Shown here one piece after another: positions 1 through 64,000 of a stretch of DNA of 64,000 nt. Both the position numbers and the translations under genes were made by a program. This stretch comes from an uncultured Candidatus Saccharibacteria bacterium (GTDB lineage Bacteria > Patescibacteriota > CALEFQ01 > G965231055). The DNA is taken from contig OZ246411.1 in the NCBI GenBank assembly GCA_965231055.1, positions 116,711-180,710 of the forward strand, written 5' to 3'. Numbering within the stretch: the first letter of the stretch is position 1; every line of letters starts with the position of its first letter. The notes under the pieces are model-generated. The model was not told the origin of the DNA. It worked only from the letters and a program-made list of their open reading frames with translations, and made no database searches.

Positions 1-290
1 AAAAAGATTATCCTGGACTAAACCTAAGCTCCATAAGCAATAGCGACTGGGATAAAATCTTGGAAGAAGCGAGACAAATAAGATCAGACGAAGAAAGAGC
101 AGAAAAATACAAAGCTTTTCAAGAGCTTTTCAATAAAGACATTCCCGCAATCTTTATATACAGACCCGAATATGTATTTACTTTTTCAAAGAAAATCAAA
201 GGAATAGATTCTCAATTTATCACAATCCCTTCAGATAGACTCTCTGATATATCTTCTTGGTATATCAAAACAAAAAGAGTAAAAAAATAA
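1..290 (+). CDS. C-terminal fragment of an ABC-transporter solute-binding protein (family 5, oligopeptide-type). The 5' end lies outside the window.
   Basis: The frame is open from position 3 with no stop; the listed ORF starts at an internal TTG. The C-terminal sequence ...DIPAIFIYRPEYVFTFSKKIKGIDSQF... is typical of OppA/DppA-like SBP C-termini. Confidence 0.5.
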   Translation, partial: KDYPGLNLSSISNSDWDKILEEARQIRSDEERAEKYKAFQELFNKDIPAIFIYRPEYVFTFSKKIKGIDSQFITIPSDRLSDISSWYIKTKRVKK

Positions 291-396
291 AATTTTTAAC
301 TTTATAAACAAACATACCTGCAAAAAGCAAGTAAGTAGTTTATAGTTTTAAACATAAACTCAGTTTTAATTATTAAAAAAACTTTAATTCACTAAA

Positions 397-2172
397 ATGG
401 TATTAAGAAAAAAGAGACGCACTGAACCTAAAAACAAATTTAGAGGCAGAAAGAACGTCGACGTAACGAAAACACAAAAATTACCCGATCAACAAGTATT
501 TACCCAACCAAAAATGAGGATAGTTACCGTTGGAGGATGCGAAGAAGTCGGTAGAAATATGACTGTCTTTGAATATGGCAACGATATAGTTATTGTTGAC
601 ATGGGACTTCAATTTCCAGAAGAAGATATGCCAGGAATAGATTATATTGTTCCAAACATTTCTTATCTAAAAGGAAAAGAAGACAATATCAGAGGAGTTA
701 TTATTACTCATGGTCACTATGACCACATAGGAGGTATTCCCATACTCATTCCTAGACTTGGAAATCCTACGATTTACACAACCAAAATGGCCAAAGGAAT
801 CATAGAGAAACGCCAAGAAGATTATCAAGAAAAACTAAAAATTCAGGAAATCGCAGCAGGAGAAAAATTCAGATTAGGCGCATTTGAAATAGAAACAGTT
901 CACATAAACCACAATATTCCTGGAAGCATAGCGGTTGCAATAAAAACTCCAGTAGGTATATTTTTGCACACTGGTGATTATAAATTTGATCACTCCCCTT
1001 CCACAGAACCACCTGCAGATCTAAGAGCTCTTGCGAGACTAGGCACCGAGGGTATCACAGCGCTTCTTGCAGATAGTACATCAACAGATCATGAAGGCTT
1101 TCAGCTTTCAGAACTTGAAATAGGAAAAAACCTAGAACAAGTGGTGCAGAATGCAAATGGCAGAATAATAATCGCAACTTTTGCTTCTCTTATAAGCCGC
1201 GTAAAACAAATCATAGAAATAGCTGAAAAGCACGGAAGATTTGTAGCGATAGATGGGCGAAGTATGCGAACCAATGTGGAAATAGCATACAGACTTGGAT
1301 ATATTAAATTCAGAAAAGGAACATTGATATCCATAAAAGATTCAAACAAACTTCCAAACAACAAAGTAATGATAGTTGCGACAGGTGCACAAGGAGAAGA
1401 TCGAGCGGTACTAGCTAGAATAGCCAACAAAGAACATAAAGAAATCGGAATAGAAAAAGATGATCTTGTTGTATTTTCTTCATCAATCGTTCAGGGAAAT
1501 GAAAGAAGTGTCGCCTACCTCGTTGATACTTTGATGAAACAGGGAGCAAAAGTTTTAAACTACAAAATGCTTGATATTCACGCTGGAGGTCATGCAAGAG
1601 CAGAAGATGCAAAAATTTTGATAAGACTTACAAACCCCAAATTTTTCATCCCCATCCAACAGCATTTTCATGTGCTAAAAGCTCATGCAGATATAGCTGA
1701 AAGCTTGGGAATACTCGTTCAAAACATCTTCATTCCAGAAAATGGAAGTATCTTTGAATTTGAAAAGAATAGCAGAGGTGAAGTAATAGCAAAACGAAAT
1801 CCCAAAAAAGCTCCTTCTGACTACATTATGGTTGACGGACTTGGCGTCGGAGATGTCAGCAATGTCGTACTTAGAGACAGGCAGATGCTCGCAGAAGATG
1901 GTATATTTGTAGCTATCCTAACAGTAGACAAACAAGGGGAACTCACCTGCAATCCACACATTATCTCAAGAGGATTTGTATATCTAGATGAAAACAAACA
2001 GCTCTTGGCAGATACTAGAGATAAAATCAGGGAAGTACTAAAAACCAGAGACAGAAAAGTTTCTCTCAATTCTACTTACATAAAAGGTAAGATAAGAAAT
2101 GAGGTAGGACAATTTCTGTATCAAAAGACCGAGCGCAGACCAATGGTTTTGCCAGTGATTATTGAAGTATAA
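397..2172 (+). CDS. rnj: Ribonuclease J (metallo-beta-lactamase/beta-CASP family)
   Basis: 591 aa with the HGHYDHIGG metallo-beta-lactamase motif. Domain order and length match RNase J. Confidence 0.9.
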   Translation: MVLRKKRRTEPKNKFRGRKNVDVTKTQKLPDQQVFTQPKMRIVTVGGCEEVGRNMTVFEYGNDIVIVDMGLQFPEEDMPGIDYIVPNISYLKGKEDNIRGVIITHGHYDHIGGIPILIPRLGNPTIYTTKMAKGIIEKRQEDYQEKLKIQEIAAGEKFRLGAFEIETVHINHNIPGSIAVAIKTPVGIFLHTGDYKFDHSPSTEPPADLRALARLGTEGITALLADSTSTDHEGFQLSELEIGKNLEQVVQNANGRIIIATFASLISRVKQIIEIAEKHGRFVAIDGRSMRTNVEIAYRLGYIKFRKGTLISIKDSNKLPNNKVMIVATGAQGEDRAVLARIANKEHKEIGIEKDDLVVFSSSIVQGNERSVAYLVDTLMKQGAKVLNYKMLDIHAGGHARAEDAKILIRLTNPKFFIPIQQHFHVLKAHADIAESLGILVQNIFIPENGSIFEFEKNSRGEVIAKRNPKKAPSDYIMVDGLGVGDVSNVVLRDRQMLAEDGIFVAILTVDKQGELTCNPHIISRGFVYLDENKQLLADTRDKIREVLKTRDRKVSLNSTYIKGKIRNEVGQFLYQKTERRPMVLPVIIEV

Positions 2173-2186
2173 CCAACATTCAAAAG

Positions 2187-2264
2187 TCAGCTTTCAGTAT
2201 TCATAAAAATCTACTCAACATCGCCTAAAACAAATGAATACTGATCGCTGAAAACTGAATACTT
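2187..2264. repeat. Family-A intergenic palindromic repeat (core TGAATACTGA-N-ACTGAATAC / GTATTCAG), immediately upstream of trpS
   Basis: Shares the 14-mer gaatactgatcgct with 25246..25262. Related copies at 15335..15450, 17290..17395, 25201..25270 and 39950..40050. Confidence 0.65.
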
Positions 2265-2275
2265 AATCTAAAAAT

Positions 2276-3253
2276 ATGCAAAGACTATTTAGCGGGGCAC
2301 GCCCCACAGGACAACTTCATATCGGAAATTACCTAGGAGCCATAAAAAATTGGGTGGATTTAGTTTCCAAATATGATTCCATCTTTGCAGCCGTTGACTA
2401 TCACGCTATCACCTCCCAGCACGATCCCAAGCAAATCAAGGAAGGTGTAAGAAATCTGGTACTTGATTATCTTTCTGTAGGACTTGATCCAGAAAAATGC
2501 CACATGGTCGTCCAATCAATGATCCCAGAACATACTGAGCTTGCTTGGATTTTGAACACCATCACTCCCCTTTCCGAATTACAAAGAATGCCTACCTTCA
2601 AGGAAAAAATTCAAACCCAACCAAAGGATGTAAACATGGCACTTCTTGATTATCCCGTACTCATGGCAGCGGATATATTGATTTACAAATCTGTTATAGT
2701 GCCAGTAGGTGAAGACCAGGCACCTCACGTAGAATTCACAAGATCACTAGCTAGAAAATTCAACAATCAATTTGGCAAGACATTTATCGAGCCTAAAGAA
2801 TACATTATGAAAACAGGGGCCAAGATAATGTCACTAAAAAGACCAAATGAAAAAATGAGCAAAACTGCCGGAGATGGAATTTTGCTTTCAGATAAACCAG
2901 AAGCTATAAAGAAAAAAGTGATGAGTGCTACCACGGATTCAGGCAAAGAAATCAAAGCAGGCAAAGACAAACCAGGTATTACAAATCTTCTATCTATTTA
3001 TTCCTTGTTTACAAACAAGACTATTGAAGAATCTGAAAAAGATTTTGAAGGTAAGAGCTACGCTGATTTCAAATCAGGTGTAGCTGATGCGATAATTGCA
3101 GGACTAAGGCCAATTCAAGACCTTCGAGCCAAATATGAAAAAGACAAAGGAGCTCTAGACAGGGTACTTGAAGACGGAGTCGCATATGCCAGACCGATAG
3201 CACAACAAACAATAAATGAAGTGAAGGAAAAAGTAGGACTCTGGACGAACTAG
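2276..3253 (+). CDS. trpS: Tryptophanyl-tRNA synthetase
   Basis: 325 aa. The N-terminal HIGH-type motif (TGQLHIGNYLGA) and KMSKT (KMSKS) motif are both present, a class I aaRS of TrpRS size. Confidence 0.9.
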   Translation: MQRLFSGARPTGQLHIGNYLGAIKNWVDLVSKYDSIFAAVDYHAITSQHDPKQIKEGVRNLVLDYLSVGLDPEKCHMVVQSMIPEHTELAWILNTITPLSELQRMPTFKEKIQTQPKDVNMALLDYPVLMAADILIYKSVIVPVGEDQAPHVEFTRSLARKFNNQFGKTFIEPKEYIMKTGAKIMSLKRPNEKMSKTAGDGILLSDKPEAIKKKVMSATTDSGKEIKAGKDKPGITNLLSIYSLFTNKTIEESEKDFEGKSYADFKSGVADAIIAGLRPIQDLRAKYEKDKGALDRVLEDGVAYARPIAQQTINEVKEKVGLWTN

Positions 3254-3320
3254 GTTGTAGGTTAGAGGAATTAGTGGAACTAGATGTATTAGAGGTTTTA
3301 GGTGATAGGTTTTAGGTTTT
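3241..3320. repeat. Family-B repeat copy (tandem GGTTTTAGG units plus TAGAGGTATTAG-like unit) in the trpS 3' region
   Basis: taggttgtaggttagagg...gtattagaggttttaggtgataggttttaggttttag. Confidence 0.55.
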
Positions 3321-3553
3321 AGAAAATTTACGTCATCCCTGCCTGCCGGTCAGGCAGGCCCAACTTGATTGCGCAAGCAAGCTTGATTGGGGACCCAGAA
3401 GTCGTCGTGGTTTAGTATGTAAAGAATACTATTACACTTATAAGCTAATACATATTAGCTTATATCCATTTATACCTCCTAAAATTAATCATATGTGGTG
3501 TCTGGATCCCCGTTTTCACGGGGATGACGACGAGGTATAGTCTGTTTACAAAA

Positions 3554-3582
3554 AGCCAAGCGCATTTCGCTTGTTTTTTTTG
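3554..3582 (+). terminator. Rho-independent terminator closing the trpS 3' region
   Basis: caagcg-cattt-cgcttg hairpin followed by a run of 9 T. Confidence 0.6.
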
Positions 3583-3585
3583 CGA

Positions 3586-3619
3586 ATAAAAAACTGGGTA
3601 CACGTGAATGCGTACCCAG
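3586..3619 (-). terminator. Rho-independent terminator of the 3667..3936 minus-strand gene
   Basis: ctgggtac/gtacccag 8-bp stem followed by T-run on the minus strand. Confidence 0.6.
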
Positions 3620-3666
3620 CAACTTTCAATGAATGAACTAGTCGATTATTTTCACACTTAACAACG

Positions 3667-3936
3667 CTATTTCGGGATGAAGATGTAAAGCAACATAACT
3701 ACGATATGAAATTTGAGCGTGCGAAGTTCAGAGATTATATCTTCGAGATAATCATTCTGAGCCGCGAACAAGCGCAAAAAAGGCTGATCCCTGTTTTGAT
3801 GATCTCTTGCGATGGAATCAACACAAACCACGACATATTCGTTTCGATAAGGTTTGTGTTCGAAAAGATCGCAAATCGCAGATTCCACTCCCAAAACTTG
3901 GTCCTGCGTAAAGCCTAACAATTCGATATAAAACAT
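3667..3936 (-). CDS. Hypothetical small protein (89 aa)
   Basis: Strong RBS (AAAAGGAGGG) 7 nt upstream of the ATG, its own terminator, and a non-repetitive composition. Preferred over the overlapping + strand ORF 3706..3918. Confidence 0.5.
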   Translation of the reverse strand: MFYIELLGFTQDQVLGVESAICDLFEHKPYRNEYVVVCVDSIARDHQNRDQPFLRLFAAQNDYLEDIISELRTLKFHIVVMLLYIFIPK

Positions 3937-4119
3937 CTCGCTACCCTCCTTTTGATGATGCCTTTTTCATAAAAAGCACTATATTATTTTATATAATAAC
4001 TCTTTTTCAATCCTTTGTCAAGAGTCATTAAAAAGCATCTTTGCCTACTCTCCTGTTTTTAGTGTAAAATAAGGCCAGAGACACGATGGAATATCCAAGA
4101 ATACCTATTTGATATTGAA

Positions 4120-5013
4120 ATGAAAAATATTAAGCTAATATACTATTTCATAAAAAGCTCACTGTTTGGGATCAAGCTTCCAATAGGTGTTTCAATAGAT
4201 GTTACAAATAGATGCAACCTGAGATGCGAACACTGCTACTTCTTTCAACAGGATCATAAAACAGAATTAAGCGACAAAGACCTCCTAAAAAGAATTCGCG
4301 AAATAAAAAAACAGTACCCCTCCATTATTCATGCGTCATGGGTTGGCGGAGAACCTTTGCTAAGAAAAAATATAATTGAGGAAGGATCAAAGCTCTTTCC
4401 TTTCAACATGGTAGTAACCAACGGCTCAATAGAACTACCAAAATGGAAAAATTGCGTATTCAATGTTTCAGTAGACGGCACCAAAGAGTATTACGAAAAA
4501 ATCAGAGGTAACAATATCTACGATAAAGTAAAAAAACACGCAGATCGTGATGATATACATGTAAACATAGCCTGCGTTCTTAACAAGAAGAATTACTATA
4601 CAATAGAACCACTCCTCGAAGAATGGAAAAAGACAAAAATAGGGGGAATAAATTTTGATTTTTATACACCGATAAAGGATATAGAAGAAGATTTATGGAT
4701 CAGCTGGGAAGAGCGAGACAAGATCATCGATAAACTAATTACCCTCAAAGAAAAATATAGAGATTTTATTTTGAATAGCAAATCAATACTGGAAATGATG
4801 AAATCCGATAGCTCAAAAAAAATTACCTCACACTGCCCTCTTCCCAAAACCATACTTTGTTTGGATCCAATGGGCCAAATAAAAACTCCGTGTGTAATAG
4901 GAAGCAAGGCAGATTGTCAAAGATGTGGATGCGTAATTCCTTTTCAAATAACATCAGTCCTAATAAACAAACAAGTGGACTCTTTTCATGTTACCAAAAA
5001 ACTATTTTTGTAA
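4120..5013 (+). CDS. Radical SAM protein with a C-terminal Cys-rich SPASM/twitch-like region
   Basis: CNLRCEHCY (CxxxCxxC) radical-SAM cluster motif near the N-terminus. A C-terminal cluster CPLPKTILC...C...CQRCGC resembles auxiliary Fe-S (SPASM/twitch) domains. Confidence 0.8.
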   Translation: MKNIKLIYYFIKSSLFGIKLPIGVSIDVTNRCNLRCEHCYFFQQDHKTELSDKDLLKRIREIKKQYPSIIHASWVGGEPLLRKNIIEEGSKLFPFNMVVTNGSIELPKWKNCVFNVSVDGTKEYYEKIRGNNIYDKVKKHADRDDIHVNIACVLNKKNYYTIEPLLEEWKKTKIGGINFDFYTPIKDIEEDLWISWEERDKIIDKLITLKEKYRDFILNSKSILEMMKSDSSKKITSHCPLPKTILCLDPMGQIKTPCVIGSKADCQRCGCVIPFQITSVLINKQVDSFHVTKKLFL

Positions 5014-5052
5014 AATCAAAAACTCTATGAAACTAAAAATTGTAAAATTGGA
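5009..5052. repeat. Left copy of a ~44-bp direct repeat. It duplicates the dut RBS/start region (aaact-c-tatgaaactaaaaattgtaaaattggatgtcagtatt).
   Basis: About 42/44 identical to 6297..6339. It creates a 16-codon mini-ORF MKLKIVKLDVSIIMTK (5017..5067) that copies the dut N-terminus. Confidence 0.8.
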
Positions 5053-5102
5053 TGTCAGTATTATAATGACTAAATAAAATTACTTTTTTAATACTAAAAC
5101 GC

Positions 5103-6293
5103 ATGGGAGCCGAGCAAATACCACAGATAGATACACAATCAGAGCAGGCACAACTACAAAAAATGCCAGAATCTGTTAAGAACAATAAATTAGAAGTGCC
5201 AGACCATCAAGAAATTGAATATTTGAATTTTACCAGCGACGAAAAAGCCGATGTTCTGCGTAAAATCTCAGAAAAGTTTTCTTCAATTGATAAGGTGGCA
5301 AACGAAGGTCTGATAGATTTCCCGACCACAAAAAAAGAAATTGAAGAATTTATCTTTTTAAACCCCGAACACTTCGGAACCAAAAGACTAGCAGAAGTTG
5401 CCTTGGCAGAAACAGAATTTGCCCCCAAATTGATAAGAGAAATAGCTGACAGAAAAGAGTATAGTCAATTAGAACAAATTTTACAGCAGCATAAAGAAAA
5501 ACCAGTCTTTAAACACTGCGTCGCGCAGATTGAATTGAGTCTAAAAGATGAGGGCATGCAAGAAAGTATACTCATGGCACTATCAGAATCTCTAGCAAAA
5601 GACGACGAAGCGGAAAAAGTTGCTTTTGAAAAATTTTCCGAATTCATGCTGGCAAAACCAGAAAAGGCCTCTAGAGATTTGGCCACTTATTTTGATTTTT
5701 TAGGTATCAGCGAAGTAAATGCTAAAAAATTATTGGACAAAAAAAATCTGCTATTAATTGGAGGAGGAATTGCGCCAATAAAAAATGAGCTACTAGAAAG
5801 AGGCATTGATTGTAGAGTCACAAATATTGAGCCCTTACTAAAAGATAATACAAGGGAAAACTCCGATCAACCCATATCTAAAAACTTCTACGATGTCAGC
5901 GCCGAAGAAATGGGAAAACATGACGAAATATGGTCTGCCAACAACTCCTTGCCAACATACGCCTTCAATCCAGAGCAAGTAAAAGTTTTTTATCAAAAAG
6001 CTCTTGGTGCTATTAATCCAGGTGGCTATTTAAGAGTTATCCCATTTCAAGGTTTTGCAGATTCAATAACGCCATCCATGAGATTAAGCAGACTTCCAAC
6101 TAGCAATGAATCAATTCGACAAGTAGAAGCCCTTCGAAAACGACCCGATCTTTTTGAAGTGGAAGAATTTGAGACACCTCAGCTTAAATCTTTTTTTGGG
6201 AAAAAAAATAAAATGACTGGAGTAAATATCAGAGCCATTGGAACCCAAGAACAAATTAATGCTTTTCTAAAAGACATTTCGGATAAAAAATAG
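5103..6293 (+). CDS. Putative class I SAM-dependent methyltransferase-like protein with an N-terminal acidic domain
   Basis: The C-terminal half has MTase-like motifs: LLLIGGGIAP (motif I-like), RVTNIEP, DEIWSANNSL, INPGGYLRVIP (motif III-like). This is a weak, fold-level call. Confidence 0.5.
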   Translation: MGAEQIPQIDTQSEQAQLQKMPESVKNNKLEVPDHQEIEYLNFTSDEKADVLRKISEKFSSIDKVANEGLIDFPTTKKEIEEFIFLNPEHFGTKRLAEVALAETEFAPKLIREIADRKEYSQLEQILQQHKEKPVFKHCVAQIELSLKDEGMQESILMALSESLAKDDEAEKVAFEKFSEFMLAKPEKASRDLATYFDFLGISEVNAKKLLDKKNLLLIGGGIAPIKNELLERGIDCRVTNIEPLLKDNTRENSDQPISKNFYDVSAEEMGKHDEIWSANNSLPTYAFNPEQVKVFYQKALGAINPGGYLRVIPFQGFADSITPSMRLSRLPTSNESIRQVEALRKRPDLFEVEEFETPQLKSFFGKKNKMTGVNIRAIGTQEQINAFLKDISDKK

Positions 6294-6296
6294 AAT

Positions 6297-6339
6297 AAAC
6301 TATATGAAACTAAAAATTGTAAAATTGGATGCCAGTACT
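6297..6339. repeat. Right copy of the ~44-bp direct repeat, overlapping the genuine dut start
   Basis: See 5009..5052. 29 consecutive identical nt plus flanking matches. Confidence 0.8.
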
Positions 6340-6732
6340 ACTATCCCCAAATACGCTCACCCTGGTGACGCTGGTTTGGATTTGTTTTCCAATACCGACG
6401 AAATCATCAGACCAAATGAATCAAAACTGATCCAAACCGGAATTGCCATAGAATTACCACCACTCACCGAAGCTCAAATCAGACCTCGTAGTGGCCTTGC
6501 TCTGAAAAATCAAATTACTGTATTGAACTCACCAGGCACGATAGACTCTGGCTATAGAGGTGAAATAGGGGTAATATTAATCAATCACTCTACCTCGGAT
6601 TTTGTTGTTAAAAAAGGAATGAAAATCGCCCAAATGGTAATTACCAATTTCATTTCGGTGGATGTAGAAGAAACTAGCGATATGAATAAAACCGCCAGAG
6701 GTGTGGGAGGATTTGGATCAACTGGAAATTAG
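6304..6732 (+). CDS. dut: dUTP diphosphatase (dUTPase)
   Basis: 142 aa with GDAGLDLF, RSGLALK and IDSGYRGEIGVILINHS motifs, the canonical trimeric dUTPase motifs. Confidence 0.9.
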   Translation: MKLKIVKLDASTTIPKYAHPGDAGLDLFSNTDEIIRPNESKLIQTGIAIELPPLTEAQIRPRSGLALKNQITVLNSPGTIDSGYRGEIGVILINHSTSDFVVKKGMKIAQMVITNFISVDVEETSDMNKTARGVGGFGSTGN

Positions 6733-6780
6733 AGGGTCATATAAAATTAAAAAATAGTTTACAAATTAACCAAAACTAAA

Positions 6781-7179
6781 ATGAAAGGATTCAATGCGAA
6801 CATCGAAAAAGAAACTTTGGAAAACACCAATTTTCGCAAGGTTCTCTATACTGGCAAGCATAGCCAGCTAGTTCTTATGTCTCTTAAACCAAAGGAGGAA
6901 ATCGGAATGGAGATTCACAAAGAAAATGATCAATTTTTCCGATTTGAGAAAGGCCAAGGCAAATGCATCATAGATGGCAATGAGTACAGCGTAGAAGATG
7001 GCTCTGCGATAGTAGTTCCAGCAGGAGCTGAGCACAACATCATCAACGTCTCTGAAACCGAGGATCTCAAGCTTTACACCATCTACTCCCCCGCCCACCA
7101 CAAAGACGGTATCGTGAGAACTACAAAAGAAGAAGCCGAAGCCAATGACGAGGAGTTTGATGGAAAAACCACAGAATAA
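6781..7179 (+). CDS. Cupin-domain protein
   Basis: 132 aa. Cupin motif 2 PxGxxHxxxN is present (VVPAGAEHNIIN). It is too short and lacks HxH for a confident acireductone dioxygenase call. Confidence 0.65.
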   Translation: MKGFNANIEKETLENTNFRKVLYTGKHSQLVLMSLKPKEEIGMEIHKENDQFFRFEKGQGKCIIDGNEYSVEDGSAIVVPAGAEHNIINVSETEDLKLYTIYSPAHHKDGIVRTTKEEAEANDEEFDGKTTE

Positions 7180-7184
7180 AAAAA

Positions 7185-7360
7185 GGGACCACCAGCATAG
7201 ATCCCATTGATTCTCACGGTAATGCAAAAGCATTTTTACCCATGTGCGGGCGGTGTGTACAAGACCGAGAGGTCTTATAAAGAGATCAAAAGATCTCACT
7301 TCCGTTCGCTCGCCGCTACTTGGTCCCCGCAATACTGGTGGTGGTAATGAGCTTTTTTTG
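7185..7360 (+). ncRNA. Structured element (candidate ncRNA or 3'UTR structure). It carries reverse complements of universal 16S and 23S rRNA motifs and ends in an intrinsic terminator.
   Basis: Outer stem ccaccag/ctggtgg with T-run at 7353-7359. Internal hairpins AAGACC-gaga-GGTCTT and GAGATC-aaaa-GATCTC. 7239..7266 is the rc of 16S GGYCTTGTACACACCGCCCG.CA..TGGG. 7302..7320 is the rc of 23S AGTAGCGGCGAGCGAACGG. Confidence 0.45.
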
Positions 7361-7441
7361 ACAGTTTTACCCTTCTGCCAAGCTGTTTCAAATATATCAC
7401 GCTTTTGGCAGATTACAAGCCCATAGCTTATCGTAAATAAA

Positions 7442-7470
7442 AGACCGCGCCATTTCTGGTGCGGTTTTTT
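7442..7470 (+). terminator. Rho-independent terminator (second, downstream of the cupin gene/structured element)
   Basis: accgcgcca-tttc-tggtgcggt stem followed by TTTTTT. Confidence 0.6.
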
Positions 7471-7554
7471 GAAGTTAATGTGTGTGAAACAATTTCGTAG
7501 ACGAAATAAATATTATTTCATCTCAATGAAAGAGTCTTGGAATTTAAATATCCA

Positions 7555-7947
7555 TTACAAAATGGATATATTTATTCCGCCATTTTCTTTTATGAAAACT
7601 ATACACGAATTCGGTGTTTCCAAAATATCCTTTGGAGTGTCACCAGATTTAGCAAATAGCTCATTGCCATGTTCACATGCAATAGTTTCAAGAATAGGCT
7701 CTTCAATAGATTCTTCTTGTCTCGAAGGTTTAGCATCAAAAAGCTCTCTCAAATCAGAAACGGGCTCAATGATTTTTTTGACATCGCTAGGTGTAGAGCT
7801 GGGAGAATCATTGATTGGGGGTTTTGTATCAGAACCTCCTTTTGTGAATCTAACCGACAATTCGCTTCCCTGCGAACCACAAACATCAAACTTTTTTATA
7901 TCAGTCACTTTTTTGTCCTCCAGAAATCCTAATGAACGGTTAAACAA
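7555..7947 (-). CDS. Hypothetical protein (130 aa), probably co-transcribed downstream of the MtnA-like gene
   Basis: Hydrophilic, non-repetitive sequence 25 nt downstream of the 7972..9006 gene on the same strand. The overlapping + strand ORFs are Ser/Leu-rich, typical of antisense frames. Confidence 0.4.
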   Translation of the reverse strand: MFNRSLGFLEDKKVTDIKKFDVCGSQGSELSVRFTKGGSDTKPPINDSPSSTPSDVKKIIEPVSDLRELFDAKPSRQEESIEEPILETIACEHGNELFAKSGDTPKDILETPNSCIVFIKENGGINISIL

Positions 7948-7971
7948 ATAATTGTATTTGAATACAAAATA

Positions 7972-9006
7972 CTATATTAAATTATTAGAATCAAGTACTC
8001 CGTTTTCTGTAATAATTTTGGTGATATATTTGGCGGGAGTTACATCGAAGGCGGGATTCATAATCTCAAATGTTTTATCAAATTGATTTGAGTCCAAACA
8101 TCTCCAAAAATCTTCATCAGGTCTATTTTCTATGATTATCTCATCACCGCTTTCAATTTTTCTATCTATGGTTGCATCCACGGCACAAACATAAAAAGGA
8201 ATTTTGTTTTCATGAGCCAAAACCGCCAAAGGATATGTGCCGATTTTGTTTGCCGTATCTCCGTTTTTGGCAATCCTGTCTGCCCCTACAAATATCGCAG
8301 AAATTTTTCCAGATCTTAGTAGTGATCCAGCAACACTGTCTGAAATAACTTGGCATCCGATCCCCACTCGCTTCATCTCCCAAGCAGTAAGTTTCATTCC
8401 TTGAAATTGAGGTCTTGTTTCATCTGCAATCACATCAAATTTTTTACCTCCGGTAAATGCTGAAAACATAGGCGCAGTTGCTGTGCCATACCAAACACTG
8501 GATAGAGAGCCCGCGTTGCAATGAGTGAGGATTGTGGAACCCTCTTTGATCAGCTCTTTCCCATACTCGCCTATTTTCAGATTGTTCTGTACTTCTTGTT
8601 CCAAAATATTTCTAGCCCCTTCTAATAAGACTTTTTTTAAGTCCTTTTCGCTGGAATTTTCTGCAATTTCAAGCATTTTATCCACTCCCCAAGCCAGATT
8701 TACGGCAGTGGGCCTAGTTTTGTTTATCAAAAGTTCTTTGGCTTTTTTTAGATTTTCCAAAATTTCCTCTCTCGCATCAGAAGAATTTAGAGCTGACAAA
8801 TACATTCCTCCAATTCCAGTAGCTCCTATCGCCTGAGCACCTCGCACTTGCATAGTTTTTATTGCTTTTGCCGAATCTTCGAGTGTCAGAAGATCCAAAA
8901 ACTTAAGTTCCCGGGGTAACAATAGTTGATCAATAATCCTCACTTTGTCAGGAAAAATTTCTACAGTTTGAGGTAATTTAGATTTTAATTCGCTTATATC
9001 TTTCAT
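7972..9006 (-). CDS. mtnA: S-methyl-5-thioribose-1-phosphate isomerase / eIF-2B-related aldose-ketose isomerase (MtnA/E2b2 family)
   Basis: 344 aa. The GAQAIGATGIGG, CNAGSLS..GTA and VGADRIAKNGDTANKIGTY motifs are typical of the MtnA/eIF2B-alpha-like family. Confidence 0.8.
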   Translation of the reverse strand: MKDISELKSKLPQTVEIFPDKVRIIDQLLLPRELKFLDLLTLEDSAKAIKTMQVRGAQAIGATGIGGMYLSALNSSDAREEILENLKKAKELLINKTRPTAVNLAWGVDKMLEIAENSSEKDLKKVLLEGARNILEQEVQNNLKIGEYGKELIKEGSTILTHCNAGSLSSVWYGTATAPMFSAFTGGKKFDVIADETRPQFQGMKLTAWEMKRVGIGCQVISDSVAGSLLRSGKISAIFVGADRIAKNGDTANKIGTYPLAVLAHENKIPFYVCAVDATIDRKIESGDEIIIENRPDEDFWRCLDSNQFDKTFEIMNPAFDVTPAKYITKIITENGVLDSNNLI

Positions 9007-9559
9007 ATAATTTATTCATTTTTTGAAATGCATTTTCAAAGGTTTTTCCTGCGACAAAAAATCCATGATTTTTGATGAGAACAAACTCATTCGTGCCTAT
9101 GTTTTGAGAAACTTGCTTGGCAAGCTCGATAGTTCCATATGGTTGCTCTTCCAAAAGACACTGGTCATTAGCTAGCTCCAAATATTTATTGAATGCTGGG
9201 AGGTGACCATGAAAAATAAAATTGTATTCTGGATGGGCTCTATAAATCATGAAATGAGATCTGCTTTCCGAGCTGGGATTTCCGCTTCCTTGAAAAGAGA
9301 CACTATCACCCTCCACAGAAGTAACTTTGGCAAAATCAGATGAAGTTAATTTTTCTATGAGTATTCCAGTTTTTTTAATAACAAATCCGTTTTCAACTCT
9401 TCCGCTAAAATTTCCTCCGTTAAGTTCTATGAATCCTTTTTCTTTGTAATAGTCTCTTAATATTAGAAGTTTTTTTATGGTTTGGCTTTCGAAATCATTG
9501 GGATACCAATCCCCCTTATTTACCGCGTTGAATTTTATTCCCGAATAAACCTCACCCAT
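8978..9559 (-). CDS. Class II aldolase/adducin-family protein (MtnB-like dehydratase or 5-deoxyribulose-1-P aldolase)
   Basis: 193 aa. SSESRSHFMIYRAHPEYNFIFHGH matches the class II aldolase metal-binding region. It overlaps the isomerase gene by 29 nt, consistent with an operon. Confidence 0.75.
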   Translation of the reverse strand: MGEVYSGIKFNAVNKGDWYPNDFESQTIKKLLILRDYYKEKGFIELNGGNFSGRVENGFVIKKTGILIEKLTSSDFAKVTSVEGDSVSFQGSGNPSSESRSHFMIYRAHPEYNFIFHGHLPAFNKYLELANDQCLLEEQPYGTIELAKQVSQNIGTNEFVLIKNHGFFVAGKTFENAFQKMNKLYERYKRIKI

Positions 9560-9562
9560 GGA

Positions 9563-10303
9563 TTATTTGATTAGTGATTCTAAAGCGATAATAGCAGCTT
9601 CTGATTCCTTGGAAACCAATTCACCTTTCTTGGCAATTGCTTGATTGGCATATTTCAAGATTCCTTCTTGAACATTTTTTTCTCCCGAATCATTTACAAC
9701 TAGAAAGATGCATCCTGATTTTATATTTCTCAGCTGCGAAACTAGTACAATCGTTGAGCCTTCCATCTCTTGCGCTATGGCGTTCATCTGACCGAATTTT
9801 GCTTTGAGATTGTTTAGGTTTGGATTGTATAGCCAGTCCACTGAAACTGTAGTGCCTATGTGAAAATCTGACTTACTCTCTTCTGCCGATAGTTTGAGAT
9901 TTTTGAGAATCTCAGGATCAACTATGGCAGGCGTTTTTGATGAAATATATTCGGTAGGCACTCCGTCTCCTCTAATAATTTTATCGGGTATCACCACATC
10001 GCCTATTTTTATATTTGGACTAATGCTTCCGCAAGAACCAACTCTGATAATAGTTTTGACTCCTATATTGGCCATCTCTTCAACCGCTATAGCAGATGAA
10101 GGCCCACCTATTCCAGTTGAAACTATTGCTATTTCTTCGCCCTTGTATGATCCTTTGTAGCTCGTATATTCTCTGTTTTGAGCTACTTTTTGGGGATTTT
10201 CCAAATGATTTATGGCAATCCTCTCTACCCTTGCAGGATCTCCCACTACAATAGCTTTTGGGGCTAAATCGCCATTATCACACAATATATGGGGCTGTTT
10301 CAT
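9563..10303 (-). CDS. Purine nucleoside / 5'-methylthioadenosine phosphorylase (PNP/UDP family 1, DeoD-like)
   Basis: 246 aa with VVGDPARVERIA, VSTGIGGPSSAIAVEEM, IIRVGSCGS and EMEGSTIV motifs, the hexameric nucleoside phosphorylase family. Confidence 0.8.
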   Translation of the reverse strand: MKQPHILCDNGDLAPKAIVVGDPARVERIAINHLENPQKVAQNREYTSYKGSYKGEEIAIVSTGIGGPSSAIAVEEMANIGVKTIIRVGSCGSISPNIKIGDVVIPDKIIRGDGVPTEYISSKTPAIVDPEILKNLKLSAEESKSDFHIGTTVSVDWLYNPNLNNLKAKFGQMNAIAQEMEGSTIVLVSQLRNIKSGCIFLVVNDSGEKNVQEGILKYANQAIAKKGELVSKESEAAIIALESLIK

Positions 10304-10441
10304 GGTTTTGTTTACATCTAATGTTGGTTTAATTATACCATTTATAGATATAAAAATAAATTACATTTTATCAGAAGTACGAGGGCTTTTTTATAGAACT
10401 TGGAAATGTTATAATAAATAAATAACCAATAATAATAAAAA

Positions 10442-10624
10442 ATGAAATGTGGTTTAAAAGACGAAAGAGGAGCTAGCGCTGTTTATGGACTAGGATTTAT
10501 AGGCGCAGCGATTTTCTACATCGGACAGTCCGAAACTTTTTGGATGGGAGTACTAGGACTACTAAAAGCCATAGTTTGGCCAGCAATGTTGGTTTACAAC
10601 CTTCTCCAGTTTTTGTACAAATAA
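10442..10624 (+). CDS. Small hypothetical membrane protein (60 aa, 2 predicted TM segments)
   Basis: Sits in an otherwise empty intergenic region. Two hydrophobic helices. Weak call. Confidence 0.3.
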   Translation: MKCGLKDERGASAVYGLGFIGAAIFYIGQSETFWMGVLGLLKAIVWPAMLVYNLLQFLYK

Positions 10625-10726
10625 AACGAGCATTCTTTTTTAACTACTACAAGCATAATCTAATCCACTTTTGTAAGTGCGATTTTCAACGTGGATTCAA
10701 TTACAACACATAAATAACTTTTCATC

Positions 10727-11620
10727 ATGGAAAATGGAAACTTCACTAGTCAAGAAGAACAAAAGGTAGCTAAAGTAGACCAAGGAAAAAGTGAAAGATT
10801 TAAAAAAACAGAACAAATCTTTGAAAGTTTGGACAAAGTCGTAGACATACAAGATAAACAAGAGCAAGAATCAGCGATGCAAAAAATAATAGACAAAAGA
10901 CTTGCGGAACTGCACGAAGAATCTCCAAAAAAACAAGAGACATTCGGAACAAGAAGTGTTACTGGAGAATTTATCCATCCGGACACAGAAATAATAAAAT
11001 TTTATGGGGGTGATCGCCTAAAACTAAATGACCCGGATGCCTACAAATCATTATTGCAAGCATTCTCTGATTTTCGCAAGGCATGGAAAATAGATACCAA
11101 GAAAACAACAATGCAATCGATAGATAGAGCATTGGGAATATACTTTGGAAACACCTTTTCGAGCAATAGCACCTTAAAAGAAAATATAAAATTTTACTCA
11201 GACCACACCCATTCGGAATCTGACAGCGTTAATTTGAGTGAATTGAAGGGCAAGGGAATCGCTGTGTGTGCTGAAAAAGCTTCTTTAGCACATAACTATC
11301 TAAAATTTTTGGGAATAGATTCAAAACTAGTTTCCTCTCTCAATTGCAGGTTTACTGAAGGAAACAATGACTCTCACGCCTATAACCTAATAAGCACAAA
11401 GAATGGGGAGTTCCTCTATGACCCCTCAAACCCCGTCATAATTCGTGATGCTCAAAATGAAATACTAACAACTAACGCTACAGTATACCCGATTTCCAGA
11501 GAAGATTATGATCATCTATCACAACAAGATGGCAAGCAAGTTAAAGTAGAACATATGAATCAAAAATTTATAGATGGAAAATACCAAAAAGAGGATGGTC
11601 AAGATAGAATTTATGGATAA
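10727..11620 (+). CDS. Transglutaminase-like / papain-fold cysteine protease superfamily protein
   Basis: Cys-His-Asp triad in TGase-core spacing: GKGIAVCAEKASLAHNYLKFLGI (Cys), NDSHAYNLIS (His), FLYDPSNP (Asp). Confidence 0.6.
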   Translation: MENGNFTSQEEQKVAKVDQGKSERFKKTEQIFESLDKVVDIQDKQEQESAMQKIIDKRLAELHEESPKKQETFGTRSVTGEFIHPDTEIIKFYGGDRLKLNDPDAYKSLLQAFSDFRKAWKIDTKKTTMQSIDRALGIYFGNTFSSNSTLKENIKFYSDHTHSESDSVNLSELKGKGIAVCAEKASLAHNYLKFLGIDSKLVSSLNCRFTEGNNDSHAYNLISTKNGEFLYDPSNPVIIRDAQNEILTTNATVYPISREDYDHLSQQDGKQVKVEHMNQKFIDGKYQKEDGQDRIYG

Positions 11621-11628
11621 ATCTAATT

Positions 11629-12150
11629 ATGGACGCAAAAATACCAGCACAAAACTGGATTTCACCTAAAATAGAAATACTTAAATCCCCTATTCAAGGT
11701 ATCGGAATGTTTGCGAAAGAACCAATTAAAAAAAGTGAGCTAGTTTTAATCTGGGGAGGATATGGATACACAGACAAAGCAGGTGCAGAAAAAAAGAAAG
11801 CTGAAGGAAAATTAACAATGCAATGGGACGACGATCTTTTTAGCTTTGAAACCAGAGGAGAAGAAAGCGCATATTATATAAACCATTCTTGTGAACCAAA
11901 TGTATGGATGAGAGATGCTTTTAGACTAGAAACAATGCGAGATATAAAAAAAGGTGAAGAATTGACAGTAGATCACGCCATGTTTAAATCCGAGGTAGAT
12001 TATATTTCCAAATGGAAATGCAACTGCGGAACTCAAAAATGTCGCAAGCAAATTACTGGAACGGACTACAAACTCAGAGAGCTTCAAAAAGCATATGCTG
12101 ATCATTTTTCTCCCTTGATAAATAAAAAAATTGCAGGACTCAAAAAATAA
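11629..12150 (+). CDS. SET-domain protein (putative protein-lysine methyltransferase)
   Basis: INHSCEPN (NHSCxPN SET signature) and Tyr-containing EELTVDHAMF. A post-SET-like CNCGTQKCRK cysteine cluster is also present. Confidence 0.8.
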   Translation: MDAKIPAQNWISPKIEILKSPIQGIGMFAKEPIKKSELVLIWGGYGYTDKAGAEKKKAEGKLTMQWDDDLFSFETRGEESAYYINHSCEPNVWMRDAFRLETMRDIKKGEELTVDHAMFKSEVDYISKWKCNCGTQKCRKQITGTDYKLRELQKAYADHFSPLINKKIAGLKK

Positions 12151-13600
12151 AATTACTACATCGAATCATAAATACCTAGACATCATCGTCTTGATATCTA
12201 TTTTTTTATTGGCGTTGATTCTAATTATTAATTTCGCAAAAATCCCAATTGCTGGCGATGATGCATGGTTTCACTTGGTTACAGCAAAGCAAACTCTAGA
12301 AAACAAATCTCTACCACTTACAGATACTTGGTCATTTCAACCATCTATTAGACCGAATGTCTACTCCCCTGTTTATCACTTGGTACTTGCGGGCGTGGCT
12401 TCGATATCTAAGCTTTCAGCAATCAGCAATCAGCTCCTAGTAATCATGGGAAGCTCTCAGATTCTATCTACTATATTTTATCCGACAACACTATTTGGAA
12501 TCTGGTTTTTAGCTCGCAAAATGATCAGCCCCAAGACTGCATTTTTTGCCTTTTTTATCTCACTTTTCGACATTATTCTAGCAAACCCTCATTTTGAGCT
12601 CACGCCGTCCTCTCTTTTCCTAGCAATCATGCCGTTTACCGTCTATTTTTTCTACAAAAAGAATTTTCTCGTTACTCTACTTCTAATAATTCTCGCTCTC
12701 TATACACACATGACTGCGCCATTATGTCTGCTTTTTGGATTTGCGATCTACTCTCTCAATTTCAAAAAAGAATACTGGAAATTTTGCAAAAAAGTATTGA
12801 TTTTTTCATTGATTGGATTTTCACCGTGGATAATCTGGACTTTTTATAATCTCAAATTTTTCAATGGCTACAACTACATCTTTAGAATTATGAATTACGG
12901 AATATCCTCAGTAGCGTTTTTCTCTGCCCACACAATATCCTTAGTAATATTTATAATGTCTATCGGAACCTTTATCTTTTTGGGATATATTATAAGACAC
13001 AAACAAAACATGTTTATGCTCATGGCAATGCCCATAGCTTTTTTGCCTGTACTATTTGGTGCTGGGGGAAGATACTGGTGGTATGTAGAGCCATTCTTGG
13101 TTATACTCTTCGGCTATCTCATGGCATGGAAAATCAAAAACATAAAACCAGTTTTTGCAGTAGTACTAATTGGCATAACTATAATATTTTATTTGCCAGC
13201 AGTTACTATTGATTTTACCAACAAAGGAAATATAGTTGATTGGCAAAAAAGCCAAGCCGGATTTGCAAAAGCAATTCAAATCTCCAAACAATCAAAGGAT
13301 CAAAATCCATTACCAGATGACTTAATCCAATTCATAAAGAGCGATACTTCATCAGATGAAATCATAAGTGTCTCGGGTGGCAAGCTTGCGATGCAGATTA
13401 CTTTTTTTACAGACCGAAAAACCAATTCAGGAATGTTTGGTGAGGTGCTTACAAAAGAAGCATTTGAAAATCAATTTGATCCCTTTGCAAATAGAATTAT
13501 AGTTTGCGAAAAACAAAAATGCCCCAGCGAGCCAATGTGTGAGCTAAGACATTATGAAATAAAAGATTTTGATACTTATGAAGTCTGGGTGAAAAAATAA
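12131..13600 (+). CDS. Polytopic membrane protein, GT-C-like glycosyltransferase (PMT/ArnT-like)
   Basis: More than 10 predicted TM helices. DDAWFH in the first extracytoplasmic loop resembles the DE..H motif of GT39/GT83 enzymes. It overlaps the SET gene by 20 nt (operon). Confidence 0.5.
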   Translation: MQDSKNKITTSNHKYLDIIVLISIFLLALILIINFAKIPIAGDDAWFHLVTAKQTLENKSLPLTDTWSFQPSIRPNVYSPVYHLVLAGVASISKLSAISNQLLVIMGSSQILSTIFYPTTLFGIWFLARKMISPKTAFFAFFISLFDIILANPHFELTPSSLFLAIMPFTVYFFYKKNFLVTLLLIILALYTHMTAPLCLLFGFAIYSLNFKKEYWKFCKKVLIFSLIGFSPWIIWTFYNLKFFNGYNYIFRIMNYGISSVAFFSAHTISLVIFIMSIGTFIFLGYIIRHKQNMFMLMAMPIAFLPVLFGAGGRYWWYVEPFLVILFGYLMAWKIKNIKPVFAVVLIGITIIFYLPAVTIDFTNKGNIVDWQKSQAGFAKAIQISKQSKDQNPLPDDLIQFIKSDTSSDEIISVSGGKLAMQITFFTDRKTNSGMFGEVLTKEAFENQFDPFANRIIVCEKQKCPSEPMCELRHYEIKDFDTYEVWVKK

Positions 13601-13622
13601 AAACAAAAAGGTTTAAGCGTAT

Positions 13623-13877
13623 TTATTTATACTTACACTTTAAAAATAAAATTGATAAAGCAAAAACTAAACCCACGCTATTCATTACTGCGACGGGTCC
13701 ATTATTTATGATAAGCGCATAGCTGATCCATAGAATAAGACCAATAGAATAAATAATGTATCTCAAAATGGATATATCTCTTGTCTGTTTTGTCTTCCAA
13801 CTTTTTATTACCTGCGGTAATAAGGAAACTACGACTAGAAACCCCGCAATATAACCCATTAAATCAACTAAAAGCAT
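13623..13877 (-). CDS. SemiSWEET (PQ-loop) sugar transporter
   Basis: 84 aa with 3 TM segments and the PQ motif LPQVIKSWKTKQTRDIS. Length and motif match bacterial SemiSWEETs. Confidence 0.8.
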   Translation of the reverse strand: MLLVDLMGYIAGFLVVVSLLPQVIKSWKTKQTRDISILRYIIYSIGLILWISYALIINNGPVAVMNSVGLVFALSILFLKCKYK

Positions 13878-13896
13878 ATAATTTAATTATTACCAA

Positions 13897-15324
13897 CTAT
13901 TCACTATCTAAGCTCTCCACATTAACCCCAAAACTCCAATCTATCTCACTATAGCTATGTAAAAGTTTATTTATATAATCTCTTAGTTTTTCATATTCTG
14001 CCTGCTCCTTGGCTTCAAATTTAACAGTCAAATAAGGACCATTTTGAGAATAGCGTACCACAAACATGCTATTTTTTAGTTCCAACCTTACTCCATCCCC
14101 CGCTCGCTCATCGTCCACCACTTCAGCATCCGGAAAGGCCTTTTTGGCATCAGCTGAAATTTTTGCAGTAACTTCAATTTTTTTATCATCAGGACAACCT
14201 ATTTTTATCTCGGGACTTGAAATATATTTTGGAAGCTTACTTAATACATCTGCAATAGTTTGATTGGTATCAGATAGATACTGAATCAAGGTAAGCGCCG
14301 AATAAATTCCATCGTCATGATTGTAAAAATCTTTTGAAAAGAAGAAGTGACCAGAAAGTTCTCCGATAAATGCCGCGCCCACTTCTTTGTTTTTGTTTTT
14401 AAGAAATGAATGCCCCACTCTCCACTGAAATGGTTTGCCACCATTTTTAAGAATGGTTTCCTTGACCGCTTTTGAGCAAAGCAAGTTGTACATGATAATT
14501 GCTCCTTTGTGTTTTTTAAGTTGGTACTCCGCAAAAATTTCCAAAAGCACATCATTCCAAACTATCTGCCCCGCCTCCCCCACAACTCCTATCCTATCTC
14601 CATCAGTATCAAATGAAATTCCAATATCTGCATTTGTTTCCAAAATTTTTGCTTTCAGTCGTTCTGCCACTACAACTTCCGTGGGGTCAGGAGTACCTGC
14701 AGGAAAAGTGGGATCTAGATTGCATTTATTTTCTACCACTTCTATGCCAAGTTCTCTAAACAACTCTGGAACGATAGCTCCTGCAGTTGCATGACTTGCA
14801 TCCAAAACCAATTTAAATTTCTTTTTTATATTAAAACGTTTCTGCATTTCGGCAGTGTATACTGGCATGATATCCATTTTTTCAATCTTACCTTTTTTGT
14901 CTGACGCAACGTAATCCTCTTTTTCAACCATGTTGCGAACACTTTGTATCCCCAAACTCTCGAGCGTGCTTGAAAAATCATTTGCAAGTTTAAATCCATT
15001 GTATTCACTTGGATTATGTGAAGCCGTGACATATACTCCACCCTTGGCTTCAAGATGATACTGAGCAAAATAAAAAGTCCCCACCAAAACCATTCCGATA
15101 TCCACCACGTCTATTCCACAGTCTGACAATCCTTTTGCGACAGCATTTGTGTATTCTTCGCTAGTAGCCCTGCTATCTCGCGCAACAACAGCTTTGTTTA
15201 TGCCTTTTTGGACAAGCAAAGTTCCATGAGCTCTACCTATGTGCTCCGCTATTTCGGCGCTCAGATCCTTGTCCACAATTCCTCTTATATCATACCCGCG
15301 GAAGATTTGTTTGTTTGTTTTCAT
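13897..15324 (-). CDS. Phosphomannomutase/phosphoglucomutase (alpha-D-phosphohexomutase family)
   Basis: 475 aa. The TASHNPSEYNGFK active-site serine loop is present. Confidence 0.85.
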   Translation of the reverse strand: MKTNKQIFRGYDIRGIVDKDLSAEIAEHIGRAHGTLLVQKGINKAVVARDSRATSEEYTNAVAKGLSDCGIDVVDIGMVLVGTFYFAQYHLEAKGGVYVTASHNPSEYNGFKLANDFSSTLESLGIQSVRNMVEKEDYVASDKKGKIEKMDIMPVYTAEMQKRFNIKKKFKLVLDASHATAGAIVPELFRELGIEVVENKCNLDPTFPAGTPDPTEVVVAERLKAKILETNADIGISFDTDGDRIGVVGEAGQIVWNDVLLEIFAEYQLKKHKGAIIMYNLLCSKAVKETILKNGGKPFQWRVGHSFLKNKNKEVGAAFIGELSGHFFFSKDFYNHDDGIYSALTLIQYLSDTNQTIADVLSKLPKYISSPEIKIGCPDDKKIEVTAKISADAKKAFPDAEVVDDERAGDGVRLELKNSMFVVRYSQNGPYLTVKFEAKEQAEYEKLRDYINKLLHSYSEIDWSFGVNVESLDSE

Positions 15325-15334
15325 ATTTTTAGTA

Positions 15335-15450
15335 TTAAGTGTTCAGTTTTCAGTTTTCAAAATCATGAATACTGATAACTGAATACTTGCTTGCCCGCCA
15401 GAGGCGGACAGGCGCAAGCAAGCTAACCACTGAGTACTTATTGTACCCCA
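15335..15450. repeat. Family-A repeat copy plus a GC-rich hairpin (cttgcttgc-ccgccagaggcggacaggc-gcaagcaag)
   Basis: gttcagttttcagttttc ... gaatactgataactgaatactt. The hairpin segment gcgcaagcaagct is also present at 3380..3393. Confidence 0.65.
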
Positions 15451-15540
15451 AAACCAATCTCAAGAAAACATATAAAAAATTGCGATTTTAGAAAATAAAT
15501 GCTAGTCTAATTCTATGTCTAAATACATAAAACTTTTTAT

Positions 15541-16602
15541 ATGTCATTATCAGTAGCCATCGTAGGCCTTCCAAATGTAGGCAAATCAACTCTATTCAAC
15601 GCCTTGACCAAAAACAAGGCGGAGGCTTCAAATTATCCTTTTTGCACAATTGATCCAAATGTAGGAGTAGTAAAAGTTCCAGATGAAAGACTAGAAAAAC
15701 TAGCCAAGCTTTCCAATTCTGCAAAAGTCACACCCACAATAATTGAATTTGTAGACATAGCGGGACTAGTCAAAGATGCACACAAAGGCGAAGGACTCGG
15801 AAACCAATTTTTGTCACACATAAGAAAATGTGATGCAATTTGCGAAGTAGTTAGAGATTTTGAAGACAAAAACATTATTCACGTTAATAATAAAATAGAT
15901 CCCAAAGAAGACAAAGAAACCATAAACATGGAACTTATTTTTGCGGATCTCGCGACTGTCACAAAAAGACTCAGCAAAGTTGAGTCCGAAGCAAAATCTG
16001 GAGATAAAGAAAAAATAATACTAAGGGATCTACTCCAAAAAGTTAAAACTGAAATGGAAAAAGGAATTCCTGCAAGAAAAATAGATTTCAACGAAGAAGA
16101 AAGCGAACTGCTAAAAGAACTAAACTTACTCACTATCAAACCAATACTTTATGTATTGAATACCGATAAAGTAAATGAGAAATATGAAGGATGGGACGGA
16201 GAAGTAATTCCTTTGAATGTAAAATTGGAAGAAGAAATATCAAATCTGCCAGAAGAAGAACAGCTGGAATACATAAAAGAACTAGGGCTATCCGAAAGCG
16301 GACTCACAAAGCTCATAAAAAGTGCCTACAAATTATTGGGCTTAATAACTTTTCTAACTACTGGACCAGACGAAACCAGAGCCTGGACCATAAAGGATGG
16401 AAGCCTAGCGCCTCAAGCCGCAGGAGCGATTCACAGTGATTTTGAAGAGGGCTTTATACGAGCCGATGTGATTAATTGGAAGATACTTTTAGACGCAGGA
16501 AGTGAGCCAAATGCCAGAGCCAAGGGACTTATGCGCTCCGAAGGCAAAGAATATGTGTTTCAAGATGGCGACACTGCCCTATTCCACTTCGCCAAGAAAT
16601 AA
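15541..16602 (+). CDS. ychF: Ribosome-binding ATPase YchF (Obg-family GTPase with TGS domain)
   Basis: GLPNVGKSTLFNALT P-loop, NYPFCTIDPN, and a C-terminal TGS-like region (RAWTIKDGSLAPQAAGAIHSDFEEGFIRA). Confidence 0.9.
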   Translation: MSLSVAIVGLPNVGKSTLFNALTKNKAEASNYPFCTIDPNVGVVKVPDERLEKLAKLSNSAKVTPTIIEFVDIAGLVKDAHKGEGLGNQFLSHIRKCDAICEVVRDFEDKNIIHVNNKIDPKEDKETINMELIFADLATVTKRLSKVESEAKSGDKEKIILRDLLQKVKTEMEKGIPARKIDFNEEESELLKELNLLTIKPILYVLNTDKVNEKYEGWDGEVIPLNVKLEEEISNLPEEEQLEYIKELGLSESGLTKLIKSAYKLLGLITFLTTGPDETRAWTIKDGSLAPQAAGAIHSDFEEGFIRADVINWKILLDAGSEPNARAKGLMRSEGKEYVFQDGDTALFHFAKK

Positions 16603-16630
16603 ACTTTTATCAAAATCACTTGTTGACAAA

Positions 16631-16660
16631 ACAGGTGATTTTTTATAGTTTCAAAGCATA
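16631..16660 (+). promoter_or_regulatory. Putative promoter (TTGACA ... TATAGT) embedded in an 8-bp inverted repeat (AAAATCAC/GTGATTTT), upstream of the zf-HC2 pair
   Basis: TTGACA at 16631-16636 and TATAGT about 15-16 nt downstream. The inverted repeat may be an operator or the ychF terminator. Confidence 0.35.
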
Positions 16661-16687
16661 TCGTTCTCTACAAAAGGAGGTTAGATT

Positions 16688-16879
16688 ATGGCTTGTTCTA
16701 CTTACAGAGAAAACCAATTAAATAATATCAGAAGTCTCAACCCAGAAGAACTTGCTGATTTCATGGAACACATCGCCCATTGCAAAACTTGCTCGAATCA
16801 ATATAAACAAGAGTCAGGCAATCTTTCAACAGCATCTATTGAGATGCAAGCAAAGGAAATTCACCATGTCAGAGCGTAA
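16688..16879 (+). CDS. Small zinc-finger (H-x3-C-x2-C, zf-HC2/anti-sigma-like) protein
   Basis: Consensus RBS AAAGGAGG 8 nt upstream. Motif EHIAHCKTCS. Confidence 0.45.
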   Translation: MACSTYRENQLNNIRSLNPEELADFMEHIAHCKTCSNQYKQESGNLSTASIEMQAKEIHHVRA

Positions 16880-17219
16880 ATGCGACAGCGAAATTATGAT
16901 CGAGCTATTTGAAAAACTCAAAGAATCTTTTGATGACACCCTGAAAGAAACAAACCGCATGAGAATGTTTATCGAACACATTTTCAGTTGCAGGTTCTGT
17001 TTGAAAAAAGCTGTGGACAGTAGAGTCATCATCAAGATTCTTGAAAACGAGTATGCTCGAGAATATTTATCACCGTACTTAGTTCGCAGAATCAGAGAAG
17101 ACTGGCACACAGAAACCCTCATGGGCAACACACGAATACCATTTCTGGTTTTCACAATGGTTGCGGTGAGCAATCGTACTTTCTCCTCATCATTGTTGTA
17201 CAAAGTTCAAACGCCATAA
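16866..17219 (+). CDS. Paralogous small zinc-finger (zf-HC2-like) protein
   Basis: Internal start MSERKCDS with an AAGGAAA RBS. It shares the motif EHIFSCRFCL with the upstream gene and overlaps it by 14 nt. Confidence 0.4.
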   Translation: MSERKCDSEIMIELFEKLKESFDDTLKETNRMRMFIEHIFSCRFCLKKAVDSRVIIKILENEYAREYLSPYLVRRIREDWHTETLMGNTRIPFLVFTMVAVSNRTFSSSLLYKVQTP

Positions 17220-17289
17220 TCAATATTGGAAAAATAAAGAAGCGCGAGAAGGATTTCACCTTCACTGACCGCTTCTTTTTTCTTACAGA

Positions 17290-17395
17290 AATTAGTAATC
17301 AGTTCTCAGTGATCAGCATTCACACTAACTATTGGCAATCAGCCTTCGGCAACTAATAGCTGAATACTGAAAGCTGAACACTCAATCCACTTATC
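17290..17395. repeat. Family-A repeat copy
   Basis: taatcagttctcagtgatcag ... gctgaatactgaaagctgaacact. Confidence 0.55.
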
Positions 17396-17525
17396 CCCAG
17401 TTTTTATCATAGACATAAAAATCACGAGTGATAAAATATAGTTGTTGATAAAACATATCAGCACACGAGCCAAGAAAACGGCTCTTTTTATTTTACCAAT
17501 GCCCTATCGGGCAAGGAGGTGCACA

Positions 17526-18302
17526 GTGAAAAAGTTTTACTTGATCATGATCGCATTGAGTTTTTTGAAAGTTTTCACATCGATCCCAAGTGCTTTCTGC
17601 GGAGAATCCATTGATATTGGAGACATCACGCTCGAGGACAGATCAGGACTCTACACTTACATTCCTTTCGGCGAATATGTCCAGTTCAGATTCGGAACAG
17701 ATACCAAAAACCGCTTCTACATGAGGCACGACGGCAATGATGCATGTTTCTACAGTTACAAAGGCGGTTTCAAATTCCAAAATACTATCTACACTATGGA
17801 CATCAAGCCACGTCACAACAATACCTACGCACTCGGTACTTCAAGTTTTCGCTACACCAGCTTGTGGCTCACGGGATCAGTGCATTGTTCAAACGGAGAC
17901 GTCGCGGAATTTTTCAACACATCTGGATGGGCATCTATTAAACCAGGAGATGTCGTGGAAATTGATCCGGATGAAGAAGGAAGTTTGCGTCTTTGCGAAA
18001 CTGCAAATTCCAAATTGGTTGCTGGAGTGTGTTCCACAGATCCGGGAATCAAACTTGGAGAAGAAAACCACAGATCTACATTTGACATCCCACTTGCACT
18101 TTCTGGCACAGTTCCATGCAATGTCACAGACGAAGGTGGCACCATCACTCCAGGAGACTTGCTCACGAGCTCCTCCACCCAAGGACACGCCATGAAATTC
18201 GACTTCAAGAAACACGGCGCAACTGGTACAATTATCGGAAAAGCTCTCGAAAAGCATGAATCCGGCAAAGGTAAAATCAAAATCCTCGTATTCCTACATT
18301 AG
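17526..18302 (+). CDS. Secreted hypothetical protein (GTG start, signal peptide)
   Basis: AAGGAGG RBS 8 nt before GTG at 17526. N-terminal signal-like VKKFYLIMIALSFLKVFTSIPSAFC. Local GC is elevated, shown by many overlapping ORFs on both strands. Confidence 0.5.
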   Translation: MKKFYLIMIALSFLKVFTSIPSAFCGESIDIGDITLEDRSGLYTYIPFGEYVQFRFGTDTKNRFYMRHDGNDACFYSYKGGFKFQNTIYTMDIKPRHNNTYALGTSSFRYTSLWLTGSVHCSNGDVAEFFNTSGWASIKPGDVVEIDPDEEGSLRLCETANSKLVAGVCSTDPGIKLGEENHRSTFDIPLALSGTVPCNVTDEGGTITPGDLLTSSSTQGHAMKFDFKKHGATGTIIGKALEKHESGKGKIKILVFLH

Positions 18303-18408
18303 GAATAATCCCCCAAAACACCACGCCAAGGTACCCCGTCTTGTTTTCTGTTAAAGCAAGACGGGATCCCTTAAAAAATATTTTTTAAATAAAACTAATA
18401 CAACAAAA

Positions 18409-19182
18409 ATGAAAAACACACACTATCTACTAATTGCGATTTTGGCAGCAGTTGTAGTTGGGACAACTGTGTGGTTTGCAACCAAAGCACAAAACGGCAA
18501 AACCGAATCCAACTCAAATACAGAAACTCAAACCCAAACTCTTTCTAACTACAATACGGATAATTACGACTATGACTTGTCCTTAGTACTCGAGAATGGC
18601 AAATTTAAAGATTATTCTCTTATTAGAACAAGCAAAAAAATTAATCAAGAAGAAACTGTGATTAAAAGCATAAGCGATGCTATATCTCAAATACAGCAAG
18701 ACAACAAATACACACTTTCTTTATTGGCAGAGCCCTCGGGATCAAATAAAATATATTTCCAAGAGATAGTTTATGGAAGCGATGCGCCATCTAGAGATAT
18801 TTTCGCTTTTAATGTAAATGAAAATAAATTTACCAAACTTACATCAAGTGAAATAGCAAAGGGCCTCGCATTTGTAAAAGTGTCGCCTGACCAAAAAATG
18901 TTATTCTCCAAACCAGCAGATGATCAAAATGGTAATGACCAAATATTATATTTAGTGGATTTAGACAAAGATAAATACGAAGCCATAGTAAATCTAACTG
19001 GAAACGAAACTCTAAACGCTGGAAGATACGCTATGTCTAGCTATTCAGATATAAAATGGATAGACAACAACAAAATTCAGTATGCGGTCTATGATCAATC
19101 AAAAAAACCAGCTGGAGAATATGACGCAACTTCAATTTTAGACGATCTCTTTATTGAAAATCGAGAAGTTATAATCAAATAA
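18409..19182 (+). CDS. Membrane-anchored hypothetical protein (N-terminal TM, possible beta-propeller-like ectodomain)
   Basis: N-terminal TM LLIAILAAVVVGTTVWFA, with the remainder hydrophilic. Confidence 0.5.
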   Translation: MKNTHYLLIAILAAVVVGTTVWFATKAQNGKTESNSNTETQTQTLSNYNTDNYDYDLSLVLENGKFKDYSLIRTSKKINQEETVIKSISDAISQIQQDNKYTLSLLAEPSGSNKIYFQEIVYGSDAPSRDIFAFNVNENKFTKLTSSEIAKGLAFVKVSPDQKMLFSKPADDQNGNDQILYLVDLDKDKYEAIVNLTGNETLNAGRYAMSSYSDIKWIDNNKIQYAVYDQSKKPAGEYDATSILDDLFIENREVIIK

Positions 19183-19256
19183 TAGTTATATTTAAAACAT
19201 ATAACATAGTTAATTCAATAGTGTTCTTTTAACAATTCATCCAAAAGGAGGATCCC

Positions 19257-19877
19257 ATGAAGTTCTTAAAAGTTATTGCGTTTTGCTTCATTGCCGTGGT
19301 TCTTATTTCAGTAACCGAGCAGGCCAAAGCGGCACACTGCATCATTCTTCCCGTGGGAAATCCTGACACTTTTCCGTCAGATGGGTTTTCCATCTCCCAA
19401 ACATTTAGAGCATATTGGGAGCCCTACGGAATACACAGCGGAATTGATATCAGCAATGGACGCTCGGGAGATCCGATCCATGCAATAGATGACGGAGTGG
19501 TAACCTACTCTCTCGTGAATTGCACCCAAGGCACCGGCTGGGGAACTATTGTACGAATAAAACATCAGTTACCAGATGGAGCATACTATTATTCCCAATA
19601 TGCACACATGCTATGCGGTGAATATGTAGTGCCGCAGGGACAAACTGTCCGAATGGGAGATCTAGTTGGATATGTCGGAAACACAGGAATGTCATCTGGA
19701 CCACACCTACACTTTGAAATCAAAAACCACAATACCAGCGGATCCGGATACTACAGCACAGATCCACTCAGCCTTGGTTTCTACGATCCCTTTCCGTTTA
19801 TTCTTAACGAAAGAGACTGTTCAAACCAAGAGTGTGACTGTTTCACTCCCCCTTGCGGATGTATTGAGTACAACTAA
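19257..19877 (+). CDS. Secreted M23/LytM-family metallopeptidase
   Basis: RBS AAAAGGAGG plus a signal peptide. HSGIDIS..D (HxxxD) and GNTGMSSGPHLHFEI (HxH) motifs. Cys-rich C-terminus. Confidence 0.85.
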   Translation: MKFLKVIAFCFIAVVLISVTEQAKAAHCIILPVGNPDTFPSDGFSISQTFRAYWEPYGIHSGIDISNGRSGDPIHAIDDGVVTYSLVNCTQGTGWGTIVRIKHQLPDGAYYYSQYAHMLCGEYVVPQGQTVRMGDLVGYVGNTGMSSGPHLHFEIKNHNTSGSGYYSTDPLSLGFYDPFPFILNERDCSNQECDCFTPPCGCIEYN

Positions 19878-19985
19878 GTTCATTTTTTATCAAGTCAAGG
19901 AAAACCAAGCCCACAAAGCTTGGTTTTCCTCATTAAAAAAGAGCTGTGCATCAAACGGCACAGCTCTCAAAATAACACCGAACGT

Positions 19986-20390
19986 TCAAGCGTCAATTTC
20001 CAATTCACCAGAAAAGGAATGATTATTGGGACAAATAGTAAACCATGATTCTAAGGATCCCTGCTTATTGTACGTCAGGTAGGATACAGCCATCAATACG
20101 CCCCCGTGGTAGACATAGCAGCCCGAAGCCACGCCAAGAACAACCATCCTCGACTCAAAATTCACGAACAAACTGGTGATCATTCCGTGAATTGCAATAT
20201 TTGGGGAATCATGAGGCAAAAACTTGAAAGTTTTGCCGACAACAAATCTCCCATCATTAACAACCCTGTATTTGCTCTTGAAACCAATGACTTGAAAAGC
20301 TTGAGAAAGAACATCCTCTTTTACTTTCGACACTTTGCACCTCCTCCAAATATGATTTGCAACATTGCAAATATATCTATTTACTATCAT
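19986..20390 (-). CDS. Hypothetical protein (134 aa), convergent with the M23 peptidase
   Basis: Listed ORF begins at TTG. The first ATG (MIVNRYI...) is preceded by AAGGGG. The overlapping + strand ORF 20106..20411 is an alternative. Confidence 0.3.
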   Translation of the reverse strand: MIVNRYICNVANHIWRRCKVSKVKEDVLSQAFQVIGFKSKYRVVNDGRFVVGKTFKFLPHDSPNIAIHGMITSLFVNFESRMVVLGVASGCYVYHGGVLMAVSYLTYNKQGSLESWFTICPNNHSFSGELEIDA

Positions 20391-20420
20391 ATCAGGCCCC
20401 TTTGTCAATAAAATTTACGC

Positions 20421-20449
20421 TTGACAGAGGAAAAAAAAGCATATAGTAT
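20421..20449 (+). promoter_or_regulatory. Sigma70-like promoter upstream of rpsF (TTGACA-N17-TAGTAT)
   Basis: Exact -35 hexamer and a reasonable -10. A hairpin with T-run at 20553..20577 follows within the leader. Confidence 0.5.
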
Positions 20450-20612
20450 GTATTTGTCGGCGTGAAATATCGCTAGGCAAACCCCTCGAGCTACCCTCAT
20501 TAACTAAGTAGCTCAAAACAGCTATAAAACGAACAAAGTTTGTAGCTTCATGCCAGGGTTTTGCCCTGCATTTTTTATTCTATAGACACTTTTTATTTTA
20601 TAAATCACAAAA

Positions 20613-21203
20613 ATGTACGAAATTATTTACATTGTATCTCCAAAATTGGAAGACAAAGAAGTACCAGCAGTATGCACACAGCTAGAAAAAATTGTTACAG
20701 ACAAAGGCGGAAAAATCATCCAGAAATTTGATTTGGGAAAAAGAAAAATAGCTACCCCTATAAACAATTTTAGACACGGTAGTTACTTTATCGTTCAGTT
20801 TGATTTGGAATCAGCAAAAATTAGTGAAGTGGAAAAAGAAATCAAATTGATTGAACAGATCATCAGATACATGCCTATAAGCTATGACAAAGCAACTTTG
20901 GACAAAATGAAAGCCCAGAAATCAAAGGTAAAACTACTCACTGATCCAGTTACAGAAAACGATAACGTAGCAGAAAAAGCACCCGAAATCAAAAAAGCGG
21001 AAGTCAAGAAACCAAAAGAGGAAAAAGCTAAACCAGCCAAAGTAGAGACACAGAAAAAGCTTTCAACTGCTGACAAAGAAAAAGCACTTGAAATGGGAAC
21101 TGCTGGAGAAGAAAAGACAGAAGAAAAATCTTCTAAACCAAAGGTAAACCAGAAAGAGCTTGATGAAAAATTGAACGAAATATTGGATGACGATCTAATA
21201 TAG
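20613..21203 (+). CDS. rpsF: 30S ribosomal protein S6 with a ~100-aa Lys/Glu-rich C-terminal extension
   Basis: The N-terminal ~95 aa match S6 (MYEIIYIVSPKL..., YFIVQF). rpsF-ssb-rpsR synteny. Confidence 0.85.
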   Translation: MYEIIYIVSPKLEDKEVPAVCTQLEKIVTDKGGKIIQKFDLGKRKIATPINNFRHGSYFIVQFDLESAKISEVEKEIKLIEQIIRYMPISYDKATLDKMKAQKSKVKLLTDPVTENDNVAEKAPEIKKAEVKKPKEEKAKPAKVETQKKLSTADKEKALEMGTAGEEKTEEKSSKPKVNQKELDEKLNEILDDDLI

Positions 21204-21260
21204 TTTATTTATTTAAATGTCCCCGTCCAAGGAGGGAGACGAAGAAGGAGAATTAAAAAA

Positions 21261-21710
21261 ATGAACCTCAACAAAGTCATGCTAATCGGTAGACTCACCC
21301 AAGATCCAGAGGCGAGAACTACCCCAAACGGTCAACAAGTCACCTCATTTTCGGTGGCAACAAACAAAGTCTGGATCGATAAGTCTGGACAAAAGCAAGA
21401 AAAAACCGAGTTTCACAATGTGGTTGTATGGGGAAAGCTCGCTGAAACTATGGGAAAGTTCCTTGTAAAGGGACAAGAAGTTTGCGTAGAAGGAAGCTTG
21501 CAAACACGATCATGGGAAGCGCAAGATGGAGTAAAAAAATACCGCACCGAAATTGTTGGTAGCAAAGTAGAGATGGGTCAGAAACCAGCAGGTGCAAAAT
21601 CCAATTCCGCTCCAAAGCAGCAAAAAGCTCAAGAATCCAAACCAGCTCAAGAATCACCAAAATCAGCTCCGGCAGAAGAAGAGATAAACATAGAAGACAT
21701 TCCTTTTTAA
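21261..21710 (+). CDS. ssb: Single-stranded DNA-binding protein
   Basis: OB-fold N-terminus (MLIGRLTQDPE...FSVA) and the acidic C-terminal tip DIPF. Confidence 0.9.
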   Translation: MNLNKVMLIGRLTQDPEARTTPNGQQVTSFSVATNKVWIDKSGQKQEKTEFHNVVVWGKLAETMGKFLVKGQEVCVEGSLQTRSWEAQDGVKKYRTEIVGSKVEMGQKPAGAKSNSAPKQQKAQESKPAQESPKSAPAEEEINIEDIPF

Positions 21711-21773
21711 TAAACTATGAGCATCTCGGGTGATATTTCGCCCGAGAGACCTATAATTTATTTATCAATATAT

Positions 21774-21992
21774 ATGACACAAACTAGAAAAAATCTAAAA
21801 CCATGTTACTTTTGCGATGAGAAAATAGACTACATTGATTACAAAGACAAAGCTGTGTACAAATTTCTATCTCCTTACGCAAAAATTCTTCCTCGAAGAA
21901 AAACAGGAACCTGTGCGAAACACCAAAGAAAAGTAGCTCAAGCAGCAAAAAGAGCAAGATACATAGGATTCATGCCTTTTTCAGTAAAATAA
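21774..21992 (+). CDS. rpsR: 30S ribosomal protein S18
   Basis: CYFCDEKIDYIDYKD...RRKTGTCAKHQRKVAQAAKRARYIGFMPF. The alternative upstream start at 21717 would add 19 non-conserved residues. Confidence 0.8.
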   Translation: MTQTRKNLKPCYFCDEKIDYIDYKDKAVYKFLSPYAKILPRRKTGTCAKHQRKVAQAAKRARYIGFMPFSVK

Positions 21993-22007
21993 AGACTACC
22001 TAATTTT

Positions 22008-22577
22008 ATGCTAAACATATCAGATCTAAAAACTGGTCGTTGCATAGTACACAAAGGTGAACCACACGAAATTGTAAAAGCTGAACATAGTATCAGAGGT
22101 AGAGGTGGAGCCGTACTAAAGACCAAACTAAAAAATTTGAAAACAGGAGGCATGCTGGATGAAACATTTCAGGGAAATGATAATGCCGAAGAAGCAGAGC
22201 TAGAGACAGTAAAGGCAACCTATCTTTACAAAGATGAAGATAAATTTGTTTTTATGGATGAAGCTTCATATGAGCAATTTGAACTCAACGAAAAACAAAT
22301 CGGAGACTATAAGAATTATATTATAGAGCAATCACCGGTAAAACTACTTAAATTTGAAGGACAACCAATAAAGCTAGAACTTCCTATAAAGATGGATTTC
22401 AGAGTTATAGAAGCACCTCCTGGAGTAAAAGGAAACACAGCCGCGCAAGGAGGAGGAAACAAGGAAGTTACAATAGAGACAGGAATGAAAGTTGCAACTC
22501 CCCTATTCATCAAAGAAGGCGATGTAATAAGAGTAAACACAGAAGACGGAAGCTATGTAGAAAGAGCCAATCAATAA
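22008..22577 (+). CDS. efp: Elongation factor P
   Basis: 189 aa with GRGGAVLKTKLKNLKTG (the modifiable Lys loop) and three OB-like domains. Confidence 0.9.
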   Translation: MLNISDLKTGRCIVHKGEPHEIVKAEHSIRGRGGAVLKTKLKNLKTGGMLDETFQGNDNAEEAELETVKATYLYKDEDKFVFMDEASYEQFELNEKQIGDYKNYIIEQSPVKLLKFEGQPIKLELPIKMDFRVIEAPPGVKGNTAAQGGGNKEVTIETGMKVATPLFIKEGDVIRVNTEDGSYVERANQ

Positions 22578-22616
22578 TCTCAAGAAAGGCGCAGAAATGC
22601 GCCTTTTTATAAGACT

Positions 22617-22940
22617 ATGCGAAAAAATCCAATCACCATTAATGAATCTTTTACCTGTGATTTTTGCGGAAAGCAGATACCACCCCATAATCATGGTAGT
22701 TGCAGAAACCACTGCCCTTTTTGCTTACATTCAAAACACGTAGATGGAACTATTCCGGGAGATAGATCATCGAATTGCAATGCACTAATGGAACCAGTAA
22801 GTATTGAGTACAATGGAAAAAAAGGTGAAATGATCATTTTTAGATGCACCAATTGCAAAAAAGAACACAAAAATAAAATAGCTCCAGATGATTCACGAGA
22901 AGCACTGGAGAAATTGGTGAAACAAAACTTAATGCAATAA
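22617..22940 (+). CDS. RNHCP-domain zinc-ribbon protein
   Basis: Signature CRNHCPFC plus additional CxxC pairs. Confidence 0.65.
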   Translation: MRKNPITINESFTCDFCGKQIPPHNHGSCRNHCPFCLHSKHVDGTIPGDRSSNCNALMEPVSIEYNGKKGEMIIFRCTNCKKEHKNKIAPDDSREALEKLVKQNLMQ

Positions 22941-22949
22941 GCATAAAAC

Positions 22950-22980
22950 AAAAGAGGCGCTAATAGAGCGCCTCTTTTTA
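22950..22980. terminator. Bidirectional intrinsic terminator between the convergent RNHCP gene and recA
   Basis: agaggcgc-taatag-gcgcctct with T/A runs on both sides. Confidence 0.6.
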
Positions 22981-22993
22981 TATTCATTTCGTA

Positions 22994-24058
22994 TTAGCTC
23001 GCTTTTTTATCTTCCGCTTCTTTATTCTTCGAAGCTTCTCTGATTTCTTTTTCTATTGTCTCCGAAATATCTTTATGTTCTCTTAGGAATTTTTTAGCAG
23101 ATTCTCTTCCCTGTCCGATCTTTTCTCCCTTATACTCAAACCATGATCCAGCTTTACCTACAACATTGTACACCAAACCGATATCTACCAGATCACCCTC
23201 TTTTGAGATTCCTTCATTGTACATAATATCAAATTCGGCGAGCTGAAATGGAGGAGCTACTTTGTTTTTTACTATTTTTACTTTATGTCTTCCTCCCAAA
23301 AGCTTATCACCTTGTTTGATCTGAGCTTTGCGTCGTATTTCTATTCTGACCGATGAGTAAAATTTCAAAGCTTTTCCGCCAGTTGTTGTTTCTGGATTTC
23401 CAAACATAACACCGATATTCATCCTTATCTGGTTTAGAAATACTACCGTGGTCTTGCTCTTGCTCACTATAGCGGTAAGCTTTCTAAGTGCCTGACTCAT
23501 AAGCCTAGCGTGAAGTCCCATGTGTGAATCTCCCATATCTCCCTCTATTTCGGCTCTAGGAGTGAGTGCTGCCACGGAGTCAATAACTATAAGATCTATA
23601 GCGTTTGACCTAACTAGCGTCTCAACGATATCTAGCGCCTGTTCTCCAGTGTCTGGCTGAGAGATAAGCAAATCATCGATATTTACACCTGTTTTCTTAG
23701 CATATCCAGGATCTAACGCATGTTCTGCGTCTATAAACGCAGCTACTCCACCTCTTTTTTGTGTCTCAGCAATAATATGCTGTGCAAGGGTGGTTTTTCC
23801 AGAGCTTTCAGGGCCAAATATTTCTATAACTCTTCCCTTTGGAATTCCTCCTACACCCAAAGCTAAATCCAACGAAAGAGATCCTGTAGGCGTGGACTCT
23901 ACATTCATCTTCTTGGCTTCACCTAGTTTCATAATAGCGCCATCACCAAATCTTTCCTTGATTTGATCAATAGCAGCTTCCTGGGCTCTTACCTTACCTT
24001 GGTTTTCTGGTTGTTTTTTGGAGGAGGGCTCACTTGTTTGCTTTTTTTTCTTGACCAT
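22994..24058 (-). CDS. recA: Recombinase RecA
   Basis: [11 protein letters not shown]alker A. The full core is conserved ([35 protein letters not shown]). Confidence 0.95.
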
Positions 24059-24104
24059 TGTTGTTTTCCTCCTTCCCGCGTAGCGGGATTAAATAAATAA
24101 TATT

Positions 24105-24205
24105 TTAAATTTTAGAAGTCTTAGAGGTATTAGAAGAATTAACTCTCTTCTTCTAATAATACTATTGCCTCTATTACTAATAACTCCATAACCTAACACC
24201 TAAAA
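24105..24205. repeat. Family-B repeat copy with a nested inverted repeat, located between recA and the RodZ-like gene
   Basis: tagaggtattagaagaa...ttcttctaat...cctcta, followed by ataacctaacacctaaaaac (rc of the GGTTTTAGGTGTTAGGTTAT unit). Confidence 0.55.
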
Positions 24206-24206
24206 A

Positions 24207-25193
24207 CTACCTGCTAGCCACTGGTTTTGATGCATCAAATTCTTTGTCCATAATTTCAGAATCAGAGTCTCCCAATCTGCCAACATCTTTGCCATTGAAA
24301 GTTAGATATGTAACGGATGGTTTTCCTGATGAAATTTTTATATTTTCGTTCGCACCAATCACTTTTTTATCATCCGGCATCAGTATGTCAGAAAAAACAT
24401 TTTTGCCATCAGCTTCAAGTGAAATCCAAGCCGCTTCCCTGACAGAGACTTCCAATTCAATCTGATCATTTTTTTCTTTGCTAGACTTTTTTTCTACTAG
24501 GTTTGAAGATGATCCACTTTTGAATATTGTTCTTTCTATCTTCGTTTCTTTTTCAAATTTATTTTTCGCAATAATTTCAAAGCTGTTTATACCATCTGCC
24601 AAATCTATTGTTTTCGCAAAGGCACCATCTTTTTCTACGAACACTTTTTGTCCGTTTATATAAATTTCGGAATCGGAATCGCTAATTTTTCCTTTAAATA
24701 CGGTTTGAAAATCTGAAGTTTCAATCTTATCTCCAGGGCTTTCAAGCTCTATAATCGGAGCACTGGTGAAACTAGAAATAGCAACACCAAGATAAATAAT
24801 TGCGGTAACTACTATAGCCCCTATCAAACCAATTTTGATAAATCTCGGGTTCAAAACAGCGAAAGAAAACTTCATTGGTTTGGCTATTTTGAATGGCTTC
24901 TTTTCTTTTTCTATATTTTTCTTTATACCGCTTTCTTTTTTCAGAAGTTTCAATGCTCTTCTTGAATCTAGCCTCAGATATTCAGCATAATTTTTCACAA
25001 ATCCTTGGACATAAACATCAGCTGGAAGTTTGGAATTGTTTCCTTCTTCCAGTCCCTGTAAAAATGACTTGGGCACCTTGATGTCGTGCGCTACTTCTTC
25101 TAGCTCAACACCCATCTCTTCTCTTTTATGCCTCAGCCACTCTCCCAAGGATTGTCCGGTGTTTAATTTTTGTGTTACGAAACCGCTTACCAT
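24207..25193 (-). CDS. RodZ-like protein (N-terminal HTH, single TM, C-terminal DUF4115-like domain)
   Basis: HTH_XRE-like N-terminus (GEWLRHKREEMGVELEEVAHDIKVPKSFLQGLEEG) and TM IGLIGAIVVTAIIYLGVAI. Confidence 0.55.
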   Translation of the reverse strand: MVSGFVTQKLNTGQSLGEWLRHKREEMGVELEEVAHDIKVPKSFLQGLEEGNNSKLPADVYVQGFVKNYAEYLRLDSRRALKLLKKESGIKKNIEKEKKPFKIAKPMKFSFAVLNPRFIKIGLIGAIVVTAIIYLGVAISSFTSAPIIELESPGDKIETSDFQTVFKGKISDSDSEIYINGQKVFVEKDGAFAKTIDLADGINSFEIIAKNKFEKETKIERTIFKSGSSSNLVEKKSSKEKNDQIELEVSVREAAWISLEADGKNVFSDILMPDDKKVIGANENIKISSGKPSVTYLTFNGKDVGRLGDSDSEIMDKEFDASKPVASR

Positions 25194-25200
25194 ATAAATA

Positions 25201-25270
25201 TTAAGTAATCAGTATTCAGTTTTCAGTTGCACATTATTGAATACTGAATATTGAATACTGATCGCTTCCA
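25201..25270. repeat. Family-A repeat copy (near-perfect inverted repeat)
   Basis: cagtattcagttttcag ... tgaatactgaatattgaatactgatcgct. Confidence 0.65.
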
Positions 25271-25458
25271 ATATAAAACAGCACTATTTTGCGCTGCGAA
25301 TTGTATTTTTTTTGTATTTTTGTTTGTATAAATTATAACAAAATCAGCTAATACGGTCAAATAGCCAAATTGGTGAAAAAATACAACAAACAAGGATTAA
25401 TAAGCTTTGCCAAGATTGGCTTAATTCAATAAAAAATGATACTATTTATTAGAAAAAC

Positions 25459-27048
25459 ATGGAACAAACACAAAAATACAAACCCGTAGTTTTAATAATC
25501 CTAGATGGCTGGGGAGTCAGTTTGAGTCCAAGCGGAAACGCCATAATGACAGCAAAGACTCCAAATATGGATGCGCTAGAACGAAACTACCCCTTCATGA
25601 CACTTCAAGCGTCGGGAATCGCGGTGGGATTACCATGGGGAGAAGTTGGTAATTCAGAAGTGGGACACCTAAATCTCGGCGCAGGATTTGTGAGATATCA
25701 AGATCTTCCAAGAATCACCATGGAAATACAGAATGGTAGTTTTTTTGAAAACAAAGTATTGGTAAAAGCGATAGAAAAAGCAAAAGAAAAAAACACATCA
25801 CTTCATCTCATGGGATTGCTCGGTAATGGAAATGTACATAGTAGCATGGAGCATCTTGAGGCATTAATAGAATTATGCAGAAAACAAAAAATGAAAAATG
25901 TTTTCTTGCACCTTTTTACGGACGGTAGAGATACTGCACCTCAAAGCTCACTAATATTTCTAAAGGAATTAAATAAAACTATTAAAAAATTTAGGACCAG
26001 CAAAATCGCATCTATCTGTGGAAGATATTATGCTATGGATAGAAATGAAAATTGGGATAGAACCCAAAAAGCATACGACGCCTTGCTTGGAAATTGTAAA
26101 AATCAATTCAAAAAACCAGAGCTCGCAATCAAATCTGGATATGACGAGGGAAAAACTGATGAGTACATGCCACCAGCAGTTATAACTGAAAAAGGAAATC
26201 CCATGGGTCCAATAAAAGATGGGGACTCTGTAATATTTTTTAACTACAGACCAGATAGAGCAAGACAAATTACAAAAGCATTTGTCCTACCTAGCTTCAA
26301 TAAATTTCCCATAACAGAAATGAAAGATTTGCATTTCGCAACTATGACAAAATATGATGATTCTTTACCGGTAGAAATTGCCTATGAAGAAGTTAGAATC
26401 GTAAATCCTCTAGCAAAAGTGATTTCAGATAAAGGAAAAAGGCAGCTTCACATAGCTGAAACCGAGAAATACGCCCATGTCACTTACTTTTTCAATGGAG
26501 GAAAAGAGGAAACTTATCCAGGAGAAAAGCATGTACTCATCCCCTCTCCCGCTGTATCAGACTACGCCACTAGGCCAGATATGAGTGCGAGGCTCATTGG
26601 AGACCGAGTCGTGAAAGAAATAGCAAAAGGGCAATATGATTTTGTATTGATAAATATAGCAAACCCAGACATGATCGGACACACAGGAAACATGAAACAA
26701 GCTATTACTGCGATAGAAGCAACAGATCAGGTACTCGGTCAAATAGTAAATGCCGTTCAAGAAATAGGAGGCACCGTAGTAATTACCGCTGATCACGGAA
26801 ACGCAGAAAATATGATGAATCTCCAAACAAAGGAAAACGACACAGAACATTCCACTTCAAATGTTCCCCTCTGTATCGTAGATAATCGATTCAAAAAACG
26901 CAATTCAGAAAAAGAAATTGTTACAGCCAAAGCAAACTCAGTAGGTATACTCGCGGATGTAGCTCCAACTGTGCTAGGACTAATGAACATAGAAAAACCA
27001 AAAGAAATGACAGGCACAGATTTGGTGAAAAGTTTGGGAATAGTGTAA
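25459..27048 (+). CDS. gpmI: 2,3-bisphosphoglycerate-independent phosphoglycerate mutase
   Basis: 529 aa. N-terminal VLIILDGWG and conserved phosphatase/transferase domains (ITADHGN). Confidence 0.9.
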   Translation: MEQTQKYKPVVLIILDGWGVSLSPSGNAIMTAKTPNMDALERNYPFMTLQASGIAVGLPWGEVGNSEVGHLNLGAGFVRYQDLPRITMEIQNGSFFENKVLVKAIEKAKEKNTSLHLMGLLGNGNVHSSMEHLEALIELCRKQKMKNVFLHLFTDGRDTAPQSSLIFLKELNKTIKKFRTSKIASICGRYYAMDRNENWDRTQKAYDALLGNCKNQFKKPELAIKSGYDEGKTDEYMPPAVITEKGNPMGPIKDGDSVIFFNYRPDRARQITKAFVLPSFNKFPITEMKDLHFATMTKYDDSLPVEIAYEEVRIVNPLAKVISDKGKRQLHIAETEKYAHVTYFFNGGKEETYPGEKHVLIPSPAVSDYATRPDMSARLIGDRVVKEIAKGQYDFVLINIANPDMIGHTGNMKQAITAIEATDQVLGQIVNAVQEIGGTVVITADHGNAENMMNLQTKENDTEHSTSNVPLCIVDNRFKKRNSEKEIVTAKANSVGILADVAPTVLGLMNIEKPKEMTGTDLVKSLGIV

Positions 27049-27065
27049 AAATTAAATCTTCAATA

Positions 27066-27097
27066 ATAAAAATGAACCTTTGCGGGTTCATTTTTAT
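27066..27097. terminator. Bidirectional intrinsic terminator between gpmI and ftsK
   Basis: aaaaatgaacc-tttgcg-ggttcattttt. Confidence 0.6.
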
Positions 27098-27114
27098 TAT
27101 ATTTATAGCAAATA

Positions 27115-29382
27115 CTAAAATTTCTCTTCTTCTGATGGAGTTTCCTCTGAATCTTCTGACATCTGCTCAGATGGATTGTCTAATCCATTTAGCTCTCTCA
27201 CAGCTCCTTCGTGTTCTAGTTTATATTTTCCGACAACTTCTCTTGGTTTGGAACCATCAGGAGGTCCAACTATGCCGTTTTGTTCGAGCAAATCTAGTAA
27301 TCTTGCAGCTCTAGCATATCCTACTCGTAGTCTTCTTTGCAAAAGCGAAGCGGAACCCTTTCCCATTCTAATAATTTCTGTTTTTGCATCTTCATACAAT
27401 GCATCTTCCGATCCACCCTCTTCGCTCATAAAACTACTGCTAGTAAATGATCCTCCGGTATTACGCTCCACCACATCACTATTATAGTCAGGAACACCTT
27501 TTTCCTTAAGACTACCAGTAACTTTTTCTATTTCACCTTCTTCAACGAAAGCTCCCTGAATACGTCTTGGTTTATTTAGGTCAGCTGAGATGTAAAGCAT
27601 GTCTCCATTTCCCAAAAGTTTTTCAGCTCCAGATGAATCAAGAATAGTCCTTGAATCAGTTTGAGAAGCAACGGCAAAAGCTATCCTGGTTGTAATGTTG
27701 GCTTTAATGAGACCAGTGATAACATCTACAGAAGGTCTTTGAGTTGCAAGCACTAGATGGATACCCACAGCGCGAGCCATCTGAGCAAGTCTCACTACGG
27801 CACCCTCAACATCAGCAGCAGCAACAGCCATAATATCAGCCAACTCATCAACAACAATAACGATATAAGGCAAACTCTTTTTGCGCATAGATTTGTTGTA
27901 GCTTTTTATATCTCTTTTTCCTGTTTCAGAAAGAAGCTGATATCGCCTATCCATTTCGCCTACAACCCATTTGAGCGCATTAACAGTTTTCTTGGTGTCT
28001 GTAATAACAGGAGTAAGCAAATGAGGAATATTGTTGTAATTACTCATCTCTACCCTCTTTGGATCTATAAGAATGAGTTTAAGTTCTGATGGAGTTTTTT
28101 TGTAAAGCAAACTCATAAGCAGTGCGTTCATGCACACGCTTTTACCTGAACCAGTGGCACCAGCTATGAGCAGGTGAGGCATCTTATCAAGTGCTGCTAC
28201 GACAGGAACTCCAGCCACATCGCGTCCAAGTGAAAATGGAAGCTTGTGCTTGAAATTCTGATACTCGCCCGATTCTACAATTTCTCTTACTCTTACAAGA
28301 GCAACTGTTTCATTTGGAATTTCAATGCCAACAAGAGATCTTCCAGGTATTGGAGCCTCTATTCGTATTGATTTAGCAGCAAGGACAAGCGCAATATCAT
28401 TTTGCAAAGCAACTATTTTGCTAAGCTTTACTCCGTCAGCAGGCTTAAGAGTGTACTGCGTAACAGTAGGTCCTATGTTTACTTCTGCCATCTCCACTTC
28501 TATTCCAAAATTAGCAAAAGTTTTTTCTATGAGCTCTGCGTTTTTCTTTATATCGCCAGAAGTTGGCTTTCCAAACTCCCCATTAAGAAGATCTATGGAA
28601 GGAAACTCCCAATCATCTCTAACTTCAGTGAGCACCGCTCCCTCTGCTATTGGCTCTTTATAGTCCAAAACTTCAAGTTCTTTTTCCTCTACATCTCTAT
28701 TTTCTTCTTCGGCCAATTCAGATACCTCTTCTAGGGCTTCATCTTTTTCTTCCGACTCTCCTTCATCCTCTCCCGTCTGAATTCCATTTACTTTGAGTTG
28801 CTTTCTTTTCATCCTCTCTTTTGCGATCTCAATTTTGTTGAAAATTTCTTTGAAAGAGATATCGAATATTATAAGCAAAGAAACCAAGAATAAAACTACT
28901 AATATAATCCAATTGGCTATCTCACCAACTGCAGATATAAGTCCGAAACTAACGATATAGCCTATATATCCTCCACCAGAACCCTCAGACACAGCATTAA
29001 AAAGCTCTTCAAATGGTAAAAAGGAATGAAATATACCAAGTATGGTTATAACGAGTACAGCAATACCAAAATAGAGAATTTTTTTGAACGGTGCTTCTTT
29101 CTGAAAAAGAGTATATCCAGCAAAAATCAAAAGCAATGGTACAAAAAATGATCCCCACCCAAAAAATAATTTCATAAACTCATGCCAATATTTTCCTGCC
29201 GTACCAGCAGCGTTAAAGAGAGCCAAAACTGAAAAAGCAGCTATTAAAAATAATACCAAAACCCAAATACCTTTTTTTACTTCTGGGCTTAGTACAAATC
29301 CTTCTTTTCGCGCTCTAGATTTTTTTCGCCTTTTTTTCGAAGGTGAAGTTGTTTTTTCTGTAATTTTGTTTTTTCGTGCCAT
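27115..29382 (-). CDS. ftsK: DNA translocase FtsK/SpoIIIE
   Basis: N-terminal TM segments, Walker A GATGSGKSV, and a C-terminal gamma-like winged helix. Confidence 0.9.
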   Translation of the reverse strand: MARKNKITEKTTSPSKKRRKKSRARKEGFVLSPEVKKGIWVLVLFLIAAFSVLALFNAAGTAGKYWHEFMKLFFGWGSFFVPLLLIFAGYTLFQKEAPFKKILYFGIAVLVITILGIFHSFLPFEELFNAVSEGSGGGYIGYIVSFGLISAVGEIANWIILVVLFLVSLLIIFDISFKEIFNKIEIAKERMKRKQLKVNGIQTGEDEGESEEKDEALEEVSELAEEENRDVEEKELEVLDYKEPIAEGAVLTEVRDDWEFPSIDLLNGEFGKPTSGDIKKNAELIEKTFANFGIEVEMAEVNIGPTVTQYTLKPADGVKLSKIVALQNDIALVLAAKSIRIEAPIPGRSLVGIEIPNETVALVRVREIVESGEYQNFKHKLPFSLGRDVAGVPVVAALDKMPHLLIAGATGSGKSVCMNALLMSLLYKKTPSELKLILIDPKRVEMSNYNNIPHLLTPVITDTKKTVNALKWVVGEMDRRYQLLSETGKRDIKSYNKSMRKKSLPYIVIVVDELADIMAVAAADVEGAVVRLAQMARAVGIHLVLATQRPSVDVITGLIKANITTRIAFAVASQTDSRTILDSSGAEKLLGNGDMLYISADLNKPRRIQGAFVEEGEIEKVTGSLKEKGVPDYNSDVVERNTGGSFTSSSFMSEEGGSEDALYEDAKTEIIRMGKGSASLLQRRLRVGYARAARLLDLLEQNGIVGPPDGSKPREVVGKYKLEHEGAVRELNGLDNPSEQMSEDSEETPSEEEKF

Positions 29383-29541
29383 GTAATTTAGCTATCTATA
29401 ATTCAAAAAAATATTAGTGTTTATTGTAAAGATAATAACTAAACAAAGCCTGAAATCAAGCAAATATTCACTAGTAGATTATACCCTATTTCTAGCTAAA
29501 TGGAAAGTTAATAATCAGGGTAATGCAATGAGTTTTTAGAT

Positions 29542-29839
29542 AAAAAAAGGGGGCTGCGTAAACCTTTTGCAATTGTTGAGCTTCGACTTTACGTCGAAAA
29601 CAATTTAGGTTAAAACGCATACCCCTCGCACAGAATCCATAACTGGAAAATAATTTCGATATGAATCCCGCGCTAGGCACGATCTTCCTGAGATTGCTGT
29701 AGCTTTTACTTCACCACGACAATCGTTTGAGCGCCTTGCTCCTTCGAAAACCAATGCCCCAACTGAAAGAACCAATGACCCATATTGTGTTTCACATCGC
29801 ACCTCCATTTTCTGGCATTTAAAATGCCTATCAAAACAC
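29542..29839 (-). ncRNA. Candidate structured ncRNA of unknown family (~300 nt), independently transcribed between rpoC and ftsK
   Basis: Perfect sigma70 promoter on the minus strand: TTGACA (rc of 29868-29873), 16 nt, TATAAT (rc of 29846-29851). A GC-rich body sits in an AT-rich genome. Multiple hairpins (GGCATTT-TA-AAATGCC, GUGUUU/AAACAC) and a tandem GGGuCAUUGGUU motif. A compound intrinsic terminator (GGGGTATGCGTTTTAACC...GGTTTACGCAGCCCCC + T7) ends it at ~29542. The only ORF inside (29605..29808) lacks an RBS and looks non-coding. Confidence 0.6.
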
Positions 29840-29845
29840 GTCTAA

Positions 29846-29873
29846 ATTATAATACATCAATATTCGATGTCAA
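29846..29873 (-). promoter_or_regulatory. Canonical sigma70-type promoter driving the candidate ncRNA
   Basis: TTGACA-N16-TATAAT read on the minus strand. Confidence 0.6.
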
Positions 29874-29882
29874 TACATAAAA

Positions 29883-29940
29883 AAATCCGCCTCACCCCCG
29901 AAAACTACGGATTAGTTTGACGGGTAGCGGACGGATTTTT
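29883..29940 (-). terminator. Intrinsic terminator downstream of rpoC
   Basis: Nested hairpin (atccgcc.../...ggcggat with inner aaacta-cggat-tagttt) followed by a T-run on the minus strand. Confidence 0.55.
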
Positions 29941-29948
29941 TGTGTATT

Positions 29949-32900
29949 TTATTGTTTTCTTACTGGGCGCTCTGAATCTGCTTTTTCATCCAAATCTATT
30001 TTCACAAGCTCATCCACTGAATCGATCATATCATCTCTAAATCCAGTACCTGCTGGAAGTTTCTTTCCTATAATCACATTTTCCTTGAGACCTCTTAGGT
30101 AGTCAACTTTTCCAAGAATTGCAGCGTCAATCAAAACTCTCGCAGTTTCCTGGAACGAAGCAGCTGACAAGAAGCTTTCAGTAGAAAGCGCTGCCTTGGT
30201 AATACCCAAAAGCAATTGTTCAAATGTGGCTGGCTTGCCCTTGTTGGCTTTTATTTTTCTGTTTGCTCTAAGCAGTTGCTCTTGCTCTAGGATTTCTCCA
30301 GGAACAAACTCAGTATCACCTGGCTCCAAAACTTTTGCCCTAGAAAGCATCTGTCTTACGATCATTTCTATGTGCTTGTCTGAAAGTTTCTGACCCTGTG
30401 AAGAGTAAATATACTGCACTTCTTTCAAAATATATTTTTGTACTGCCTCTATTCCGGATACTTCCATTAGACTCTTTAGATCCATATGGCCCTCTGTGAG
30501 TCGCGATCCTTTTCCTACCATATCACCTTCTTCTACGGTCAAGGCTGTTTTTGGAGGAATTATGTATTCCGCCAAATCAGAGCTGGCTCTCGTAATCTTT
30601 ATCATATTCTTTTCTATCTTTGCAATTCCATCAGCTTTGGCTTTTACTTTATCTCCATTTGATTTAACAGCTATGACTTGTCCTTTTGCAATTTCCACAT
30701 CATCTTTAACTGAAACTGAGGCTTTGTCCTTGCCTTCAATCAAAGGATATTCATCAACAACAATCTTGTCTCCGATTATCTTGATTTTCTTTTCTTTGTC
30801 AGTTTCTTCTATCATTATCTTGCCTGCAAATTCTGCAACTATAGCTGCATTTTTGATTGGTCTAGCTTCAAACAGTTCTTCAACTCTAGGAAGACCTTGC
30901 GTGATATCTTGTTCAGCGACTCCTCCAGTGTGGAAAGTACGCATAGTAAGCTGAGTTCCAGGTTCTCCAATAGACTGTGCAGCCACAATACCCACAGCTC
31001 TTCCCTTGTCCACCAATTCATTGTTTCCAAGATCCCAACCATAGCATTTTTTACAGATTCCCCTCTTGGCTTCGCAAGTAAGTACGGATCTTATGGTCGC
31101 TTCTTTGACATCTGATTTGTCTATTTTTGCAGCTATTTCTTCGTCTATAATATCCCCTGCTTTTACAAGTACCTTGTCTTTTGAATCTACGATGTCTTTG
31201 AATGCAACTCTTCCCTTGATTCGTTCTCCCATATCCACACCTATTTCTTTATTCTCTTCTGCAGTAATAGTAAATCCAGATTTGCAATTACAATCATCTT
31301 CGTAAATCACAAGATTCTGCGAAACATCAACTAGCTTTCTAGTAAGATATCCGGCGCTTGCGGTTCTAAGTGCTGTGTCAGCCAAACCTTTTCTTGTACC
31401 GTGAGTAGAGATAAAATATTCAAGAACAGATAGACCCTCTTTGAAACTTCCTTTTACTGGAAGCTCGATAGCTTTACCTGATGGGTTTGCTACAAGTCCT
31501 TTCATACCAACCATCTGAGTAGTCTGTCCCCAAGATCCTCTAGCACCAGATTCTATGAGTTGATGCATGGAATTTGATTCACCGATAGCTTTTTGAGCAT
31601 ATTCAGCAATCTGATCTTTGGTTCTGGTCCAGATTTCTATAACCTTTGAATATCTTTCGGTGTCGGTAAGAAGTCCTTGCTTGTAAAGCTGTCTCACTTC
31701 TTCAACTTCTTTATTTCCTTTTTCTATTAATTCATTCTTTTCTTTTGGAACTACCATGTCTCCCATGCTCAAAGTAAAACCAGATCTGGTGACATTCTCA
31801 AATCCGACATTTTTTATTCTGTCTATAAGCTCTGCTGTTTTTTCATTTCCAAACATTCTATAAGCTTTGCCTATAATAGCAGTAGCTTTCTTCTTATTTA
31901 TTACGTCGTTAATAAATTGTAATTCTTTTGGCAAAACTTCATTGAACAAAACTCTACCAACACAAGTTTCAATAAGTTCTCCATCTATTCTGACTTTTAT
32001 TTTAGCCTTTAGCCCAATGATTTCTGAATCATAGGCCAAGATAGCTTCCTCAGGAGATCCGAAGATTTTGCCTTCACCTTTTTCTTTGGCTCTAATCATG
32101 GTCATGTAGAAACATCCCAAAACCATGTCTTTGTCAGCCGTAGTAACTGGAATACCGGTTGCAGGCTTTAGAAGGTTGTGCTTCGAAACCATGATCTCAG
32201 CCGCCTCTTCCTTTGCTTCATCTGAGAGAGGAACGTGAACAGCCATCTGGTCTCCGTCAAAGTCAGCGTTGAAAGCTGGACATACTACTGGGTGAACTTG
32301 GATTGCTTTTCCTTCTATGAGTACTGGCTGAAAAGCCTGAATACCAAGTCTGTGAAGTGTAGGAGCGCGGTTTAGCATAACATGATGTCCTGCTATTACT
32401 TTTTCCAAAGCATCCCAAACTTCTGATCTTCCCTGCTCTATCAGTTTACCAGCACTTCTAACATTGTGAGCATATTCGTTTTTAATAAGATCAGCTATAA
32501 CAAATGGTTTGAATAATTCTAGGGCCATTCTTTTTGGAAGTCCGCACTGATCAAGTTTAAGTTTTGGACCAACAACGATTACAGATCGTCCAGAATAATC
32601 AACTCTTTTTCCGAGCAAGTTCTGTCTGAATCTTCCCTGCTTACCCTTTAGCATGTCTGCCAAAGATTTGAGAGTTCTCTTTTGACCAGTAGAAGCTTGA
32701 ACTGCTTTTCCTCTTCTAGCACTATTATCTATAAGAGCATCAACAGCTTCTTGTAGCATTCTTTTTTCATTTCTCTGAATAACTTCAGGAGCTCCTAGCT
32801 CTTTTAATCTCTTAAGTCGGTTGTTTCTATTTATAACTCTTCTATACAAATCGTTTAAGTCTGAAGCCGCGTATCTTCCTCCATCTAGAGGAACCATCGG

Positions 32901-33872
32901 TCTTAGATCTGGTGGAATAATTGGAAGCACGGTTAGTATCATCCATTCTGGTCTCACACCAGCTCTGATCATACCCTTGACCAATTTCAATCTCTTCAAA
33001 ACTCTTTTTCTTTGAGTGGTTGTAGAAGATACTGATTGTTCATCAAGCTCTTTGCCAAGTTTAATCAAATCAACATGCTCCACCAATTTTCTTACAGCTT
33101 CTGCTCCTATACCAGCCTTGAATACATGTCCGTATTTCATAGAAAGATCTCTGTATTCCAATTCAGAAATAATTTTGAGTTGTTTCAAGTCTCTCAATTC
33201 TTTTCTGGCAATATCAAAAGCATCAGTAAGTCTATCCAACTGATCTATTTGCTCTTCTCTCAAAAGATTTATCTTTTCTCTGAATTGAGATTCGATTTTT
33301 TCTTTTACTGACTTTGCGGTTTCTGACGCAAGGCGTTTAGCTTTTTCGGCATTGATTTTTTCAAGCTTTTGGCTAAAAAGAGTTTCTATTTCTTTTTTCT
33401 TGGTTTTGACTTCACTTTTTATCTGCTTATTGGCTTCTTCCTTAGCTTTTTCATCAACTTCTGTAATGATATAATCAGCGAAATAAATCACTCTTTCTAG
33501 AGCCTGAGCAGACAGATCCAAAATCAAACCTATCTTACTAGGTACTCCTCTTAGAAACCAGATATGTGCTACTGGGGTAGAAAGTTCTATGTGTGCCATT
33601 CGTTCTCTTCGTACCACTGCCCTAGTTACCTCAACTCCGCATTTATCACACACCACACCCTTGTATCTAATTCTTTTATACTTTCCACAATAACACTCCC
33701 AATCCTTGGTAGGTCCAAAGATTTTTTCACAAAACAAACCATCTTTTTCAGGCTTCTGAGTCCTGTAGTTTATGGTTTCAGGTCTTGTAACTTCTCCGTG
33801 AGACCATTTCTTTATAACGTCAGGAGAAGCGAGTTTTAGTCTTAGTGCTTTGAAATCTATTTGAGTTGACAT
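29949..33872 (-). CDS. rpoC: DNA-directed RNA polymerase subunit beta'
   Basis: 1307 aa. NADFDGDQMAVHVP catalytic motif and zinc-binding CxxC pairs near the N-terminus. Confidence 0.97.
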   Translation of the reverse strand: MSTQIDFKALRLKLASPDVIKKWSHGEVTRPETINYRTQKPEKDGLFCEKIFGPTKDWECYCGKYKRIRYKGVVCDKCGVEVTRAVVRRERMAHIELSTPVAHIWFLRGVPSKIGLILDLSAQALERVIYFADYIITEVDEKAKEEANKQIKSEVKTKKKEIETLFSQKLEKINAEKAKRLASETAKSVKEKIESQFREKINLLREEQIDQLDRLTDAFDIARKELRDLKQLKIISELEYRDLSMKYGHVFKAGIGAEAVRKLVEHVDLIKLGKELDEQSVSSTTTQRKRVLKRLKLVKGMIRAGVRPEWMILTVLPIIPPDLRPMVPLDGGRYAASDLNDLYRRVINRNNRLKRLKELGAPEVIQRNEKRMLQEAVDALIDNSARRGKAVQASTGQKRTLKSLADMLKGKQGRFRQNLLGKRVDYSGRSVIVVGPKLKLDQCGLPKRMALELFKPFVIADLIKNEYAHNVRSAGKLIEQGRSEVWDALEKVIAGHHVMLNRAPTLHRLGIQAFQPVLIEGKAIQVHPVVCPAFNADFDGDQMAVHVPLSDEAKEEAAEIMVSKHNLLKPATGIPVTTADKDMVLGCFYMTMIRAKEKGEGKIFGSPEEAILAYDSEIIGLKAKIKVRIDGELIETCVGRVLFNEVLPKELQFINDVINKKKATAIIGKAYRMFGNEKTAELIDRIKNVGFENVTRSGFTLSMGDMVVPKEKNELIEKGNKEVEEVRQLYKQGLLTDTERYSKVIEIWTRTKDQIAEYAQKAIGESNSMHQLIESGARGSWGQTTQMVGMKGLVANPSGKAIELPVKGSFKEGLSVLEYFISTHGTRKGLADTALRTASAGYLTRKLVDVSQNLVIYEDDCNCKSGFTITAEENKEIGVDMGERIKGRVAFKDIVDSKDKVLVKAGDIIDEEIAAKIDKSDVKEATIRSVLTCEAKRGICKKCYGWDLGNNELVDKGRAVGIVAAQSIGEPGTQLTMRTFHTGGVAEQDITQGLPRVEELFEARPIKNAAIVAEFAGKIMIEETDKEKKIKIIGDKIVVDEYPLIEGKDKASVSVKDDVEIAKGQVIAVKSNGDKVKAKADGIAKIEKNMIKITRASSDLAEYIIPPKTALTVEEGDMVGKGSRLTEGHMDLKSLMEVSGIEAVQKYILKEVQYIYSSQGQKLSDKHIEMIVRQMLSRAKVLEPGDTEFVPGEILEQEQLLRANRKIKANKGKPATFEQLLLGITKAALSTESFLSAASFQETARVLIDAAILGKVDYLRGLKENVIIGKKLPAGTGFRDDMIDSVDELVKIDLDEKADSERPVRKQ

Positions 33873-33915
33873 ATGAGAATATTTAAGAAATTAAATAATT
33901 TATTTATGAAGAAAG

Positions 33916-36900
33916 TTATGCTTTTTCTTTCTTGTCTTTAACTTCAACATTTTCAACTTTCTTCTCAGCATCAGATGCTTTCTCAACTTCTTTGGCTTCA
34001 TATCCTTTGTCACCAAAAATTTCTACATCAAGAGCTAAACTCTTTAGTTCTTTTATAAGCACGTCAAATGAAGCAGGGATGCTTGGTGGTTTGATCTTTT
34101 CTCCTTTAACAAGAGATTCGTAAGTTTTTGATCTACCCATTACATCGTCTGATTTTATCGTCAAAATTTCCTGCAAAGTATTTGCTGCTCCATAAGCTTC
34201 AAGTGCCCAGACTTCCATTTCTCCAAATCTCTGTCCTCCCATTTGTGCTTTTCCTCCGAGTGGCTGCTGAGTAACAAGTGAGTAAGGACCGATTGATCGC
34301 TGGTGCATCTTTTCATCAACCAAGTGATGAAGCTTCATCATATACATAACTCCAACCGTTGTTCTTTCTTGGAATTTTTCTCCAGTTCTTCCATCATGAA
34401 GCTGAACTTTTCCATCCTCAGGAATACCAGCCCTCTTTAATTCTTCTACTATTTTTTCTTGAGAGACTCCGTCAAGCGCAGGTGAAGCTACTTTGTAACC
34501 AAGTTTCTGAGCAGCCCAACCTAAGTGAGTTTCTAGTAGCTGACCCAAGTTCATACGACTTGTGATTCCAAGTGGTGTAAGAATGATATCTATAGGTGTT
34601 CCATCTTCCAGGAAAGGCATATCTGATTTAGGAATAACTCTAGAAATAACACCTTTGTTTCCATGACGACCTGCCATCTTGTCTCCAACCTGGATTTTTC
34701 TAAGCTTAGCAACGCTTATCTGAACTCTCTTCAAAACTCCAGTGCTAAGTTTATCTCCTTGTTCTCTTGTAAATATTTTTACATCAACTACCTTACCTTG
34801 CTCACCGTGTTGAAGATAGAGAGAAGAGTCTTTGACATCTCTCGCCTTTTCTCCGAAAATGGCTCTCAATAGTTTTTCTTCTGAGGTGAGATCTGTTTCT
34901 CCCTTTGGAGTAATTTTTCCTACAAGAATATCTCCAGAAGATACTTGAGCACCTATTCTAACTATACCTTCTTCGTCCAAATCTTTTAGTTTGTCTTCTC
35001 CTACGTTTGGAATATCTCTAGTGATCATCTCGGGTCCGAGTTTTGTATCTCTAACTTCAATAGGAAAATCCTCTATATGTATAGAGCTGTATAAATCTTG
35101 ATTTACGACTCTTTCTGAAAGCAAGATAGCGTCTTCGTAGTTTCCACCTTCCCAAGACATAAAAGCTACAAGCACATTTCTTCCGAGCGCCAACTCTCCC
35201 CCTTCGGTTGAAGGTCCATCAGCAAGAGCTTGTCCTTTTTCAACTTGATCTCCTTCATTTGCAAGTATTCTCTGGTTGATACAAGTTGATTGGTTTGATC
35301 TGATAAATTTTGAAAGTCTATATTCATCTTCGCCCTTGCTTGTCTTTACGACAATCTTTTCACCGGAAGCTTTGATAACTTTTCCAGCGTTTTTGGCGAT
35401 GATTATGTGTCCTGAGTCTCTAGCTGCTTTTTCCTCAACACCCGTACCTACAACTGGAGATTCTGGCTGTACACAACTAACTGCCTGTCTCTGCATGTTT
35501 GCACCCATGAGGGCTCTAGGACCGTCATCGTGTTCCAAGAAAGGAATAAGCGCAGTAGAAACAGAAACGATTTGCTTTGGAGAAACATCAACATATTCAA
35601 CTCTTCCTAGTTTGGAAAACAATGGCTCTCCGTGAACTCTGATTTCTGCCTCGTCTTCTACAAAATAATTGTCTTTATCTAGTGGTACAGTTGCAGGAGC
35701 TGTGACTGATCTCTCTTCTTCGAAAGCATCTAGATATACTATTTCATCAGTTACTATCGATTTGATAGAAACTTTATCTATTCCTGCTTTGGAAATCTTC
35801 TGTGCAACTTCTTTTGTTATCAATGTATTTGAAGGAACTAAAACTTTTCCGGTTTTTTCTTCTGCCACTTCTTTGTGAACAGTTTTACCAATAAGATTTT
35901 TGGTATCCTTACCATCTATTTCTCTCAAAACTTTTCTATATGGAGTTTCTATAAAACCGTATTCATTTATTCTTGAATAGCATGCGAGGTGTCCCACCAA
36001 ACCAATGTTTGGTCCTTCTGGTGTTTCAATAGGACAAATTCTTCCATAGTGAGAACTATGAACGTCGCGAACTTCAAACCCTGCTCTTTCTCTGGAGAGT
36101 CCACCAGGTCCCATAGCTGACATTCTTCTCTTGTGAGCAAGCTCTGCCAAAGGATTGGTCTGATCCATAAACTGTGAAAGCTGAGAAGAAGTGAAAAATT
36201 CTCTAATAGCAGCGATAACTGGTCTTGCATTTATCATCTGAGCTGGTGTAACTGTAGTGCTATCAAGAGTGGTCATTCTATCTTTTATAATACGTTCCAT
36301 TCGGGCTATTCCTACTCTAAATCTAGCTTGTACCAATTCTCCCACGGCTCTTACTCTTCTGTTTCCCAAATGATCTATATCATCTGCTTTTCCTTTTTCT
36401 GCGTTTAATCTGATAATTTCTTTTATGATCAATATCAAATCTTCTCTTCGCATCACTCTGTTTTTCTTGATGTTTGGAACATTGAGAGACATTCTCTGGT
36501 TCATCTTGTATCTACCAACTTTTCCTATATCATATCTGTTGAAATCAAAAAACATCGCATCAATCATGGATTTGGCATTGTCTACAGTAGCCAAGTCTCC
36601 TGGTCTGATTCTCTTATAGACTTCTTTCAATCCTTCGCCTTCTGATCTCGCGATATCTTTTTCCAAAGTTTTGTCGATATAATCAACTTCGCCCTTGGCT
36701 GCATCTTTGAAAAGTTCTTTTATTTCTTCGTTGGTTCCATATCCAAAAGCTCTAAGCAAGGAAGTGATAGCAACTTTTCTTTTTCTATCTATTTTGACAT
36801 AGATCACTCCATTCATATCAGTCTCAAATTCAAGCCACGCTCCTCTATTTGGAATAATCTTGGCACCATAAACTTGTTTACCTTTGATCACATCTTCGGT

Positions 36901-37320
36901 AAAGAAAACTCCAGGGGACCTGATTAGCTGAGTAACAACAACTCTTTCAACTCCATTGACAATAAAAGTACCTCTCTCTGTCATGAGAGGAAAATCTCCA
37001 AGAAAAGCTTCTTGGGTTTTTATTTCTCCTGTTTTTTTGTTTACAAGTTTTGCATTGACTCGAAGCGCTGCTTCGTAAGTCATATTTCTGCTTTTTGAAG
37101 TTACCTCATCATACTTTGACTCATCGAGATAGTAATCTTCAAAATAAAGTTCAAATAAATTTTTGTTTGCGTCTTCGATCGGATTGATCTCTTCGAAAAG
37201 TTCTTTTAATCCTTCATCCAAAAACCATCTATAAGATGTTCTTTGTATTTCTGTAAGATCTGGTAGTGGAACAGCATCGTGGATCTGCGTGAAATATTTA
37301 CGTTTTGTTGCCGTAGACAT
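33916..37320 (-). CDS. rpoB: DNA-directed RNA polymerase subunit beta
   Basis: 1134 aa with conserved regions (e.g. the rifampicin-region-like [18 protein letters not shown]); immediately upstream of rpoC. Confidence 0.97.
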
Positions 37321-37454
37321 AGAGGTAAAAAATTAAAAATTAAAAAATTTATTATTTAGTTTCCTCTTAAATAATTTTCTACAACAACCCTTTCCTATGT
37401 CTTGAATTCAGGGAAAAAATTATCAAGTTGCAAATATTTCCTAGTAACGTACAA

Positions 37455-37500
37455 AAAACCTCCCTCTGGATACAAGCCAAGCGGGAGTCGTGATTTGACC
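37455..37500 (-). terminator. Intrinsic terminator after the GT39 gene, in the rpoB leader region
   Basis: CTCCCGCTTGG...CCAGAGGGAG hairpin followed by GTTTTTTG on the minus strand. Confidence 0.45.
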
Positions 37501-37677
37501 CTTAACTTAGAATATTTGCTAATTTGTGCATAGCTTTGGCTTTTTGGGGTTTTGAACCCAAAATCCATCAAGCTTAAATAAGAATAATTTCGTAGATTGA
37601 CCTTAACAGACACTCACTATTTTGTCAATAACCCTGTGGATATAGCTGTGAATAAGAGAATCTTCAACAGAGCTTCA

Positions 37678-39945
37678 TTATATGCCCAAAACAACGCCCT
37701 CTAGCCTATCAACATATACAGGAATGATCATTTTATACTCTAATCCAAGAATATCCTTGAAACTGGCGCTAAATATGATCTCAAAAGCAGGTCTTTGGAT
37801 GTTTTTGCCAATAGGTTCATAAAGCGTTTCTGTGTCTGAATTTACGGTATTTTCTTTGACTTCAATAACACTCAGATTGACGGTATCAGCTACTGCGGAT
37901 TGGTATTTTTCCAAATTGGAAATGAGGCTAGTTTTAGCCGATTCCATAACCTCATCTACGTTTTTGAACTGTTCCAAGTCTTCTTTTGTGATTTTGTATA
38001 TCAATACAGATCCACCAACTTGATCATCTGGTTCGCGATCTAGCATTCGCACATAGGAGACTTCTCCGTTTGTTCTTGCGAAAAATTCACTCATTTGGTA
38101 AAAGGTGGCACTCACTGCGAGATAGCTTCCCTCTTCTGGTAGTCCGTTTTTTGAATGCCAATCAATCACTCTATTTGCTCCCAGTGAATGAGCGGGCACG
38201 CCACCACCAAAATAATCGACATATATTTGATCTATTCCTTTTTCATCAACCCATTTTGCCAAACGATTTAGATCCTGTCCCCAATCCAAGTTTGAATCAA
38301 CGGTGTATTTGTATGCATTTTCTTTGCCTCCTATGAGTTCGTTGAAATAAGAAAGATAATTTGGATATGCAATCAGGGTACCTGCAAAATACCAAACGCA
38401 CAGAATCGCAAGTATCAAAACCTTGGCGGAGATATGTGTTTTCTCAATTCTGTGATGTGAAGCATGGTTTGTTTTTGTGGGCTTCAAAGAATCCAGGGCA
38501 AATCTTTTTAACGCATGAGACTTATCAATAATTTTTTCTTTGATATGACTATGTCTTAGCCACTTCATCATTCCCCCAGCGATAAGCATATACATAAATG
38601 GAAATGTAGGAATCATCCAACGGAGTCCTATATTTGCAGTACTCTTTAATCCAGCAAGCCAGAACATACCCATCACAGTTATAATTACAAACACATCCCA
38701 TCTCATCCAAATATGTTTACAAATTCTGTTCCAAGCTTTTGCATTGGTGGAACTCTCATTGTCTAGATTTATCTTTTTGTGCTCTCTAAATACTGCGTAA
38801 AAACCTAGAACAATAACTAGCGCAATCATTATGATTTCAGGAAGTGGTTCTTTTAACAAAAATGACATCGGATAATAATACCACCATCCCTCGTTACGAT
38901 AATCACCCATTAGAAATGCGCTATTTCCTCCTCCCACCCTATTAAATACCATTGAAACACCGAGGAAATACTGAGCAATTGGCTTGCCCCCTGGTATGTC
39001 GGCAACTTTGTTTAGAACTCCTCTTGCAGTAGAAGCTAGTCCGTTCTGTTGTGGAATTGATTGATTGATTAGTTCATGCTGAAGCTCAGAAGACATCTTA
39101 CTCGTATGATGAATATAAGGAACACTAATCAAAGCATGACCTAGGATAAGAATAATTAGCCCAGAAATGATATAAACAAAAGTTCTTTTCCCCCATTGCT
39201 TTTTCCATTTTATTTTTGAAAAAAAGTCTTTAAGATCATCTCTTCTAACTATAATAGCGACAAGAAGCAAGAGCGCAAAATATGGAACAAGCAAGAATGC
39301 AGAAAATTTTGCGAGTGAAGCTAGCGCAAAAGAAATCGAAGCCCAAAGCAAAGAAAGCCAGCCAGGATTTTTTACAAAACGAGCAAAATAATAAACAGAA
39401 ATAAACAGAAAAACAGCAATACCAAAATCAGTAGTCACATATCTCGCATGAGTTATTATATTGGGCGCAAAGGCCAACAAGAAAACAGCAAGAAGTGCCG
39501 CTTTTTCTCCGAACAACTCCTTCGTCCATTTAAAAAGATAAAATCCCAAAAGAAATATCAAAGCCATAGGGAGCAATCTAGACCAAAAAAAGATTTGTTC
39601 TGGATTGTTTCCTCTTTCATAAATAAATTTCCAACCCGATTCCCATTGTCCATTGACTTCATCTTTCCAAGCACCAATATCTGTAGGAAAATTTAGATCC
39701 AAAAACAAAAGAGGAATGGCGGCCAGATCTTTTATCAAAGGTGGATGCTCTGGATTTAGTCTGTAATCTGCAAATTTGAGATACGAGTATCCCGCGGGTA
39801 TATGAGCTATCTCATCTACAATTCCAGAATCTCCTGGATTTTCATCTGACATAATTCCAGATGAACTAAACAGAGAAATCAGAAACATGACGATAATGAG
39901 AGACACCGCCATGATTTTTATTTTTGGATTTGTTTTTGTTTTCAT
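37678..39945 (-). CDS. GT-C family membrane glycosyltransferase (GT39/PMT_2, ArnT-like) with a large C-terminal soluble domain
   Basis: 755 aa, polytopic. Signature DEIAHIPAGYSY (DExxH in the first loop). Confidence 0.75.
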   Translation of the reverse strand: MKTKTNPKIKIMAVSLIIVMFLISLFSSSGIMSDENPGDSGIVDEIAHIPAGYSYLKFADYRLNPEHPPLIKDLAAIPLLFLDLNFPTDIGAWKDEVNGQWESGWKFIYERGNNPEQIFFWSRLLPMALIFLLGFYLFKWTKELFGEKAALLAVFLLAFAPNIITHARYVTTDFGIAVFLFISVYYFARFVKNPGWLSLLWASISFALASLAKFSAFLLVPYFALLLLVAIIVRRDDLKDFFSKIKWKKQWGKRTFVYIISGLIILILGHALISVPYIHHTSKMSSELQHELINQSIPQQNGLASTARGVLNKVADIPGGKPIAQYFLGVSMVFNRVGGGNSAFLMGDYRNEGWWYYYPMSFLLKEPLPEIIMIALVIVLGFYAVFREHKKINLDNESSTNAKAWNRICKHIWMRWDVFVIITVMGMFWLAGLKSTANIGLRWMIPTFPFMYMLIAGGMMKWLRHSHIKEKIIDKSHALKRFALDSLKPTKTNHASHHRIEKTHISAKVLILAILCVWYFAGTLIAYPNYLSYFNELIGGKENAYKYTVDSNLDWGQDLNRLAKWVDEKGIDQIYVDYFGGGVPAHSLGANRVIDWHSKNGLPEEGSYLAVSATFYQMSEFFARTNGEVSYVRMLDREPDDQVGGSVLIYKITKEDLEQFKNVDEVMESAKTSLISNLEKYQSAVADTVNLSVIEVKENTVNSDTETLYEPIGKNIQRPAFEIIFSASFKDILGLEYKMIIPVYVDRLEGVVLGI

Positions 39946-39949
39946 GTTT

Positions 39950-40050
39950 TTAGTTTTAAGTATTCAGTATTCAACTTTCTGTACTTGGCAATCATTATAG
40001 ATAGCCAACTGGATACTGAAAACTGACTACTGCGTGCTTATTGTAACCAA
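39950..40050. repeat. Family-A repeat copy
   Basis: agtattcagtattcaac ... ggatactgaaaactgactactg ... cttattgtaacc (the tail is shared with 15420..15445). Confidence 0.6.
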
Positions 40051-40142
40051 AAACACTTATTGCTTAATACTTACCACTTAGATGTTTTATTGTATCATTT
40101 TCTTTGCTTTTTCGCTATTTTGAGCTATAATCATAAAAACAA

Positions 40143-41582
40143 ATGCCAAAAACAATGAAAAACTTCTTCCTACCCACAGAGGAAAATGCACATATCCCAA
40201 GGTCTTTGAGTAAAAAGGCGCTGTTTACCTACGGCGTTCTTTTAGTCATAGTAAAAATACTGTCTATTTCTTATTTTATATTTATTCCCTCCTCCCCAGT
40301 AATAGCTACTGAAATTTCTGCAGGAGATTTGCTCTCAAAAGTAAATGCCGAAAGAACAGCAAGGGGAATGAATACACTTGCTCCAAATGCCAAGCTAGTA
40401 GAGGCCGCAAACAACAGAGCAAGAGACATGATCAATAGAGACTATTTTTCACATGATGGATGTTGGTCGGCTTTTGCCACCGTAGGGTATGACTATGTTT
40501 ATGCGGGAGAAAACTTGGCCATGGATTTTACCACCACACAGAATGTTCACAATGCATTGATGGCAAGCTCTTCTCATAGAGCCAACATACTAAATTCAAA
40601 TTTTGTAGAATCTGGAATCGCTGCTTATCAAGGAGAATTCAATGGAAGAATGACCACTATAGTGGTTGAACTTTTTGGTCAACAAAAAGCTGCTCCAGAA
40701 GCACCAAAAACTCAAGTCTCAAACCCCACACCCCCTCCCCCAGCCGAATCTAAGGTAGCAGGAGAACAAACCCAGCAACCCCCGATCACCACACCGTTAC
40801 AAGCTCAAAAACCACAACAGAAACCTAGTGCGCCAAAGATAATCTTCCCCGAAGATAAAAACTATTACAGCGACATAAATTCCATAACCGGAACTGCCGA
40901 TGCGCTCACAAAAACAATTGCATATATAGATAATAATGAAATTGGGTATGCAAATGCAAATAGCAATAGGTTCTTTGAAGTAAAATTCGATTCAAAAATA
41001 GATGAAGGAGTTCATCAGATTAAATTGGTATCAGAAAATTCTGCAGGACAAAGTGATTTTTCCTCAGAACACACAATTATCATAGATAGAACCCCTCCTG
41101 AAATCATCACGGCAGGAACCTTTGCAACTATTGATCTTGAAAAATTCACAACTTATTTCGAAACAACAGTTGAAGACAAAAATATTGATTCAATACAGGT
41201 CTCTATCAATGAAAAAGATCTAATAAACCTAGAATCAGTAGAAGCTGATAAGTTTTCAGGAACTTACAACAATGCCGTAACAGAAGATTCTAGACTTATG
41301 GTTTTAGCCAATGACAAGTCAGGAAATACCGCAAAATTACAAATCTCACAAATAAATCTAAGTAAACCTGCGACATCAGACACCATAACCGAAGCACCAA
41401 TCGGAATTACCTTCTTGGGTGGAATCAAAAACTATAGCGACATCATAATAATTGTAATCGGTGGATTGGTGACACTGTTTCTTATACTTAAAATGGCATT
41501 TAGAAAAACTATTCAACACCACCCAACTATCATAAATTCAATATTGATAATTATTCTCGCGGGAGCCTTGTTAGTTCTATAG
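40143..41582 (+). CDS. Membrane-anchored CAP/SCP/PR1-like domain protein with a Pro-rich linker and Ig-like region
   Basis: N-terminal TM. The CAP domain (LLSKVNAERTARGMNTLAPNAKLVEAANNRARDM...YFSHDG...AGENLAM, SSSHRANIL) is present. C-terminal TM anchor. Confidence 0.7.
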   Translation: MPKTMKNFFLPTEENAHIPRSLSKKALFTYGVLLVIVKILSISYFIFIPSSPVIATEISAGDLLSKVNAERTARGMNTLAPNAKLVEAANNRARDMINRDYFSHDGCWSAFATVGYDYVYAGENLAMDFTTTQNVHNALMASSSHRANILNSNFVESGIAAYQGEFNGRMTTIVVELFGQQKAAPEAPKTQVSNPTPPPPAESKVAGEQTQQPPITTPLQAQKPQQKPSAPKIIFPEDKNYYSDINSITGTADALTKTIAYIDNNEIGYANANSNRFFEVKFDSKIDEGVHQIKLVSENSAGQSDFSSEHTIIIDRTPPEIITAGTFATIDLEKFTTYFETTVEDKNIDSIQVSINEKDLINLESVEADKFSGTYNNAVTEDSRLMVLANDKSGNTAKLQISQINLSKPATSDTITEAPIGITFLGGIKNYSDIIIIVIGGLVTLFLILKMAFRKTIQHHPTIINSILIIILAGALLVL

Positions 41583-41595
41583 TTATCAAGCGAAT

Positions 41596-41623
41596 CAAAA
41601 AGGAGCTCATAGCTCCTTTTTTA
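41596..41623. terminator. Bidirectional intrinsic terminator between the CAP gene and tsaB
   Basis: aaaaaggagct-cat-agctcctttttt. Confidence 0.6.
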
Positions 41624-41632
41624 TTATGTCTA

Positions 41633-42286
41633 TTATTTTTTACTGAGCGTAATATGTGGTTTGTTTATATATAGAGGTCTTATATTTGGAAATTGGTATT
41701 TAGTGTTTTCAATTTTTTGAATCGCGATCTTGGAAAAAACTCGCTGTCTCTCTTCGTCGGAAAATGAAATATTTGAAAATTTATTAAATACCGAATTGGC
41801 TTTTTTGATCTTGTCTTTATCTGAAATTACACCCAAAATATTCTGCTTCTTTAAATCATAACCCAAATCAATTGCCTTTTGGTTTAATTGATCCAAGTTT
41901 CCAACAAAATATTCAAATGATTTTTCTATGTTAAACCTCGCATAAATTAAATCATGAATATTGTCTATTAATACAATATTTGAATCAAGTTTTTCAATAA
42001 CACTAGCGATCTCAAATTCGTCTATCGCAATGATCGGAATTTTTTTGGCATAAGACAATGTATTGGCATAAGTTATACCAACCCTTAGTCCAGTAAAAGA
42101 TCCAGGCCCCACAAAAACAGCTATGCCTTTTATTTCAGTATTAGAAATATCAAAATCATATACTTTTTCTGAACTTCCAACTCCTGATTCCCATTTATGA
42201 GAACATGAAACTTTACCACTATTATCAATAATAGAGGCAAAAGACAGTTTAGATGCAGTATCTATGAGTAGAATATTTTTATTCAT
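41633..42286 (-). CDS. tsaB: tRNA threonylcarbamoyladenosine biosynthesis protein TsaB (YeaZ)
   Basis: 217 aa with the GPGSFTGLRVGI motif (the ASKHA fold without metal ligands). Confidence 0.8.
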   Translation of the reverse strand: MNKNILLIDTASKLSFASIIDNSGKVSCSHKWESGVGSSEKVYDFDISNTEIKGIAVFVGPGSFTGLRVGITYANTLSYAKKIPIIAIDEFEIASVIEKLDSNIVLIDNIHDLIYARFNIEKSFEYFVGNLDQLNQKAIDLGYDLKKQNILGVISDKDKIKKANSVFNKFSNISFSDEERQRVFSKIAIQKIENTKYQFPNIRPLYINKPHITLSKK

Positions 42287-42382
42287 AGGTTTATTACTTC
42301 AATGCGAATAATAGCATATTATACAATACCTTGATGCATGTCCACTTTTAAACTATCATTATAGGAGTTTCAATAAACCGAC

Positions 42383-43453
42383 ATGAACAAAAACAAATTA
42401 CTTACAATAATACTAACTGTGTCTGGAGCGATACTTTTTGCGTGGATGATTTTCAATATTGGCCCAGCTAAAATATACGAGATCTGTAAACAACTTTCTC
42501 TGCTACAACTCCTACTGGTCACCTGCACTTTTTTCTTACTTTTATGTACTATTACACTTTCTTTTAGAAGAATACTTACCGCACTTGGATACAAACTTTC
42601 ATTCAAATATCTCTATCCACTTCAACTCATAAAATTTTCGATAAGCTATATCACTCCTTTTTTAAACTCTGGCGGAGAGCCTGTTTTGATATATCTACTA
42701 CTAAAAAGAAATCAAATTCCTGTATCCCAAGCTACGGCTGCAACGATAATTGAAAGAGTCATGAGGTTAACTCAAATACTAATATTTATTTCTATGGGGC
42801 TTTTCATGGCTCTATTTTCTATACCCATGGAAATATGGGCGTACCCTATTTTGCTCGGAGTATTTGCTTTTTTGTGCTGGTCTTTGTGGGCATACTATGC
42901 AAAATCGCTAGACGGCACGGGATTTTTCAAATACATGCTTTCGAGATTGAGATTGGATAGGCTCAAATTTTTTAAAGACCCACACAATTCTCACGTAGTT
43001 TTAAATATAGATCAGACAACTTGTAAGTTTATAAAAAACCATCCTGCGGATTTCTGGACGGCATTTTGTTTTTCTATCGGATCTACCGCGATATCTGTTT
43101 TGCAAGTTTATTTTGTTATGAATTTCTTGGGATGGAATCCAAATATACTTGAAGTTGTAATAATCTTCGCAACGATGAACGCTATAGGGCTCATACCAAT
43201 TCCTGCATCACTTGGCACATCTGAAACTGGAATTGCAGCGCTCTTTGCAGCCAAGGGGATAGGCGCTGGAAGTGGACTAGTATTTAGCTTAATAATGAGA
43301 GTTGCGACAGTTATTGCAATTATTCCGGGACTGATGCTTCTCCCCTATTTTGGACTAACTATAAAACGTGCTGTTTCAAAAAATATTACAAACATGGAAA
43401 TGGAAAAGAAAATATCACTTGCGCATCAGGTAAATAGTTCTAAGAATTCTTAG
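42383..43453 (+). CDS. Flippase-like / LPG-synthase TM-domain family membrane protein (UPF0104-like)
   Basis: 356 aa with about 8 TM segments. The N-terminal pattern is typical of the family and it sits in a glycosyltransferase neighbourhood. Confidence 0.45.
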   Translation: MNKNKLLTIILTVSGAILFAWMIFNIGPAKIYEICKQLSLLQLLLVTCTFFLLLCTITLSFRRILTALGYKLSFKYLYPLQLIKFSISYITPFLNSGGEPVLIYLLLKRNQIPVSQATAATIIERVMRLTQILIFISMGLFMALFSIPMEIWAYPILLGVFAFLCWSLWAYYAKSLDGTGFFKYMLSRLRLDRLKFFKDPHNSHVVLNIDQTTCKFIKNHPADFWTAFCFSIGSTAISVLQVYFVMNFLGWNPNILEVVIIFATMNAIGLIPIPASLGTSETGIAALFAAKGIGAGSGLVFSLIMRVATVIAIIPGLMLLPYFGLTIKRAVSKNITNMEMEKKISLAHQVNSSKNS

Positions 43454-44098
43454 AGAATCTTTGAGGGGTTTATAGCTACTAGTTATTTTTCCATCGCTGT
43501 CTGAATATAGAGTATTGATTGGGATAAATTTGATTTTGAACTTAGCTATCCCAGAATCTATCAAAAATCTTGTCTCTGTTTCATATCTTCCGGGAACAAA
43601 TTTAATTTTATTAAAAACAGAACTTTTTACCGCACGAAATCCCGTCTGAGAATCAATAAATTTCACCCTAGCCACTTTTGAGATCAGATAAGCGCTAATT
43701 TGATTTGAAATTCTTCTAATGTATGGCATACTGTTTTTATTGTAAGCACGAACACCGATAACGATATCAGCACCATCTAGTTCTTTTAAAAAATTTGGTA
43801 TATCTTTTGGATCATGCTGCCCGTCTGCATCGATATAAACAATCTTGTCAGCTTTTAGCTGTTTTAATGCAAAATCCGTACCAGTTTTAAGGGCAAATCC
43901 TTTTCCAAGATTTTTACCATGAGAAAGTGTCTGAATATTGTACTTTCTAGCTATTTCCAAAGAAGTGTCAGTGCATCCATCATCAATAAAAACAACGCTA
44001 TCTACATAACCAATAGTTTCTTTGATAACTTTTTCAAGTCTCTTGCCAGGATTGTATCCTGGAATTATTGCAACATCCATTGTAAGTTTTATTTCCAA
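43415..44098 (-). CDS. Family 2 glycosyltransferase (dolichyl/polyprenyl-phosphate sugar synthase-like)
   Basis: IIPGYNPGKRL...FIDDGCTDTS...YIDADGQHDP, a GT-A fold with DxD. Confidence 0.8.
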   Translation of the reverse strand: MEIKLTMDVAIIPGYNPGKRLEKVIKETIGYVDSVVFIDDGCTDTSLEIARKYNIQTLSHGKNLGKGFALKTGTDFALKQLKADKIVYIDADGQHDPKDIPNFLKELDGADIVIGVRAYNKNSMPYIRRISNQISAYLISKVARVKFIDSQTGFRAVKSSVFNKIKFVPGRYETETRFLIDSGIAKFKIKFIPINTLYSDSDGKITSSYKPLKDSLRILRTIYLMRK

Positions 44099-44148
44099 GA
44101 TTCAGAATTTGAAAATCAAATTTTGAGTTTTAGAAATTAAATAGACAT

Positions 44149-44577
44149 ATGGAAATTCTACTATTGTTTGTTCCTATTATAGCATTTGCCGTAGCTCAAG
44201 GAACAAAAATACTTATTAAAACCTACAAAGAACCTTTTAAATTATCACATCTCGCTGCATATGGCGGAATGCCATCTGGACACACCGCACTCACCACTTC
44301 AGCAGCGATCACGGCAGGACTCTATGCTGGATGGAATTCTCCGGTATTCGTGGTAGCGGTGGTCTTGTTAATTGTTATCATACGAGATGCACTAGGACTA
44401 AGGATGCACCTCTCAGAGCACAGCAAAGCTTTGAATAAAATAGTAAAAGAAAGCAAAGACATAGACAAAAACGGATACAAGCATCTAGGTGAAAGATTGG
44501 GACACACACCCGCTGAAGTAATAGGAGGAGTCGTGGTAGGAATTCTCGTTGCGTTGATATCTTACTGGATGTTCTAA
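44149..44577 (+). CDS. Divergent PAP2 (acid phosphatase-like, DUF212) membrane protein
   Basis: GGMPSGHTALTTSAA and GHTPAEVIGG motifs. Confidence 0.7.
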   Translation: MEILLLFVPIIAFAVAQGTKILIKTYKEPFKLSHLAAYGGMPSGHTALTTSAAITAGLYAGWNSPVFVVAVVLLIVIIRDALGLRMHLSEHSKALNKIVKESKDIDKNGYKHLGERLGHTPAEVIGGVVVGILVALISYWMF

Positions 44578-44612
44578 TGAAATTCTTTTTAAATAAGCTC
44601 TGGTAACAGAGC

Positions 44613-45989
44613 TTATTTTTTTATTCTTTTAAGTTCTTCTCTAATTATTTCTCGTTCGTTCCATGGAATTTTCTTGCTCCCTATTTGCATTCCTGTTTCA
44701 GCTCCCTTTCCGGTGATGACCACTATATCTTGAGCTCGGGCGATAGCAAATGCTTTTTGGATAGCCCGCAACCTATCTATAATTTTAAAGTAACTTTTGT
44801 TTTTTATGTCAGAAGAATTAGCTACCAAAGACATATTTTTCGTAACTCCTTTTTCTATCGCATCTATAATCCTCACTGGGTCTTCGAACCAAGAATCCTC
44901 ATTTGTGAGTATACAAATATCCGCATATTTACTAACTATTTCACCCATAATTGGTCTTTTTTCTCTATCCCTATCTCCACATGACCCGAAAACACCAATT
45001 ATTTTTGTTTCTGAATATGTATCCTGTGTTTTCATCGGAACAACTACGCCCTTGTACAGTTTTTCAAGAGCAGCGGGAGTTACCGCATAATCAACGATGA
45101 CTTTGAAACTTTGTCCTTCATCAATTAGCTCGACTCTACCGGGGAGTCCCCCTACTTTCTCTAAACCAATTTTGCAATCATTCATTGAGAGCCCAAATCC
45201 AAGTGAAGTAGAGATAGCAGTGAGCGCATTGTAAACATTAAAAATACCCATCATTTTTAGACTTATAGCCGTAAGTTCTTTTCCATTTCTGGTCACAGCA
45301 AAATCTATGCCATCTGGTTTTGTTTTTACATTTCTAGCTGAAACAATGTTTAGCCCTTTGATGTTTTGATTTTTAGCTAAAGTAGAAAATTGGTAGATAT
45401 AATTATCCGAAACACTGTATTTCAAAAATCTTTCAGTAAAATTTTCTTCGCCATTAATAACGCTAACTTTTCTGGACCTTGTTTTGAGGTATTGGGTAAA
45501 TAATGTTTGGAATAATTTAATTTTAGCTTTTTCATATTCCTCCATGGTCTTGTGATAATCCAAGTGCTCTCTGGATAAATTTGTTATCACCGCACCGTCA
45601 AATTTCACCCCCCAAACTTTGTCCTGATCCAATGCATGAGACGAAACTTCAAGAATCAAATATTCAACGCCAGCATTTACCATTTTTTTGATCATTTTCT
45701 GTAAAGCAAAAGTGGAAACAGTGGTCATCTTGGTCTCGTTTACCCATTCTTTATCACCTATGGCAAAATTTATTGTGGTCATGAGACCCGTTTTTTTGCC
45801 AGCATTTTTGAAAATAGAATAAATATAATTGCAAGTAGTTGTTTTGCCATCAGTCCCAGTTACACCTATTACTTTTAATTTTCTGGAGGGAAAGCCATAA
45901 ACCGCATTCGCAACAAAAGCGCGGGATATTCTATATCCTTTTGTAATAAACTTAGGAGTCAATTTGTGTAATACTTTACGAATTGTCAT
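44613..45989 (-). CDS. murE: Mur ligase, most similar to UDP-MurNAc-L-Ala-D-Glu:meso-DAP (or L-Lys) ligase MurE
   Basis: GVTGTDGKTTT P-loop. DGAVITNLSREHLDYHKTMEEYEKAK closely parallels the MurE TNLSRDHLDYHG region. Confidence 0.75.
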   Translation of the reverse strand: MTIRKVLHKLTPKFITKGYRISRAFVANAVYGFPSRKLKVIGVTGTDGKTTTCNYIYSIFKNAGKKTGLMTTINFAIGDKEWVNETKMTTVSTFALQKMIKKMVNAGVEYLILEVSSHALDQDKVWGVKFDGAVITNLSREHLDYHKTMEEYEKAKIKLFQTLFTQYLKTRSRKVSVINGEENFTERFLKYSVSDNYIYQFSTLAKNQNIKGLNIVSARNVKTKPDGIDFAVTRNGKELTAISLKMMGIFNVYNALTAISTSLGFGLSMNDCKIGLEKVGGLPGRVELIDEGQSFKVIVDYAVTPAALEKLYKGVVVPMKTQDTYSETKIIGVFGSCGDRDREKRPIMGEIVSKYADICILTNEDSWFEDPVRIIDAIEKGVTKNMSLVANSSDIKNKSYFKIIDRLRAIQKAFAIARAQDIVVITGKGAETGMQIGSKKIPWNEREIIREELKRIKK

Positions 45990-46028
45990 TTGATTGTTTG
46001 ATGTTGGATCCTATTGCTATCCCCTTAC

Positions 46029-47093
46029 CTACTTTTTGCCTTTCAATTTCTTGGCTAGTCTTATCAAACCATAGCTAAATTTATCATAAACAATATCATA
46101 GGCTCCGACGTATTTGATATGTCTTGCGAATTTTGATCCCTCGGGAGCAAAGCCCATCTTAAACCTAGTAATCCCCTGCCAGCTTTGAAGCTTTTCTCCT
46201 TCCGTAGCAATGCCGTAAAAATCATACAAATCAAATCCTCTACCTTTGGCGTTTCGAATAGCCTCCCACTGTATCAAATGAGGCGCCATGAGGTTTTTGT
46301 GCTCGTCAGAAGAGGCTCCGTGAGCATATATAGCAGTATTTTTAAAATAAAACATAATACTTGAAGCAATGGGAATGTCCTTGTAAGTTGCTACAAAAAC
46401 ACTACACCTATTACCCAGTTTGTTTACCAGTTTTTCGTAATACTTTTTGGGGTGGTAGTAAAATGCATTTCTCTCTGAAGTGGACTTTGCCAATTCATAA
46501 AAAGCATCTACTCCTCCGCTCTTGGGCGTAGTGATTTTTATATCCTTTTTCTGAGCGAGCTTTATATTGTATCGCCATTTGGATTTCATGGATGCTAGAA
46601 GCTCATCTTCACTTCCAGAAAGATCTATCATCAATGTTTCTTCTGGCTGAACCTGTTTGAAAGATTTTTTGCCGATAACTTTGAGCTTATCTGCAATAGC
46701 ATTTGGTTTTGATTTTTCGAAACAAGGATCGATTCTGGTAAATACTGCTTTGTTTTTTAACGCGATATTTTCTAGTTCCTTTAAAATCAAATCGAATACT
46801 TGTACTTTGTTTGATTGGTCACTTAGTTTTTGAGTTACGAGTGGACCTCTTGCCACATACAGATACCATTTTCCAAATGGCATATCATAAAGCATCGCCT
46901 GAGCTATTCCCAAGATTTCATTTTTTTCTTCAACGATAATTCTAAAAACTTTGAATCCATAATCCTCTTGAAATTCACCCCACACCCAAGATTGCTGTAG
47001 CGTACCAAAAGAATGCTCTCTCGCGAAAGCATCCCAAATTTGTCTGTCTTCGTTTTTAGCAAATCTAATGTTCATAGACTCGGAGCGAAACAA
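46029..47093 (-). CDS. FemAB-family peptidyltransferase (peptidoglycan interpeptide bridge formation)
   Basis: 354 aa with the FemAB fold signature; adjacent to murE. Confidence 0.65.
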   Translation of the reverse strand: MFRSESMNIRFAKNEDRQIWDAFAREHSFGTLQQSWVWGEFQEDYGFKVFRIIVEEKNEILGIAQAMLYDMPFGKWYLYVARGPLVTQKLSDQSNKVQVFDLILKELENIALKNKAVFTRIDPCFEKSKPNAIADKLKVIGKKSFKQVQPEETLMIDLSGSEDELLASMKSKWRYNIKLAQKKDIKITTPKSGGVDAFYELAKSTSERNAFYYHPKKYYEKLVNKLGNRCSVFVATYKDIPIASSIMFYFKNTAIYAHGASSDEHKNLMAPHLIQWEAIRNAKGRGFDLYDFYGIATEGEKLQSWQGITRFKMGFAPEGSKFARHIKYVGAYDIVYDKFSYGLIRLAKKLKGKK

Positions 47094-47669
47094 TTAATAA
47101 TTATTTAATCTTTTTAACGCTTCTTTGATTTTATTTTCTAGAGGAATTTTGTCATCAATATCCATAAGCACGCGTCTAGCATCGCTTTGTCCATATCCAA
47201 GCTGAACGAGCGCCTGAATTGCATCTGCATGAGAGGCTTTTTCTTTTTTGCCCCTCTTTGTGAATCCTATCATCTCAACTTTTTCTTTAAGTTCCACGAT
47301 AACCCTCTCTGCAGTTTTTTTGCCTATTCCAGGAACAACTGTGAGCATAGCGGGATCCTCAGAGGCAATCGCCTTTTTGATTTCAGAAACAGATGAAATA
47401 GTCAGAAAATTTAGAGCAGTTTTTGGTCCTATTCCTGAAACACTTATAAGCATCTTGAAAAATTCTAGCTCATTTTTTTCCATAAACCCATAGAGTTCCT
47501 GTGAATCTTCTTTTACTGCCATATAAGTATTGATTTCAGTCTGCTCACCTGCTATAACCTTACTTAGGGATTTGGCGTTTAAAAAAACTCTATATCCCAC
47601 CCCTGCTACATCAACTACCACTCCACGCTCATCTTTGTCAATCACTTTTCCTCTTATGTATTCAATCAT
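47094..47669 (-). CDS. ruvA: Holliday junction branch-migration protein RuvA
   Basis: 191 aa. N-terminal OB domain, tandem HhH (GIGPKTA, GIGKKTAERV), and a C-terminal RuvB-interaction domain. Confidence 0.85.
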   Translation of the reverse strand: MIEYIRGKVIDKDERGVVVDVAGVGYRVFLNAKSLSKVIAGEQTEINTYMAVKEDSQELYGFMEKNELEFFKMLISVSGIGPKTALNFLTISSVSEIKKAIASEDPAMLTVVPGIGKKTAERVIVELKEKVEMIGFTKRGKKEKASHADAIQALVQLGYGQSDARRVLMDIDDKIPLENKIKEALKRLNNY

Positions 47670-47803
47670 ATTGGCTAAAATTAGATATATTTACCTCTAT
47701 ATAATACCATTTGCGACCTTGTGTGAAAAGCCAAACTAAATTAAGATATATAGGCTATTATTTGCCATTAATAATCACTCTTAGCAAGTTTTAACCCTCC
47801 AAA

Positions 47804-49777
47804 ATGCAGTTTTCGCTAGTATCAAAATTCAAGCCCACAGGAGATCAGCCCCGAGCAATCGAGGCGCTTATCGATGGGATAAAATCGAAAAATCAATTTC
47901 AAACCTTATTAGGAGTCACAGGATCTGGCAAAACTTTTACTATGGCAAATGTAATAGCCAAAATAAACAAACCCACACTCATACTAGCTCATAATAAAAC
48001 GCTAGCCGCTCAATTGGCATCCGAATTTAGAGAATTTTTTCCAGAAAACGCCGTCGAATATTTCGTTAGTTATTATGACTACTACCAACCTGAATCCTAT
48101 ATTCCAAGCAAGGATCTATACATAGCAAAAGAATCAGACATAAACGAGGAAATAGAAAGATTGAGACATAAAGCAACCGTGTCATTGCTTACAAGAAAAG
48201 ATGTAATAATAGTTGCAAGTATTTCTTGTATTTATGGACTAGGAAATAAAGCAGAATACGCTTCAGAAAAAATAGAGCTAAAAAAGGGAGATAAGCTTAC
48301 TACTAAAGAATTGATCAAAAAACTAGTAAGCATCCAATATCAAAGAAACGACATAGATTTTCATAGAGGAACTTTTAGAGTAAAGGGCGACACCATAGAT
48401 ATTTTTCCAAGTTTTGAAGATGAAACTATTACAAAAGTAGAATTTTTCGGAAACAACATAGAAAAAATCACGGAAGTAAACGCAATCACAGGAAATAAAA
48501 AGAAAGAACTAGCTAGCGCGTTAATATTTCCAAACACTCACTATGTAACACCGAGAGAAGAAATAGAGCGAGTTTCAGCTGAAATCAAAAACGAGCTAAC
48601 TATTCAATCCAAAAAATTTGAGCAAGACGATAAACTAGTAGAAGCCCAAAGAATAAGACAACGCACAGAGTTTGATCTAGAAATGCTAAAAGAAACAGGC
48701 GTAGTTTCAGGTATAGAAAACTATTCTAGGTACATGGACGGGAGATCCCCGGGAGAACCACCAAATACACTCATGGATTATTTTCCAAAGGATTTTCTGA
48801 TGTTTATAGACGAATCACACATGAGTATCCCCCAATCAGGAGGCATGTACGAAGGAGATAGATCTAGAAAAACCATATTAATAGAAAATGGCTTCAGACT
48901 ACCCTCCGCCCTAGACAACCGCCCACTCAATTTCAAGGAATTTGAAAGCAAACTCCCATACACTATTTTTGTTTCAGCAACTCCAAAAGAATACGAAATC
49001 AAGAAATCAAAAGGACACATAGCAGAGCAACTAATAAGACCAACGGGACTCCTAGATCCAAAAATTGAGATAAAGAAAACTGAAAATCAGATCGAAAATC
49101 TAATCAGCGAGATCAGAAAAATAACAGATAAAAAGCAAAGGGTTTTAATCACAACTCTTACAAAAAGAATGGCGGAAGATTTAGCTAAATACTTAAAAGA
49201 ACAAAAAATCAAAGTGGCATATCTACACGCAGATATAGATACCATGGAAAGATTGGAGATTCTTCGAGATTTAAGGCTTGGTAAATACGATGTTTTAGTG
49301 GGAATTAACCTACTTCGCGAGGGTCTGGATTTGCCAGAAGTGTCGCTCGTGGCAATATTGGACGCTGACAAAGAGGGATATCTACGATCCGATGTCTCTC
49401 TAATCCAAACCATGGGACGCGCCGCAAGACACTCGGATGGAAAAGTAATAATGTATGCCGACCAAATCACCGGCTCCATGAAGCGAGCCATAAATGAAAC
49501 ATCGAGAAGAAGAAAAATTCAGGAAGAGTACAATAAGAAAAATGGAATTACTCCAAAATCAATCATGAAAAAAATAAGCGAAACAAGACTTGGAGGCAAT
49601 AAAAAAGAAAAGGCATCGGAGCAAAACCAATCATGGACCAAGCCGATAAATAAGTCCGCAAAAGAAATGCTCATCAAAGAGCTCAAATCCAAAATGCAAA
49701 TAGCCTCTCAGAATCTTGAATTTGAAAAAGCAGCTTATTTTAGAGATGAAATAAATAAACTTAAAACCCATAAATAA
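47804..49777 (+). CDS. uvrB: Excinuclease ABC subunit B
   Basis: GVTGSGKTFT Walker A, helicase motifs, and a C-terminal UvrC-interaction coiled coil (EFEKAAYFRDEINKLK). Confidence 0.95.
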   Translation: MQFSLVSKFKPTGDQPRAIEALIDGIKSKNQFQTLLGVTGSGKTFTMANVIAKINKPTLILAHNKTLAAQLASEFREFFPENAVEYFVSYYDYYQPESYIPSKDLYIAKESDINEEIERLRHKATVSLLTRKDVIIVASISCIYGLGNKAEYASEKIELKKGDKLTTKELIKKLVSIQYQRNDIDFHRGTFRVKGDTIDIFPSFEDETITKVEFFGNNIEKITEVNAITGNKKKELASALIFPNTHYVTPREEIERVSAEIKNELTIQSKKFEQDDKLVEAQRIRQRTEFDLEMLKETGVVSGIENYSRYMDGRSPGEPPNTLMDYFPKDFLMFIDESHMSIPQSGGMYEGDRSRKTILIENGFRLPSALDNRPLNFKEFESKLPYTIFVSATPKEYEIKKSKGHIAEQLIRPTGLLDPKIEIKKTENQIENLISEIRKITDKKQRVLITTLTKRMAEDLAKYLKEQKIKVAYLHADIDTMERLEILRDLRLGKYDVLVGINLLREGLDLPEVSLVAILDADKEGYLRSDVSLIQTMGRAARHSDGKVIMYADQITGSMKRAINETSRRRKIQEEYNKKNGITPKSIMKKISETRLGGNKKEKASEQNQSWTKPINKSAKEMLIKELKSKMQIASQNLEFEKAAYFRDEINKLKTHK

Positions 49778-49781
49778 GATT

Positions 49782-50639
49782 ATGATTTCAGGATTTTTAA
49801 ATATCAATAAACCAGAAAACATCACTTCTCATGGAGTTGCCCAAAAGCTCAAATCAATACTTGGTACAAGGCGAATTGGGCACGCAGGCACACTAGATCC
49901 ATTTGCCACGGGAGTTCTTGTGATAGCTATAGATAAATCTACGAAACTCATGGAATATCTGGTTAACGACACCAAAGAGTACGTAGCTGATTTCATACTT
50001 GGCATGGAAACTGATACCCATGACAGAACAGGAAAACAGACCAATATAAGCAAAATTACATCTATTCCCCTTAGTGAAATCCGCACCGCTTTAAAAAAAT
50101 TCACAGGCGAGATAGAGCAAATTCCCCCCATGTATTCTGCTATTAAAATAAAAGGCAAAAAACTGTATGAATTAGCTAGGGCTGGGAAAGAAATAGAAAG
50201 AGAGGCCAGAAAAATCACCATATCCGAACTTGAAATAATAGAATATCACTACCCCCTACTTAAAGTAAAAATAAACTGCTCTAGCGGTACTTACATAAGA
50301 TCGCTCGCACACGACATAGGAAAGATATTGGGATGCGGGGCCTATGTAAATGATCTAATGCGAACCAAATCGGGAAATTTCAATATAGAAGAAAGCGTGC
50401 CACTTGAGGCTATCACAAGAGATTCAATAAATAAGTATCTAATTCCTTCAGGAAAAGCTATAGATCTACCAAGTTTCATAGCAAATCCAGATCAAATCTC
50501 GCATATAAAGATGGGTCAACCAATAAAATGCGAACTCAAAGATCAGAGAGTAATAGCCATCGATCCTAGTAAAAATATTCTCTCGATACTTGAAAAAAAT
50601 CCGGATCTAATGTATTATCCGAAAAAGGTACTTATCTAG
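49782..50639 (+). CDS. truB: tRNA pseudouridine(55) synthase
   Basis: GHAGTLDPFATGVLVIAI catalytic Asp motif. C-terminal PUA-like region. Confidence 0.9.
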   Translation: MISGFLNINKPENITSHGVAQKLKSILGTRRIGHAGTLDPFATGVLVIAIDKSTKLMEYLVNDTKEYVADFILGMETDTHDRTGKQTNISKITSIPLSEIRTALKKFTGEIEQIPPMYSAIKIKGKKLYELARAGKEIEREARKITISELEIIEYHYPLLKVKINCSSGTYIRSLAHDIGKILGCGAYVNDLMRTKSGNFNIEESVPLEAITRDSINKYLIPSGKAIDLPSFIANPDQISHIKMGQPIKCELKDQRVIAIDPSKNILSILEKNPDLMYYPKKVLI

Positions 50640-50640
50640 G

Positions 50641-50672
50641 TACTAGGTGTCAGGTTTTAGGTTTTAGACGCA
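50641..50672. repeat. Family-B short repeat (GGTGTYAGGTTTTAGGTTTTAG), left inverted copy flanking the four-helix-bundle gene
   Basis: Inverted partner at 51101..51133. The same motif recurs at 3283..3320 and 24180..24205. Confidence 0.6.
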
Positions 50673-50710
50673 CCAATCCATGACACAATAATTATTTAGC
50701 AGGAGGGAAA

Positions 50711-51085
50711 ATGAAAAGAGTAATAAAAAGCTTCAAAGATCTTTTGGTTTGGCAAAAGTCTATTGAGTTAATAAAAACAACATACTCAATAGTCAATAAT
50801 TTCCCAAAACACGAGCTTTATTGCTTGTCTGCACAAATAAGACGAAGTGCAATTTCAATAGCTTCAAATATCGCGGAGGGAAGAAACAGAAGTACTAGAA
50901 AAGACTTTAGACAGTTTCTATTCATTGCTCTGGGATCTGGAGCCGAACTTGAAACACAAATTATAATAGCAAGAGAATTAGATTACATAGAAGAAGAGGA
51001 ATTTAATTCATTTATGTTTTCACTCACTGAGGTAATGAAAATGATAAATGGCTTGATATCAAAATTAAACATCCCTAGCGCATAG
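50711..51085 (+). CDS. Four-helix-bundle protein (23S rRNA intervening-sequence protein family)
   Basis: 124 aa. DLLVWQKSIEL...RSAISIASNIAEG...GSGAELETQI matches the IVS-protein family. Flanked by inverted family-B repeats. Confidence 0.8.
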   Translation: MKRVIKSFKDLLVWQKSIELIKTTYSIVNNFPKHELYCLSAQIRRSAISIASNIAEGRNRSTRKDFRQFLFIALGSGAELETQIIIARELDYIEEEEFNSFMFSLTEVMKMINGLISKLNIPSA

Positions 51086-51090
51086 CATCT

Positions 51091-51136
51091 AGCCAAGTAA
51101 CTAAAACCTAACACCTATAACCTATAACCTAATATA
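51091..51136. repeat. Family-B short repeat, right inverted copy (ctaaaacctaacacctataacctataacc)
   Basis: Its reverse complement, taggtgttaggttttag, matches the left copy taggtgtcaggttttag. Confidence 0.6.
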
Positions 51137-51400
51137 ATGGCAAATCTAAAATCAGCTAAAAAAGCTATCAGACAAACTAAACGAAGAACAGCGCACAATC
51201 TTGAAAAGAAAATTAAGCTCAAAAAAGCTATCACAGAGATTAAAAAACTAATAACAGCAGGAAAAGAAGAAGATGCAAAAAAGAAAGTATCTGCACTTCA
51301 AAAAATCCTAGATAAATCAGCCAAGACCAATTTGATTCACACAAACAGAGCACGAAGACTCAAATCAAGGCTCACCAAGAAACTCAAGATCAAAAAATAA
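51137..51400 (+). CDS. rpsT: 30S ribosomal protein S20
   Basis: MANLKSAKKAIRQTKRRTAHN... a basic helical protein of 87 aa. Confidence 0.85.
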   Translation: MANLKSAKKAIRQTKRRTAHNLEKKIKLKKAITEIKKLITAGKEEDAKKKVSALQKILDKSAKTNLIHTNRARRLKSRLTKKLKIKK

Positions 51401-51458
51401 TCAAACAAACAGCGTCAAAATTTGGCGCTGTTTTTATATCGTTAAACTCGGAAAAACA

Positions 51459-51495
51459 ACAAAAAAACCGCGAAATATATCGCGGTTTTAAATTT
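51459..51495. terminator. Bidirectional intrinsic terminator between rpsT and the giant gene
   Basis: aaaccgcga-aatatat-cgcggttt. A second + strand terminator lies at ~51408..51436. Confidence 0.6.
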
Positions 51496-51504
51496 TAGCG
51501 AAAA

Positions 51505-54500
51505 CTATTGTATGAGGAAATAATTGAATCCTACATCATCCCCCACTGCTGTATCAAACTTGATAATAAATCCATTTGGAGAATCTTTTTCTATCCAGTA
51601 TCTAGTTGCTGGAGCATAATCATTTTCAAATGTCACAACAACTTTTGTAGTGTCAATTACTGAAAGATTTTCTACTGCAAACTCATCCGATCCTTTTTTA
51701 ACTATTCCAGATCCAGCCGAGCCATTTGGTTTTTCGTATATTTTAAGCTCTTCAGTAGAAATACTTTTTACAAATAGATTTCCGTTCTCATCTATTGACC
51801 ATTTGTTGCTCGCACCAACAATTGATCCTGTGGTGATCATGCCTGAAACAGAGAAATCACCATCTATTGCATTTGCATTTTGATCAATTCCGAGTTTGCT
51901 TTCCACATTTTCAATTCTTGAAATCATATCACCCAGAGAAGTAGTTTGAGCTTTATCTATTTCCAATAAATACACGGGTAATTTACTATAATCAACTGCA
52001 ACCGCATCTCCGTTTGAATTGTAAGAAATCAAATTTGTAAGTCCCAAAGACTCTAACTGACCCACTAAGTAGCCTATACTCTTTCTGCCCGAGTTATTTT
52101 CAAAAAGTTTTGGATCTAGTGAAAATATCTTATTCCAATCGTCACTAAAATCTCCAGACAACTCGCCAATACCAGAGTACACAGCAAGAGAGTTCTCTAT
52201 GCCGGAGATTCTATTTATCAAATCAGAAATATCATTGGAGAACGAAGTGTGTTGAGTTTTGTTTTTCGCTAAAGCGCTGTTAATCGAAACAATATCTCCC
52301 TCGCTATCATCCATTCTGTTATCGATATTTGAGATAAGCTGTCCATTTTTATCTATCATAACTTGTTGATCCTGCATGGCAAGAGTCAAAACTGGAATCA
52401 ATAGATCCTTCGCTACAGCCAAATATCCATCATTTCCTTCACTCACCATTTCTGGGAAAACTACTTGAGCTTCTTGAGCTACGAAACCATAGATAGTTGG
52501 ACCATCAGGATCCTGTTTTCTATTATATTGCCTTACCGTCAAAGCGTTTATAATACCTAAAGCATCAATATCGGCATCAGCAATATTGGTTTTCTTTCTA
52601 CTGTCAGAAGCATCAGCTAAAGAGAATGTTCCTCCGTTATTCTGAATATAACCAACATTGGTTCCATCACCATCATATGCATTTATGTAATAAGTGGTTC
52701 CGGTGCCATCATCTGCTCCTGCCTGTATCCTGATTCCATATCTATTTGCGTTATTTCCGTCGTTGAAAAAGTTAGCAACATAACCAGATGCTGAGTCTGT
52801 TTGCACATCCAAAGGATAACCAGCTGTTCCACTTCCAGAAGGAGCGATTAAAACTTGCCCGTCACCCTCCACAACCATTCTTCTCGTGCCATTTGTAAGA
52901 AAACTGATTGGGTAAGCACCTTGCTGATCCAACAGAAATCCACCACTATTTGTATTTTCTCCGTAAATATAACCTGCATCAGCATACAAACCAGCCATTG
53001 CCTGACTTGCAGCACCAATTTCTAACCAAGTACTTTGACCAGAAAGACCAACATCAGCCGCCGCGAGCGCGCCGGCATTTTGATTTCCGACGACAATACC
53101 TGCCGCAGCATTAGTATCATGATAAACATCAAGTTTTCTACCCGGATCAGAAGTTCCTATGCCCACATTTCCGGTTGGATTGAAGTAAACATCGTCTGCA
53201 GCGGTGATGAGCAAATCCTCTGAAGCATCAGAATTAGCTGAAATTCTTGTACTAGAAGTATCAAACTGAATATAGTCAGATGCAGGAAATATGAGATTTC
53301 CATTGGTATCAAAATAGTTTCCAGTATCTCCCATATAGGTTGTAGCTGTAAGATATGCGTTACCACCCGAATACAATGGATAACTAGCATTTGGATCAAT
53401 TCCTATGCCCACATATCTAAAATCTCCATCACCTGCGTTTGTTACTCTATAAGTAGTACCACCCAAATTCAAAGTTCCATCAGTATCAAAATACACTGAA
53501 GTCGTGCCAAGATATGTAATATTTTCCAAATAAACATTTCCACCATTTACATCAAGTCCGTAATTTCCATAAGTACCACCGATATAAACACCATAATCAG
53601 CTGTACCGCCTATATTCAAAGCCGTTTCTGTGGCATTTGCATGAGCTGATGCAATCTGAATATCAACACCATATAAATTATTTGATGCACCGCTATGAAC
53701 CGCATTGGTTATTGATACTGCTAGGCCCCTTTGAGTATCACTACCATTCATGGCGCCAGCAGTATATCCCATATAAATACCGTCAGAGCTGCTTCCTGCT
53801 GGACCAGTCGCTGTCACATTCACAGCTTTGGACGATGCCAACTGCGTACCAGCAACAACTGCAAGTGGAGTGGTTCCACCTGTTATGTATATACCGTAAT
53901 CAACATCAGCAAAAGCTGAGTTTATATAAGCTCCATAATCAGTTCCAGTTCCATTTTGAGTTTCTATATATGCTCCATAGTTCGATCTGGCTCCCAGTGA
54001 TTTTGCATACAAACCATAATTTGTTCTGCCGAGAGTGCCAGTAACATTCGTAGCGATTGCATCAGCATAAACAGCAACTGTGTTTAGATCCTGATACACC
54101 GCCGAATCGCTAGGGCTATAAACTGCTCCATACATACCCACGAGCGTAGTATCCCTAATCACTGCGGTATCCCAAGCATCAACCGCAAAATATCCACCCA
54201 TCAGCGAAAAAGTTCCGGGGCCAGTTCCCATATCTATAATGGAATCTTCTTCTATGCTAACAAGTCCTTCTACTGCCAATATATAATTATCTTCTGAGTC
54301 AGAAATATTTGATTTAACAACGTTTTGTCCGGAAACACCTATGCTTTTTACTTCTATTCTATGAGCCTCATTTGTGTTTACACGACCCTGAACTCCAGCA
54401 TTATATCCCGTAGATGCATCTTGAATTCTACCATCAACACCAGCAACATAAAGATCGTCAGATTTGGGATCTACATAACCTTGCAATCCGTGTGACCATT

Positions 54501-57500
54501 CAGAAACCGTACTGGCTCCACTCCTATAAACTTCCGAAGCAAAACCCAAAGAATTGGCGCTACCTGTTGATGTCATCACGATTCGCATAGCTGTTGTCCA
54601 ATCTTCCCCCACCCCTGCATTTGCGGTATTTGTTTGTTGCAGAAAAATTGATGCATCCCTTAAAACATCCGTAGAGTCCACAACATGCAGTTTATAAGAC
54701 GGGCTAGTTCCCACACCCAAATCATTTGCTACATAAACATTTCCACTATCAAAATACCCAGCCCAGTTAGTTGCTCCACCAGACGCAGTTGAATAAATAC
54801 CATAATGCGTAGCGGTTCCCGTACCGTTGGCCTGAAAGTATCCACCATAATTTGTGCCCGTTGCGGAATTTGCCCATCCCAATAAAGCACGCCCAGTGGA
54901 ACTAGAAGAGTAGGCATAAACTCCATAAGAAGAATTAGGATTAACACCATTCACAGCGAGATTAGTAGAAATCCTAGCTGCTCCGGTAATATCAAGCGGG
55001 TACGAAGGAGACATAGCAACTCCCAGTCTGCTGTTTGCCTGTATATAACCATCATTGACCTCAGCAACGCCAACCCCCAAACCACCATTTGCAACATAAG
55101 CGTCACCAGAAACATATAATGGATAGGTTGAGTTATGCGCAACATTAATACCAACATATCTAAAATCAGCATCTCTGTCTTTATAAATAGTTGCAACTTC
55201 TTGCATATATAAATCCCCCGAAATATTTACATTTCCACTAGCAAAGTATCCAGCCCAGTTAACCAAACCGCTATCTGCGGTCGCATATATACCATAATTA
55301 ACAGCAGCGCCTTCGGCAACCGATCTAGCATAAACGCCGTAACCCGAAGTCGCAGTTCCAGAACCAACATAGAAATATCCTCCATAGTTTGTACCACCGG
55401 CACCATCAGTAATACTGCTTTTCACACCATAATCATTTCCTGATCCGCCAGCGACTATTAAAAATTCTCCCGCAATATTTGAAACACCACCTCTAGCATA
55501 GCTAGCTATACCATAATTATTACTAGCTCCGGTATTTACACTAAAAGTACCGCCATAAACACTCGTATCAGTATGAGCTCCAAGAGTCACATTTGGAGAA
55601 ACATAAATACCGTCAACTCTAGCCGTGGCATCGTCCCCAACGGTTGTTGAATTGTATACATTTAATGTTCTTGTTTGACTATTGCCAGAATCTGCGACAG
55701 ATGAAATAAAACTAAATGAAGCTCCGTATTGAGTAGCAACTCCGAGGTTAGATGAAGTCGTTAAGAAATAATAACCAGACTCTCCATCCTCTTGAGACAA
55801 AGTAGCTTCTCCATGAATAGCTTGATTCGTGGTAACGCCTCCTTCAGCAGTCACATATAAACCAAAGTTTTCAGTAGCGGCTCCTGAAGCCACAAACCTA
55901 CCACCATAATTAGCATCCGTAGCATCAGCACTCTCTCCGTATACTCCGTAACCATCAGCACCGGCTGTTGTAACTATGCCATATATGCCGTAACCATTTG
56001 CAGATGCTGTAGACACTTCTCCATAAAAACCATAGCCATTGTCTGCTCGATCATTTGTTGCATAAGCTCCATAGGTATTGCCAGCTCCAGTTTTTGTTAT
56101 ATATATTCCATAACCATTATCTTCACCATTAAGAACATTTATACCCCTTGTAGTATCCACATCAATACCAACACCGAGCACCGTAGAAACATAAGCCTCA
56201 CCAGTTATATAGAAAGAATCATTGATATCAAAACGATCTTCCGCATTATTCCATGAAAGATATTTATCAGTAGGATTTGCTTCATTTGAAAAATACAAAT
56301 AACAATTTTCACTTCCGCCGCCAGCTCCACCGTCGTAGTTACAATATATATCTCCATTGCTCATCAGATCACCTGCATCAACCATGCCGGTGACTTTAAC
56401 ATCACCTTCAAACCAACCCGCCCAGACATTGTCAGCATCTTGCGCTTCTCCATAGATACCTATAGCCCAACCGCCATTAACTACGCTACCCCTCGCAATA
56501 CCATAAACACCAATATTTGAATCAGAAGATTCATCTGCAAAACCATATATACCTATATGACGCTCTTCCATAGAACCCAATCCCGTTGCTTCCCCTCTTA
56601 TTGCTATATTATCCCTAGCTGAATAACGAGAGGTATTCAAAACCCTAAGACCAGCATTGTAACTATCATTTATAATCGTGTCAGTATTGAAAAGAATCTC
56701 AGCTCCTATGGCTTGACCAGAGGGAACAGTAAGATCATCTAGCTGAAATCTATACGAGGGAACATCAGTACCGATTCCAAAATTTCCCCCCATAAAAACT
56801 CCTGAATAATTGTTGGTTGCATTGGCTACTTCAGAATATATTCCGTAGTTATTGTCAGAAGCACCATTCACCAAAATATTGATACCATTAATGGTACCGA
56901 GCGCACTATCCATTGCGATATTTATTCCGTATCCGTCTTCATAGGAATTCAAAATATTCAAACTATATCCTGCAATTGGAGTAGTGCCAATACTAAGTAG
57001 TCCCGAACTTATCGCAACATTGTCAGAGTAAGCTGGCGTGGGATAAATATAATCATCTCCAGGATTTGCATCTGTCCAAAGTCCAGCCCCTGCTGGTATA
57101 TCTGTGAGATACGCGACAGTTCCCGAAGCATCCTGAAAAGTGATAGTGTTTCCTGCTCCAGTTGGATCGGTAATAACAAAAGTACTAAAAACATTGTTAT
57201 CAGTAGTACCCTCAAAAACAAATGGAGATCCACCCAAAATTTGCGCACTTGCAAAATTGATATTTCCATCCGCAGTTATATTTCCTATTCCAGCTATGTC
57301 ACCAGTAGTAGAAATATCCCAGTCAGATGAATTGATATAAATAGCATCTCCTCCATCACCAAGAGTGAGTTGTCCCCCAGTCCCCACGGTAAGTGCTCCA
57401 TTCGCAGTAAGATTTGTACCTATTCCCGTGATACTATTTCCACCCATCGTAAGGTTAGCTCCGGTGATATCTATACCATTATTCGCATCTAGATTTCCTG

Positions 57501-58758
57501 TGAAAGTAACTTGTTGATTTGCTGATTGGTTTATTGCTCCAGCAGTAGTGATTGAGAAGTTTCCATTCACGGTAAAACTAGCGCCTGTTATATCAAGACC
57601 GTTTGTAGCATCCACATTTCCAGAGAAAGTTACTTGTCCAACACCCGTTTGAGTTAGAGCCGAGTTGGCCTGAGCAAATGTCCATGTTCCTAAGGTGCCA
57701 TTGAAAACAAGTGAAGATCCAGAAATAGAAAATGAATCCGAATTTACATAAGCAATAGATCCCGTACTGCCATTTACTGAATACATGTTCAATACCGAAT
57801 TGGTTGTAGATCCATCGCCTATTCTCAAAGTGTTCTGATCTACATCTACAGACAAAGCTGAGGCAAGTGTGTCGCCCCCGATAGAAACATCATTGGCTAA
57901 TACTGTTGGGTGCAAAACTGTTCCTGTTATAGTCCACTGCCCACCCGAAGCGCCAGACAAAGAAATCAAAGCATCAACTATCCCCCTATCTCCTGCAGCA
58001 AATGCGGCGTTGAATGAAGCGGTATCTGCAGTTAATGAAAATGGTATAGCGGTAGTGATTCTACTATCACTAAATGTAATTCCGTCAGAATTATTGAAAT
58101 TAATACTATTAGCTGTATTTGATGTTATAGAGATATCGGTTCCAGAAATAGAAACATTGTCTCCACCATCACCCAAAATCACCTGCCCATTTGATCTCAA
58201 AATACCATCCACTCTCAAACTTGCCTGCATCACAATATCTTCGTCTGTGATAGCTCCTCTTTCAGCAACGAAATCCAAAGTTATTTCTGATTCCAAATAC
58301 CCACCTATTTTTTCAGAATTCAAACTATATACAGTTCCACCTATTTTGGCGCGTGGGGTCATCTCACTATCTGATCCCACCTTGATTCCTAGATAATAAA
58401 CCGAGTTAGAAAAATTTAAATTTATAGGATTGGTTTCTCCCAAATTTACATTGAAAATTCCATCATGCACATATACAGATCCGTGAGTCTCAGACCATAA
58501 TGCACCTCCACCATTTTCCGAACTATAGATATTGAAAACTATTTGATAATTTCCATCACTCACATTTTCTCCTGCAGGAGTCCTCAAAAGACCCTGAAAA
58601 TTAATCATATTATCATAGGCTTCGGCAGTTCTTATGTCGCTGTTTCCGAAATATCCCAACAAAGCAAAAATCAGCGCTATAGCTGACGCCACGAGAGCAA
58701 CCATATTAAGTATTTTTTTGATTTTTATTTTGCTCATTTTACAATAAAAGAGTGCCAA
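51505..58758 (-). CDS. Giant (2417 aa) membrane-anchored Gly/Thr/Ser/Asn-rich fibre-like surface protein with a peptidase-S74-like intramolecular chaperone domain
   Basis: N-terminal TM anchor. About 2000 aa of imperfect repeats with recurring aromatic motifs (NYGIYA, GYGVY, NWAGYF). Residues ~2051-2140 (nt ~52340..52608) match the S74 domain: SDSRKKTNI...GFVAQEAQVVFPEMV...GYLAVAKDLLIPVLTLAMQ. About 280 aa follow it, including a second ...VDYSKLPVYLLEIDKA... segment. Confidence 0.8.
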   Translation of the reverse strand: MALFYCKMSKIKIKKILNMVALVASAIALIFALLGYFGNSDIRTAEAYDNMINFQGLLRTPAGENVSDGNYQIVFNIYSSENGGGALWSETHGSVYVHDGIFNVNLGETNPINLNFSNSVYYLGIKVGSDSEMTPRAKIGGTVYSLNSEKIGGYLESEITLDFVAERGAITDEDIVMQASLRVDGILRSNGQVILGDGGDNVSISGTDISITSNTANSINFNNSDGITFSDSRITTAIPFSLTADTASFNAAFAAGDRGIVDALISLSGASGGQWTITGTVLHPTVLANDVSIGGDTLASALSVDVDQNTLRIGDGSTTNSVLNMYSVNGSTGSIAYVNSDSFSISGSSLVFNGTLGTWTFAQANSALTQTGVGQVTFSGNVDATNGLDITGASFTVNGNFSITTAGAINQSANQQVTFTGNLDANNGIDITGANLTMGGNSITGIGTNLTANGALTVGTGGQLTLGDGGDAIYINSSDWDISTTGDIAGIGNITADGNINFASAQILGGSPFVFEGTTDNNVFSTFVITDPTGAGNTITFQDASGTVAYLTDIPAGAGLWTDANPGDDYIYPTPAYSDNVAISSGLLSIGTTPIAGYSLNILNSYEDGYGINIAMDSALGTINGINILVNGASDNNYGIYSEVANATNNYSGVFMGGNFGIGTDVPSYRFQLDDLTVPSGQAIGAEILFNTDTIINDSYNAGLRVLNTSRYSARDNIAIRGEATGLGSMEERHIGIYGFADESSDSNIGVYGIARGSVVNGGWAIGIYGEAQDADNVWAGWFEGDVKVTGMVDAGDLMSNGDIYCNYDGGAGGGSENCYLYFSNEANPTDKYLSWNNAEDRFDINDSFYITGEAYVSTVLGVGIDVDTTRGINVLNGEDNGYGIYITKTGAGNTYGAYATNDRADNGYGFYGEVSTASANGYGIYGIVTTAGADGYGVYGESADATDANYGGRFVASGAATENFGLYVTAEGGVTTNQAIHGEATLSQEDGESGYYFLTTSSNLGVATQYGASFSFISSVADSGNSQTRTLNVYNSTTVGDDATARVDGIYVSPNVTLGAHTDTSVYGGTFSVNTGASNNYGIASYARGGVSNIAGEFLIVAGGSGNDYGVKSSITDGAGGTNYGGYFYVGSGTATSGYGVYARSVAEGAAVNYGIYATADSGLVNWAGYFASGNVNISGDLYMQEVATIYKDRDADFRYVGINVAHNSTYPLYVSGDAYVANGGLGVGVAEVNDGYIQANSRLGVAMSPSYPLDITGAARISTNLAVNGVNPNSSYGVYAYSSSSTGRALLGWANSATGTNYGGYFQANGTGTATHYGIYSTASGGATNWAGYFDSGNVYVANDLGVGTSPSYKLHVVDSTDVLRDASIFLQQTNTANAGVGEDWTTAMRIVMTSTGSANSLGFASEVYRSGASTVSEWSHGLQGYVDPKSDDLYVAGVDGRIQDASTGYNAGVQGRVNTNEAHRIEVKSIGVSGQNVVKSNISDSEDNYILAVEGLVSIEEDSIIDMGTGPGTFSLMGGYFAVDAWDTAVIRDTTLVGMYGAVYSPSDSAVYQDLNTVAVYADAIATNVTGTLGRTNYGLYAKSLGARSNYGAYIETQNGTGTDYGAYINSAFADVDYGIYITGGTTPLAVVAGTQLASSKAVNVTATGPAGSSSDGIYMGYTAGAMNGSDTQRGLAVSITNAVHSGASNNLYGVDIQIASAHANATETALNIGGTADYGVYIGGTYGNYGLDVNGGNVYLENITYLGTTSVYFDTDGTLNLGGTTYRVTNAGDGDFRYVGIGIDPNASYPLYSGGNAYLTATTYMGDTGNYFDTNGNLIFPASDYIQFDTSSTRISANSDASEDLLITAADDVYFNPTGNVGIGTSDPGRKLDVYHDTNAAAGIVVGNQNAGALAAADVGLSGQSTWLEIGAASQAMAGLYADAGYIYGENTNSGGFLLDQQGAYPISFLTNGTRRMVVEGDGQVLIAPSGSGTAGYPLDVQTDSASGYVANFFNDGNNANRYGIRIQAGADDGTGTTYYINAYDGDGTNVGYIQNNGGTFSLADASDSRKKTNIADADIDALGIINALTVRQYNRKQDPDGPTIYGFVAQEAQVVFPEMVSEGNDGYLAVAKDLLIPVLTLAMQDQQVMIDKNGQLISNIDNRMDDSEGDIVSINSALAKNKTQHTSFSNDISDLINRISGIENSLAVYSGIGELSGDFSDDWNKIFSLDPKLFENNSGRKSIGYLVGQLESLGLTNLISYNSNGDAVAVDYSKLPVYLLEIDKAQTTSLGDMISRIENVESKLGIDQNANAIDGDFSVSGMITTGSIVGASNKWSIDENGNLFVKSISTEELKIYEKPNGSAGSGIVKKGSDEFAVENLSVIDTTKVVVTFENDYAPATRYWIEKDSPNGFIIKFDTAVGDDVGFNYFLIQ

Positions 58759-58895
58759 ATTTGTTTTGGTTTCAATGCCCTATTATTAGGGCAAAAATCG
58801 ATATTTACTTAATTAAAATTATATCACAATTCTGACAGTTTAACAAGTGTGGAAAAGTCACAAAAATTACGCGCTCAACATAGGCAAAAACACTC

Positions 58896-58925
58896 AAAAA
58901 GAGCGCCAAAGGCGCTCTTTTTTAA
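58896..58925. terminator. Bidirectional intrinsic terminator
   Basis: agagcgcc-aaa-ggcgctct + T-run. Confidence 0.6.
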
Positions 58926-58943
58926 TATAGTGATTTAAAATGC

Positions 58944-61484
58944 TTATTCAGGAGAAACAGCGTCTTCAGAAATCGTGTTAGTTTTTGCACTCGCACCCGA
59001 TCTCAATTCACTGAGCTTGGTTTTTATTTGTTCGTTGTCGGGAGAGAGCTGCAAAAGTTTTTCGTATTGCTCCACTGCCTTGCTCTTTTCTCCTTTAGAC
59101 TCATAAATCACTCCCAAGCTATATATTGCGTTTTGATATTTCTCGTCTTTTTCCAAAACTTTGAGAAATATTTTCTCAGCATCTGTTTTGTCGCCTTTAT
59201 TATATTTTATTCTTCCCTCTTCATAGAGCACGTTTACATTTTCAGGAAGAACTAATCTAGCTTTTTCAATACTAGATACAGCATCATCGAATTTCTTCAA
59301 TCTATCTTGGACTTGGGCAACGCTAACTAGAGCATCAACATAATTCGATTTAAGTTCTATAGATTTTTTAGCCATATCTTCTGCTTTCGTATTGTATCCA
59401 TCTAGCTGCTCTTGAAATTCATCTGATATAGTAAATTGCTGATCCTTGTTTTGCAATTCAAATTGTTGTTTTGCCAAAGTGTAAACTCTATCACCTTGCT
59501 TAACATATTGTTTCGCAAGTTCGAGATACAAAGTTGGACTCTTGGGATCAAGTTCTATGGCAGAAAGAAAAGCTTCGATACTCCACGAGTCAGCACCATT
59601 TACATAAGCACCTATTTCTCCATAAATTCTTCCCAAATTTTCATGAACGGAAACATCCTTGCCTCCCCCATTATCAATTGGATATCTAGCTGATTTTATA
59701 GAAGCATCAATATATGAAGAAACTTTGTTTGCATCTAGATCTTCTTTGGAAGCCTCAAGAATAACGAAATTTGTTAACACCTTTGAATGCTCAATAGCAT
59801 AGACATATCTAAGAGAGTTATAGCTAAGTGCTTTTGCGAGAGCCTCGCCTTTTTCAGTAAGCTCTTTTTCGTTTTGCGGAACATTGATAGTTTTGGCATA
59901 CAAAACTTCAGCAGCATATATTCTTCCGACAAAATAAAATCCAGCCACTGCAGCAACCAACACTATAAGAAATGCAAATGCTGTTATGAGTCTTGCTCTT
60001 TCTGATGATTGTAAGTTCAATGATGTCACCCTATCTCCCACTATTTCTCCCCTGACAGATATGAGAGTCAAAGCCATCAGCATCCACATAATAGCGTAGG
60101 TAGTTGTATTGAACGAGTAAAGAAAAGTAGCCAAGAAAACCGCAGACCAAGCAGAAAACAAAGAGACTGGGATAACCCAAGAGCTACCATCTTTCATTCT
60201 TACTATCCCCTTTATAACAGTCCAAACAAAAGCAAACACAACAAAGAAGAAACACAAAGTACCCACAACCCCCATAGTAGCTAGGCTGTGTAGAAACTCC
60301 GTTCCCGCCTTATCAAATCTAAGGCTCCAGATAGCTGACTTGTTGAAATCATCTGTTTTGTATTTGGCGAAATCGTAAGAAAAAGTTTCTGGTCCGCTAC
60401 CAAATATTGGTCTGTCTTTTAGTACTCCTTTTACGATATCAACTGACACTGGTTTTCCAAGTGAAATTTCAGAAGGAGTTTTGAGGTTAAACATTTCTCC
60501 ACCCGGAACAAATATAAATAGGACTGCGAGAGCCAAAAATACAGGCACTGCCCATACTATTTTGTTTTTCAGGCTCTCTACTCTTACCACGCTAAATGCG
60601 AAAAGTATCACAAGAGAAACAACGCTCACGAGCCAGCCAGATCTCACATCAAAAAGAAACATAGCGACGAAACTCAAGATAGCTCCAGCAAGGAAAATGA
60701 ATTTTTCATATTTGAGTTTTGAGACAATAGCTCCTCCCAAATTTATAGACAAAGCTGTTGCCAGGAATATTGAGAGTAGGACTATAGAATTTCCAGTCAA
60801 AGTGAATAGCGCGCTTTTTGCTTCTTCCCATGGAATGAGATAGAAACCAAACGCATTGAATATATTTACAATAGCTATAACGATAGACACTATTGAAAAT
60901 ACCTTCATCGCTTTTTTTACAAAAACCTGAGATCCGAGAAGCTGAAGTGAAACCATAACAATAATAGCTAGTGAAAGCATTCCGATAAAACTTCCGTTGA
61001 ACAATCCCTCTACTCCGAAAAAGCTATTTACTTTGTTTACAGAAAACAAAGAGGCTACAAGCATCACAACCACAAAAACGCATATCGTAATAGTAAAGAA
61101 AGACCATCTACTTCTAAGCTCTTTTTTGATCATTGCCCTAGCTAACCAAGCTACAAAAACTACGAGAGCCAATATACAAAGTAAAAATTGCTTGTTCCAC
61201 TCAAAAATATTTGAGCCCCATGGCAGGAAGAATATTGGGATGCCCGCAAAAGCCACAATCACACAAACCTCTATAAGACGGTACAACCAGTCTGTTCCCT
61301 CTGAGGTTTTCTCGCTCACAACCTGATCTGGTTTTTTGATTTCTTTTGGAGCTTGAGGAACTTGAGCTTTGGGAGTGGTGTTTTTGTCTCCAAACCCCCA
61401 GAAACCTGACTTTTTCTTCTTAATTTTTCTTTTTATTTCTATATTAGTTCCTTCTTGACGAAACATGTCTACCTTTTTAGCCAT
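58944..61484 (-). CDS. O-antigen ligase/polymerase-like (Wzy_C) polytopic membrane protein with C-terminal TPR repeats
   Basis: More than 10 TM helices in the N-terminal 500 aa. C-terminal TPR-like repeats (AIELDPKSPTLYLELAKQYVKQGD..., YSLGVIYESKGEKSKAVEQYEKLLQLSPDNE). Confidence 0.6.
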   Translation of the reverse strand: MAKKVDMFRQEGTNIEIKRKIKKKKSGFWGFGDKNTTPKAQVPQAPKEIKKPDQVVSEKTSEGTDWLYRLIEVCVIVAFAGIPIFFLPWGSNIFEWNKQFLLCILALVVFVAWLARAMIKKELRSRWSFFTITICVFVVVMLVASLFSVNKVNSFFGVEGLFNGSFIGMLSLAIIVMVSLQLLGSQVFVKKAMKVFSIVSIVIAIVNIFNAFGFYLIPWEEAKSALFTLTGNSIVLLSIFLATALSINLGGAIVSKLKYEKFIFLAGAILSFVAMFLFDVRSGWLVSVVSLVILFAFSVVRVESLKNKIVWAVPVFLALAVLFIFVPGGEMFNLKTPSEISLGKPVSVDIVKGVLKDRPIFGSGPETFSYDFAKYKTDDFNKSAIWSLRFDKAGTEFLHSLATMGVVGTLCFFFVVFAFVWTVIKGIVRMKDGSSWVIPVSLFSAWSAVFLATFLYSFNTTTYAIMWMLMALTLISVRGEIVGDRVTSLNLQSSERARLITAFAFLIVLVAAVAGFYFVGRIYAAEVLYAKTINVPQNEKELTEKGEALAKALSYNSLRYVYAIEHSKVLTNFVILEASKEDLDANKVSSYIDASIKSARYPIDNGGGKDVSVHENLGRIYGEIGAYVNGADSWSIEAFLSAIELDPKSPTLYLELAKQYVKQGDRVYTLAKQQFELQNKDQQFTISDEFQEQLDGYNTKAEDMAKKSIELKSNYVDALVSVAQVQDRLKKFDDAVSSIEKARLVLPENVNVLYEEGRIKYNKGDKTDAEKIFLKVLEKDEKYQNAIYSLGVIYESKGEKSKAVEQYEKLLQLSPDNEQIKTKLSELRSGASAKTNTISEDAVSPE

Positions 61485-61608
61485 TTTTGTTTGAATTTAA
61501 TAATTGAAAATCCTAATTATTATACAAGAATTATGATATTTTGTACAAGGTTGTAATTTGTGCAAATAATTGAGTTCTAATCTTTTTAAAATAATGACAA
61601 TGCTAATT

Positions 61609-62562
61609 TTATGAGCAAAGATCTATAACCAAAGTGCTTAACATGGTCCTAGCGTCACCCTTGGCACCAGATTTGAGATCAATATCAACTTCGAGTAGCT
61701 TTAGATAAATTTTTCTAAGTCCTATGGAGGTAAATCTTCTCACCTGAGACAGAGTCTTTCTTAAAACAAACGGATGCATTTTTGCAGTAGAGCCCATGGA
61801 TTTCATCGGTATCCCCTCTTCATCCATAAGTTTAACAAAAACTAAATTTCTAAATTGATATACGATCATCGCGAGAAGATAATTTGCATCTACTCCATTT
61901 TCTATCTGCTCATCCAAATATTTCAAAGCGAGTTTGGGATTTTTTGATCCTATTGCGTCCACCAAATTGAATATATTGTCATCAAACTTTTTTGAAACCA
62001 TATTTTTCACATCGTCCTCCGTGATAACTTCTTTATTTTTATACGCCACGAGCTTTGAGACTTCATTGATTATCTGCCAGAGATCATTTCCACAATTCAC
62101 GAGTAGCATATTTATAGCCCCACTAGTTATTTTGCCTCCAATTCTAGCTACCTCAGATTTTATCCAGTTTAGAAGCTTGCTTCCCTCCAGAGGACTAAAC
62201 TCCTCTGCGTATTTTGTTTTGCTCAAGGTGCGATAAAGCACAGTTCTTTTATCTGCTTTTCCTCTTTCATAAAAAACAACAATCGTTGTGTCTGGAATTT
62301 TATTGTCTGAAAGGATTTTTTCTACTTGCTCTTTTACATCCTTTTTACCATTTGAGAGAAGGTTTTTTATAACCACCATTCTTTTTTCAGCCAAAAAAGG
62401 TATGGATTGAATTGATTGCGAAAGAGTCGACATTTCATTTTCACCTATTTCGAATTCAGCAAAATTACTAGATGCATTTTTGCCTGTCAAAAAACGCTCC
62501 TTTATTTTTTGGAGTTTATGGAGTGATCTGTAACTGTCTTCACCATAAATAAATAGAATCAC
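61609..62562 (-). CDS. holA: DNA polymerase III subunit delta
   Basis: 317 aa. An N-terminal MILFIYGED... start and clamp-loader delta-like domain organisation. Located beside polA. Confidence 0.65.
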   Translation of the reverse strand: MILFIYGEDSYRSLHKLQKIKERFLTGKNASSNFAEFEIGENEMSTLSQSIQSIPFLAEKRMVVIKNLLSNGKKDVKEQVEKILSDNKIPDTTIVVFYERGKADKRTVLYRTLSKTKYAEEFSPLEGSKLLNWIKSEVARIGGKITSGAINMLLVNCGNDLWQIINEVSKLVAYKNKEVITEDDVKNMVSKKFDDNIFNLVDAIGSKNPKLALKYLDEQIENGVDANYLLAMIVYQFRNLVFVKLMDEEGIPMKSMGSTAKMHPFVLRKTLSQVRRFTSIGLRKIYLKLLEVDIDLKSGAKGDARTMLSTLVIDLCS

Positions 62563-62630
62563 GGCAAGATATTAAACGGTTTAAATCTATTATAAAGTAA
62601 AAATATTTTACGGGTTTTTGTTTTTTGACC

Positions 62631-64000
62631 TTAGATACTAAGTTCTTCCAATTCCTCCCAATTATCCCCTATCTCTGCATCTACATTGATCGGAACATTT
62701 ATTTTGACAACTTCTTCCATTATTTTCTTTACTTCTTTCGCAAATTCTTTCACTCTATTTTCTCTGACTTCAAAAACCAATTCATCGTGAACCTGCAAAA
62801 TCATTTTAGCATGCTTGGCCCACTTTTCTTGAACCAGCTTTTGCACATCCACCATGGCATATTTGATTATATCCGCTGAAGTCCCCTGAATTGGCATATT
62901 TATAGCCATTCTTTCTGCGCCAGATCTAACTATGAAATTTGACGCATTTATTTCTGGTAGATATCTTCTACGACCAAACATAGTTTCCACATATTCATTT
63001 TTCTTAGCAAAATCGAGCACCTTTTCTACATAATCTTTGACTCTCGCATATTTTTTGAAATAGGTTTCTATGTAGTGCTTGGCTTTTTCTCTACTTATAG
63101 AAAGCGACTCGGATAAACCAAATGGACTCATCCCGTAAAGCACTCCAAAATTTACAGTCTTGGCCACTCTCCTCATTCCAGGAATAACCTGAGAAACCTT
63201 TACTCCAAAAATCTTGGCTGCTGTTTCTGAGTGTATGTCTTTTGTTCTTTTGAAAGCATCTATGAGTCCTGGGTCTTCACTGTAGTGAGCCATCACCCTC
63301 AAATCTATCTGAGAATAATCCAAAGATAAAAGCTTGAACCCCTTATTTGCCACAAAAGCTCTTCTGAGTTTTTTGCCCTCTGGTGTTCGGATTGGTATGT
63401 TTTGTAAATTGGGATCAGACGAAGAGAGTCTACCTGTAGCTGTAACTGTTTGGTTGAATGTGGTGTGCAATCTCTTGGTTTTTTTGTTTACCAATAGAGG
63501 TAGCGCATCTATATAAGTATTTTTAAGCTTGTTTAGCTCCCTGTATCTCAAAACATATTCTACTATTTGATGCTTTCCCCTCAATTTTTCAAGCTCCCCC
63601 GCTGCAGTGGAGATTCCTGTTTTGGTTGTTTTGAGATTTGATGTAGAAAGCTTTAGTTTTTTGAAAAGTATTTCTTTAAGTTGCTGAGTAGAATTGATAT
63701 TGAATTCTTTTCCTCCTTGAAAATAGATTTTCTTTTCCAGCTCCTTGATTTCTTTCTCTACTACTTTGCCGAAATCCGAAATAAAAACAGTATCGAGAGC
63801 CACACCAGCTTTTTCCATTTCTACAAGAGATCTAACAAGGGGAAGCTCCAGTTTGTTTAGCACAAATTCTAGATCATATCTGGTTTTACCAAACTTACTC
63901 TGTTTTTGTTCTTTGGAAATTTTCTCTATTTGACCCGAGAGAACTGAATAAAGTCTCATCGTAAAATCAGAATCCTCACAGCAATAAAAAGTTGCTCTTT
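62631..64000 (-). CDS. polA: DNA polymerase I, C-terminal polymerase domain. The 5' part of the gene runs past the window edge.
   Basis: Family A motifs: DYSQIDLRVMAH (motif A), KTVNFGVLYG (motif B), QVHDELVFEV (motif C). The frame stays open upstream of the listed Met through nt 64000, so the listed Met is internal. Confidence 0.9.
   Translation of the reverse strand, partial: RATFYCCEDSDFTMRLYSVLSGQIEKISKEQKQSKFGKTRYDLEFVLNKLELPLVRSLVEMEKAGVALDTVFISDFGKVVEKEIKELEKKIYFQGGKEFNINSTQQLKEILFKKLKLSTSNLKTTKTGISTAAGELEKLRGKHQIVEYVLRYRELNKLKNTYIDALPLLVNKKTKRLHTTFNQTVTATGRLSSSDPNLQNIPIRTPEGKKLRRAFVANKGFKLLSLDYSQIDLRVMAHYSEDPGLIDAFKRTKDIHSETAAKIFGVKVSQVIPGMRRVAKTVNFGVLYGMSPFGLSESLSISREKAKHYIETYFKKYARVKDYVEKVLDFAKKNEYVETMFGRRRYLPEINASNFIVRSGAERMAINMPIQGTSADIIKYAMVDVQKLVQEKWAKHAKMILQVHDELVFEVRENRVKEFAKEVKKIMEEVVKINVPINVDAEIGDNWEELEELSI

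What the first reader, a model, noticed from the sequence alone, without database searches (positions are those of the whole stretch)
5009..6339. Methyltransferase-like gene bracketed by ~44-bp direct repeats that duplicate the dut ribosome-binding site and start codon
The sequence aaact(c/a)tatgaaactaaaaattgtaaaattggatg(t/c)cagta(t/c)t occurs twice: once just after the radical-SAM gene (5009..5052) and once at the genuine dut start (6297..6339). Identity is about 42/44. The 1.2-kb gene between the copies encodes an SAM-MTase-like protein.

This is the footprint of a recent insertion or duplicative recombination into the rSAM–dut junction. A 44-bp target duplication is unusually long, too long for typical IS-element TSDs. 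It leaves a 16-codon pseudo-start of dut (MKLKIVKLDVSIIMTK*).

It suggests the MTase is a recently acquired accessory gene, inserted next to a radical-SAM/SPASM enzyme.
Basis: seen in the sequence. Interest (0 to 1): 0.6.

Follow-up and report, generated by a model that had tools for sequence, protein, structure and literature searches.

The report
Gene insertion scar duplicating dut start
In a small-genome candidate-phylum (Patescibacteria) bacterium, one orphan methyltransferase-fold gene sits between two copies of the first ~41-57 bases of the dUTPase gene. This is most likely an ordinary scar of recombination, and the two copies may still be recombining.

Summary
The repeat is real, but copy A lies at 5020-5076, not 5009-5052. 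Copy B is at 6297-6353. Identity is 39/41 over the core with an exact 29-mer, fades to 10/16 over the next 16 nt, and is absent outside. It is the only strong repeat in the 64-kb window.

Copy A keeps dut's initiation region and 16 codons (MKLKIVKLDVSIIMTK*), starting 13 nt after the radical-SAM stop codon. The 396-aa gene between the copies has no Pfam, NCBIfam or PADLOC match. A confident AlphaFold2 model gives a helical N-domain plus a class I SAM-methyltransferase fold. The family is small, its named members are Patescibacteria/Gracilibacteria, and it sits in a different context in every locus read. None of those loci has dut, the radical-SAM gene or flanking repeats.

The gene's composition is host-typical, and both repeat copies share 10 derived sites against the closest known dut. 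The event therefore happened within this lineage.

In one metagenome (SRR10912418) the k=31 contigs break exactly as expected if a head-to-tail junction (circle or tandem copy of the 1,277-bp unit) is present, and not an empty site.

Best reading: duplicative single-crossover insertion at dut's 5' end, with repeats that still recombine. No empty-site relative exists to prove it. Interest is modest.

The parts
4120..5013 (+). Radical-SAM enzyme gene (297 aa) with a Cys-rich C-terminus; upstream neighbour of the repeat
   Evidence: PF04055 at 2.3e-12. The best NCBIfam hit, the PTO1314-family rSAM model, is far below its cut-off. Homologues at 64-74% identity lie in unrelated contexts in 4 MAGs.
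5020..5076 (+). Repeat copy A: a relic of dut's 5' end. It holds 7 nt of the initiation region and 16 codons ending in TAA (mini-ORF 5027-5077). The core is 5020-5060 and the exact 29-mer is 5026-5054.
   Evidence: Identity to copy B is 39/41, then 10/16. The relic starts 13 nt after the rSAM stop codon.
5040..5067 (+). Promoter-like site TTGTAA-16 nt-TATAAT inside copy A, 35 nt upstream of the methyltransferase-fold gene's ATG. Copy B has TACTAT at the -10 position.
   Evidence: Consensus scan, 10/12 matches. The region as a whole shows no more such sites than shuffles do, so this is a lead only.
5103..6293 (+). 396-aa orphan gene: disordered N-terminus, helical domain (~45-211) and a C-terminal class I SAM-methyltransferase-like Rossmann domain (~214-396)
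   Evidence: No Pfam, NCBIfam or PADLOC hit. 21 homologues; the few that carry a source name are Patescibacteria/Gracilibacteria. AF2 pLDDT 82.6, pTM 0.80. The top 50 Foldseek PDB hits are SAM-dependent methyltransferases or SAM-using NAS/CntL enzymes.
6297..6353 (+). Repeat copy B: the functional initiation region and first 17 codons of dut (exact 29-mer 6303-6331)
   Evidence: The N-terminus MKLKIVKLD is conserved in dut relatives.
6304..6732 (+). dut (dUTPase, 142 aa), intact
   Evidence: PF00692 at 8.5e-34. The closest relative is 85% identical.
5026..6302 (+). The 1,277-bp repeat period: one repeat copy plus the gene. This is the unit that would form the inferred head-to-tail junction (circle or tandem copy).
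   Evidence: Spacing of 1,277. Logan contigs of SRR10912418 cover 3504-5055, 5026-6331 and 6302 onward. Among the six simulated cases, only one with an added copyB-left/copyA-right junction reproduces these breaks.

Best explanation
Proposed mechanism. A single duplicative recombination event placed one gene (the 396-aa methyltransferase-fold protein plus ~26-40 nt of its own upstream DNA) at the very start of dut, in an operon that previously read rSAM-dut.

The most economical route is a Campbell-type single crossover, or the equivalent unequal or homology-anchored illegitimate exchange. The chromosomal dut start would recombine with a DNA molecule from the same lineage that carried the gene next to a ~41-57-bp dut 5' segment. 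Such an event necessarily leaves the homology segment on both sides of the insert.

The downstream copy (B) remains the working start of dut. The upstream copy (A) is a stranded dut start that now ends after 16 codons. Its 3' part has diverged and may have been turned into a promoter for the inserted gene.

The 29-41-bp identical cores are still substrates for homologous recombination, giving a head-to-tail junction (excised 1,277-bp circle or tandem duplication) in part of a natural population.

Shown:
- the repeat and its limits;
- the relic ORF;
- the fold of the inserted gene;
- the within-lineage origin of both copies;
- the contig breakpoints.

Inferred:
- the direction of the event (insertion of the gene rather than of copy A);
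- the crossover mechanism;
- the promoter;
- the physical nature of the junction.
For: - The repeat is 39/41 identical with an exact 29-mer, unique in the window and far beyond chance.
- Copy A starts 13 nt after the rSAM stop and copy B 10 nt after the inserted gene's stop. Both look like natural operon junctions, and homology begins 7 nt before each ATG.
- Mechanisms that create a flanking duplication (Campbell integration, target-site duplication) put the new DNA between the two copies. Here that DNA is exactly one gene.
- No transposase, no terminal inverted repeats and no other dut fragment in the window. This argues against transposition and against a larger duplication.
- Copies A and B share 10 derived sites against the closest dut (L013) and differ from each other at 2 of 41. 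Codon usage, GC and GC3 of the gene are typical of the host. The partner DNA therefore came from the same lineage.
- The gene family has a different context in each of about nine homologue neighbourhoods read. None has dut or rSAM nearby, and the six loci tested have no flanking repeats. One homologue lies next to a VirD4/TraG-like protein.
- Three independent assemblies give the same sequence with 0 mismatches.
- In SRR10912418 the k=31 contigs (PMC12424806) break at 5055, 5026/6331 and 6302. In simulation, only an added copyB-left/core/copyA-right 31-mer reproduces all three breaks. An empty-site junction or SNP variants do not.
Against: - No relative with an uninterrupted rSAM-dut junction, and none with the gene directly upstream of dut, was found. 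Synteny is not conserved even in the closest relatives, so the pre-insertion state is inferred and not observed.
- The gene shows no compositional sign of being foreign.
- Mismatches are unevenly spread: 2/41 against 6/16, Fisher p=0.004. A simple one-step duplication followed by neutral decay does not predict this. It needs an added assumption: a junction at about 5061, gene conversion of the core, or selection on the -10-like box.
- The head-to-tail junction is deduced from contig ends, not seen in reads. Two or more chimeric reads from library PCR could produce the same 31-mer.
- A circle or donor carrying a 41-57-bp dut segment has to be postulated.
Confidence: 0.5

Rival explanations
1. 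Copy A is the newcomer. The order rSAM-gene-dut is old, and a 41-57-nt copy of the dut start was later written into the rSAM-gene spacer. The route would be template switching, ectopic gene conversion or templated repair of a break. It may have been kept because it gives the downstream gene a promoter or initiation region.
For: - The gene's composition is fully host-like.
- Both copies come from the same lineage.
- Copy A carries a perfect TATAAT with a TTGTAA -35 at 16-nt spacing, 35 nt before the gene's ATG. Copy B has only TACTAT there.
- Mismatches cluster around that box.
Against: - The left end of copy A coincides with the start of the dut initiation region and begins 13 nt after the rSAM stop codon, as a genuine rSAM-dut junction would. 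For a random patch this is a coincidence.
- Short templated insertions copied from 1.2 kb away are not a well-documented process in bacteria (own knowledge).
- Promoter-like hits are not enriched in this AT-rich region: 14 found against 11.4 expected.
Confidence: 0.2
2. The 1,277-bp unit is a recombinase-less mobilisable cassette. The 41-bp repeats are attL/attR sites of a site-specific recombinase encoded elsewhere in the genome, and that enzyme excises and reinserts the unit at the dut start.
For: - A head-to-tail (circle-type) junction is inferred in one metagenome, without the reciprocal empty-site junction.
- Repeats of 40-60 bp that rebuild the end of a target gene are typical of integrative elements (own knowledge).
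- The gene family sits in variable contexts, once beside a T4SS coupling protein.
Against: - No recombinase lies in the unit or among the neighbouring genes examined.
- Six other loci with the gene family show no flanking repeats.
- The core has no internal inverted-repeat arms in the repeat scan.
- There are no viral or element-like hits.
- Ordinary RecA-type exchange between 29-41-bp repeats explains the junction equally well.
Confidence: 0.1
3. A larger tandem duplication involving dut and the neighbouring gene was followed by deletions. These removed all of the first dut copy except its first ~57 nt.
For: Tandem duplication followed by loss is common in bacterial genomes (own knowledge). 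Similarity fades gradually over 5061-5076, as in a decaying pseudogene.
Against: - It needs at least two further precise deletions.
- No second copy of the gene and no dut 3' fragment exists anywhere in the window.
- Similarity is at background right after 5077.
Confidence: 0.08
4. Assembly artefact: the repeat or the gene order results from misjoining of reads.
For: One Logan assembly breaks at the repeat.
Against: The NCBI contig of 843,892 bp and a 28,755-bp Logan contig that occurs in two samples both run straight through both copies, with 0 mismatches to the window. The two copies differ by diagnostic mismatches, and a 29-nt exact repeat is shorter than k-1, so k=31 assembly is not confused by it.
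Confidence: 0.02

Closest known systems
Campbell-type (single-crossover) integration of circular DNA, and the related homology-facilitated illegitimate recombination of transforming DNA
   Same: The inserted DNA is flanked by direct repeats that are copies of a segment of the target. The target gene stays intact on one side and a truncated copy is left on the other. The repeats allow later excision or amplification. A head-to-tail junction is inferred here.
   Different: The homology is only ~41-57 bp, close to the lower limit for RecA-dependent exchange (own knowledge). The donor molecule is not observed. No plasmid, phage or selectable marker is involved. The insert is a single chromosomal-looking gene.
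Integrative elements whose attL/attR repeats rebuild the end of the target gene (for example islands inserted in tRNA or protein-gene ends)
   Same: The direct repeats contain the end of a housekeeping gene, so the gene remains functional after insertion. The repeat length of tens of bp is similar.
   Different: There is no integrase, the unit is only 1.28 kb with one cargo gene, the 5' end of a protein gene is duplicated and not a 3' end, and other family members lack such repeats.
Class I SAM-dependent methyltransferases and SAM-using relatives with an N-terminal helical domain (nicotianamine synthase MtNAS 3fpg/3fpj, CntL 7c9m, plant O-methyltransferases)
   Same: The predicted C-terminal domain has seven strands with the glycine-rich loop LLLIGGG after the first strand and an acidic residue (E/D243) after the second. 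All top Foldseek matches belong to this fold.
   Different: No sequence-family match. Foldseek E-values are only about 1e-4, with TM 0.3-0.55. The conserved motifs NSLPTYAF and TPxMRLxRxPxNN are specific to this family. Substrate and chemistry are unknown.

Membership tests
IS element / transposon insertion with target-site duplication | Transposase gene inside the element | tested here: not met
   The only ORF between the repeats has a methyltransferase fold and no Pfam or NCBIfam transposase hit.
IS element / transposon insertion with target-site duplication | Terminal inverted repeats at the ends of the insert | tested here: not met
   Local alignment of 5061-5130 against the reverse complement of 6227-6296 scores 9. 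The shuffle mean is 8.3, and 38% of shuffles score as high.
IS element / transposon insertion with target-site duplication | Short target duplication (about 2-14 bp) | tested here: not met
   The duplicated segment is 41-57 bp.
Site-specific integrative element (attL/attR) | Tyrosine or serine recombinase encoded in or next to the element | tested here: not met
   None in the unit or among RNase J, TrpRS, orf89, rSAM, dut, cupin, orf130 and MtnA. The rest of the genome was not examined.
Site-specific integrative element (attL/attR) | Excised circular form with a single att junction | tested here: inconclusive
   A copyB-left/copyA-right 31-mer is implied by contig breaks in SRR10912418. It fits a circle, a tandem duplication or PCR chimeras equally well.
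Campbell-type / homology-driven duplicative insertion | Insert flanked by direct repeats identical to a segment of the target gene, with one intact and one truncated copy | tested here: met
Campbell-type / homology-driven duplicative insertion | Empty site (rSAM-dut without the insert) in relatives or in the population | tested here: inconclusive
   No syntenic relative was found in genome, metagenome or Logan look-ups. The contig breaks do not fit an empty-site junction.
Class I SAM-dependent methyltransferase | Seven-stranded Rossmann-like fold | tested here: met
   AF2 model with strands 214-219, 237-242, 256-258, 273-278, 304-312, 351-357 and 372-378, pLDDT mostly above 90 there. The 50 best Foldseek PDB hits listed are all SAM-dependent enzymes, 34 of them at E<=1e-3.
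Class I SAM-dependent methyltransferase | Glycine-rich SAM-binding loop after strand 1 and an acidic residue at the end of strand 2 | tested here: met
   G220, G221 and G222 are invariant within LLLIGGG. Position 243 in TNI(E/D)P is E or D in all 21 sequences. The motif assignment is by inspection, not by structural superposition.
Class I SAM-dependent methyltransferase | Significant match to a curated methyltransferase sequence family | tested here: not met
   No Pfam or NCBIfam hit for the protein. A PDB profile search gives nothing below E=0.09. Among 10 distant relatives, one has a weak Methyltransf_23 hit, E=0.006 and below the cut-off.
Class I SAM-dependent methyltransferase | SAM binding and methyl transfer | not testable with these tools
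   Needs biochemistry.

The most novel reading that the evidence does not exclude
The 1,277-bp unit is a minimal self-contained mobile cassette with no recombinase. It cycles between a circular form and the chromosome using only ~30-40 bp of homology to the start of an essential gene, and it rebuilds that start each time. Alternatively it varies in copy number as a switch for the methyltransferase-fold gene. Either way it would be a route of gene flow or gene dosage control in Patescibacteria, which have few classical mobile elements.
Probability: 0.07. Interest if true: 0.6.

Novelty: new member of a known kind. Interest (0 to 1): 0.3.

Why it matters
This is a clean natural example of how a single gene can be slotted into an operon of a reduced Patescibacteria genome without destroying the essential gene it lands on. 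It also shows that the resulting short repeats may keep recombining in the environment.

It flags an uncharacterised methyltransferase-fold family confined to this group: 21 clusters at 90% identity and about 160 representatives at 50% identity.

If read-level data confirmed the head-to-tail junction, the locus would be a handy marker for studying recombination and copy-number variation in organisms that cannot be cultured.

Otherwise it is an ordinary rearrangement scar with no new principle.

Tried and rejected
- Looked for an empty site or a donor arrangement. rSAM homologues in GTDB genomes (4 loci), the nearest dut relatives and about nine neighbourhoods of the inserted gene's family all have unrelated contexts, so synteny cannot decide.
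- Exact-protein look-ups of rSAM, dut and the gene found only the same population: the NCBI contig plus SRR10912415 and SRR10912418. The TrpRS look-up added SRR10912416.
- Tested whether flanking repeats are a family property: none in six homologue loci.
- Tested for other dut fragments or gene copies in the window: none.
- Tested for terminal inverted repeats: none.
- Tested for foreign composition: none.
- Tested viral association of the gene family and of the 29-mer core: none.
- Rfam and tRNA scans of the window were empty, so the repeat is not part of an RNA gene or a tRNA-type att site.
- Checked whether homology extends beyond 5077 as a decayed pseudogene: identity there is at background.
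- Simulated alternative causes of the contig breaks (empty site, SNP in copy A, SNP in copy B, both junctions): none reproduces the observed ends.
Full report
**1. The observation**

The region reads, all on the + strand:
- a radical-SAM gene (4120-5013);
- a short relic (5020-5076);
- a 396-codon ORF (5103-6293);
- dut (6304-6732);
- a cupin gene (6781-7179).

The repeat finder reports one family here: 5020-5076 against 6297-6353, 57 nt at 86%, spacing 1,277. The 28-mer ATGAAACTAAAAATTGTAAAATTGGATG occurs exactly twice in the 64-kb window, with none expected even at 3 mismatches. blastn gives E=3e-12. A scan of the whole window finds no other repeat of comparable quality.

In register, identity is 39/41 for 5020-5060 and 10/16 for 5061-5076. 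The second value is matched by only 1 of 114 shifted registers. Identity is at background before 5020 and after 5077.

**2. The organism and the quality of the sequence**

The three proteins occur on an 843,892-bp NCBI contig and in Logan assemblies of SRR10912415 and SRR10912418. All fetched contigs match the window without a mismatch, and one 28,755-bp contig runs through both repeat copies. An assembly artefact is therefore excluded.

The few homologues of the inserted gene that carry a source name are labelled Patescibacteria or Gracilibacteria. Standard code 11 gives intact genes.

**3. The gene between the repeats**

It has no Pfam, NCBIfam or PADLOC match and no significant sequence match in the PDB. 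There are 21 homologues at E<=1e-3 in 5.8 billion clusters. A profile search finds 159 representatives, most of them matching only the C-terminal half. Ten of these distant relatives also lack Pfam domains, apart from one sub-threshold Methyltransf_23 hit.

The AlphaFold2 model built on the 21-sequence alignment is confident (pLDDT 82.6, pTM 0.80). It shows a disordered N-terminus, a helical domain (~45-211) and a seven-stranded alpha/beta domain (214-396).

The 50 best Foldseek matches listed against the PDB are all SAM-dependent methyltransferases or SAM-using nicotianamine-synthase/CntL enzymes (E about 1e-4, TM to target up to 0.55).

Invariant residues include GGG in LLLIGGG after strand 1 and an E/D after strand 2, plus the family-specific motifs NSLPTYAF and TPxMRLxRxPxNN.

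So 'SAM-methyltransferase-like' is right as a fold statement. Membership in any curated family is not met, and the substrate is unknown.

**4. Is it an insertion? Comparative evidence**

- The closest dut (85% aa, L013) has a nucleoside-deoxyribosyltransferase-like gene overlapping its start and a different downstream gene. The next ones (about 71%) differ again.
- The closest rSAM homologues (64-74%) are followed by cyclophilin, unknown genes, a divergent HTH gene or SecDF.
- About nine homologue neighbourhoods of the methyltransferase-fold gene are all different. None has dut or the rSAM gene nearby. One is next to a VirD4/TraG-like coupling protein.
- None of the six homologue loci tested has a repeat linking its upstream flank to the start of its downstream gene. 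Only the window does (score 43 against a shuffle maximum of 21).

The repeat is therefore a one-off event in this lineage and not a property of the gene family.

**5. Clues to origin**

GC (0.368), GC3 (0.295) and codon usage of the gene are typical of the 44 genes called in the window.

Over the 41-nt core, copies A and B agree with each other but differ from L013 at 10 positions. They differ from each other at only 2. Both copies thus derive from this same lineage, long after its split from the nearest known relative.

Copy B matches L013 where copy A does not (1 site in the core, more in the tail), so copy A is the decaying one.

Copy A starts 13 nt after the rSAM stop codon and copy B 10 nt after the inserted gene's stop. 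Homology begins 7 nt before each ATG. Both junctions look like natural operon junctions.

There are no terminal inverted repeats, no second dut fragment or second gene copy in the window, no tRNA or Rfam RNA, and no recombinase or transposase among the neighbours.

**6. A sign that the repeats are still active**

Logan assemblies use k=31, drop k-mers seen only once, and contain each 31-mer once per accession (PMC12424806).

In SRR10912418 the locus is split into three contigs covering window 3504-5055, 5026-6331 and 6302 onward. They overlap by exactly 30 nt and end exactly at the edges of the 29-nt exact core.

A 29-nt repeat cannot by itself branch a k=31 graph, and the reference alone gives one unbroken unitig in simulation. 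Adding the single junction copyB-left/core/copyA-right reproduces all three observed boundaries. The other cases predict different ends: the empty-site junction gives 5054 / 5025-6332 / 6303, and so do both junctions together or an SNP in either copy.

The sample therefore appears to contain at least two reads in which the end of the unit is joined to its beginning. That could be an excised 1,277-bp circle, a tandem duplication, or (less interestingly) PCR chimeras. In two other samples the contig passes straight through.

**7. The mechanism I consider most likely (confidence about 0.5)**

An operon reading rSAM-dut recombined once with a same-lineage DNA molecule that carried the gene next to a 41-57-bp dut 5' segment. 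The exchange was a Campbell-type single crossover or an equivalent unequal or homology-anchored illegitimate exchange. Such an event must leave the homology segment on both sides of the new DNA.

The downstream copy keeps dut intact, and the upstream copy became a 16-codon relic. The identical 29-41-bp cores then allow RecA-type exchange, which accounts for the head-to-tail junction.

One feature is not explained by simple neutral decay. Mismatches are concentrated at 5055-5071 (2/41 against 6/16, Fisher p=0.004). There, two of the changes turn TACTAT into a perfect TATAAT, 16 nt after a TTGTAA and 35 nt before the gene's ATG.

That could be the real junction, gene conversion of the core, or selection for a promoter. 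Because promoter-like hits are not enriched in this AT-rich DNA, I treat the promoter as a lead only.

**8. Rivals**

- Copy A is a later patch in an old rSAM-gene-dut operon (0.2). This fits the host-like composition and the promoter idea. It makes the natural-looking rSAM/copy A junction a coincidence and relies on a poorly documented mechanism.
- A recombinase-less att-flanked cassette (0.1). This fits a circle junction without an empty site, but no recombinase was found and other family members lack repeats.
- A larger duplication plus deletions (0.08). This needs several precise steps and leaves no remnants.
- An artefact (0.02). This is excluded by three concordant assemblies.

**9. Verdict**

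'Recently acquired from elsewhere' is not supported. The event was within the lineage, and the gene looks native by composition.

The case is a new member of a known kind (a homology-flanked gene insertion with recombinogenic repeats) that carries an uncharacterised Patescibacteria-restricted methyltransferase-fold gene. Interest is modest (0.3). It would rise if reads confirmed a circular or amplifying cassette.

Noticed in passing
window 3255-3580 (+): A GC-rich, hairpin-rich intergenic stretch lies after the TrpRS/TyrRS-type gene. The predicted fold is -97.5 kcal/mol, z=-3.5 against shuffles. It has no Rfam or tRNA match. Logan contigs from several samples end at about 3411 (L026) or start at exactly 3504 (L001, L024). 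The segment 3411-3504 is therefore either variable between strains or repeated elsewhere in the genome.
   Followed up: partly
window 3293-3323 and 50638-50668: Runs of the heptamer AGGTTTT (31 nt, 87% alike) sit at the end of, or shortly after, + strand genes. One starts 40 nt after the TrpRS-type gene, which ends at 3253. The other starts at the last bases of the gene ending at 50639 (family D5). Function unknown.
   Followed up: no
window 2239-2266, 15325-15355, 25198-25228, 39946-39976: A shared motif around AGTATTCAGTTTTCAGT lies directly upstream of four gene starts, in the same orientation relative to each gene (D1/I1/I4; gene calls). It may be a common promoter or leader element.
   Followed up: no
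window 6304-6732: The dUTPase of this Patescibacteria genome is 65-72% identical to many cyanobacterial dUTPases (Stanieria, Xenococcus, Nostoc, Dolichospermum). That is about as close as all but one of the unnamed metagenomic hits. It hints at an old transfer of dut between the groups.
   Followed up: no
window 4120-5013; loci L009-L012: The radical-SAM gene has 64-74% identical homologues in MAGs labelled Saccharibacteria, Aenigmatarchaeota and Methanosarcinales, each in a different context. The gene therefore looks patchily distributed or horizontally mobile. Its best named resemblances (PTO1314-family rSAM, prokaryotic viperin models) are all far below threshold.
   Followed up: partly
L003 3017-3457; L030 1-2019: In L003 the homologue of the methyltransferase-fold gene is preceded by a distant paralogue (31% identity over 149 aa). 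In L030 (Gracilibacteria MAG) the homologue lies two genes downstream of a VirD4/TraG-like type IV secretion coupling protein.
   Followed up: no
window 51505-58737 (-): A very large ORF of 2,411 codons appears among the crude gene calls. It was not examined.
   Followed up: no

What the first reader, a model, noticed from the sequence alone, without database searches (positions are those of the whole stretch)
7185..7360. Hairpin-flanked element carrying perfect antisense copies of universal 16S and 23S rRNA motifs
Read on the minus strand, this ~175-nt segment contains two rRNA-sense motifs:
- AGUAGCGGCGAGCGAACGG, the universal 23S ~190–210 motif.
- GGUCUUGUACACACCGCCCG-CACA-UGGG, the universal 16S 1385–1415 region with a 4-nt deletion.
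The two are separated by two perfect small hairpins (GAGATC-aaaa-GATCTC and AAGACC-gaga-GGTCTT). On the + strand both motifs are antisense to rRNA and lie downstream of the cupin gene.

A 17–19-nt exact match to each of the two most conserved rRNA primer sites, side by side, cannot be chance in 64 kb. The order is 23S-5' then 16S-3' on one strand, opposite to an rRNA operon, and the total length is far too short for a pseudo-operon.

Possible explanations:
- A relic of a rearranged or IVS-containing rRNA locus.
- A mobile IVS-like element. Note the 23S-IVS-type four-helix-bundle gene at 50711..51085.
- A small RNA whose single-stranded arms can base-pair with rRNA, if transcribed from the + strand.
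Basis: seen in the sequence. Interest (0 to 1): 0.8.

Follow-up and report, generated by a model that had tools for sequence, protein, structure and literature searches.

The report
Small RNA gene built from rRNA pieces
A tiny group of ultra-small (Patescibacteria/CPR) bacteria carries a conserved, folded ~200-base RNA gene that contains sense-strand copies of two of the most conserved stretches of 16S and 23S ribosomal RNA, so it most likely imitates ribosomal RNA; its function is untested.

Summary
Read on the minus strand, window 7302-7321 is AAGUAGCGGCGAGCGAACGG (23S, E. coli 241-259, not 190-210). Window 7239-7266 is GGUCUUGUACACACCGCCCG-CACA-UGGG (16S 1386-1416, four bases short). Two perfect hairpins lie between them.

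It is not an assembly chimera, a decaying rRNA relic or a repeated mobile element. Four independent assemblies of related Patescibacteria carry it, always single-copy and downstream of a hyper-conserved cupin gene. The core is 89-100% identical where synonymous sites are only 56-80% identical. The two inner hairpins have changed sequence completely but still pair.

The informative non-Watson-Crick pairs in the main helices are G·U on the minus strand and C·A on the plus strand. The minus strand also has a promoter-like site and a canonical terminator (GGGAUC-N9-GGUCCC-U7).

My best reading is a lineage-restricted, independently transcribed structured sRNA of about 200 nt in the rRNA-sense orientation. 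It would be an rRNA mimic rather than an anti-rRNA guide. What it binds is inferred, not shown.

The two-arm patterns I scanned gave no exact match in 185,579 species genomes, JGI metagenomes or IMG/VR. Rfam has no match. Only four sequences exist, two of them complete, and there are no expression data.

The parts
7178..7384 (-). Proposed transcript (about 200 nt), from the predicted start near 7384 to the U7 tract
   Evidence: Bounded by a promoter-like site and an intrinsic terminator on the minus strand. CM R1 matches 7174-7395.
7391..7418 (-). Promoter-like site: TTGTAA (7418-7413), 16 nt spacer, TGaTATATT (-10 at 7396-7391)
   Evidence: Flagged by the consensus scan. L003 has TTTTCA-17-TGcTATGCT at the aligned place, which is below the tool threshold. 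Consensus match only.
7360..7379 (-). P0 hairpin GGCAG-AAGGGUAAAA-CUGUC. The loop GAAGGG(Y)AAA is conserved.
   Evidence: L003 has GAUAACG-GAAGGGCAAAGU-CGUUAUC: a different stem with the same loop. There is a G·U on the minus strand where the plus strand has A·C. The loop can pair with the 3' CCCUUU.
7332..7342 (-). P1 5' arm (ACCACCAGUAU in RNA sense)
   Evidence: Pairs with 7188-7198. 11 bp, 100% paired in the sequences that cover it. U·G in window and L092, C-G in L003.
7326..7331 (-). P2 5' arm (UGCGGG)
   Evidence: Pairs with CCCGCA at 7245-7250. G-C becomes G·U in L003.
7302..7321 (-). 23S-like block AAGUAGCGGCGAGCGAACGG (E. coli 23S 241-259)
   Evidence: One G-to-A change in L003.
7282..7297 (-). 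Hairpin A (GAGAUC-UUUU-GAUCUC), sequence-variable
   Evidence: L003: AAUCGG-UACA-CCGAUU. L093: same stem with an 8-nt loop.
7258..7279 (-). Hairpin B (UAUAAGACC-UCUC-GGUCUUGUA). Its 3' arm is the start of the 16S-like block (the helix-28 3' strand).
   Evidence: The register and partner differ in L003 (ACAAGA/UCUUGU) and L093 (GUAC/GUAC), but a hairpin is kept. U·G on the minus strand.
7239..7266 (-). 16S-like block GGUCUUGUACACACCGCCCG-CACA-UGGG (E. coli 1386-1416, four bases shorter)
   Evidence: L092 has a C-to-U change at the C1400 equivalent. L003 has CCCGUACA.
7215..7244 (-). Hairpin C (CAUGG-GUAAA-AAUGC-UUUU-GCAUU-A-CCGUG), a possible truncated helix-44 top
   Evidence: Identical in all four except one internal-loop base. 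The U·G in the outer stem is C·A on the plus strand.
7201..7211 (-). Hairpin D (AUC-AAUGG-GAU)
   Evidence: A-U becomes G-C in L003, a compensatory change.
7188..7198 (-). P1 3' arm (AUGCUGGUGGU)
7178..7205 (-). Intrinsic terminator GGGAUC-N9-GGUCCC followed by U7. It overlaps the P1 3' arm and the cupin stop codon.
   Evidence: dG -8.8 (window) and -12.3 kcal/mol (L003, U·G to C-G). The plus-strand mirror has a C·A mismatch and no following U run. The U7 tract is kept in L092, where the neighbouring gene is different.
6781..7179 (+). Cupin_2 gene, convergent neighbour of the RNA
   Evidence: Pfam. Adjacent to the element in window, L003 and L093, and separated from it by one inserted gene in L092.

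Best explanation
The segment is a small, independently transcribed, structured RNA gene on the minus strand, roughly 7384 to 7178. It is restricted to a narrow clade of Patescibacteria.

The RNA is read in the same sense as ribosomal RNA. It displays two blocks that are almost certainly derived from rRNA:
- the loop region around 23S nt 241-259;
- the 16S neck and decoding-centre strand (nt 1386-1416), followed by a short hairpin that looks like a truncated helix 44.

These blocks sit in a scaffold of a closing helix P1, an inner helix P2, two freely evolving hairpins, two invariant hairpins and a 5' hairpin with a conserved GAAGGG loop.

Shown:
- The sequence is real and single-copy.
- It is under purifying selection and has conserved pairing.
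- Every strand-specific signal I could compute favours the rRNA-sense strand.

Inferred: because it is sense and not antisense, it most likely works as a molecular mimic. It would offer a copy of naked rRNA surfaces to something that normally recognises them and so titrate or occupy it. Candidates are an assembly or modification factor of the 30S neck/decoding region, a ribosomal protein, an rRNA-directed nuclease, or the intramolecular pairing partners of these strands in nascent rRNA.

The partner is unknown.
For: - Real and independent. The sequence is identical in a Logan assembly of SRR10912415. Homologous, diverged copies occur in ERR4067841 (L003), ERZ27239174 (L093) and SRR15116522 (L092).
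- Selection. Between window and L003, third-codon identity in four flanking genes is 56-77%, yet the element core is 47/53 and 82/88 identical. Hairpins A/B are 19/38 and the leader is 19/47. Between window and L093 the 3' half is 88/88 identical while cupin third positions are 73% identical.
- Structure. 95.8% of cells are paired in the proposed helices, against 25-44% when partners are slid. There is a compensatory A-U to G-C change in hairpin D. Hairpins A and B are replaced by different sequences that still pair.
- Strand, wobble pairs. All 7 non-Watson-Crick cells outside the misaligned hairpin A are G·U on the minus strand and C·A on the plus strand. The same holds in P0, hairpin B and the terminator stem.
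- Strand, energies. RNAalifold gives -48.35 (minus) against -38.65 (plus). MFE is -63.1/-60.0 for the window and -66.1/-55.2 for L003.
- Transcription signals. The minus strand has a promoter-like site and a hairpin followed by U7. The U7 tract stays with the element when the adjacent gene changes.
- Not a known RNA. There is no Rfam match at gathering score or at E<=10.
Against: - The data set is small: four sequences, two complete, all closely related. Covariation statistics are weak (42/500 shuffles reach the observed values).
- There are no expression data.
- A plus-strand-specific, G·U-rich hairpin (GCCGCUACUUGGU...ACUGGUGGUGGU) is compatible with all four substitutions in that segment, including one compensatory pair. 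It competes with P1.
- The mimicry is imperfect. The 23S helix closing the loop is reduced to 2 bp. The A-site internal loop is not reproduced: four bases are missing from the 1406-1413 stretch relative to E. coli.
- Two substitutions hit positions that I take to be near-universally conserved in real rRNA (my knowledge, not tested here): the C1400 equivalent C-to-U in L092, and G-to-A in the 23S block of L003.
- No partner gene is conserved next to it.
- Several helices are mutually exclusive (P1 against the terminator; hairpin B against 23S-block:16S-block pairing). The functional fold is therefore unresolved.
Confidence: 0.45

Rival explanations
1. The functional strand is the plus strand. 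The element would be part of the cupin mRNA 3' UTR or operon spacer. Its arms, complementary to 16S 1386-1416 and 23S 241-259, would pair with nascent or mature rRNA as an antisense regulator or folding chaperone.
For: - The element always lies downstream of genes on the cupin strand, so plus-strand read-through is likely.
- The plus-strand hairpin Hx accommodates four of four substitutions.
- The L003 change in the anti-23S arm (C to U) would still give a U·G pair with rRNA.
- The window plus-strand fold has a z-score of -2.35, similar to the minus strand.
Against: - Every wobble position in P0, P1, P2, hairpins B and C and the terminator stem becomes a C·A mismatch on the plus strand.
- The L003 plus-strand fold is weak (-55.2 kcal/mol, z -0.66).
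- No conserved plus-strand terminator follows the element; the T run is present only in the window.
- The L092 change (G to A) would create an A·C mismatch with C1400.
- No C/D-box motifs are present.
Confidence: 0.17
2. It is a DNA-level feature. It could be a remnant of a recombination or insertion event that joined rRNA fragments, now marking a hotspot for gene insertion, with the inverted repeats acting as DNA structure rather than RNA.
For: - Gene content next to the element changes between relatives. A SnoaL-like gene is inserted in L092, flanked by AATAAAAA on both sides. A methyltransferase gene is inserted on the other side in L003.
- The P1 arms resemble 11-bp terminal inverted repeats.
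Against: - It is single-copy, with no transposase or integrase nearby.
- There are no attC core sites.
- The consistent G·U against C·A strand asymmetry has no meaning for duplex DNA.
- The loops and bulges of hairpin C are invariant.
Confidence: 0.08
3. It is a non-functional rRNA-derived pseudogene fragment, shared only because the four genomes are close relatives.
For: - Each block resembles rRNA beyond the universal core (CC.AAGUAGCGGCGAGCGAA.CGGA; GGUCUUGUACACACCGCCCG.CACA.UGGG), which fits descent from rRNA.
- In two other CPR lineages the cupin gene lies 0.9-1.6 kb upstream of a 16S or 23S gene.
- Distribution is very narrow.
Against: - 88/88 identity where synonymous sites are 27% diverged, and a mosaic of frozen and hypervariable modules.
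- Compensatory changes.
- The order (23S then 16S) and the orientation (opposite to cupin) do not match a collapsed operon.
Confidence: 0.05
4. It is an assembly chimera or primer-derived artefact.
For: Both blocks coincide with regions that I know as widely used rRNA PCR primer sites (my knowledge, not a tool result).
Against: It is present, with sequence variation and collinear flanks, in four assemblies from different runs and assemblers.
Confidence: 0.01

Closest known systems
rRNA-mimicking leaders of ribosomal-protein operons (autogenous control)
   Same: An RNA outside the ribosome that copies an rRNA surface so that an rRNA-binding protein binds it.
   Different: - Those leaders are cis-acting 5' UTRs of r-protein genes. 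They usually mimic structure with little sequence identity.
- This element is free-standing, has its own terminator, is convergent with a cupin gene, carries 19-20-nt exact copies, and combines pieces from both subunits' rRNAs.
Trans-acting mimic or decoy RNAs (6S RNA as an open-promoter mimic, CsrB/RsmZ as mRNA-site mimics)
   Same: A small stable RNA that would act by imitating the natural nucleic-acid ligand of a cellular factor. It is of similar size (about 180-200 nt) and has a closing helix.
   Different: - There is no Rfam 6S or CsrB match.
- The fold is branched rather than rod-like.
- The thing mimicked would be rRNA.
- No partner has been identified.
U3 snoRNA and other pre-rRNA chaperone snoRNAs of eukaryotes
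   Same: An RNA that carries short stretches matching one strand of rRNA helices. It could hold the partner strand in nascent rRNA (here the helix-28 5' strand and the helix-44 3' strand).
   Different: - No bacterial counterpart is known.
- There are no C/D boxes.
- Part of the 16S-like strand is already sequestered in hairpin B and P2.
- The comparison is purely inferential.
Fragmented or scrambled rRNA gene pieces (organellar genomes) and rRNA pseudogene fragments
   Same: Short rRNA-sense pieces encoded away from an rRNA operon.
   Different: - One transcript joins 23S and 16S pieces.
- The decoding-site sequence lacks four bases relative to E. coli.
- Neither Rfam rRNA model matches, so it cannot be working rRNA.

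Membership tests
Bacterial SSU/LSU rRNA gene or partial gene (Rfam RF00177/RF02541) | Match to the rRNA covariance model over a substantial stretch | tested here: not met
   No hit at gathering score in the window, nor at E<=10 in 7000-8000. The same models do find real rRNA in L057 and L097.
Ribosomal-protein leader (rRNA mimic, cis-regulatory) | Located in the 5' UTR of an r-protein gene or operon on the same strand | tested here: not met
   Downstream on the minus strand is the antisense of cupin. On the plus strand there is nothing (window) or a class I methyltransferase gene (L003).
C/D-box guide sRNA | Box C (RUGAUGA) and box D (CUGA) flanking 10-21-nt antisense guides | tested here: not met
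   No RUGAUGA or CUGA on either strand of 7170-7400.
6S RNA | Rfam 6S model match; long irregular rod with a central bubble | tested here: not met
   No Rfam hit. The predicted fold is multi-branched.
MITE or IS-derived repeat | Multiple genomic copies; terminal inverted repeats with target-site duplication | tested here: not met
   Single copy in 64 kb and in all fetched loci. The A7 and T7 flanks are inverted rather than direct, and the T7 is absent in L003. Only 64 kb of the genome was visible.
Integron attC site | R''/R' core sites RYYYAAC ... GTTRRRY | tested here: not met
   Neither core is present on either strand.
Independent sRNA gene with a Rho-independent terminator | Promoter, discrete length, GC-rich hairpin directly followed by a U tract, conserved among relatives | tested here: inconclusive
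   A promoter-like site (weaker in L003) and a terminator hairpin plus U7 are conserved with a U·G to C-G change. Transcription itself cannot be tested with these tools.
Independent sRNA gene with a Rho-independent terminator | Detected transcript with defined 5' and 3' ends | not testable with these tools
   No transcriptome data are available.
Retron msr/msd or DGR template | Adjacent reverse-transcriptase gene | tested here: not met
   The unannotated ORFs flanking the element and several other ORFs between about 3.7 and 11.6 kb have no RT domain. The remaining genes there carry ordinary metabolic domains. The Avd-like 23S_rRNA_IVP gene lies 43 kb away beside truB, and the ORFs flanking it that I scanned have no RT domain.

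The most novel reading that the evidence does not exclude
Patescibacteria of this clade make a trans-acting RNA that presents sense copies of the 16S neck/decoding strand and a 23S domain-I loop. It could act in one of two ways. (a) It could be a placeholder or chaperone that pairs with the natural partner strands in nascent rRNA, a bacterial functional analogue of U3-type snoRNAs. (b) It could be a decoy that protects ribosomes by soaking up a factor or toxin that recognises these universally conserved rRNA sequences. Either would be an unprecedented use of rRNA-derived modules in a bacterial sRNA.
Probability: 0.2. Interest if true: 0.85.

Novelty: new variant of a known kind. Interest (0 to 1): 0.55.

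Why it matters
If the RNA is expressed and binds a ribosome-related partner, it would be the first free-standing bacterial sRNA I know of that is assembled from sense copies of both 16S and 23S core sequences.

That would extend rRNA mimicry from cis-acting r-protein leaders to a trans-acting RNA. It would also give a handle on ribosome biogenesis or protection in CPR bacteria, whose ribosomes and rRNA genes are already known to be unusual.

It also shows how rRNA fragments can be exapted into new RNA genes.

There is a practical point too. The element contains exact matches to regions I know as widely used 16S and 23S primer or probe sites, outside any rRNA gene.

Tried and rejected
- **Rfam.** I scanned the whole window at gathering score and 7000-8000 at E<=10. 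Only chance hits appeared (RUF2, csRNA and others, all far below threshold).
- **Two-arm DNA patterns.** These found 0 hits in genome contigs twice, 0 in metagenome contigs and 0 in viral contigs. The first two patterns would have missed the L003 variant, and all of them would have missed the L092 variant.
- **Other sequence searches.** The hairpin-C block is absent from viral contigs. blastn against phages and plasmids found no match.
- **Synteny hunting.**
  - 80 JGI loci with cupin homologues lack the element by nhmmer and by CM R1.
  - MtnA relatives at 63-64% identity have lost the cupin adjacency.
  - Cupin relatives L091, L094-L101 lack the element.
- **Neighbouring genes.** None is informative. 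The 130-aa, 396-aa and 190-aa ORFs have no Pfam family, and the 130-aa and 190-aa ORFs are not homologous.
- **Coding explanation.** The 9-codon ORF in hairpin C and the 154-aa antisense ORF are not conserved at the protein level, by inspection.
- **Literature.** Searches for CPR ncRNAs and rRNA mimics, and for the run accessions, found nothing relevant.
- **Collapsed-operon idea.** I considered an rRNA operon formerly next to cupin, because L057 and L097 have rRNA genes downstream of cupin. I rejected it on order, orientation and conservation.

Full report
**Observation.** Reading window 7100-7450 on both strands confirms the finding.
- On the minus strand the sequence runs ...ACCACCACCAGUAUUGCGGGGACC-AAGUAGCGGCGAGCGAACGG-AAGU-GAGAUCUUUUGAUCUC-UUUAU-AAGACCUCUCGGUCUU-GUACACACCGCCCGCACAUGGG...
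- The 23S-like block (+ strand 7302-7321) is identical over its core to a genuine CPR 23S gene fetched later (L057; Rfam LSU 716 bits).
- The 16S-like block (7239-7266) matches E. coli 1386-1409 with one mismatch and one gap. It then resumes at UGGG. Overall it is four bases shorter than the rRNA.
- The two-arm pattern occurs once in the window and in none of 100 shuffles.

**Artefact?** No.
- A Logan assembly of SRR10912415 is 100% identical over 7150-7480.
- Diverged homologues occur in three other data sets: L003 (ERR4067841, complete), L093 (ERZ27239174, cut by the contig end) and L092 (SRR15116522, cut by the contig end).

**Organism and context.**
- The best protein matches are Patescibacteria (CPR). 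The exact MtnA and cupin proteins also sit on an 843,892-bp NCBI contig.
- The window is ordinary chromosome: rpoB, rpoC, ftsK, uvrB, truB. It contains no rRNA or tRNA gene.
- The element lies between a Cupin_2 gene (6781-7179, +) and a variable region that ends at mtnA (7972-9006, -).

**Distribution.** The element is very rare.
- Strict and relaxed two-arm patterns gave no hit in 185,579 GTDB species genomes. A strict two-arm pattern gave none in JGI metagenomes or IMG/VR. Each pattern would have missed at least one of the known variants.
- The cupin protein itself is 85-96% identical in thousands of CPR genomes. Even so, 80 JGI loci carrying it, and eight further loci, lack the element by nhmmer and by a covariance model built from the four copies.
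- It is single-copy in the window. Blastn of the element finds nothing in phage or plasmid records, and the two patterns scanned are absent from viral contigs. This argues against a mobile repeat.

**Selection.**
- Between the window and L003, third-codon identity is 56% (mtnA), 77% (aldolase), 74% (PNP) and 76% (cupin).
- The element's P1/23S half is 47/53 identical and the 16S/3' half is 82/88 identical.
- Hairpins A/B are 19/38 identical and the 5' leader is 19/47.
- Against L093 the 3' half is 88/88 identical while cupin third positions are 73% identical.
- The element is therefore a mosaic of frozen modules and fast-evolving hairpins that nevertheless keep pairing. Hairpin A is GAGAUC/GAUCUC in the window and AAUCGG/CCGAUU in L003. 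Hairpin B is AAGACC/GGUCUU, ACAAGA/UCUUGU and GUAC/GUAC in the three variants.
- This rules out a neutral relic.

**Structure and strand.** A manual model (P1 11 bp, P2 6 bp, hairpins A, C, D) has 95.8% of cells paired, against 25-44% when partners are slid. It contains a compensatory A-U to G-C change in hairpin D. With four close sequences the shuffle control is weak (42/500).

Strand-specific evidence for the minus strand:
- All seven non-Watson-Crick cells outside the misaligned hairpin A are G·U on the minus strand and C·A on the plus strand.
- The same is true of P0 (GGCAG/CUGUC), the extended hairpin B and the terminator stem.
- Consensus folding gives -48.35 kcal/mol (minus) against -38.65 (plus).
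- Single-sequence MFEs are -63.1 and -60.0 for the window, and -66.1 and -55.2 for L003.
- The minus strand carries a promoter-like TTGTAA-16-TGaTATATT. L003 has a weaker TTTTCA-17-TGcTATGCT at the aligned place.
- The minus strand also has a canonical intrinsic terminator, GGGAUC-N9-GGUCCC-U7, at -8.8 kcal/mol in the window and -12.3 in L003, where U·G becomes C-G.
- The U7 tract stays attached to the element in L092, where a SnoaL-like gene has been inserted between cupin and the element.

Caveats on structure:
- A plus-strand-only, G·U-rich hairpin is compatible with four substitutions.
- Several helices are mutually exclusive: P1 against the terminator; hairpin B against pairing between the 23S-like and 16S-like blocks; the GAAGGG loop of P0 against the 3' CCCUUU.
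- I put the minus strand at roughly 70%.

**What it is.** It is a lineage-restricted structured sRNA gene of about 200 nt, convergent with cupin, whose conserved core includes sense copies of two rRNA segments.
- Similarity extends a little beyond the universal cores: CC.AAGUAGCGGCGAGCGAA.CGGA, and GGUCUUGUACACACCGCCCG.CACA.UGGG followed by a short hairpin and GUGAGA(A/G)UC, compared with rRNA GUGAAGUC.
- Descent from rRNA fragments is therefore more likely than convergence (partly my reading).
- It cannot be working rRNA. No rRNA model matches, the A-site loop is not reproduced, and 16S and 23S pieces share one transcript.

**How it may work (inferred).**
- Being rRNA-sense, it cannot pair with the same rRNA stretches.
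- It can imitate them for a protein, or pair with their natural partner strands: the helix-28 5' strand and the helix-44 3' strand.
- The invariance of loops and bulges in hairpins C and D suggests a protein or tertiary-structure constraint rather than simple antisense arms.
- I therefore favour a mimic or decoy for an rRNA-recognising factor.
- Points against strict mimicry are the C1400-equivalent C-to-U change in L092, the G-to-A change in the 23S block of L003, and the poor copy of the 23S closing stem.
- No conserved partner gene is adjacent.

**Comparison with known systems.**
- It works most like rRNA-mimicking r-protein leaders or trans-acting mimic RNAs such as 6S and CsrB.
- It fails the membership tests for rRNA genes, r-protein leaders, C/D guides, 6S, MITEs, attC sites and retron or DGR RNAs.

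**Verdict.**
- It is a new RNA family of very narrow distribution, with an unusual rRNA-derived make-up and an untested function.

Noticed in passing
window 6781-7179 (+): The 132-aa Cupin_2 protein is 85-96% identical to thousands of proteins from many Patescibacteria lineages, named in the hit list as Gracilibacteria, Wolfebacteria and Parcubacteria. The neighbouring MtnA drops to 64% or less beyond the closest relative. This is extraordinary conservation, or frequent transfer, for a protein of unknown role.
   Followed up: partly
window 7436-7469; L003 5948-5981: A 34-nt hairpin terminator (ATAAAAGACCGCGCCATTTCTGGTGCGGTTTT), flanked by A/T runs so that it could act in both directions, is 100% identical between the window and L003. 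The genes it follows (130-aa against 190-aa ORFs) are not homologous, and in L003 a methyltransferase gene lies between it and the element.
   Followed up: partly
L092 425-815: A SnoaL/DUF4440-like gene (124 aa) is inserted between cupin and the element. AATAAAAA occurs at both junctions, which suggests insertion or recombination at the A-rich stop-codon region.
   Followed up: no
window 50711-51085 (+): This is a free-standing 23S_rRNA_IVP four-helix-bundle gene (Pfam 2.7e-38; weak bAvd-like hit) directly after truB. Neither neighbouring ORF scanned has a reverse-transcriptase domain. It appears unrelated to the finding.
   Followed up: partly
window 51505-58758 (-): A giant 2417-aa ORF whose only Pfam hit is a Peptidase_S74 (endosialidase chaperone) domain near residue 2050. 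This resembles a tail-fibre or large surface protein.
   Followed up: no
L097 1462-2423; L057 1293-2900: In two other CPR lineages the same cupin gene lies 0.9 kb upstream of a 16S gene (L097-L099) or 1.6 kb upstream of a 23S gene (L057), in the same orientation. That is about what chance would give (roughly 1 in 85 expected), but it is worth checking on more genomes.
   Followed up: partly
window 7972-10303 (-): A conserved cluster of an MtnA/IF-2B-family isomerase, a class II aldolase-like protein and a PNP_UDP_1 phosphorylase, with overlapping reading frames. It is the nucleoside and ribose-phosphate salvage cluster typical of CPR.
   Followed up: no

What the first reader, a model, noticed from the sequence alone, without database searches (positions are those of the whole stretch)
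7555..10303. Compact nucleoside phosphorylase – isomerase – class II aldolase operon (DHAP-shunt-like 5'-dAdo/MTA salvage rather than full methionine salvage)
Three overlapping or adjacent minus-strand genes encode:
- A DeoD/MtnP-family nucleoside phosphorylase.
- A class II aldolase-family protein.
- An MtnA/eIF2B-family sugar-phosphate isomerase.
A fourth small ORF follows.

The remaining methionine-salvage enzymes (enolase-phosphatase, dioxygenase) are not evident. The 132-aa cupin nearby lacks the HxH ARD signature.

These three activities alone are sufficient for the described DHAP shunt: phosphorolysis, then 1-P aldose-ketose isomerisation, then aldol cleavage to DHAP plus acetaldehyde or (methylthio)acetaldehyde. 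That pathway is appropriate for a reduced genome carrying radical-SAM enzymes.

Alternatively, this could be the CPR/archaeal nucleoside-salvage route if a RuBisCO-like protein exists elsewhere.
Basis: partly seen in the sequence, partly recalled or inferred. Interest (0 to 1): 0.55.

Follow-up and report, generated by a model that had tools for sequence, protein, structure and literature searches.

The report
CPR variant of the DHAP shunt
A tiny-genome (Saccharibacteria-like) bacterium carries a conserved three-gene operon that most likely turns the toxic by-products of S-adenosylmethionine enzymes into adenine, a glycolytic intermediate and a small aldehyde, using two enzymes that are not the ones known from this pathway.

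Summary
Three tightly packed minus-strand genes encode a PNP_UDP_1 nucleoside phosphorylase (9563-10303), a class II aldolase (8978-9559) and an MtnA-type sugar-1-phosphate isomerase (7972-9006). A non-conserved small ORF and a terminator hairpin follow.

The same order, including the aldolase/isomerase overlap, recurs in six Saccharibacteria/Patescibacteria loci and one Falkowbacteria locus.

- The aldolase belongs to an uncharacterised ~190-aa class II aldolase clade.
- In 58 non-redundant metagenome loci, that clade sits next to MtnA (27 of 41 loci with enough flank).
- It also sits next to bona fide MTA phosphorylase (12 of 30), and repeatedly next to APRT-like, MtnK-like, SAH hydrolase and alcohol dehydrogenase genes.
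- The clade resembles FucA/DrdA aldolases over its full length, and MtnB only in the N-terminal half.

Two parts differ from the known pathway:
- The phosphorylase is a uridine-phosphorylase/DeoD-like enzyme, not MtnP.
- The aldolase is not an Ald2/DrdA ortholog (28% identity to E. coli Ald2).

Substrate specificity is inferred, not shown. A broader role in ordinary nucleoside ribose breakdown is not excluded. Verdict: a new variant of a known pathway, of moderate interest.

The parts
10332..10340 (-). Promoter-like extended -10 element (TGgTATAAT), about 29 nt upstream of the phosphorylase ATG
   Evidence: Read directly from the sequence. The consensus scan did not list it because the -35 hexamer is weak. 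Function is inferred.
9563..10303 (-). Nucleoside phosphorylase of the NP-I (PNP_UDP_1) superfamily, uridine-phosphorylase/DeoD-like. Proposed 5'-deoxyadenosine/MTA (possibly broad) phosphorylase giving a 5-substituted ribose-1-phosphate.
   Evidence: PF01048, E = 9e-39. Best curated models are uridine phosphorylase (167 bits, cut-off 280) and DeoD (129 bits, cut-off 230); the MTAP model scores 22.8 bits. Best PDB match is 4lnh, E = 1e-37. It is the first gene of the conserved trio in all CPR loci.
8978..9559 (-). Short class II (metal-dependent) aldolase of an uncharacterised clade. Proposed 5-deoxy-/5-methylthio-ribulose-1-phosphate aldolase giving DHAP plus an aldehyde.
   Evidence: PF00596, E = 3e-27. 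No curated NCBIfam cut-off is met. Invariant in the 40-sequence clade alignment: F10, G49, N50, S52, P95, S96, E98, H102, H117, H119, H165, G166; nearly invariant: K9, S97. AlphaFold model pLDDT 93; best Foldseek matches are FucA (TM 0.67-0.73) and DrdA (TM 0.68). Clade context.
7972..9006 (-). MtnA-type 5-substituted ribose-1-phosphate isomerase (aldose-1-P to ketose-1-P)
   Evidence: TIGR00512, 357 bits (cut-off 279). PDB 1t9k, E = 2e-81, and B. subtilis M1Pi 2yrf, E = 6e-71. 40% identity to E. coli DHAP-shunt MtnA, with the THCNAG Cys and G(A/T)DR Asp motifs aligned.
7555..7947 (-). Lineage-specific small ORF (130 aa from TTG; a 117-aa form from the GTG at 7908 has a GGAGG upstream). Function unknown. 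Probably co-transcribed.
   Evidence: No Pfam or NCBIfam match. Absent from all related loci.
7435..7465 (-). Terminator-like hairpin followed by a U-run, ending the transcription unit after ORF4
   Evidence: RNA fold -13.8 kcal/mol, z = -4.6, 0 of 200 shuffles as stable. Sequence.

Best explanation
The operon encodes a three-step, ATP-free 'DHAP shunt' for the adenosyl by-products of SAM-dependent enzymes.

1. The phosphorylase cleaves 5'-deoxyadenosine (from radical-SAM enzymes) and/or 5'-methylthioadenosine with phosphate. This yields adenine and 5-deoxy- or 5-methylthio-ribose-1-phosphate.
2. The MtnA-type isomerase converts that aldose-1-phosphate into the ribulose-1-phosphate.
3. The metal-dependent class II aldolase splits it into dihydroxyacetone phosphate (which enters lower glycolysis) and acetaldehyde or 2-(methylthio)acetaldehyde.

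What is shown: the gene families, the conserved operon, the intact catalytic motifs, and the SAM-salvage context of the aldolase clade. What is inferred: the substrates of all three enzymes, and in particular that the uridine-phosphorylase/DeoD-like enzyme has taken over the role of MtnP in CPR bacteria.
For: **1. Conserved operon.** PNP-aldolase-isomerase occurs in the same order, with the same overlap, in Saccharibacteria/Patescibacteria loci L002-L007 and in Falkowbacteria L014.

**2. Isomerase.** It passes the MtnA equivalog cut-off and fails the R15P isomerase cut-off. It is 40% identical to the experimentally studied E. coli DHAP-shunt MtnA (PMC10986504).

**3. Link between the aldolase clade and MtnA.**
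- An isomerase lies immediately upstream in 19 of 41 non-redundant metagenome loci with enough flank, and somewhere in the locus in 27 of 41.
- Two independent aldolase-isomerase fusions exist, in both domain orders: P0013 and P0054.

**4. Link between the same clade and SAM by-product salvage.**
- MTAP-like genes occur in 12 of 30 loci, always together with MtnA. Of the three I scored, L017 (302.6 bits) and L070 (299.4 bits) pass the MTAP cut-off of 274.85; L049 (255.4 bits) falls just below it.
- An APRT-like Pribosyltran gene lies between the MTAP-like gene and the isomerase in L067 and L072; homologues of it occur in 4 loci in all.
- An APH-family (MtnK-like) kinase occurs in 3 loci.
- L017 reads MtnA-aldolase-MTAP-PfkB kinase-adenosylhomocysteinase.
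- A Zn alcohol dehydrogenase, which could reduce the aldehyde product, occurs in 8 loci.

**5. Aldolase, not dehydratase.**
- All FucA phosphate, zinc and base motifs are invariant or nearly so in the clade (GN.S, PSSE, HxH, NHG).
- The profile hits FucA and DrdA over full length.
- The only MtnB-like chain listed (2irp) aligns over the N-terminal half only.
- The top 50 Foldseek matches are led by FucA, with DrdA at ranks 22 and 24 and 2irp at 31 and 33.

**6. Sources of substrate nearby.**
- A radical-SAM gene lies at 4120-5013 in the window.
- RlmN lies divergently next to the operon in L005; an ORF of the same size and position is present in L006.
- A SAM methyltransferase lies next to it in L003.
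- A spermidine-synthase-like gene lies 4.7 kb away in L007.

**7. Precedent.** Phosphorylase/kinase-isomerase-class II aldolase clusters are an established 5-deoxyribose/MTA salvage route (PMC6079011, PMC10986504).
Against: - The phosphorylase is not an MtnP. Its closest non-CPR relatives (38-44% identity) sit with nucleoside transporters, a nucleoside hydrolase, a ribokinase-like kinase or a nicotinamidase. That points to ordinary ribonucleosides.
- The N-terminal His that binds the ribose 5'-OH in E. coli PNP and UP is kept in the operon-linked enzymes (reference sequences verified).
- None of the 80 metagenome loci pairs this aldolase clade with such a phosphorylase. The CPR arrangement therefore has no characterised counterpart.
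- The aldolase is far from both characterised DHAP-shunt aldolases: 28% identity over 152 aa to E. coli Ald2, and 70 bits to DrdA against at least 168 bits for the clade members listed.
- It lacks the FucA Tyr113 loop and the FucA C-terminal tail.
- One clade member (P0034) is fused to a HAD phosphatase whose best match is ribulose-1,5-bisphosphate 5-phosphatase (134 bits, below the 330 cut-off). That hints at ribulose-1-phosphate as a substrate for at least some members.
- No enzyme activity was measured.
Confidence: 0.68

Rival explanations
1. General ribonucleoside catabolism without ATP, the pentose phosphate pathway or RuBisCO. A broad-specificity phosphorylase makes ribose-1-phosphate, the MtnA-like enzyme isomerises it to ribulose-1-phosphate, and the aldolase yields DHAP plus glycolaldehyde. 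This would be the main role, or a second role of promiscuous enzymes.
For: - Relatives of the phosphorylase are embedded in nucleoside uptake and hydrolysis loci.
- The 5'-OH-binding His is conserved.
- An aldolase-HAD fusion (P0034) has a best hit to RuBP 5-phosphatase; that enzyme feeds a ribulose-1-P aldolase in haloarchaea (PMC9700705).
- The clade is enriched in CPR and DPANN lineages, which are thought to scavenge nucleosides.
- FucA-type aldolases accept glycolaldehyde (PMC9700705).
Against: - Outside CPR, the clade's partners are MTAP-like, APRT-like, MtnK-like and AhcY genes, not general nucleoside or pentose enzymes.
- The isomerase is a standard MtnA by curated score.
- I found no report of ribose-1-P isomerase activity feeding an aldolase.
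- The HAD hit is far below its cut-off and is a single case on a 1.7-kb contig.
Confidence: 0.17
2. The start of classical methionine salvage. The aldolase-family protein would be an MtnB dehydratase, with MtnC/MtnD/transaminase encoded elsewhere.
For: - MtnA-MtnB adjacency is common in methionine salvage clusters (established knowledge).
- The clade shares the N-terminal half motifs with MtnB models (45.7 bits).
- A HAD gene follows the aldolase in L046, and a HAD domain is fused to it in P0034.
Against: - The MtnB equivalog cut-off is missed by a wide margin and only the N-terminal half aligns.
- No chain named as an MtnB dehydratase is among the profile's PDB hits at E <= 0.01.
- The C-terminal half has the aldolase-type 'PYGT.EL' motif.
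- The fused HAD does not hit enolase-phosphatase models.
- No ARD, MtnC or MtnK was found among the window genes scanned or among the recurrent neighbours I annotated in the metagenome loci.
- An O2-dependent pathway is unlikely in an 844-kb genome of this type (inference).
Confidence: 0.05
3. The CPR/archaeal pentose bisphosphate (RuBisCO form III) nucleoside route, with the IF-2B protein acting as a ribose-1,5-bisphosphate isomerase.
Against: - The isomerase fails the R15P isomerase model (187 bits, cut-off 314) and passes the MtnA model.
- PDB R15P isomerases score E = 1e-33 against E = 1e-81 for MtnA.
- No RuBisCO, AMP phosphorylase or ribose-1-P kinase was found among the window genes scanned.
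- An aldolase has no place in that route.
Confidence: 0.02
4. A biosynthetic or other use of the 5-deoxy-ketose-phosphate. For example, it could feed a 6-deoxy-5-ketofructose-1-P-like precursor or a deoxysugar product rather than simple disposal.
For: - In 7 archaeal-type loci a DhnA/LsrF-like class I aldolase travels with the cluster, and a Zn dehydrogenase does so in 8.
- Such fates have been proposed for M. jannaschii and shown in Synechococcus (PMC6079011 introduction; PMC8102628).
Against: These extra genes are absent from the window and from all CPR loci. The CPR operon is just the three shunt steps.
Confidence: 0.05

Closest known systems
DHAP shunt of Rhodospirillum rubrum / R. palustris type (MtnP - MtnA - Ald2), as summarised in PMC10986504 and PMC5893883
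   Same: Same three chemical steps: phosphorolysis, 1-phosphate aldose-ketose isomerisation, class II aldol cleavage to DHAP. Same MtnA family. No ATP needed. Genes clustered.
   Different: The phosphorylase is a uridine-phosphorylase/DeoD-like NP-I enzyme instead of an MtnP. The aldolase belongs to a different, shorter clade: an N-terminal YxGxKF strand, no Tyr113 loop, no C-terminal tail.
E. coli ExPEC DHAP shunt (Pfs + MtnK - MtnA - Ald2), fetched here from E. coli Nissle 1917 (L097)
   Same: MtnA is 40% identical. The class II aldolase step is the same.
   Different: E. coli uses a nucleosidase plus a kinase. Its Ald2 is a near-copy of FucA (E = 1e-80) and only 28% identical over 152 aa to the window aldolase.
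Bacillus thuringiensis 5-deoxyribose salvage DrdK-DrdI-DrdA (PMC6079011; PDB 6btd/6btg)
   Same: The same logic. That paper also predicted phosphorylase-containing variants of the cluster. DrdA aligns over full length with the clade profile (E = 2e-18).
   Different: DrdA scores 70 bits on the clade profile, against at least 168 bits for the clade members listed. The phosphorylase variants described there are MTAP homologues.
Non-carboxylating pentose bisphosphate pathway of haloarchaea (RuBP 5-phosphatase + ribulose-1-P aldolase; PMC9700705)
   Same: It ends with a FucA-like class II aldolase that cleaves a ribulose-1-phosphate to DHAP. One clade member is fused to a HAD phosphatase most similar to the RuBP phosphatase.
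   Different: That pathway needs a ribose-1-P kinase and an R15P isomerase. The window isomerase is MtnA-type, and the window aldolase scores 46.9 bits against a cut-off of 300 on the Ru1P aldolase model.

Membership tests
DHAP shunt (SAM by-product salvage) | MtnA-type 5-methylthio/5-deoxy-ribose-1-P isomerase | tested here: met
   TIGR00512, 357.3 bits (cut-off 279). 40% identity to E. coli DHAP-shunt MtnA, with the Cys and Asp motifs aligned.
DHAP shunt (SAM by-product salvage) | Entry enzyme is MtnP (MTA/5'-dAdo phosphorylase) or MtnN plus MtnK | tested here: not met
   The MTAP model TIGR01694 scores 22.8 bits (cut-off 274.85). The best models are uridine phosphorylase and DeoD, both below cut-off. 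A different NP-I phosphorylase occupies the position.
DHAP shunt (SAM by-product salvage) | Class II aldolase orthologous to Ald2 or DrdA | tested here: not met
   28% identity over 152 aa to E. coli Ald2. DrdA 6btd scores 70 bits on the clade profile; the clade members listed score 168-243 bits. The fold and the metal, phosphate and base residues are conserved.
DHAP shunt (SAM by-product salvage) | Genes clustered with each other and with SAM by-product salvage genes | tested here: met
   The trio is conserved in 7 CPR loci. The aldolase clade is clustered with MtnA, MTAP-like, APRT-like, MtnK-like and AhcY genes in metagenome loci.
DHAP shunt (SAM by-product salvage) | Activity on 5'-deoxyadenosine/MTA-derived sugars, yielding DHAP plus acetaldehyde or (methylthio)acetaldehyde | not testable with these tools
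   Needs enzyme assays.
Methionine salvage MtnB dehydratase | Meets the MtnB equivalog model, with the MtnB-type C-terminal half | tested here: not met
   TIGR03328, 45.7 bits (cut-off 137), N-terminal half only. The MtnB-like chain 2irp aligns over positions 20-127 only, and no chain named as an MtnB dehydratase is among the profile hits.
Methionine salvage pathway (complete) | MtnC/MtnW-X, MtnD (ARD) and a transaminase present | tested here: inconclusive
   None found among the window genes scanned or in the flanks of related loci. The rest of the 844-kb genome could not be read.
Uridine phosphorylase (Udp) | Udp equivalog score, and uracil-binding Gln166/Arg168 with the Udp-specific insertion | tested here: not met
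   TIGR01718, 167 bits (cut-off 280). The Gln166/Arg168 segment is deleted or replaced in alignments to V. cholerae and E. coli UP.
DeoD-type purine nucleoside phosphorylase | DeoD equivalog score, and a conserved catalytic Asp204 | tested here: not met
   TIGR00107, 115 bits (cut-off 232). As aligned, DeoD Asp204 faces Asn in most operon-linked homologues (Asp in L014), and the neighbouring position varies (D/R/A/K). The local register is uncertain by one residue. No conserved purine signature.
Ribose-1,5-bisphosphate isomerase / RuBisCO nucleoside pathway | e2b2-type isomerase plus form III RuBisCO | tested here: not met
   TIGR00511, 187 bits (cut-off 314). No RuBisCO among the window genes scanned.
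Haloarchaeal ribulose-1-phosphate aldolase | NF053831 equivalog score | tested here: not met
   46.9 bits (cut-off 300).

The most novel reading that the evidence does not exclude
In CPR bacteria the operon is a dual-purpose, ATP-free pentose-1-phosphate shunt. A broad-specificity phosphorylase would feed ordinary ribose-1-phosphate, as well as 5-deoxy- and 5-methylthio-ribose-1-P, to a promiscuous MtnA and to a new type of class II aldolase. Scavenged nucleosides would then be converted directly into DHAP plus glycolaldehyde. That would be a third solution to nucleoside-ribose catabolism in ultra-small cells, beside the pentose phosphate pathway and the RuBisCO/pentose-bisphosphate routes.
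Probability: 0.2. Interest if true: 0.75.

Novelty: new variant of a known kind. Interest (0 to 1): 0.42.

Why it matters
All cells that use SAM must remove 5'-deoxyadenosine and MTA. How organisms with ultra-small genomes (CPR) do this is not documented in the papers I could search.

The evidence here points to a previously unnamed clade of class II aldolases as the shunt aldolase. The clade is widespread in DPANN, Bathyarchaeia, Heimdallarchaeia, CPR, Bacteroidales and other uncultured lineages. All members I saw are annotated only as 'class II aldolase/adducin family protein'.

It also indicates that CPR bacteria replaced the dedicated MTA phosphorylase with a uridine-phosphorylase/DeoD-like enzyme.

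If confirmed, this would:
- give a function to a large unannotated protein family;
- improve metabolic reconstructions of episymbiotic bacteria;
- raise the testable possibility that the same three enzymes also harvest carbon from scavenged nucleosides.

Tried and rejected
- **Genome scans with broad aldolase alignments (A1, A2).** Both failed because no stretch was conserved enough. The 3-sequence alignment found only two Saccharibacteria relatives and not the source genome itself. The rest of the 844-kb genome therefore could not be searched for pfs, mtnP, speE, deoB or RuBisCO.\n- **Reading phosphorylase specificity from active-site residues.** This was inconclusive. The UP Gln/Arg motif is absent, no conserved DeoD-type Asp is present, and the 5'-OH His is kept in both operon-linked and transporter-linked homologues.\n- **Context of the aldolase-HAD fusion P0034.** The contig is only 1.7 kb, so there is none.\n- **Rfam.** No riboswitch or other RNA family anywhere in the window. 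There are no tRNAs either.\n- **The consensus promoter/terminator scan.** It was at background level and missed both the extended -10 element and the bulged terminator, which I read by eye and by folding.\n- **The cupin at 6781-7179 as an ARD or a methylsulfurylase partner.** Rejected: Cupin_2 only, opposite strand, not conserved in relatives.\n- **ORF4 as a fourth pathway component.** Rejected as a conserved part.\n- **Literature.** The key distribution paper (North et al. 2020, Mol Microbiol) is not held. I found no paper describing this operon in CPR, or a ribose-1-P to ribulose-1-P to aldolase route.

Full report
**What is in the sequence**

Between 7555 and 10303 the minus strand carries four consecutive ORFs.

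- 9563-10303 (246 aa) is a PNP_UDP_1 phosphorylase (E = 9e-39).
- 8978-9559 (193 aa) is a class II aldolase (E = 3e-27).
- 7972-9006 (344 aa) is an IF-2B/MtnA-family protein (E = 1e-79).
- The phosphorylase and aldolase genes are 3 nt apart. The aldolase and isomerase genes overlap by 29 nt.
- An extended -10 element (TGgTATAAT, 10332-10340) lies about 29 nt upstream of the first ATG.
- After the isomerase comes a 130-aa ORF. A 117-aa form from the GTG at 7908 has a GGAGG upstream, and NCBI calls a 117-aa protein. It has no family match.
- A bulged hairpin plus U-run follows at 7435-7465 (-13.8 kcal/mol, z = -4.6).

The four ORFs therefore look like one transcription unit. No Rfam family, including SAM or SAH riboswitches, is present in the window.

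**Source and surroundings**

The exact proteins occur on an NCBI contig of 843,892 bp and in Logan assemblies. The closest named genomes that carry the same operon are a Candidatus Saccharibacteria chromosome (OZ246404.1) and Patescibacteria MAGs.

The genes scanned in the 64-kb window are mostly housekeeping: RNase J, TrpRS/TyrRS-family synthetase, dUTPase, RecA, FtsK, iPGM, Mur ligase, UvrB, Pol I and others. There is a radical-SAM gene at 4120-5013. No RuBisCO, mtnC, mtnD or mtnK was found.

**Conservation**

The order phosphorylase-aldolase-isomerase, including the aldolase/isomerase overlap, is kept in L002-L007. Identities measured for L002-L006 are about 52-54% (aldolase), 58-62% (phosphorylase) and 61-64% (isomerase). 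The L007 phosphorylase is 54% identical. The same order is kept in a Falkowbacteria contig, L014.

ORF4 and the neighbouring cupin are found only in the source organism.

In four relatives (L002, L003, L005, L007) the trio is followed by annotated znuC/znuB-like ABC genes. In L007 it is also preceded by znuA. The RlmN radical-SAM methyltransferase lies divergently upstream in L005; an ORF of the same size and position is present in L006, and a radical-SAM gene lies two genes away in L002. A SAM methyltransferase lies upstream in L003. A spermidine-synthase-like gene lies 4.7 kb away in L007.

**The isomerase**

- It passes the curated MtnA cut-offs (TIGR00512, 357 bits against 279) and fails the ribose-1,5-bisphosphate isomerase model (187 bits against 314).
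- Its best solved relatives are T. maritima, P. horikoshii and B. subtilis methylthioribose-1-P isomerases (E = 1e-81 to 1e-71). R15P isomerases score E = 1e-33.
- I fetched the experimentally studied E. coli DHAP-shunt cluster from strain Nissle 1917 (mtnK-mtnA-ald2 next to yjhU; PMC12632272).
- The window isomerase is 40% identical to that MtnA, with the THCNAG and G(A/T)DR motifs aligned.

**The aldolase-family protein**

It meets no curated equivalog model. The best matches are archaeal 'aldolase' PRK08333 (70 bits), PRK08660, FucA-type models, Ru1P aldolase (47 bits) and MtnB (46 bits, N-terminal half only).

An exhaustive HMMER search found 194 representative clusters with E < 1e-10. None outside its own cluster is more than 36-45% identical. 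Forty of them align into a well-defined clade of about 190 aa.

- Invariant residues: F10, G49, N50, S52, G91, P95, S96, E98, H102, H117, H119, G142, H165, G166.
- Nearly invariant residues: K9, R54, G58, I61, V79, S97, Y106, Y141, G171.
- These include the counterparts of the FucA phosphate site (GN.S), Glu73 (PSSE), the HxH pair and the third His (NHG).
- Relative to FucA, the clade has an extra N-terminal 'YxGxKF' strand.
- It lacks about 12 residues that contain FucA Tyr113, and it lacks the C-terminal tail.

All 40 members miss every NCBIfam cut-off. The public names I saw are only 'class II aldolase/adducin family protein' or generic FucA/AraD labels. Named sources include DPANN archaea, Bathyarchaeia, Heimdallarchaeia, Nitrososphaerota, Patescibacteria, Bacteroidales, Verrucomicrobiia and Neomarinimicrobiota.

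**Aldolase or dehydratase?**

- The clade profile aligns over full length with S. pneumoniae and E. coli FucA (E = 1e-24 to 1e-22) and with B. thuringiensis DrdA (E = 2e-18).
- The MtnB-like Aquifex protein aligns only over the N-terminal half.
- No chain named as an MtnB dehydratase is among the hits at E <= 0.01.
- The AlphaFold model (pLDDT 93) is closest to FucA (TM 0.67-0.73) and DrdA (TM 0.68).
- The region before the third His carries the aldolase-type 'PYGT.EL' motif.

I conclude that it is an aldolase. It is not an ortholog of the two characterised shunt aldolases.

- E. coli Ald2 is essentially a FucA paralog (E = 1e-80 to FucA).
- Ald2 shares only 28% identity over 152 residues with the window protein.
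- DrdA scores 70 bits on the clade profile, while the clade members listed score 168-243 bits.

**What the clade does, from context**

Two representative proteins are aldolase-MtnA fusions, in opposite domain orders (P0013, P0054). A metagenome scan with a clade alignment returned 80 loci, which reduce to 58 clusters at 90% aldolase identity.

- Of 41 with at least 1.1 kb upstream, 19 have an MtnA-type gene immediately upstream on the same strand, and 27 have one somewhere in the locus.
- Of 30 with enough flank on both sides, 12 also carry an MTAP-like phosphorylase, always together with MtnA.
- Two of the three MTAP-like genes I scored pass the MTAP equivalog cut-off of 274.85 (302.6 and 299.4 bits). 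The third is just below (255.4 bits).

Other recurrent neighbours:

- an APRT-like phosphoribosyltransferase, lying between the MTAP-like gene and MtnA in L067 and L072 (homologues in 4 loci);
- an APH-family kinase, the family of MtnK (3 loci);
- adenosylhomocysteinase plus a PfkB kinase (L017 reads MtnA-aldolase-MTAP-kinase-AhcY);
- a Zn alcohol dehydrogenase (8 loci);
- a DhnA/LsrF-like class I aldolase (7 loci).

This is the neighbourhood expected for recycling the adenosyl by-products of SAM: adenine to AMP, the sugar to DHAP, and the aldehyde to an alcohol. It matches the published MtnP-MtnA-Ald2 architecture (PMC6079011; PMC10986504). None of the 80 loci contains the uridine-phosphorylase/DeoD-like enzyme.

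**The phosphorylase**

This is the weak point of the interpretation.

- It is an NP-I enzyme, closest to 'uridine phosphorylase' 4lnh and to Vibrio and E. coli Udp (E = 1e-37 to 1e-32), and then to DeoD-type PNPs.
- It is below all curated cut-offs and far from MTAP (22.8 bits).
- It lacks the Udp-specific insertion with Gln166/Arg168.
- As aligned, DeoD Asp204 faces Asn in most operon-linked homologues, and the neighbouring position varies (D/R/A/K). The local register is uncertain by one residue. The E. coli reference sequences were verified against PDB.
- The N-terminal His that contacts the ribose 5'-OH in E. coli PNP and UP (established structural knowledge) is kept.
- Homologues at 38-44% identity lie with a Bmp/ABC nucleoside-type transporter, with an ECF transporter plus a nucleoside hydrolase and a PfkB kinase, or with an ECF transporter plus an isochorismatase-family (nicotinamidase-type) gene. 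They are ordinary nucleoside phosphorylases.

Base and 5' specificity therefore cannot be called. The most economical reading is that CPR lineages displaced MTAP with a broad NP-I phosphorylase at the head of the same operon. Hexameric PNP-like enzymes that accept MTA are known in Sulfolobus (PDB 1jds is among the hits, E = 1e-28).

**Rivals**

- A general 'ribose-1-P to ribulose-1-P to DHAP + glycolaldehyde' route fits the phosphorylase's relatives. It also fits one aldolase-HAD fusion whose HAD domain is most similar to haloarchaeal RuBP 5-phosphatase (134 bits, cut-off 330; PMC9700705). It is contradicted by the clade's MTAP/APRT/AhcY context. I found no precedent for it. I give it 0.17 as the main role. 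It remains the most novel reading not excluded.
- Classical methionine salvage (MtnB): 0.05.
- The RuBisCO route: 0.02.
- A biosynthetic fate of the ketose phosphate: 0.05.

**Verdict**

This is a new variant of a known pathway. The chemistry and the MtnA step are standard. The entry phosphorylase and the aldolase are non-orthologous to the characterised ones, and the aldolase clade is large and unannotated. All substrate assignments are inferences from homology and gene context. Interest is moderate (0.42).

Noticed in passing
L007:4892-9808; also L002, L003 and L005 downstream of the trio: In related CPR genomes the three-gene operon sits inside or next to a Zn/Mn ABC uptake cluster: znuA - trio - znuC - znuB in L007, and trio - znuC - znuB in the others. 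The aldolase is metal-dependent, so co-regulation with metal supply is conceivable. The window itself lacks this arrangement.
   Followed up: partly
P0034 (contig L015:133-1422); L046:3274-3885: One member of the aldolase clade is fused to a HAD phosphatase. That domain's best NCBIfam hit is haloarchaeal ribulose-1,5-bisphosphate 5-phosphatase (134 bits, below the 330 cut-off). In L046 a separate HAD gene follows the aldolase. This hints that some members may see ribulose-1-phosphate.
   Followed up: partly
L032:2216-4045, L036:3117-4957 and homologues in further metagenome loci (7 loci for the class I aldolase, 8 for the dehydrogenase): A DhnA-type class I aldolase and a Zn-dependent dehydrogenase recur in the archaeal-type clusters; in L032 and L036 they lie between MtnA and the class II aldolase. 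The class I aldolase passes the LsrF-like PRK08227 cut-off (362 bits against 297) and also resembles ADH synthase. This may be an extended or alternative fate of the 5-deoxy-ketose phosphate.
   Followed up: partly
window 7950-7975 (minus strand, between the isomerase stop and ORF4): An AT-rich inverted repeat, TTGTATT-ca-AATACAA, lies in the 24-nt gap. It could be chance in AT-rich DNA or a small operator or attenuator.
   Followed up: no
window 51505-58758 (-): A 2417-aa ORF with a locally higher GC content (0.40-0.43 against about 0.37). It was not annotated here. Giant surface proteins are common in CPR bacteria.
   Followed up: no
window 11629-12150 (+): A 173-aa SET-domain protein (PF00856, E = 9e-14) in a CPR-like bacterium. 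It is followed by a 489-aa polytopic membrane protein with no family match on record.
   Followed up: no
window 4120-5013 (+): A 297-aa radical-SAM protein that meets no curated family. Its best hit is the PTO1314 family (63 bits, cut-off 306). It is a local source of 5'-deoxyadenosine of unknown function, three genes from the operon.
   Followed up: partly
window 5103-6293 (+) and 10727-11620 (+): A 396-aa protein with no family match, and a 297-aa protein with a sub-threshold transglutaminase-core hit, flank the region. Neither has a tblastn match (E <= 1e-5) in the related loci L002-L006.
   Followed up: no
window 1-64000: No tRNA gene and no Rfam family anywhere in 64 kb. Cumulative GC skew falls steadily across the window.
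   Followed up: no
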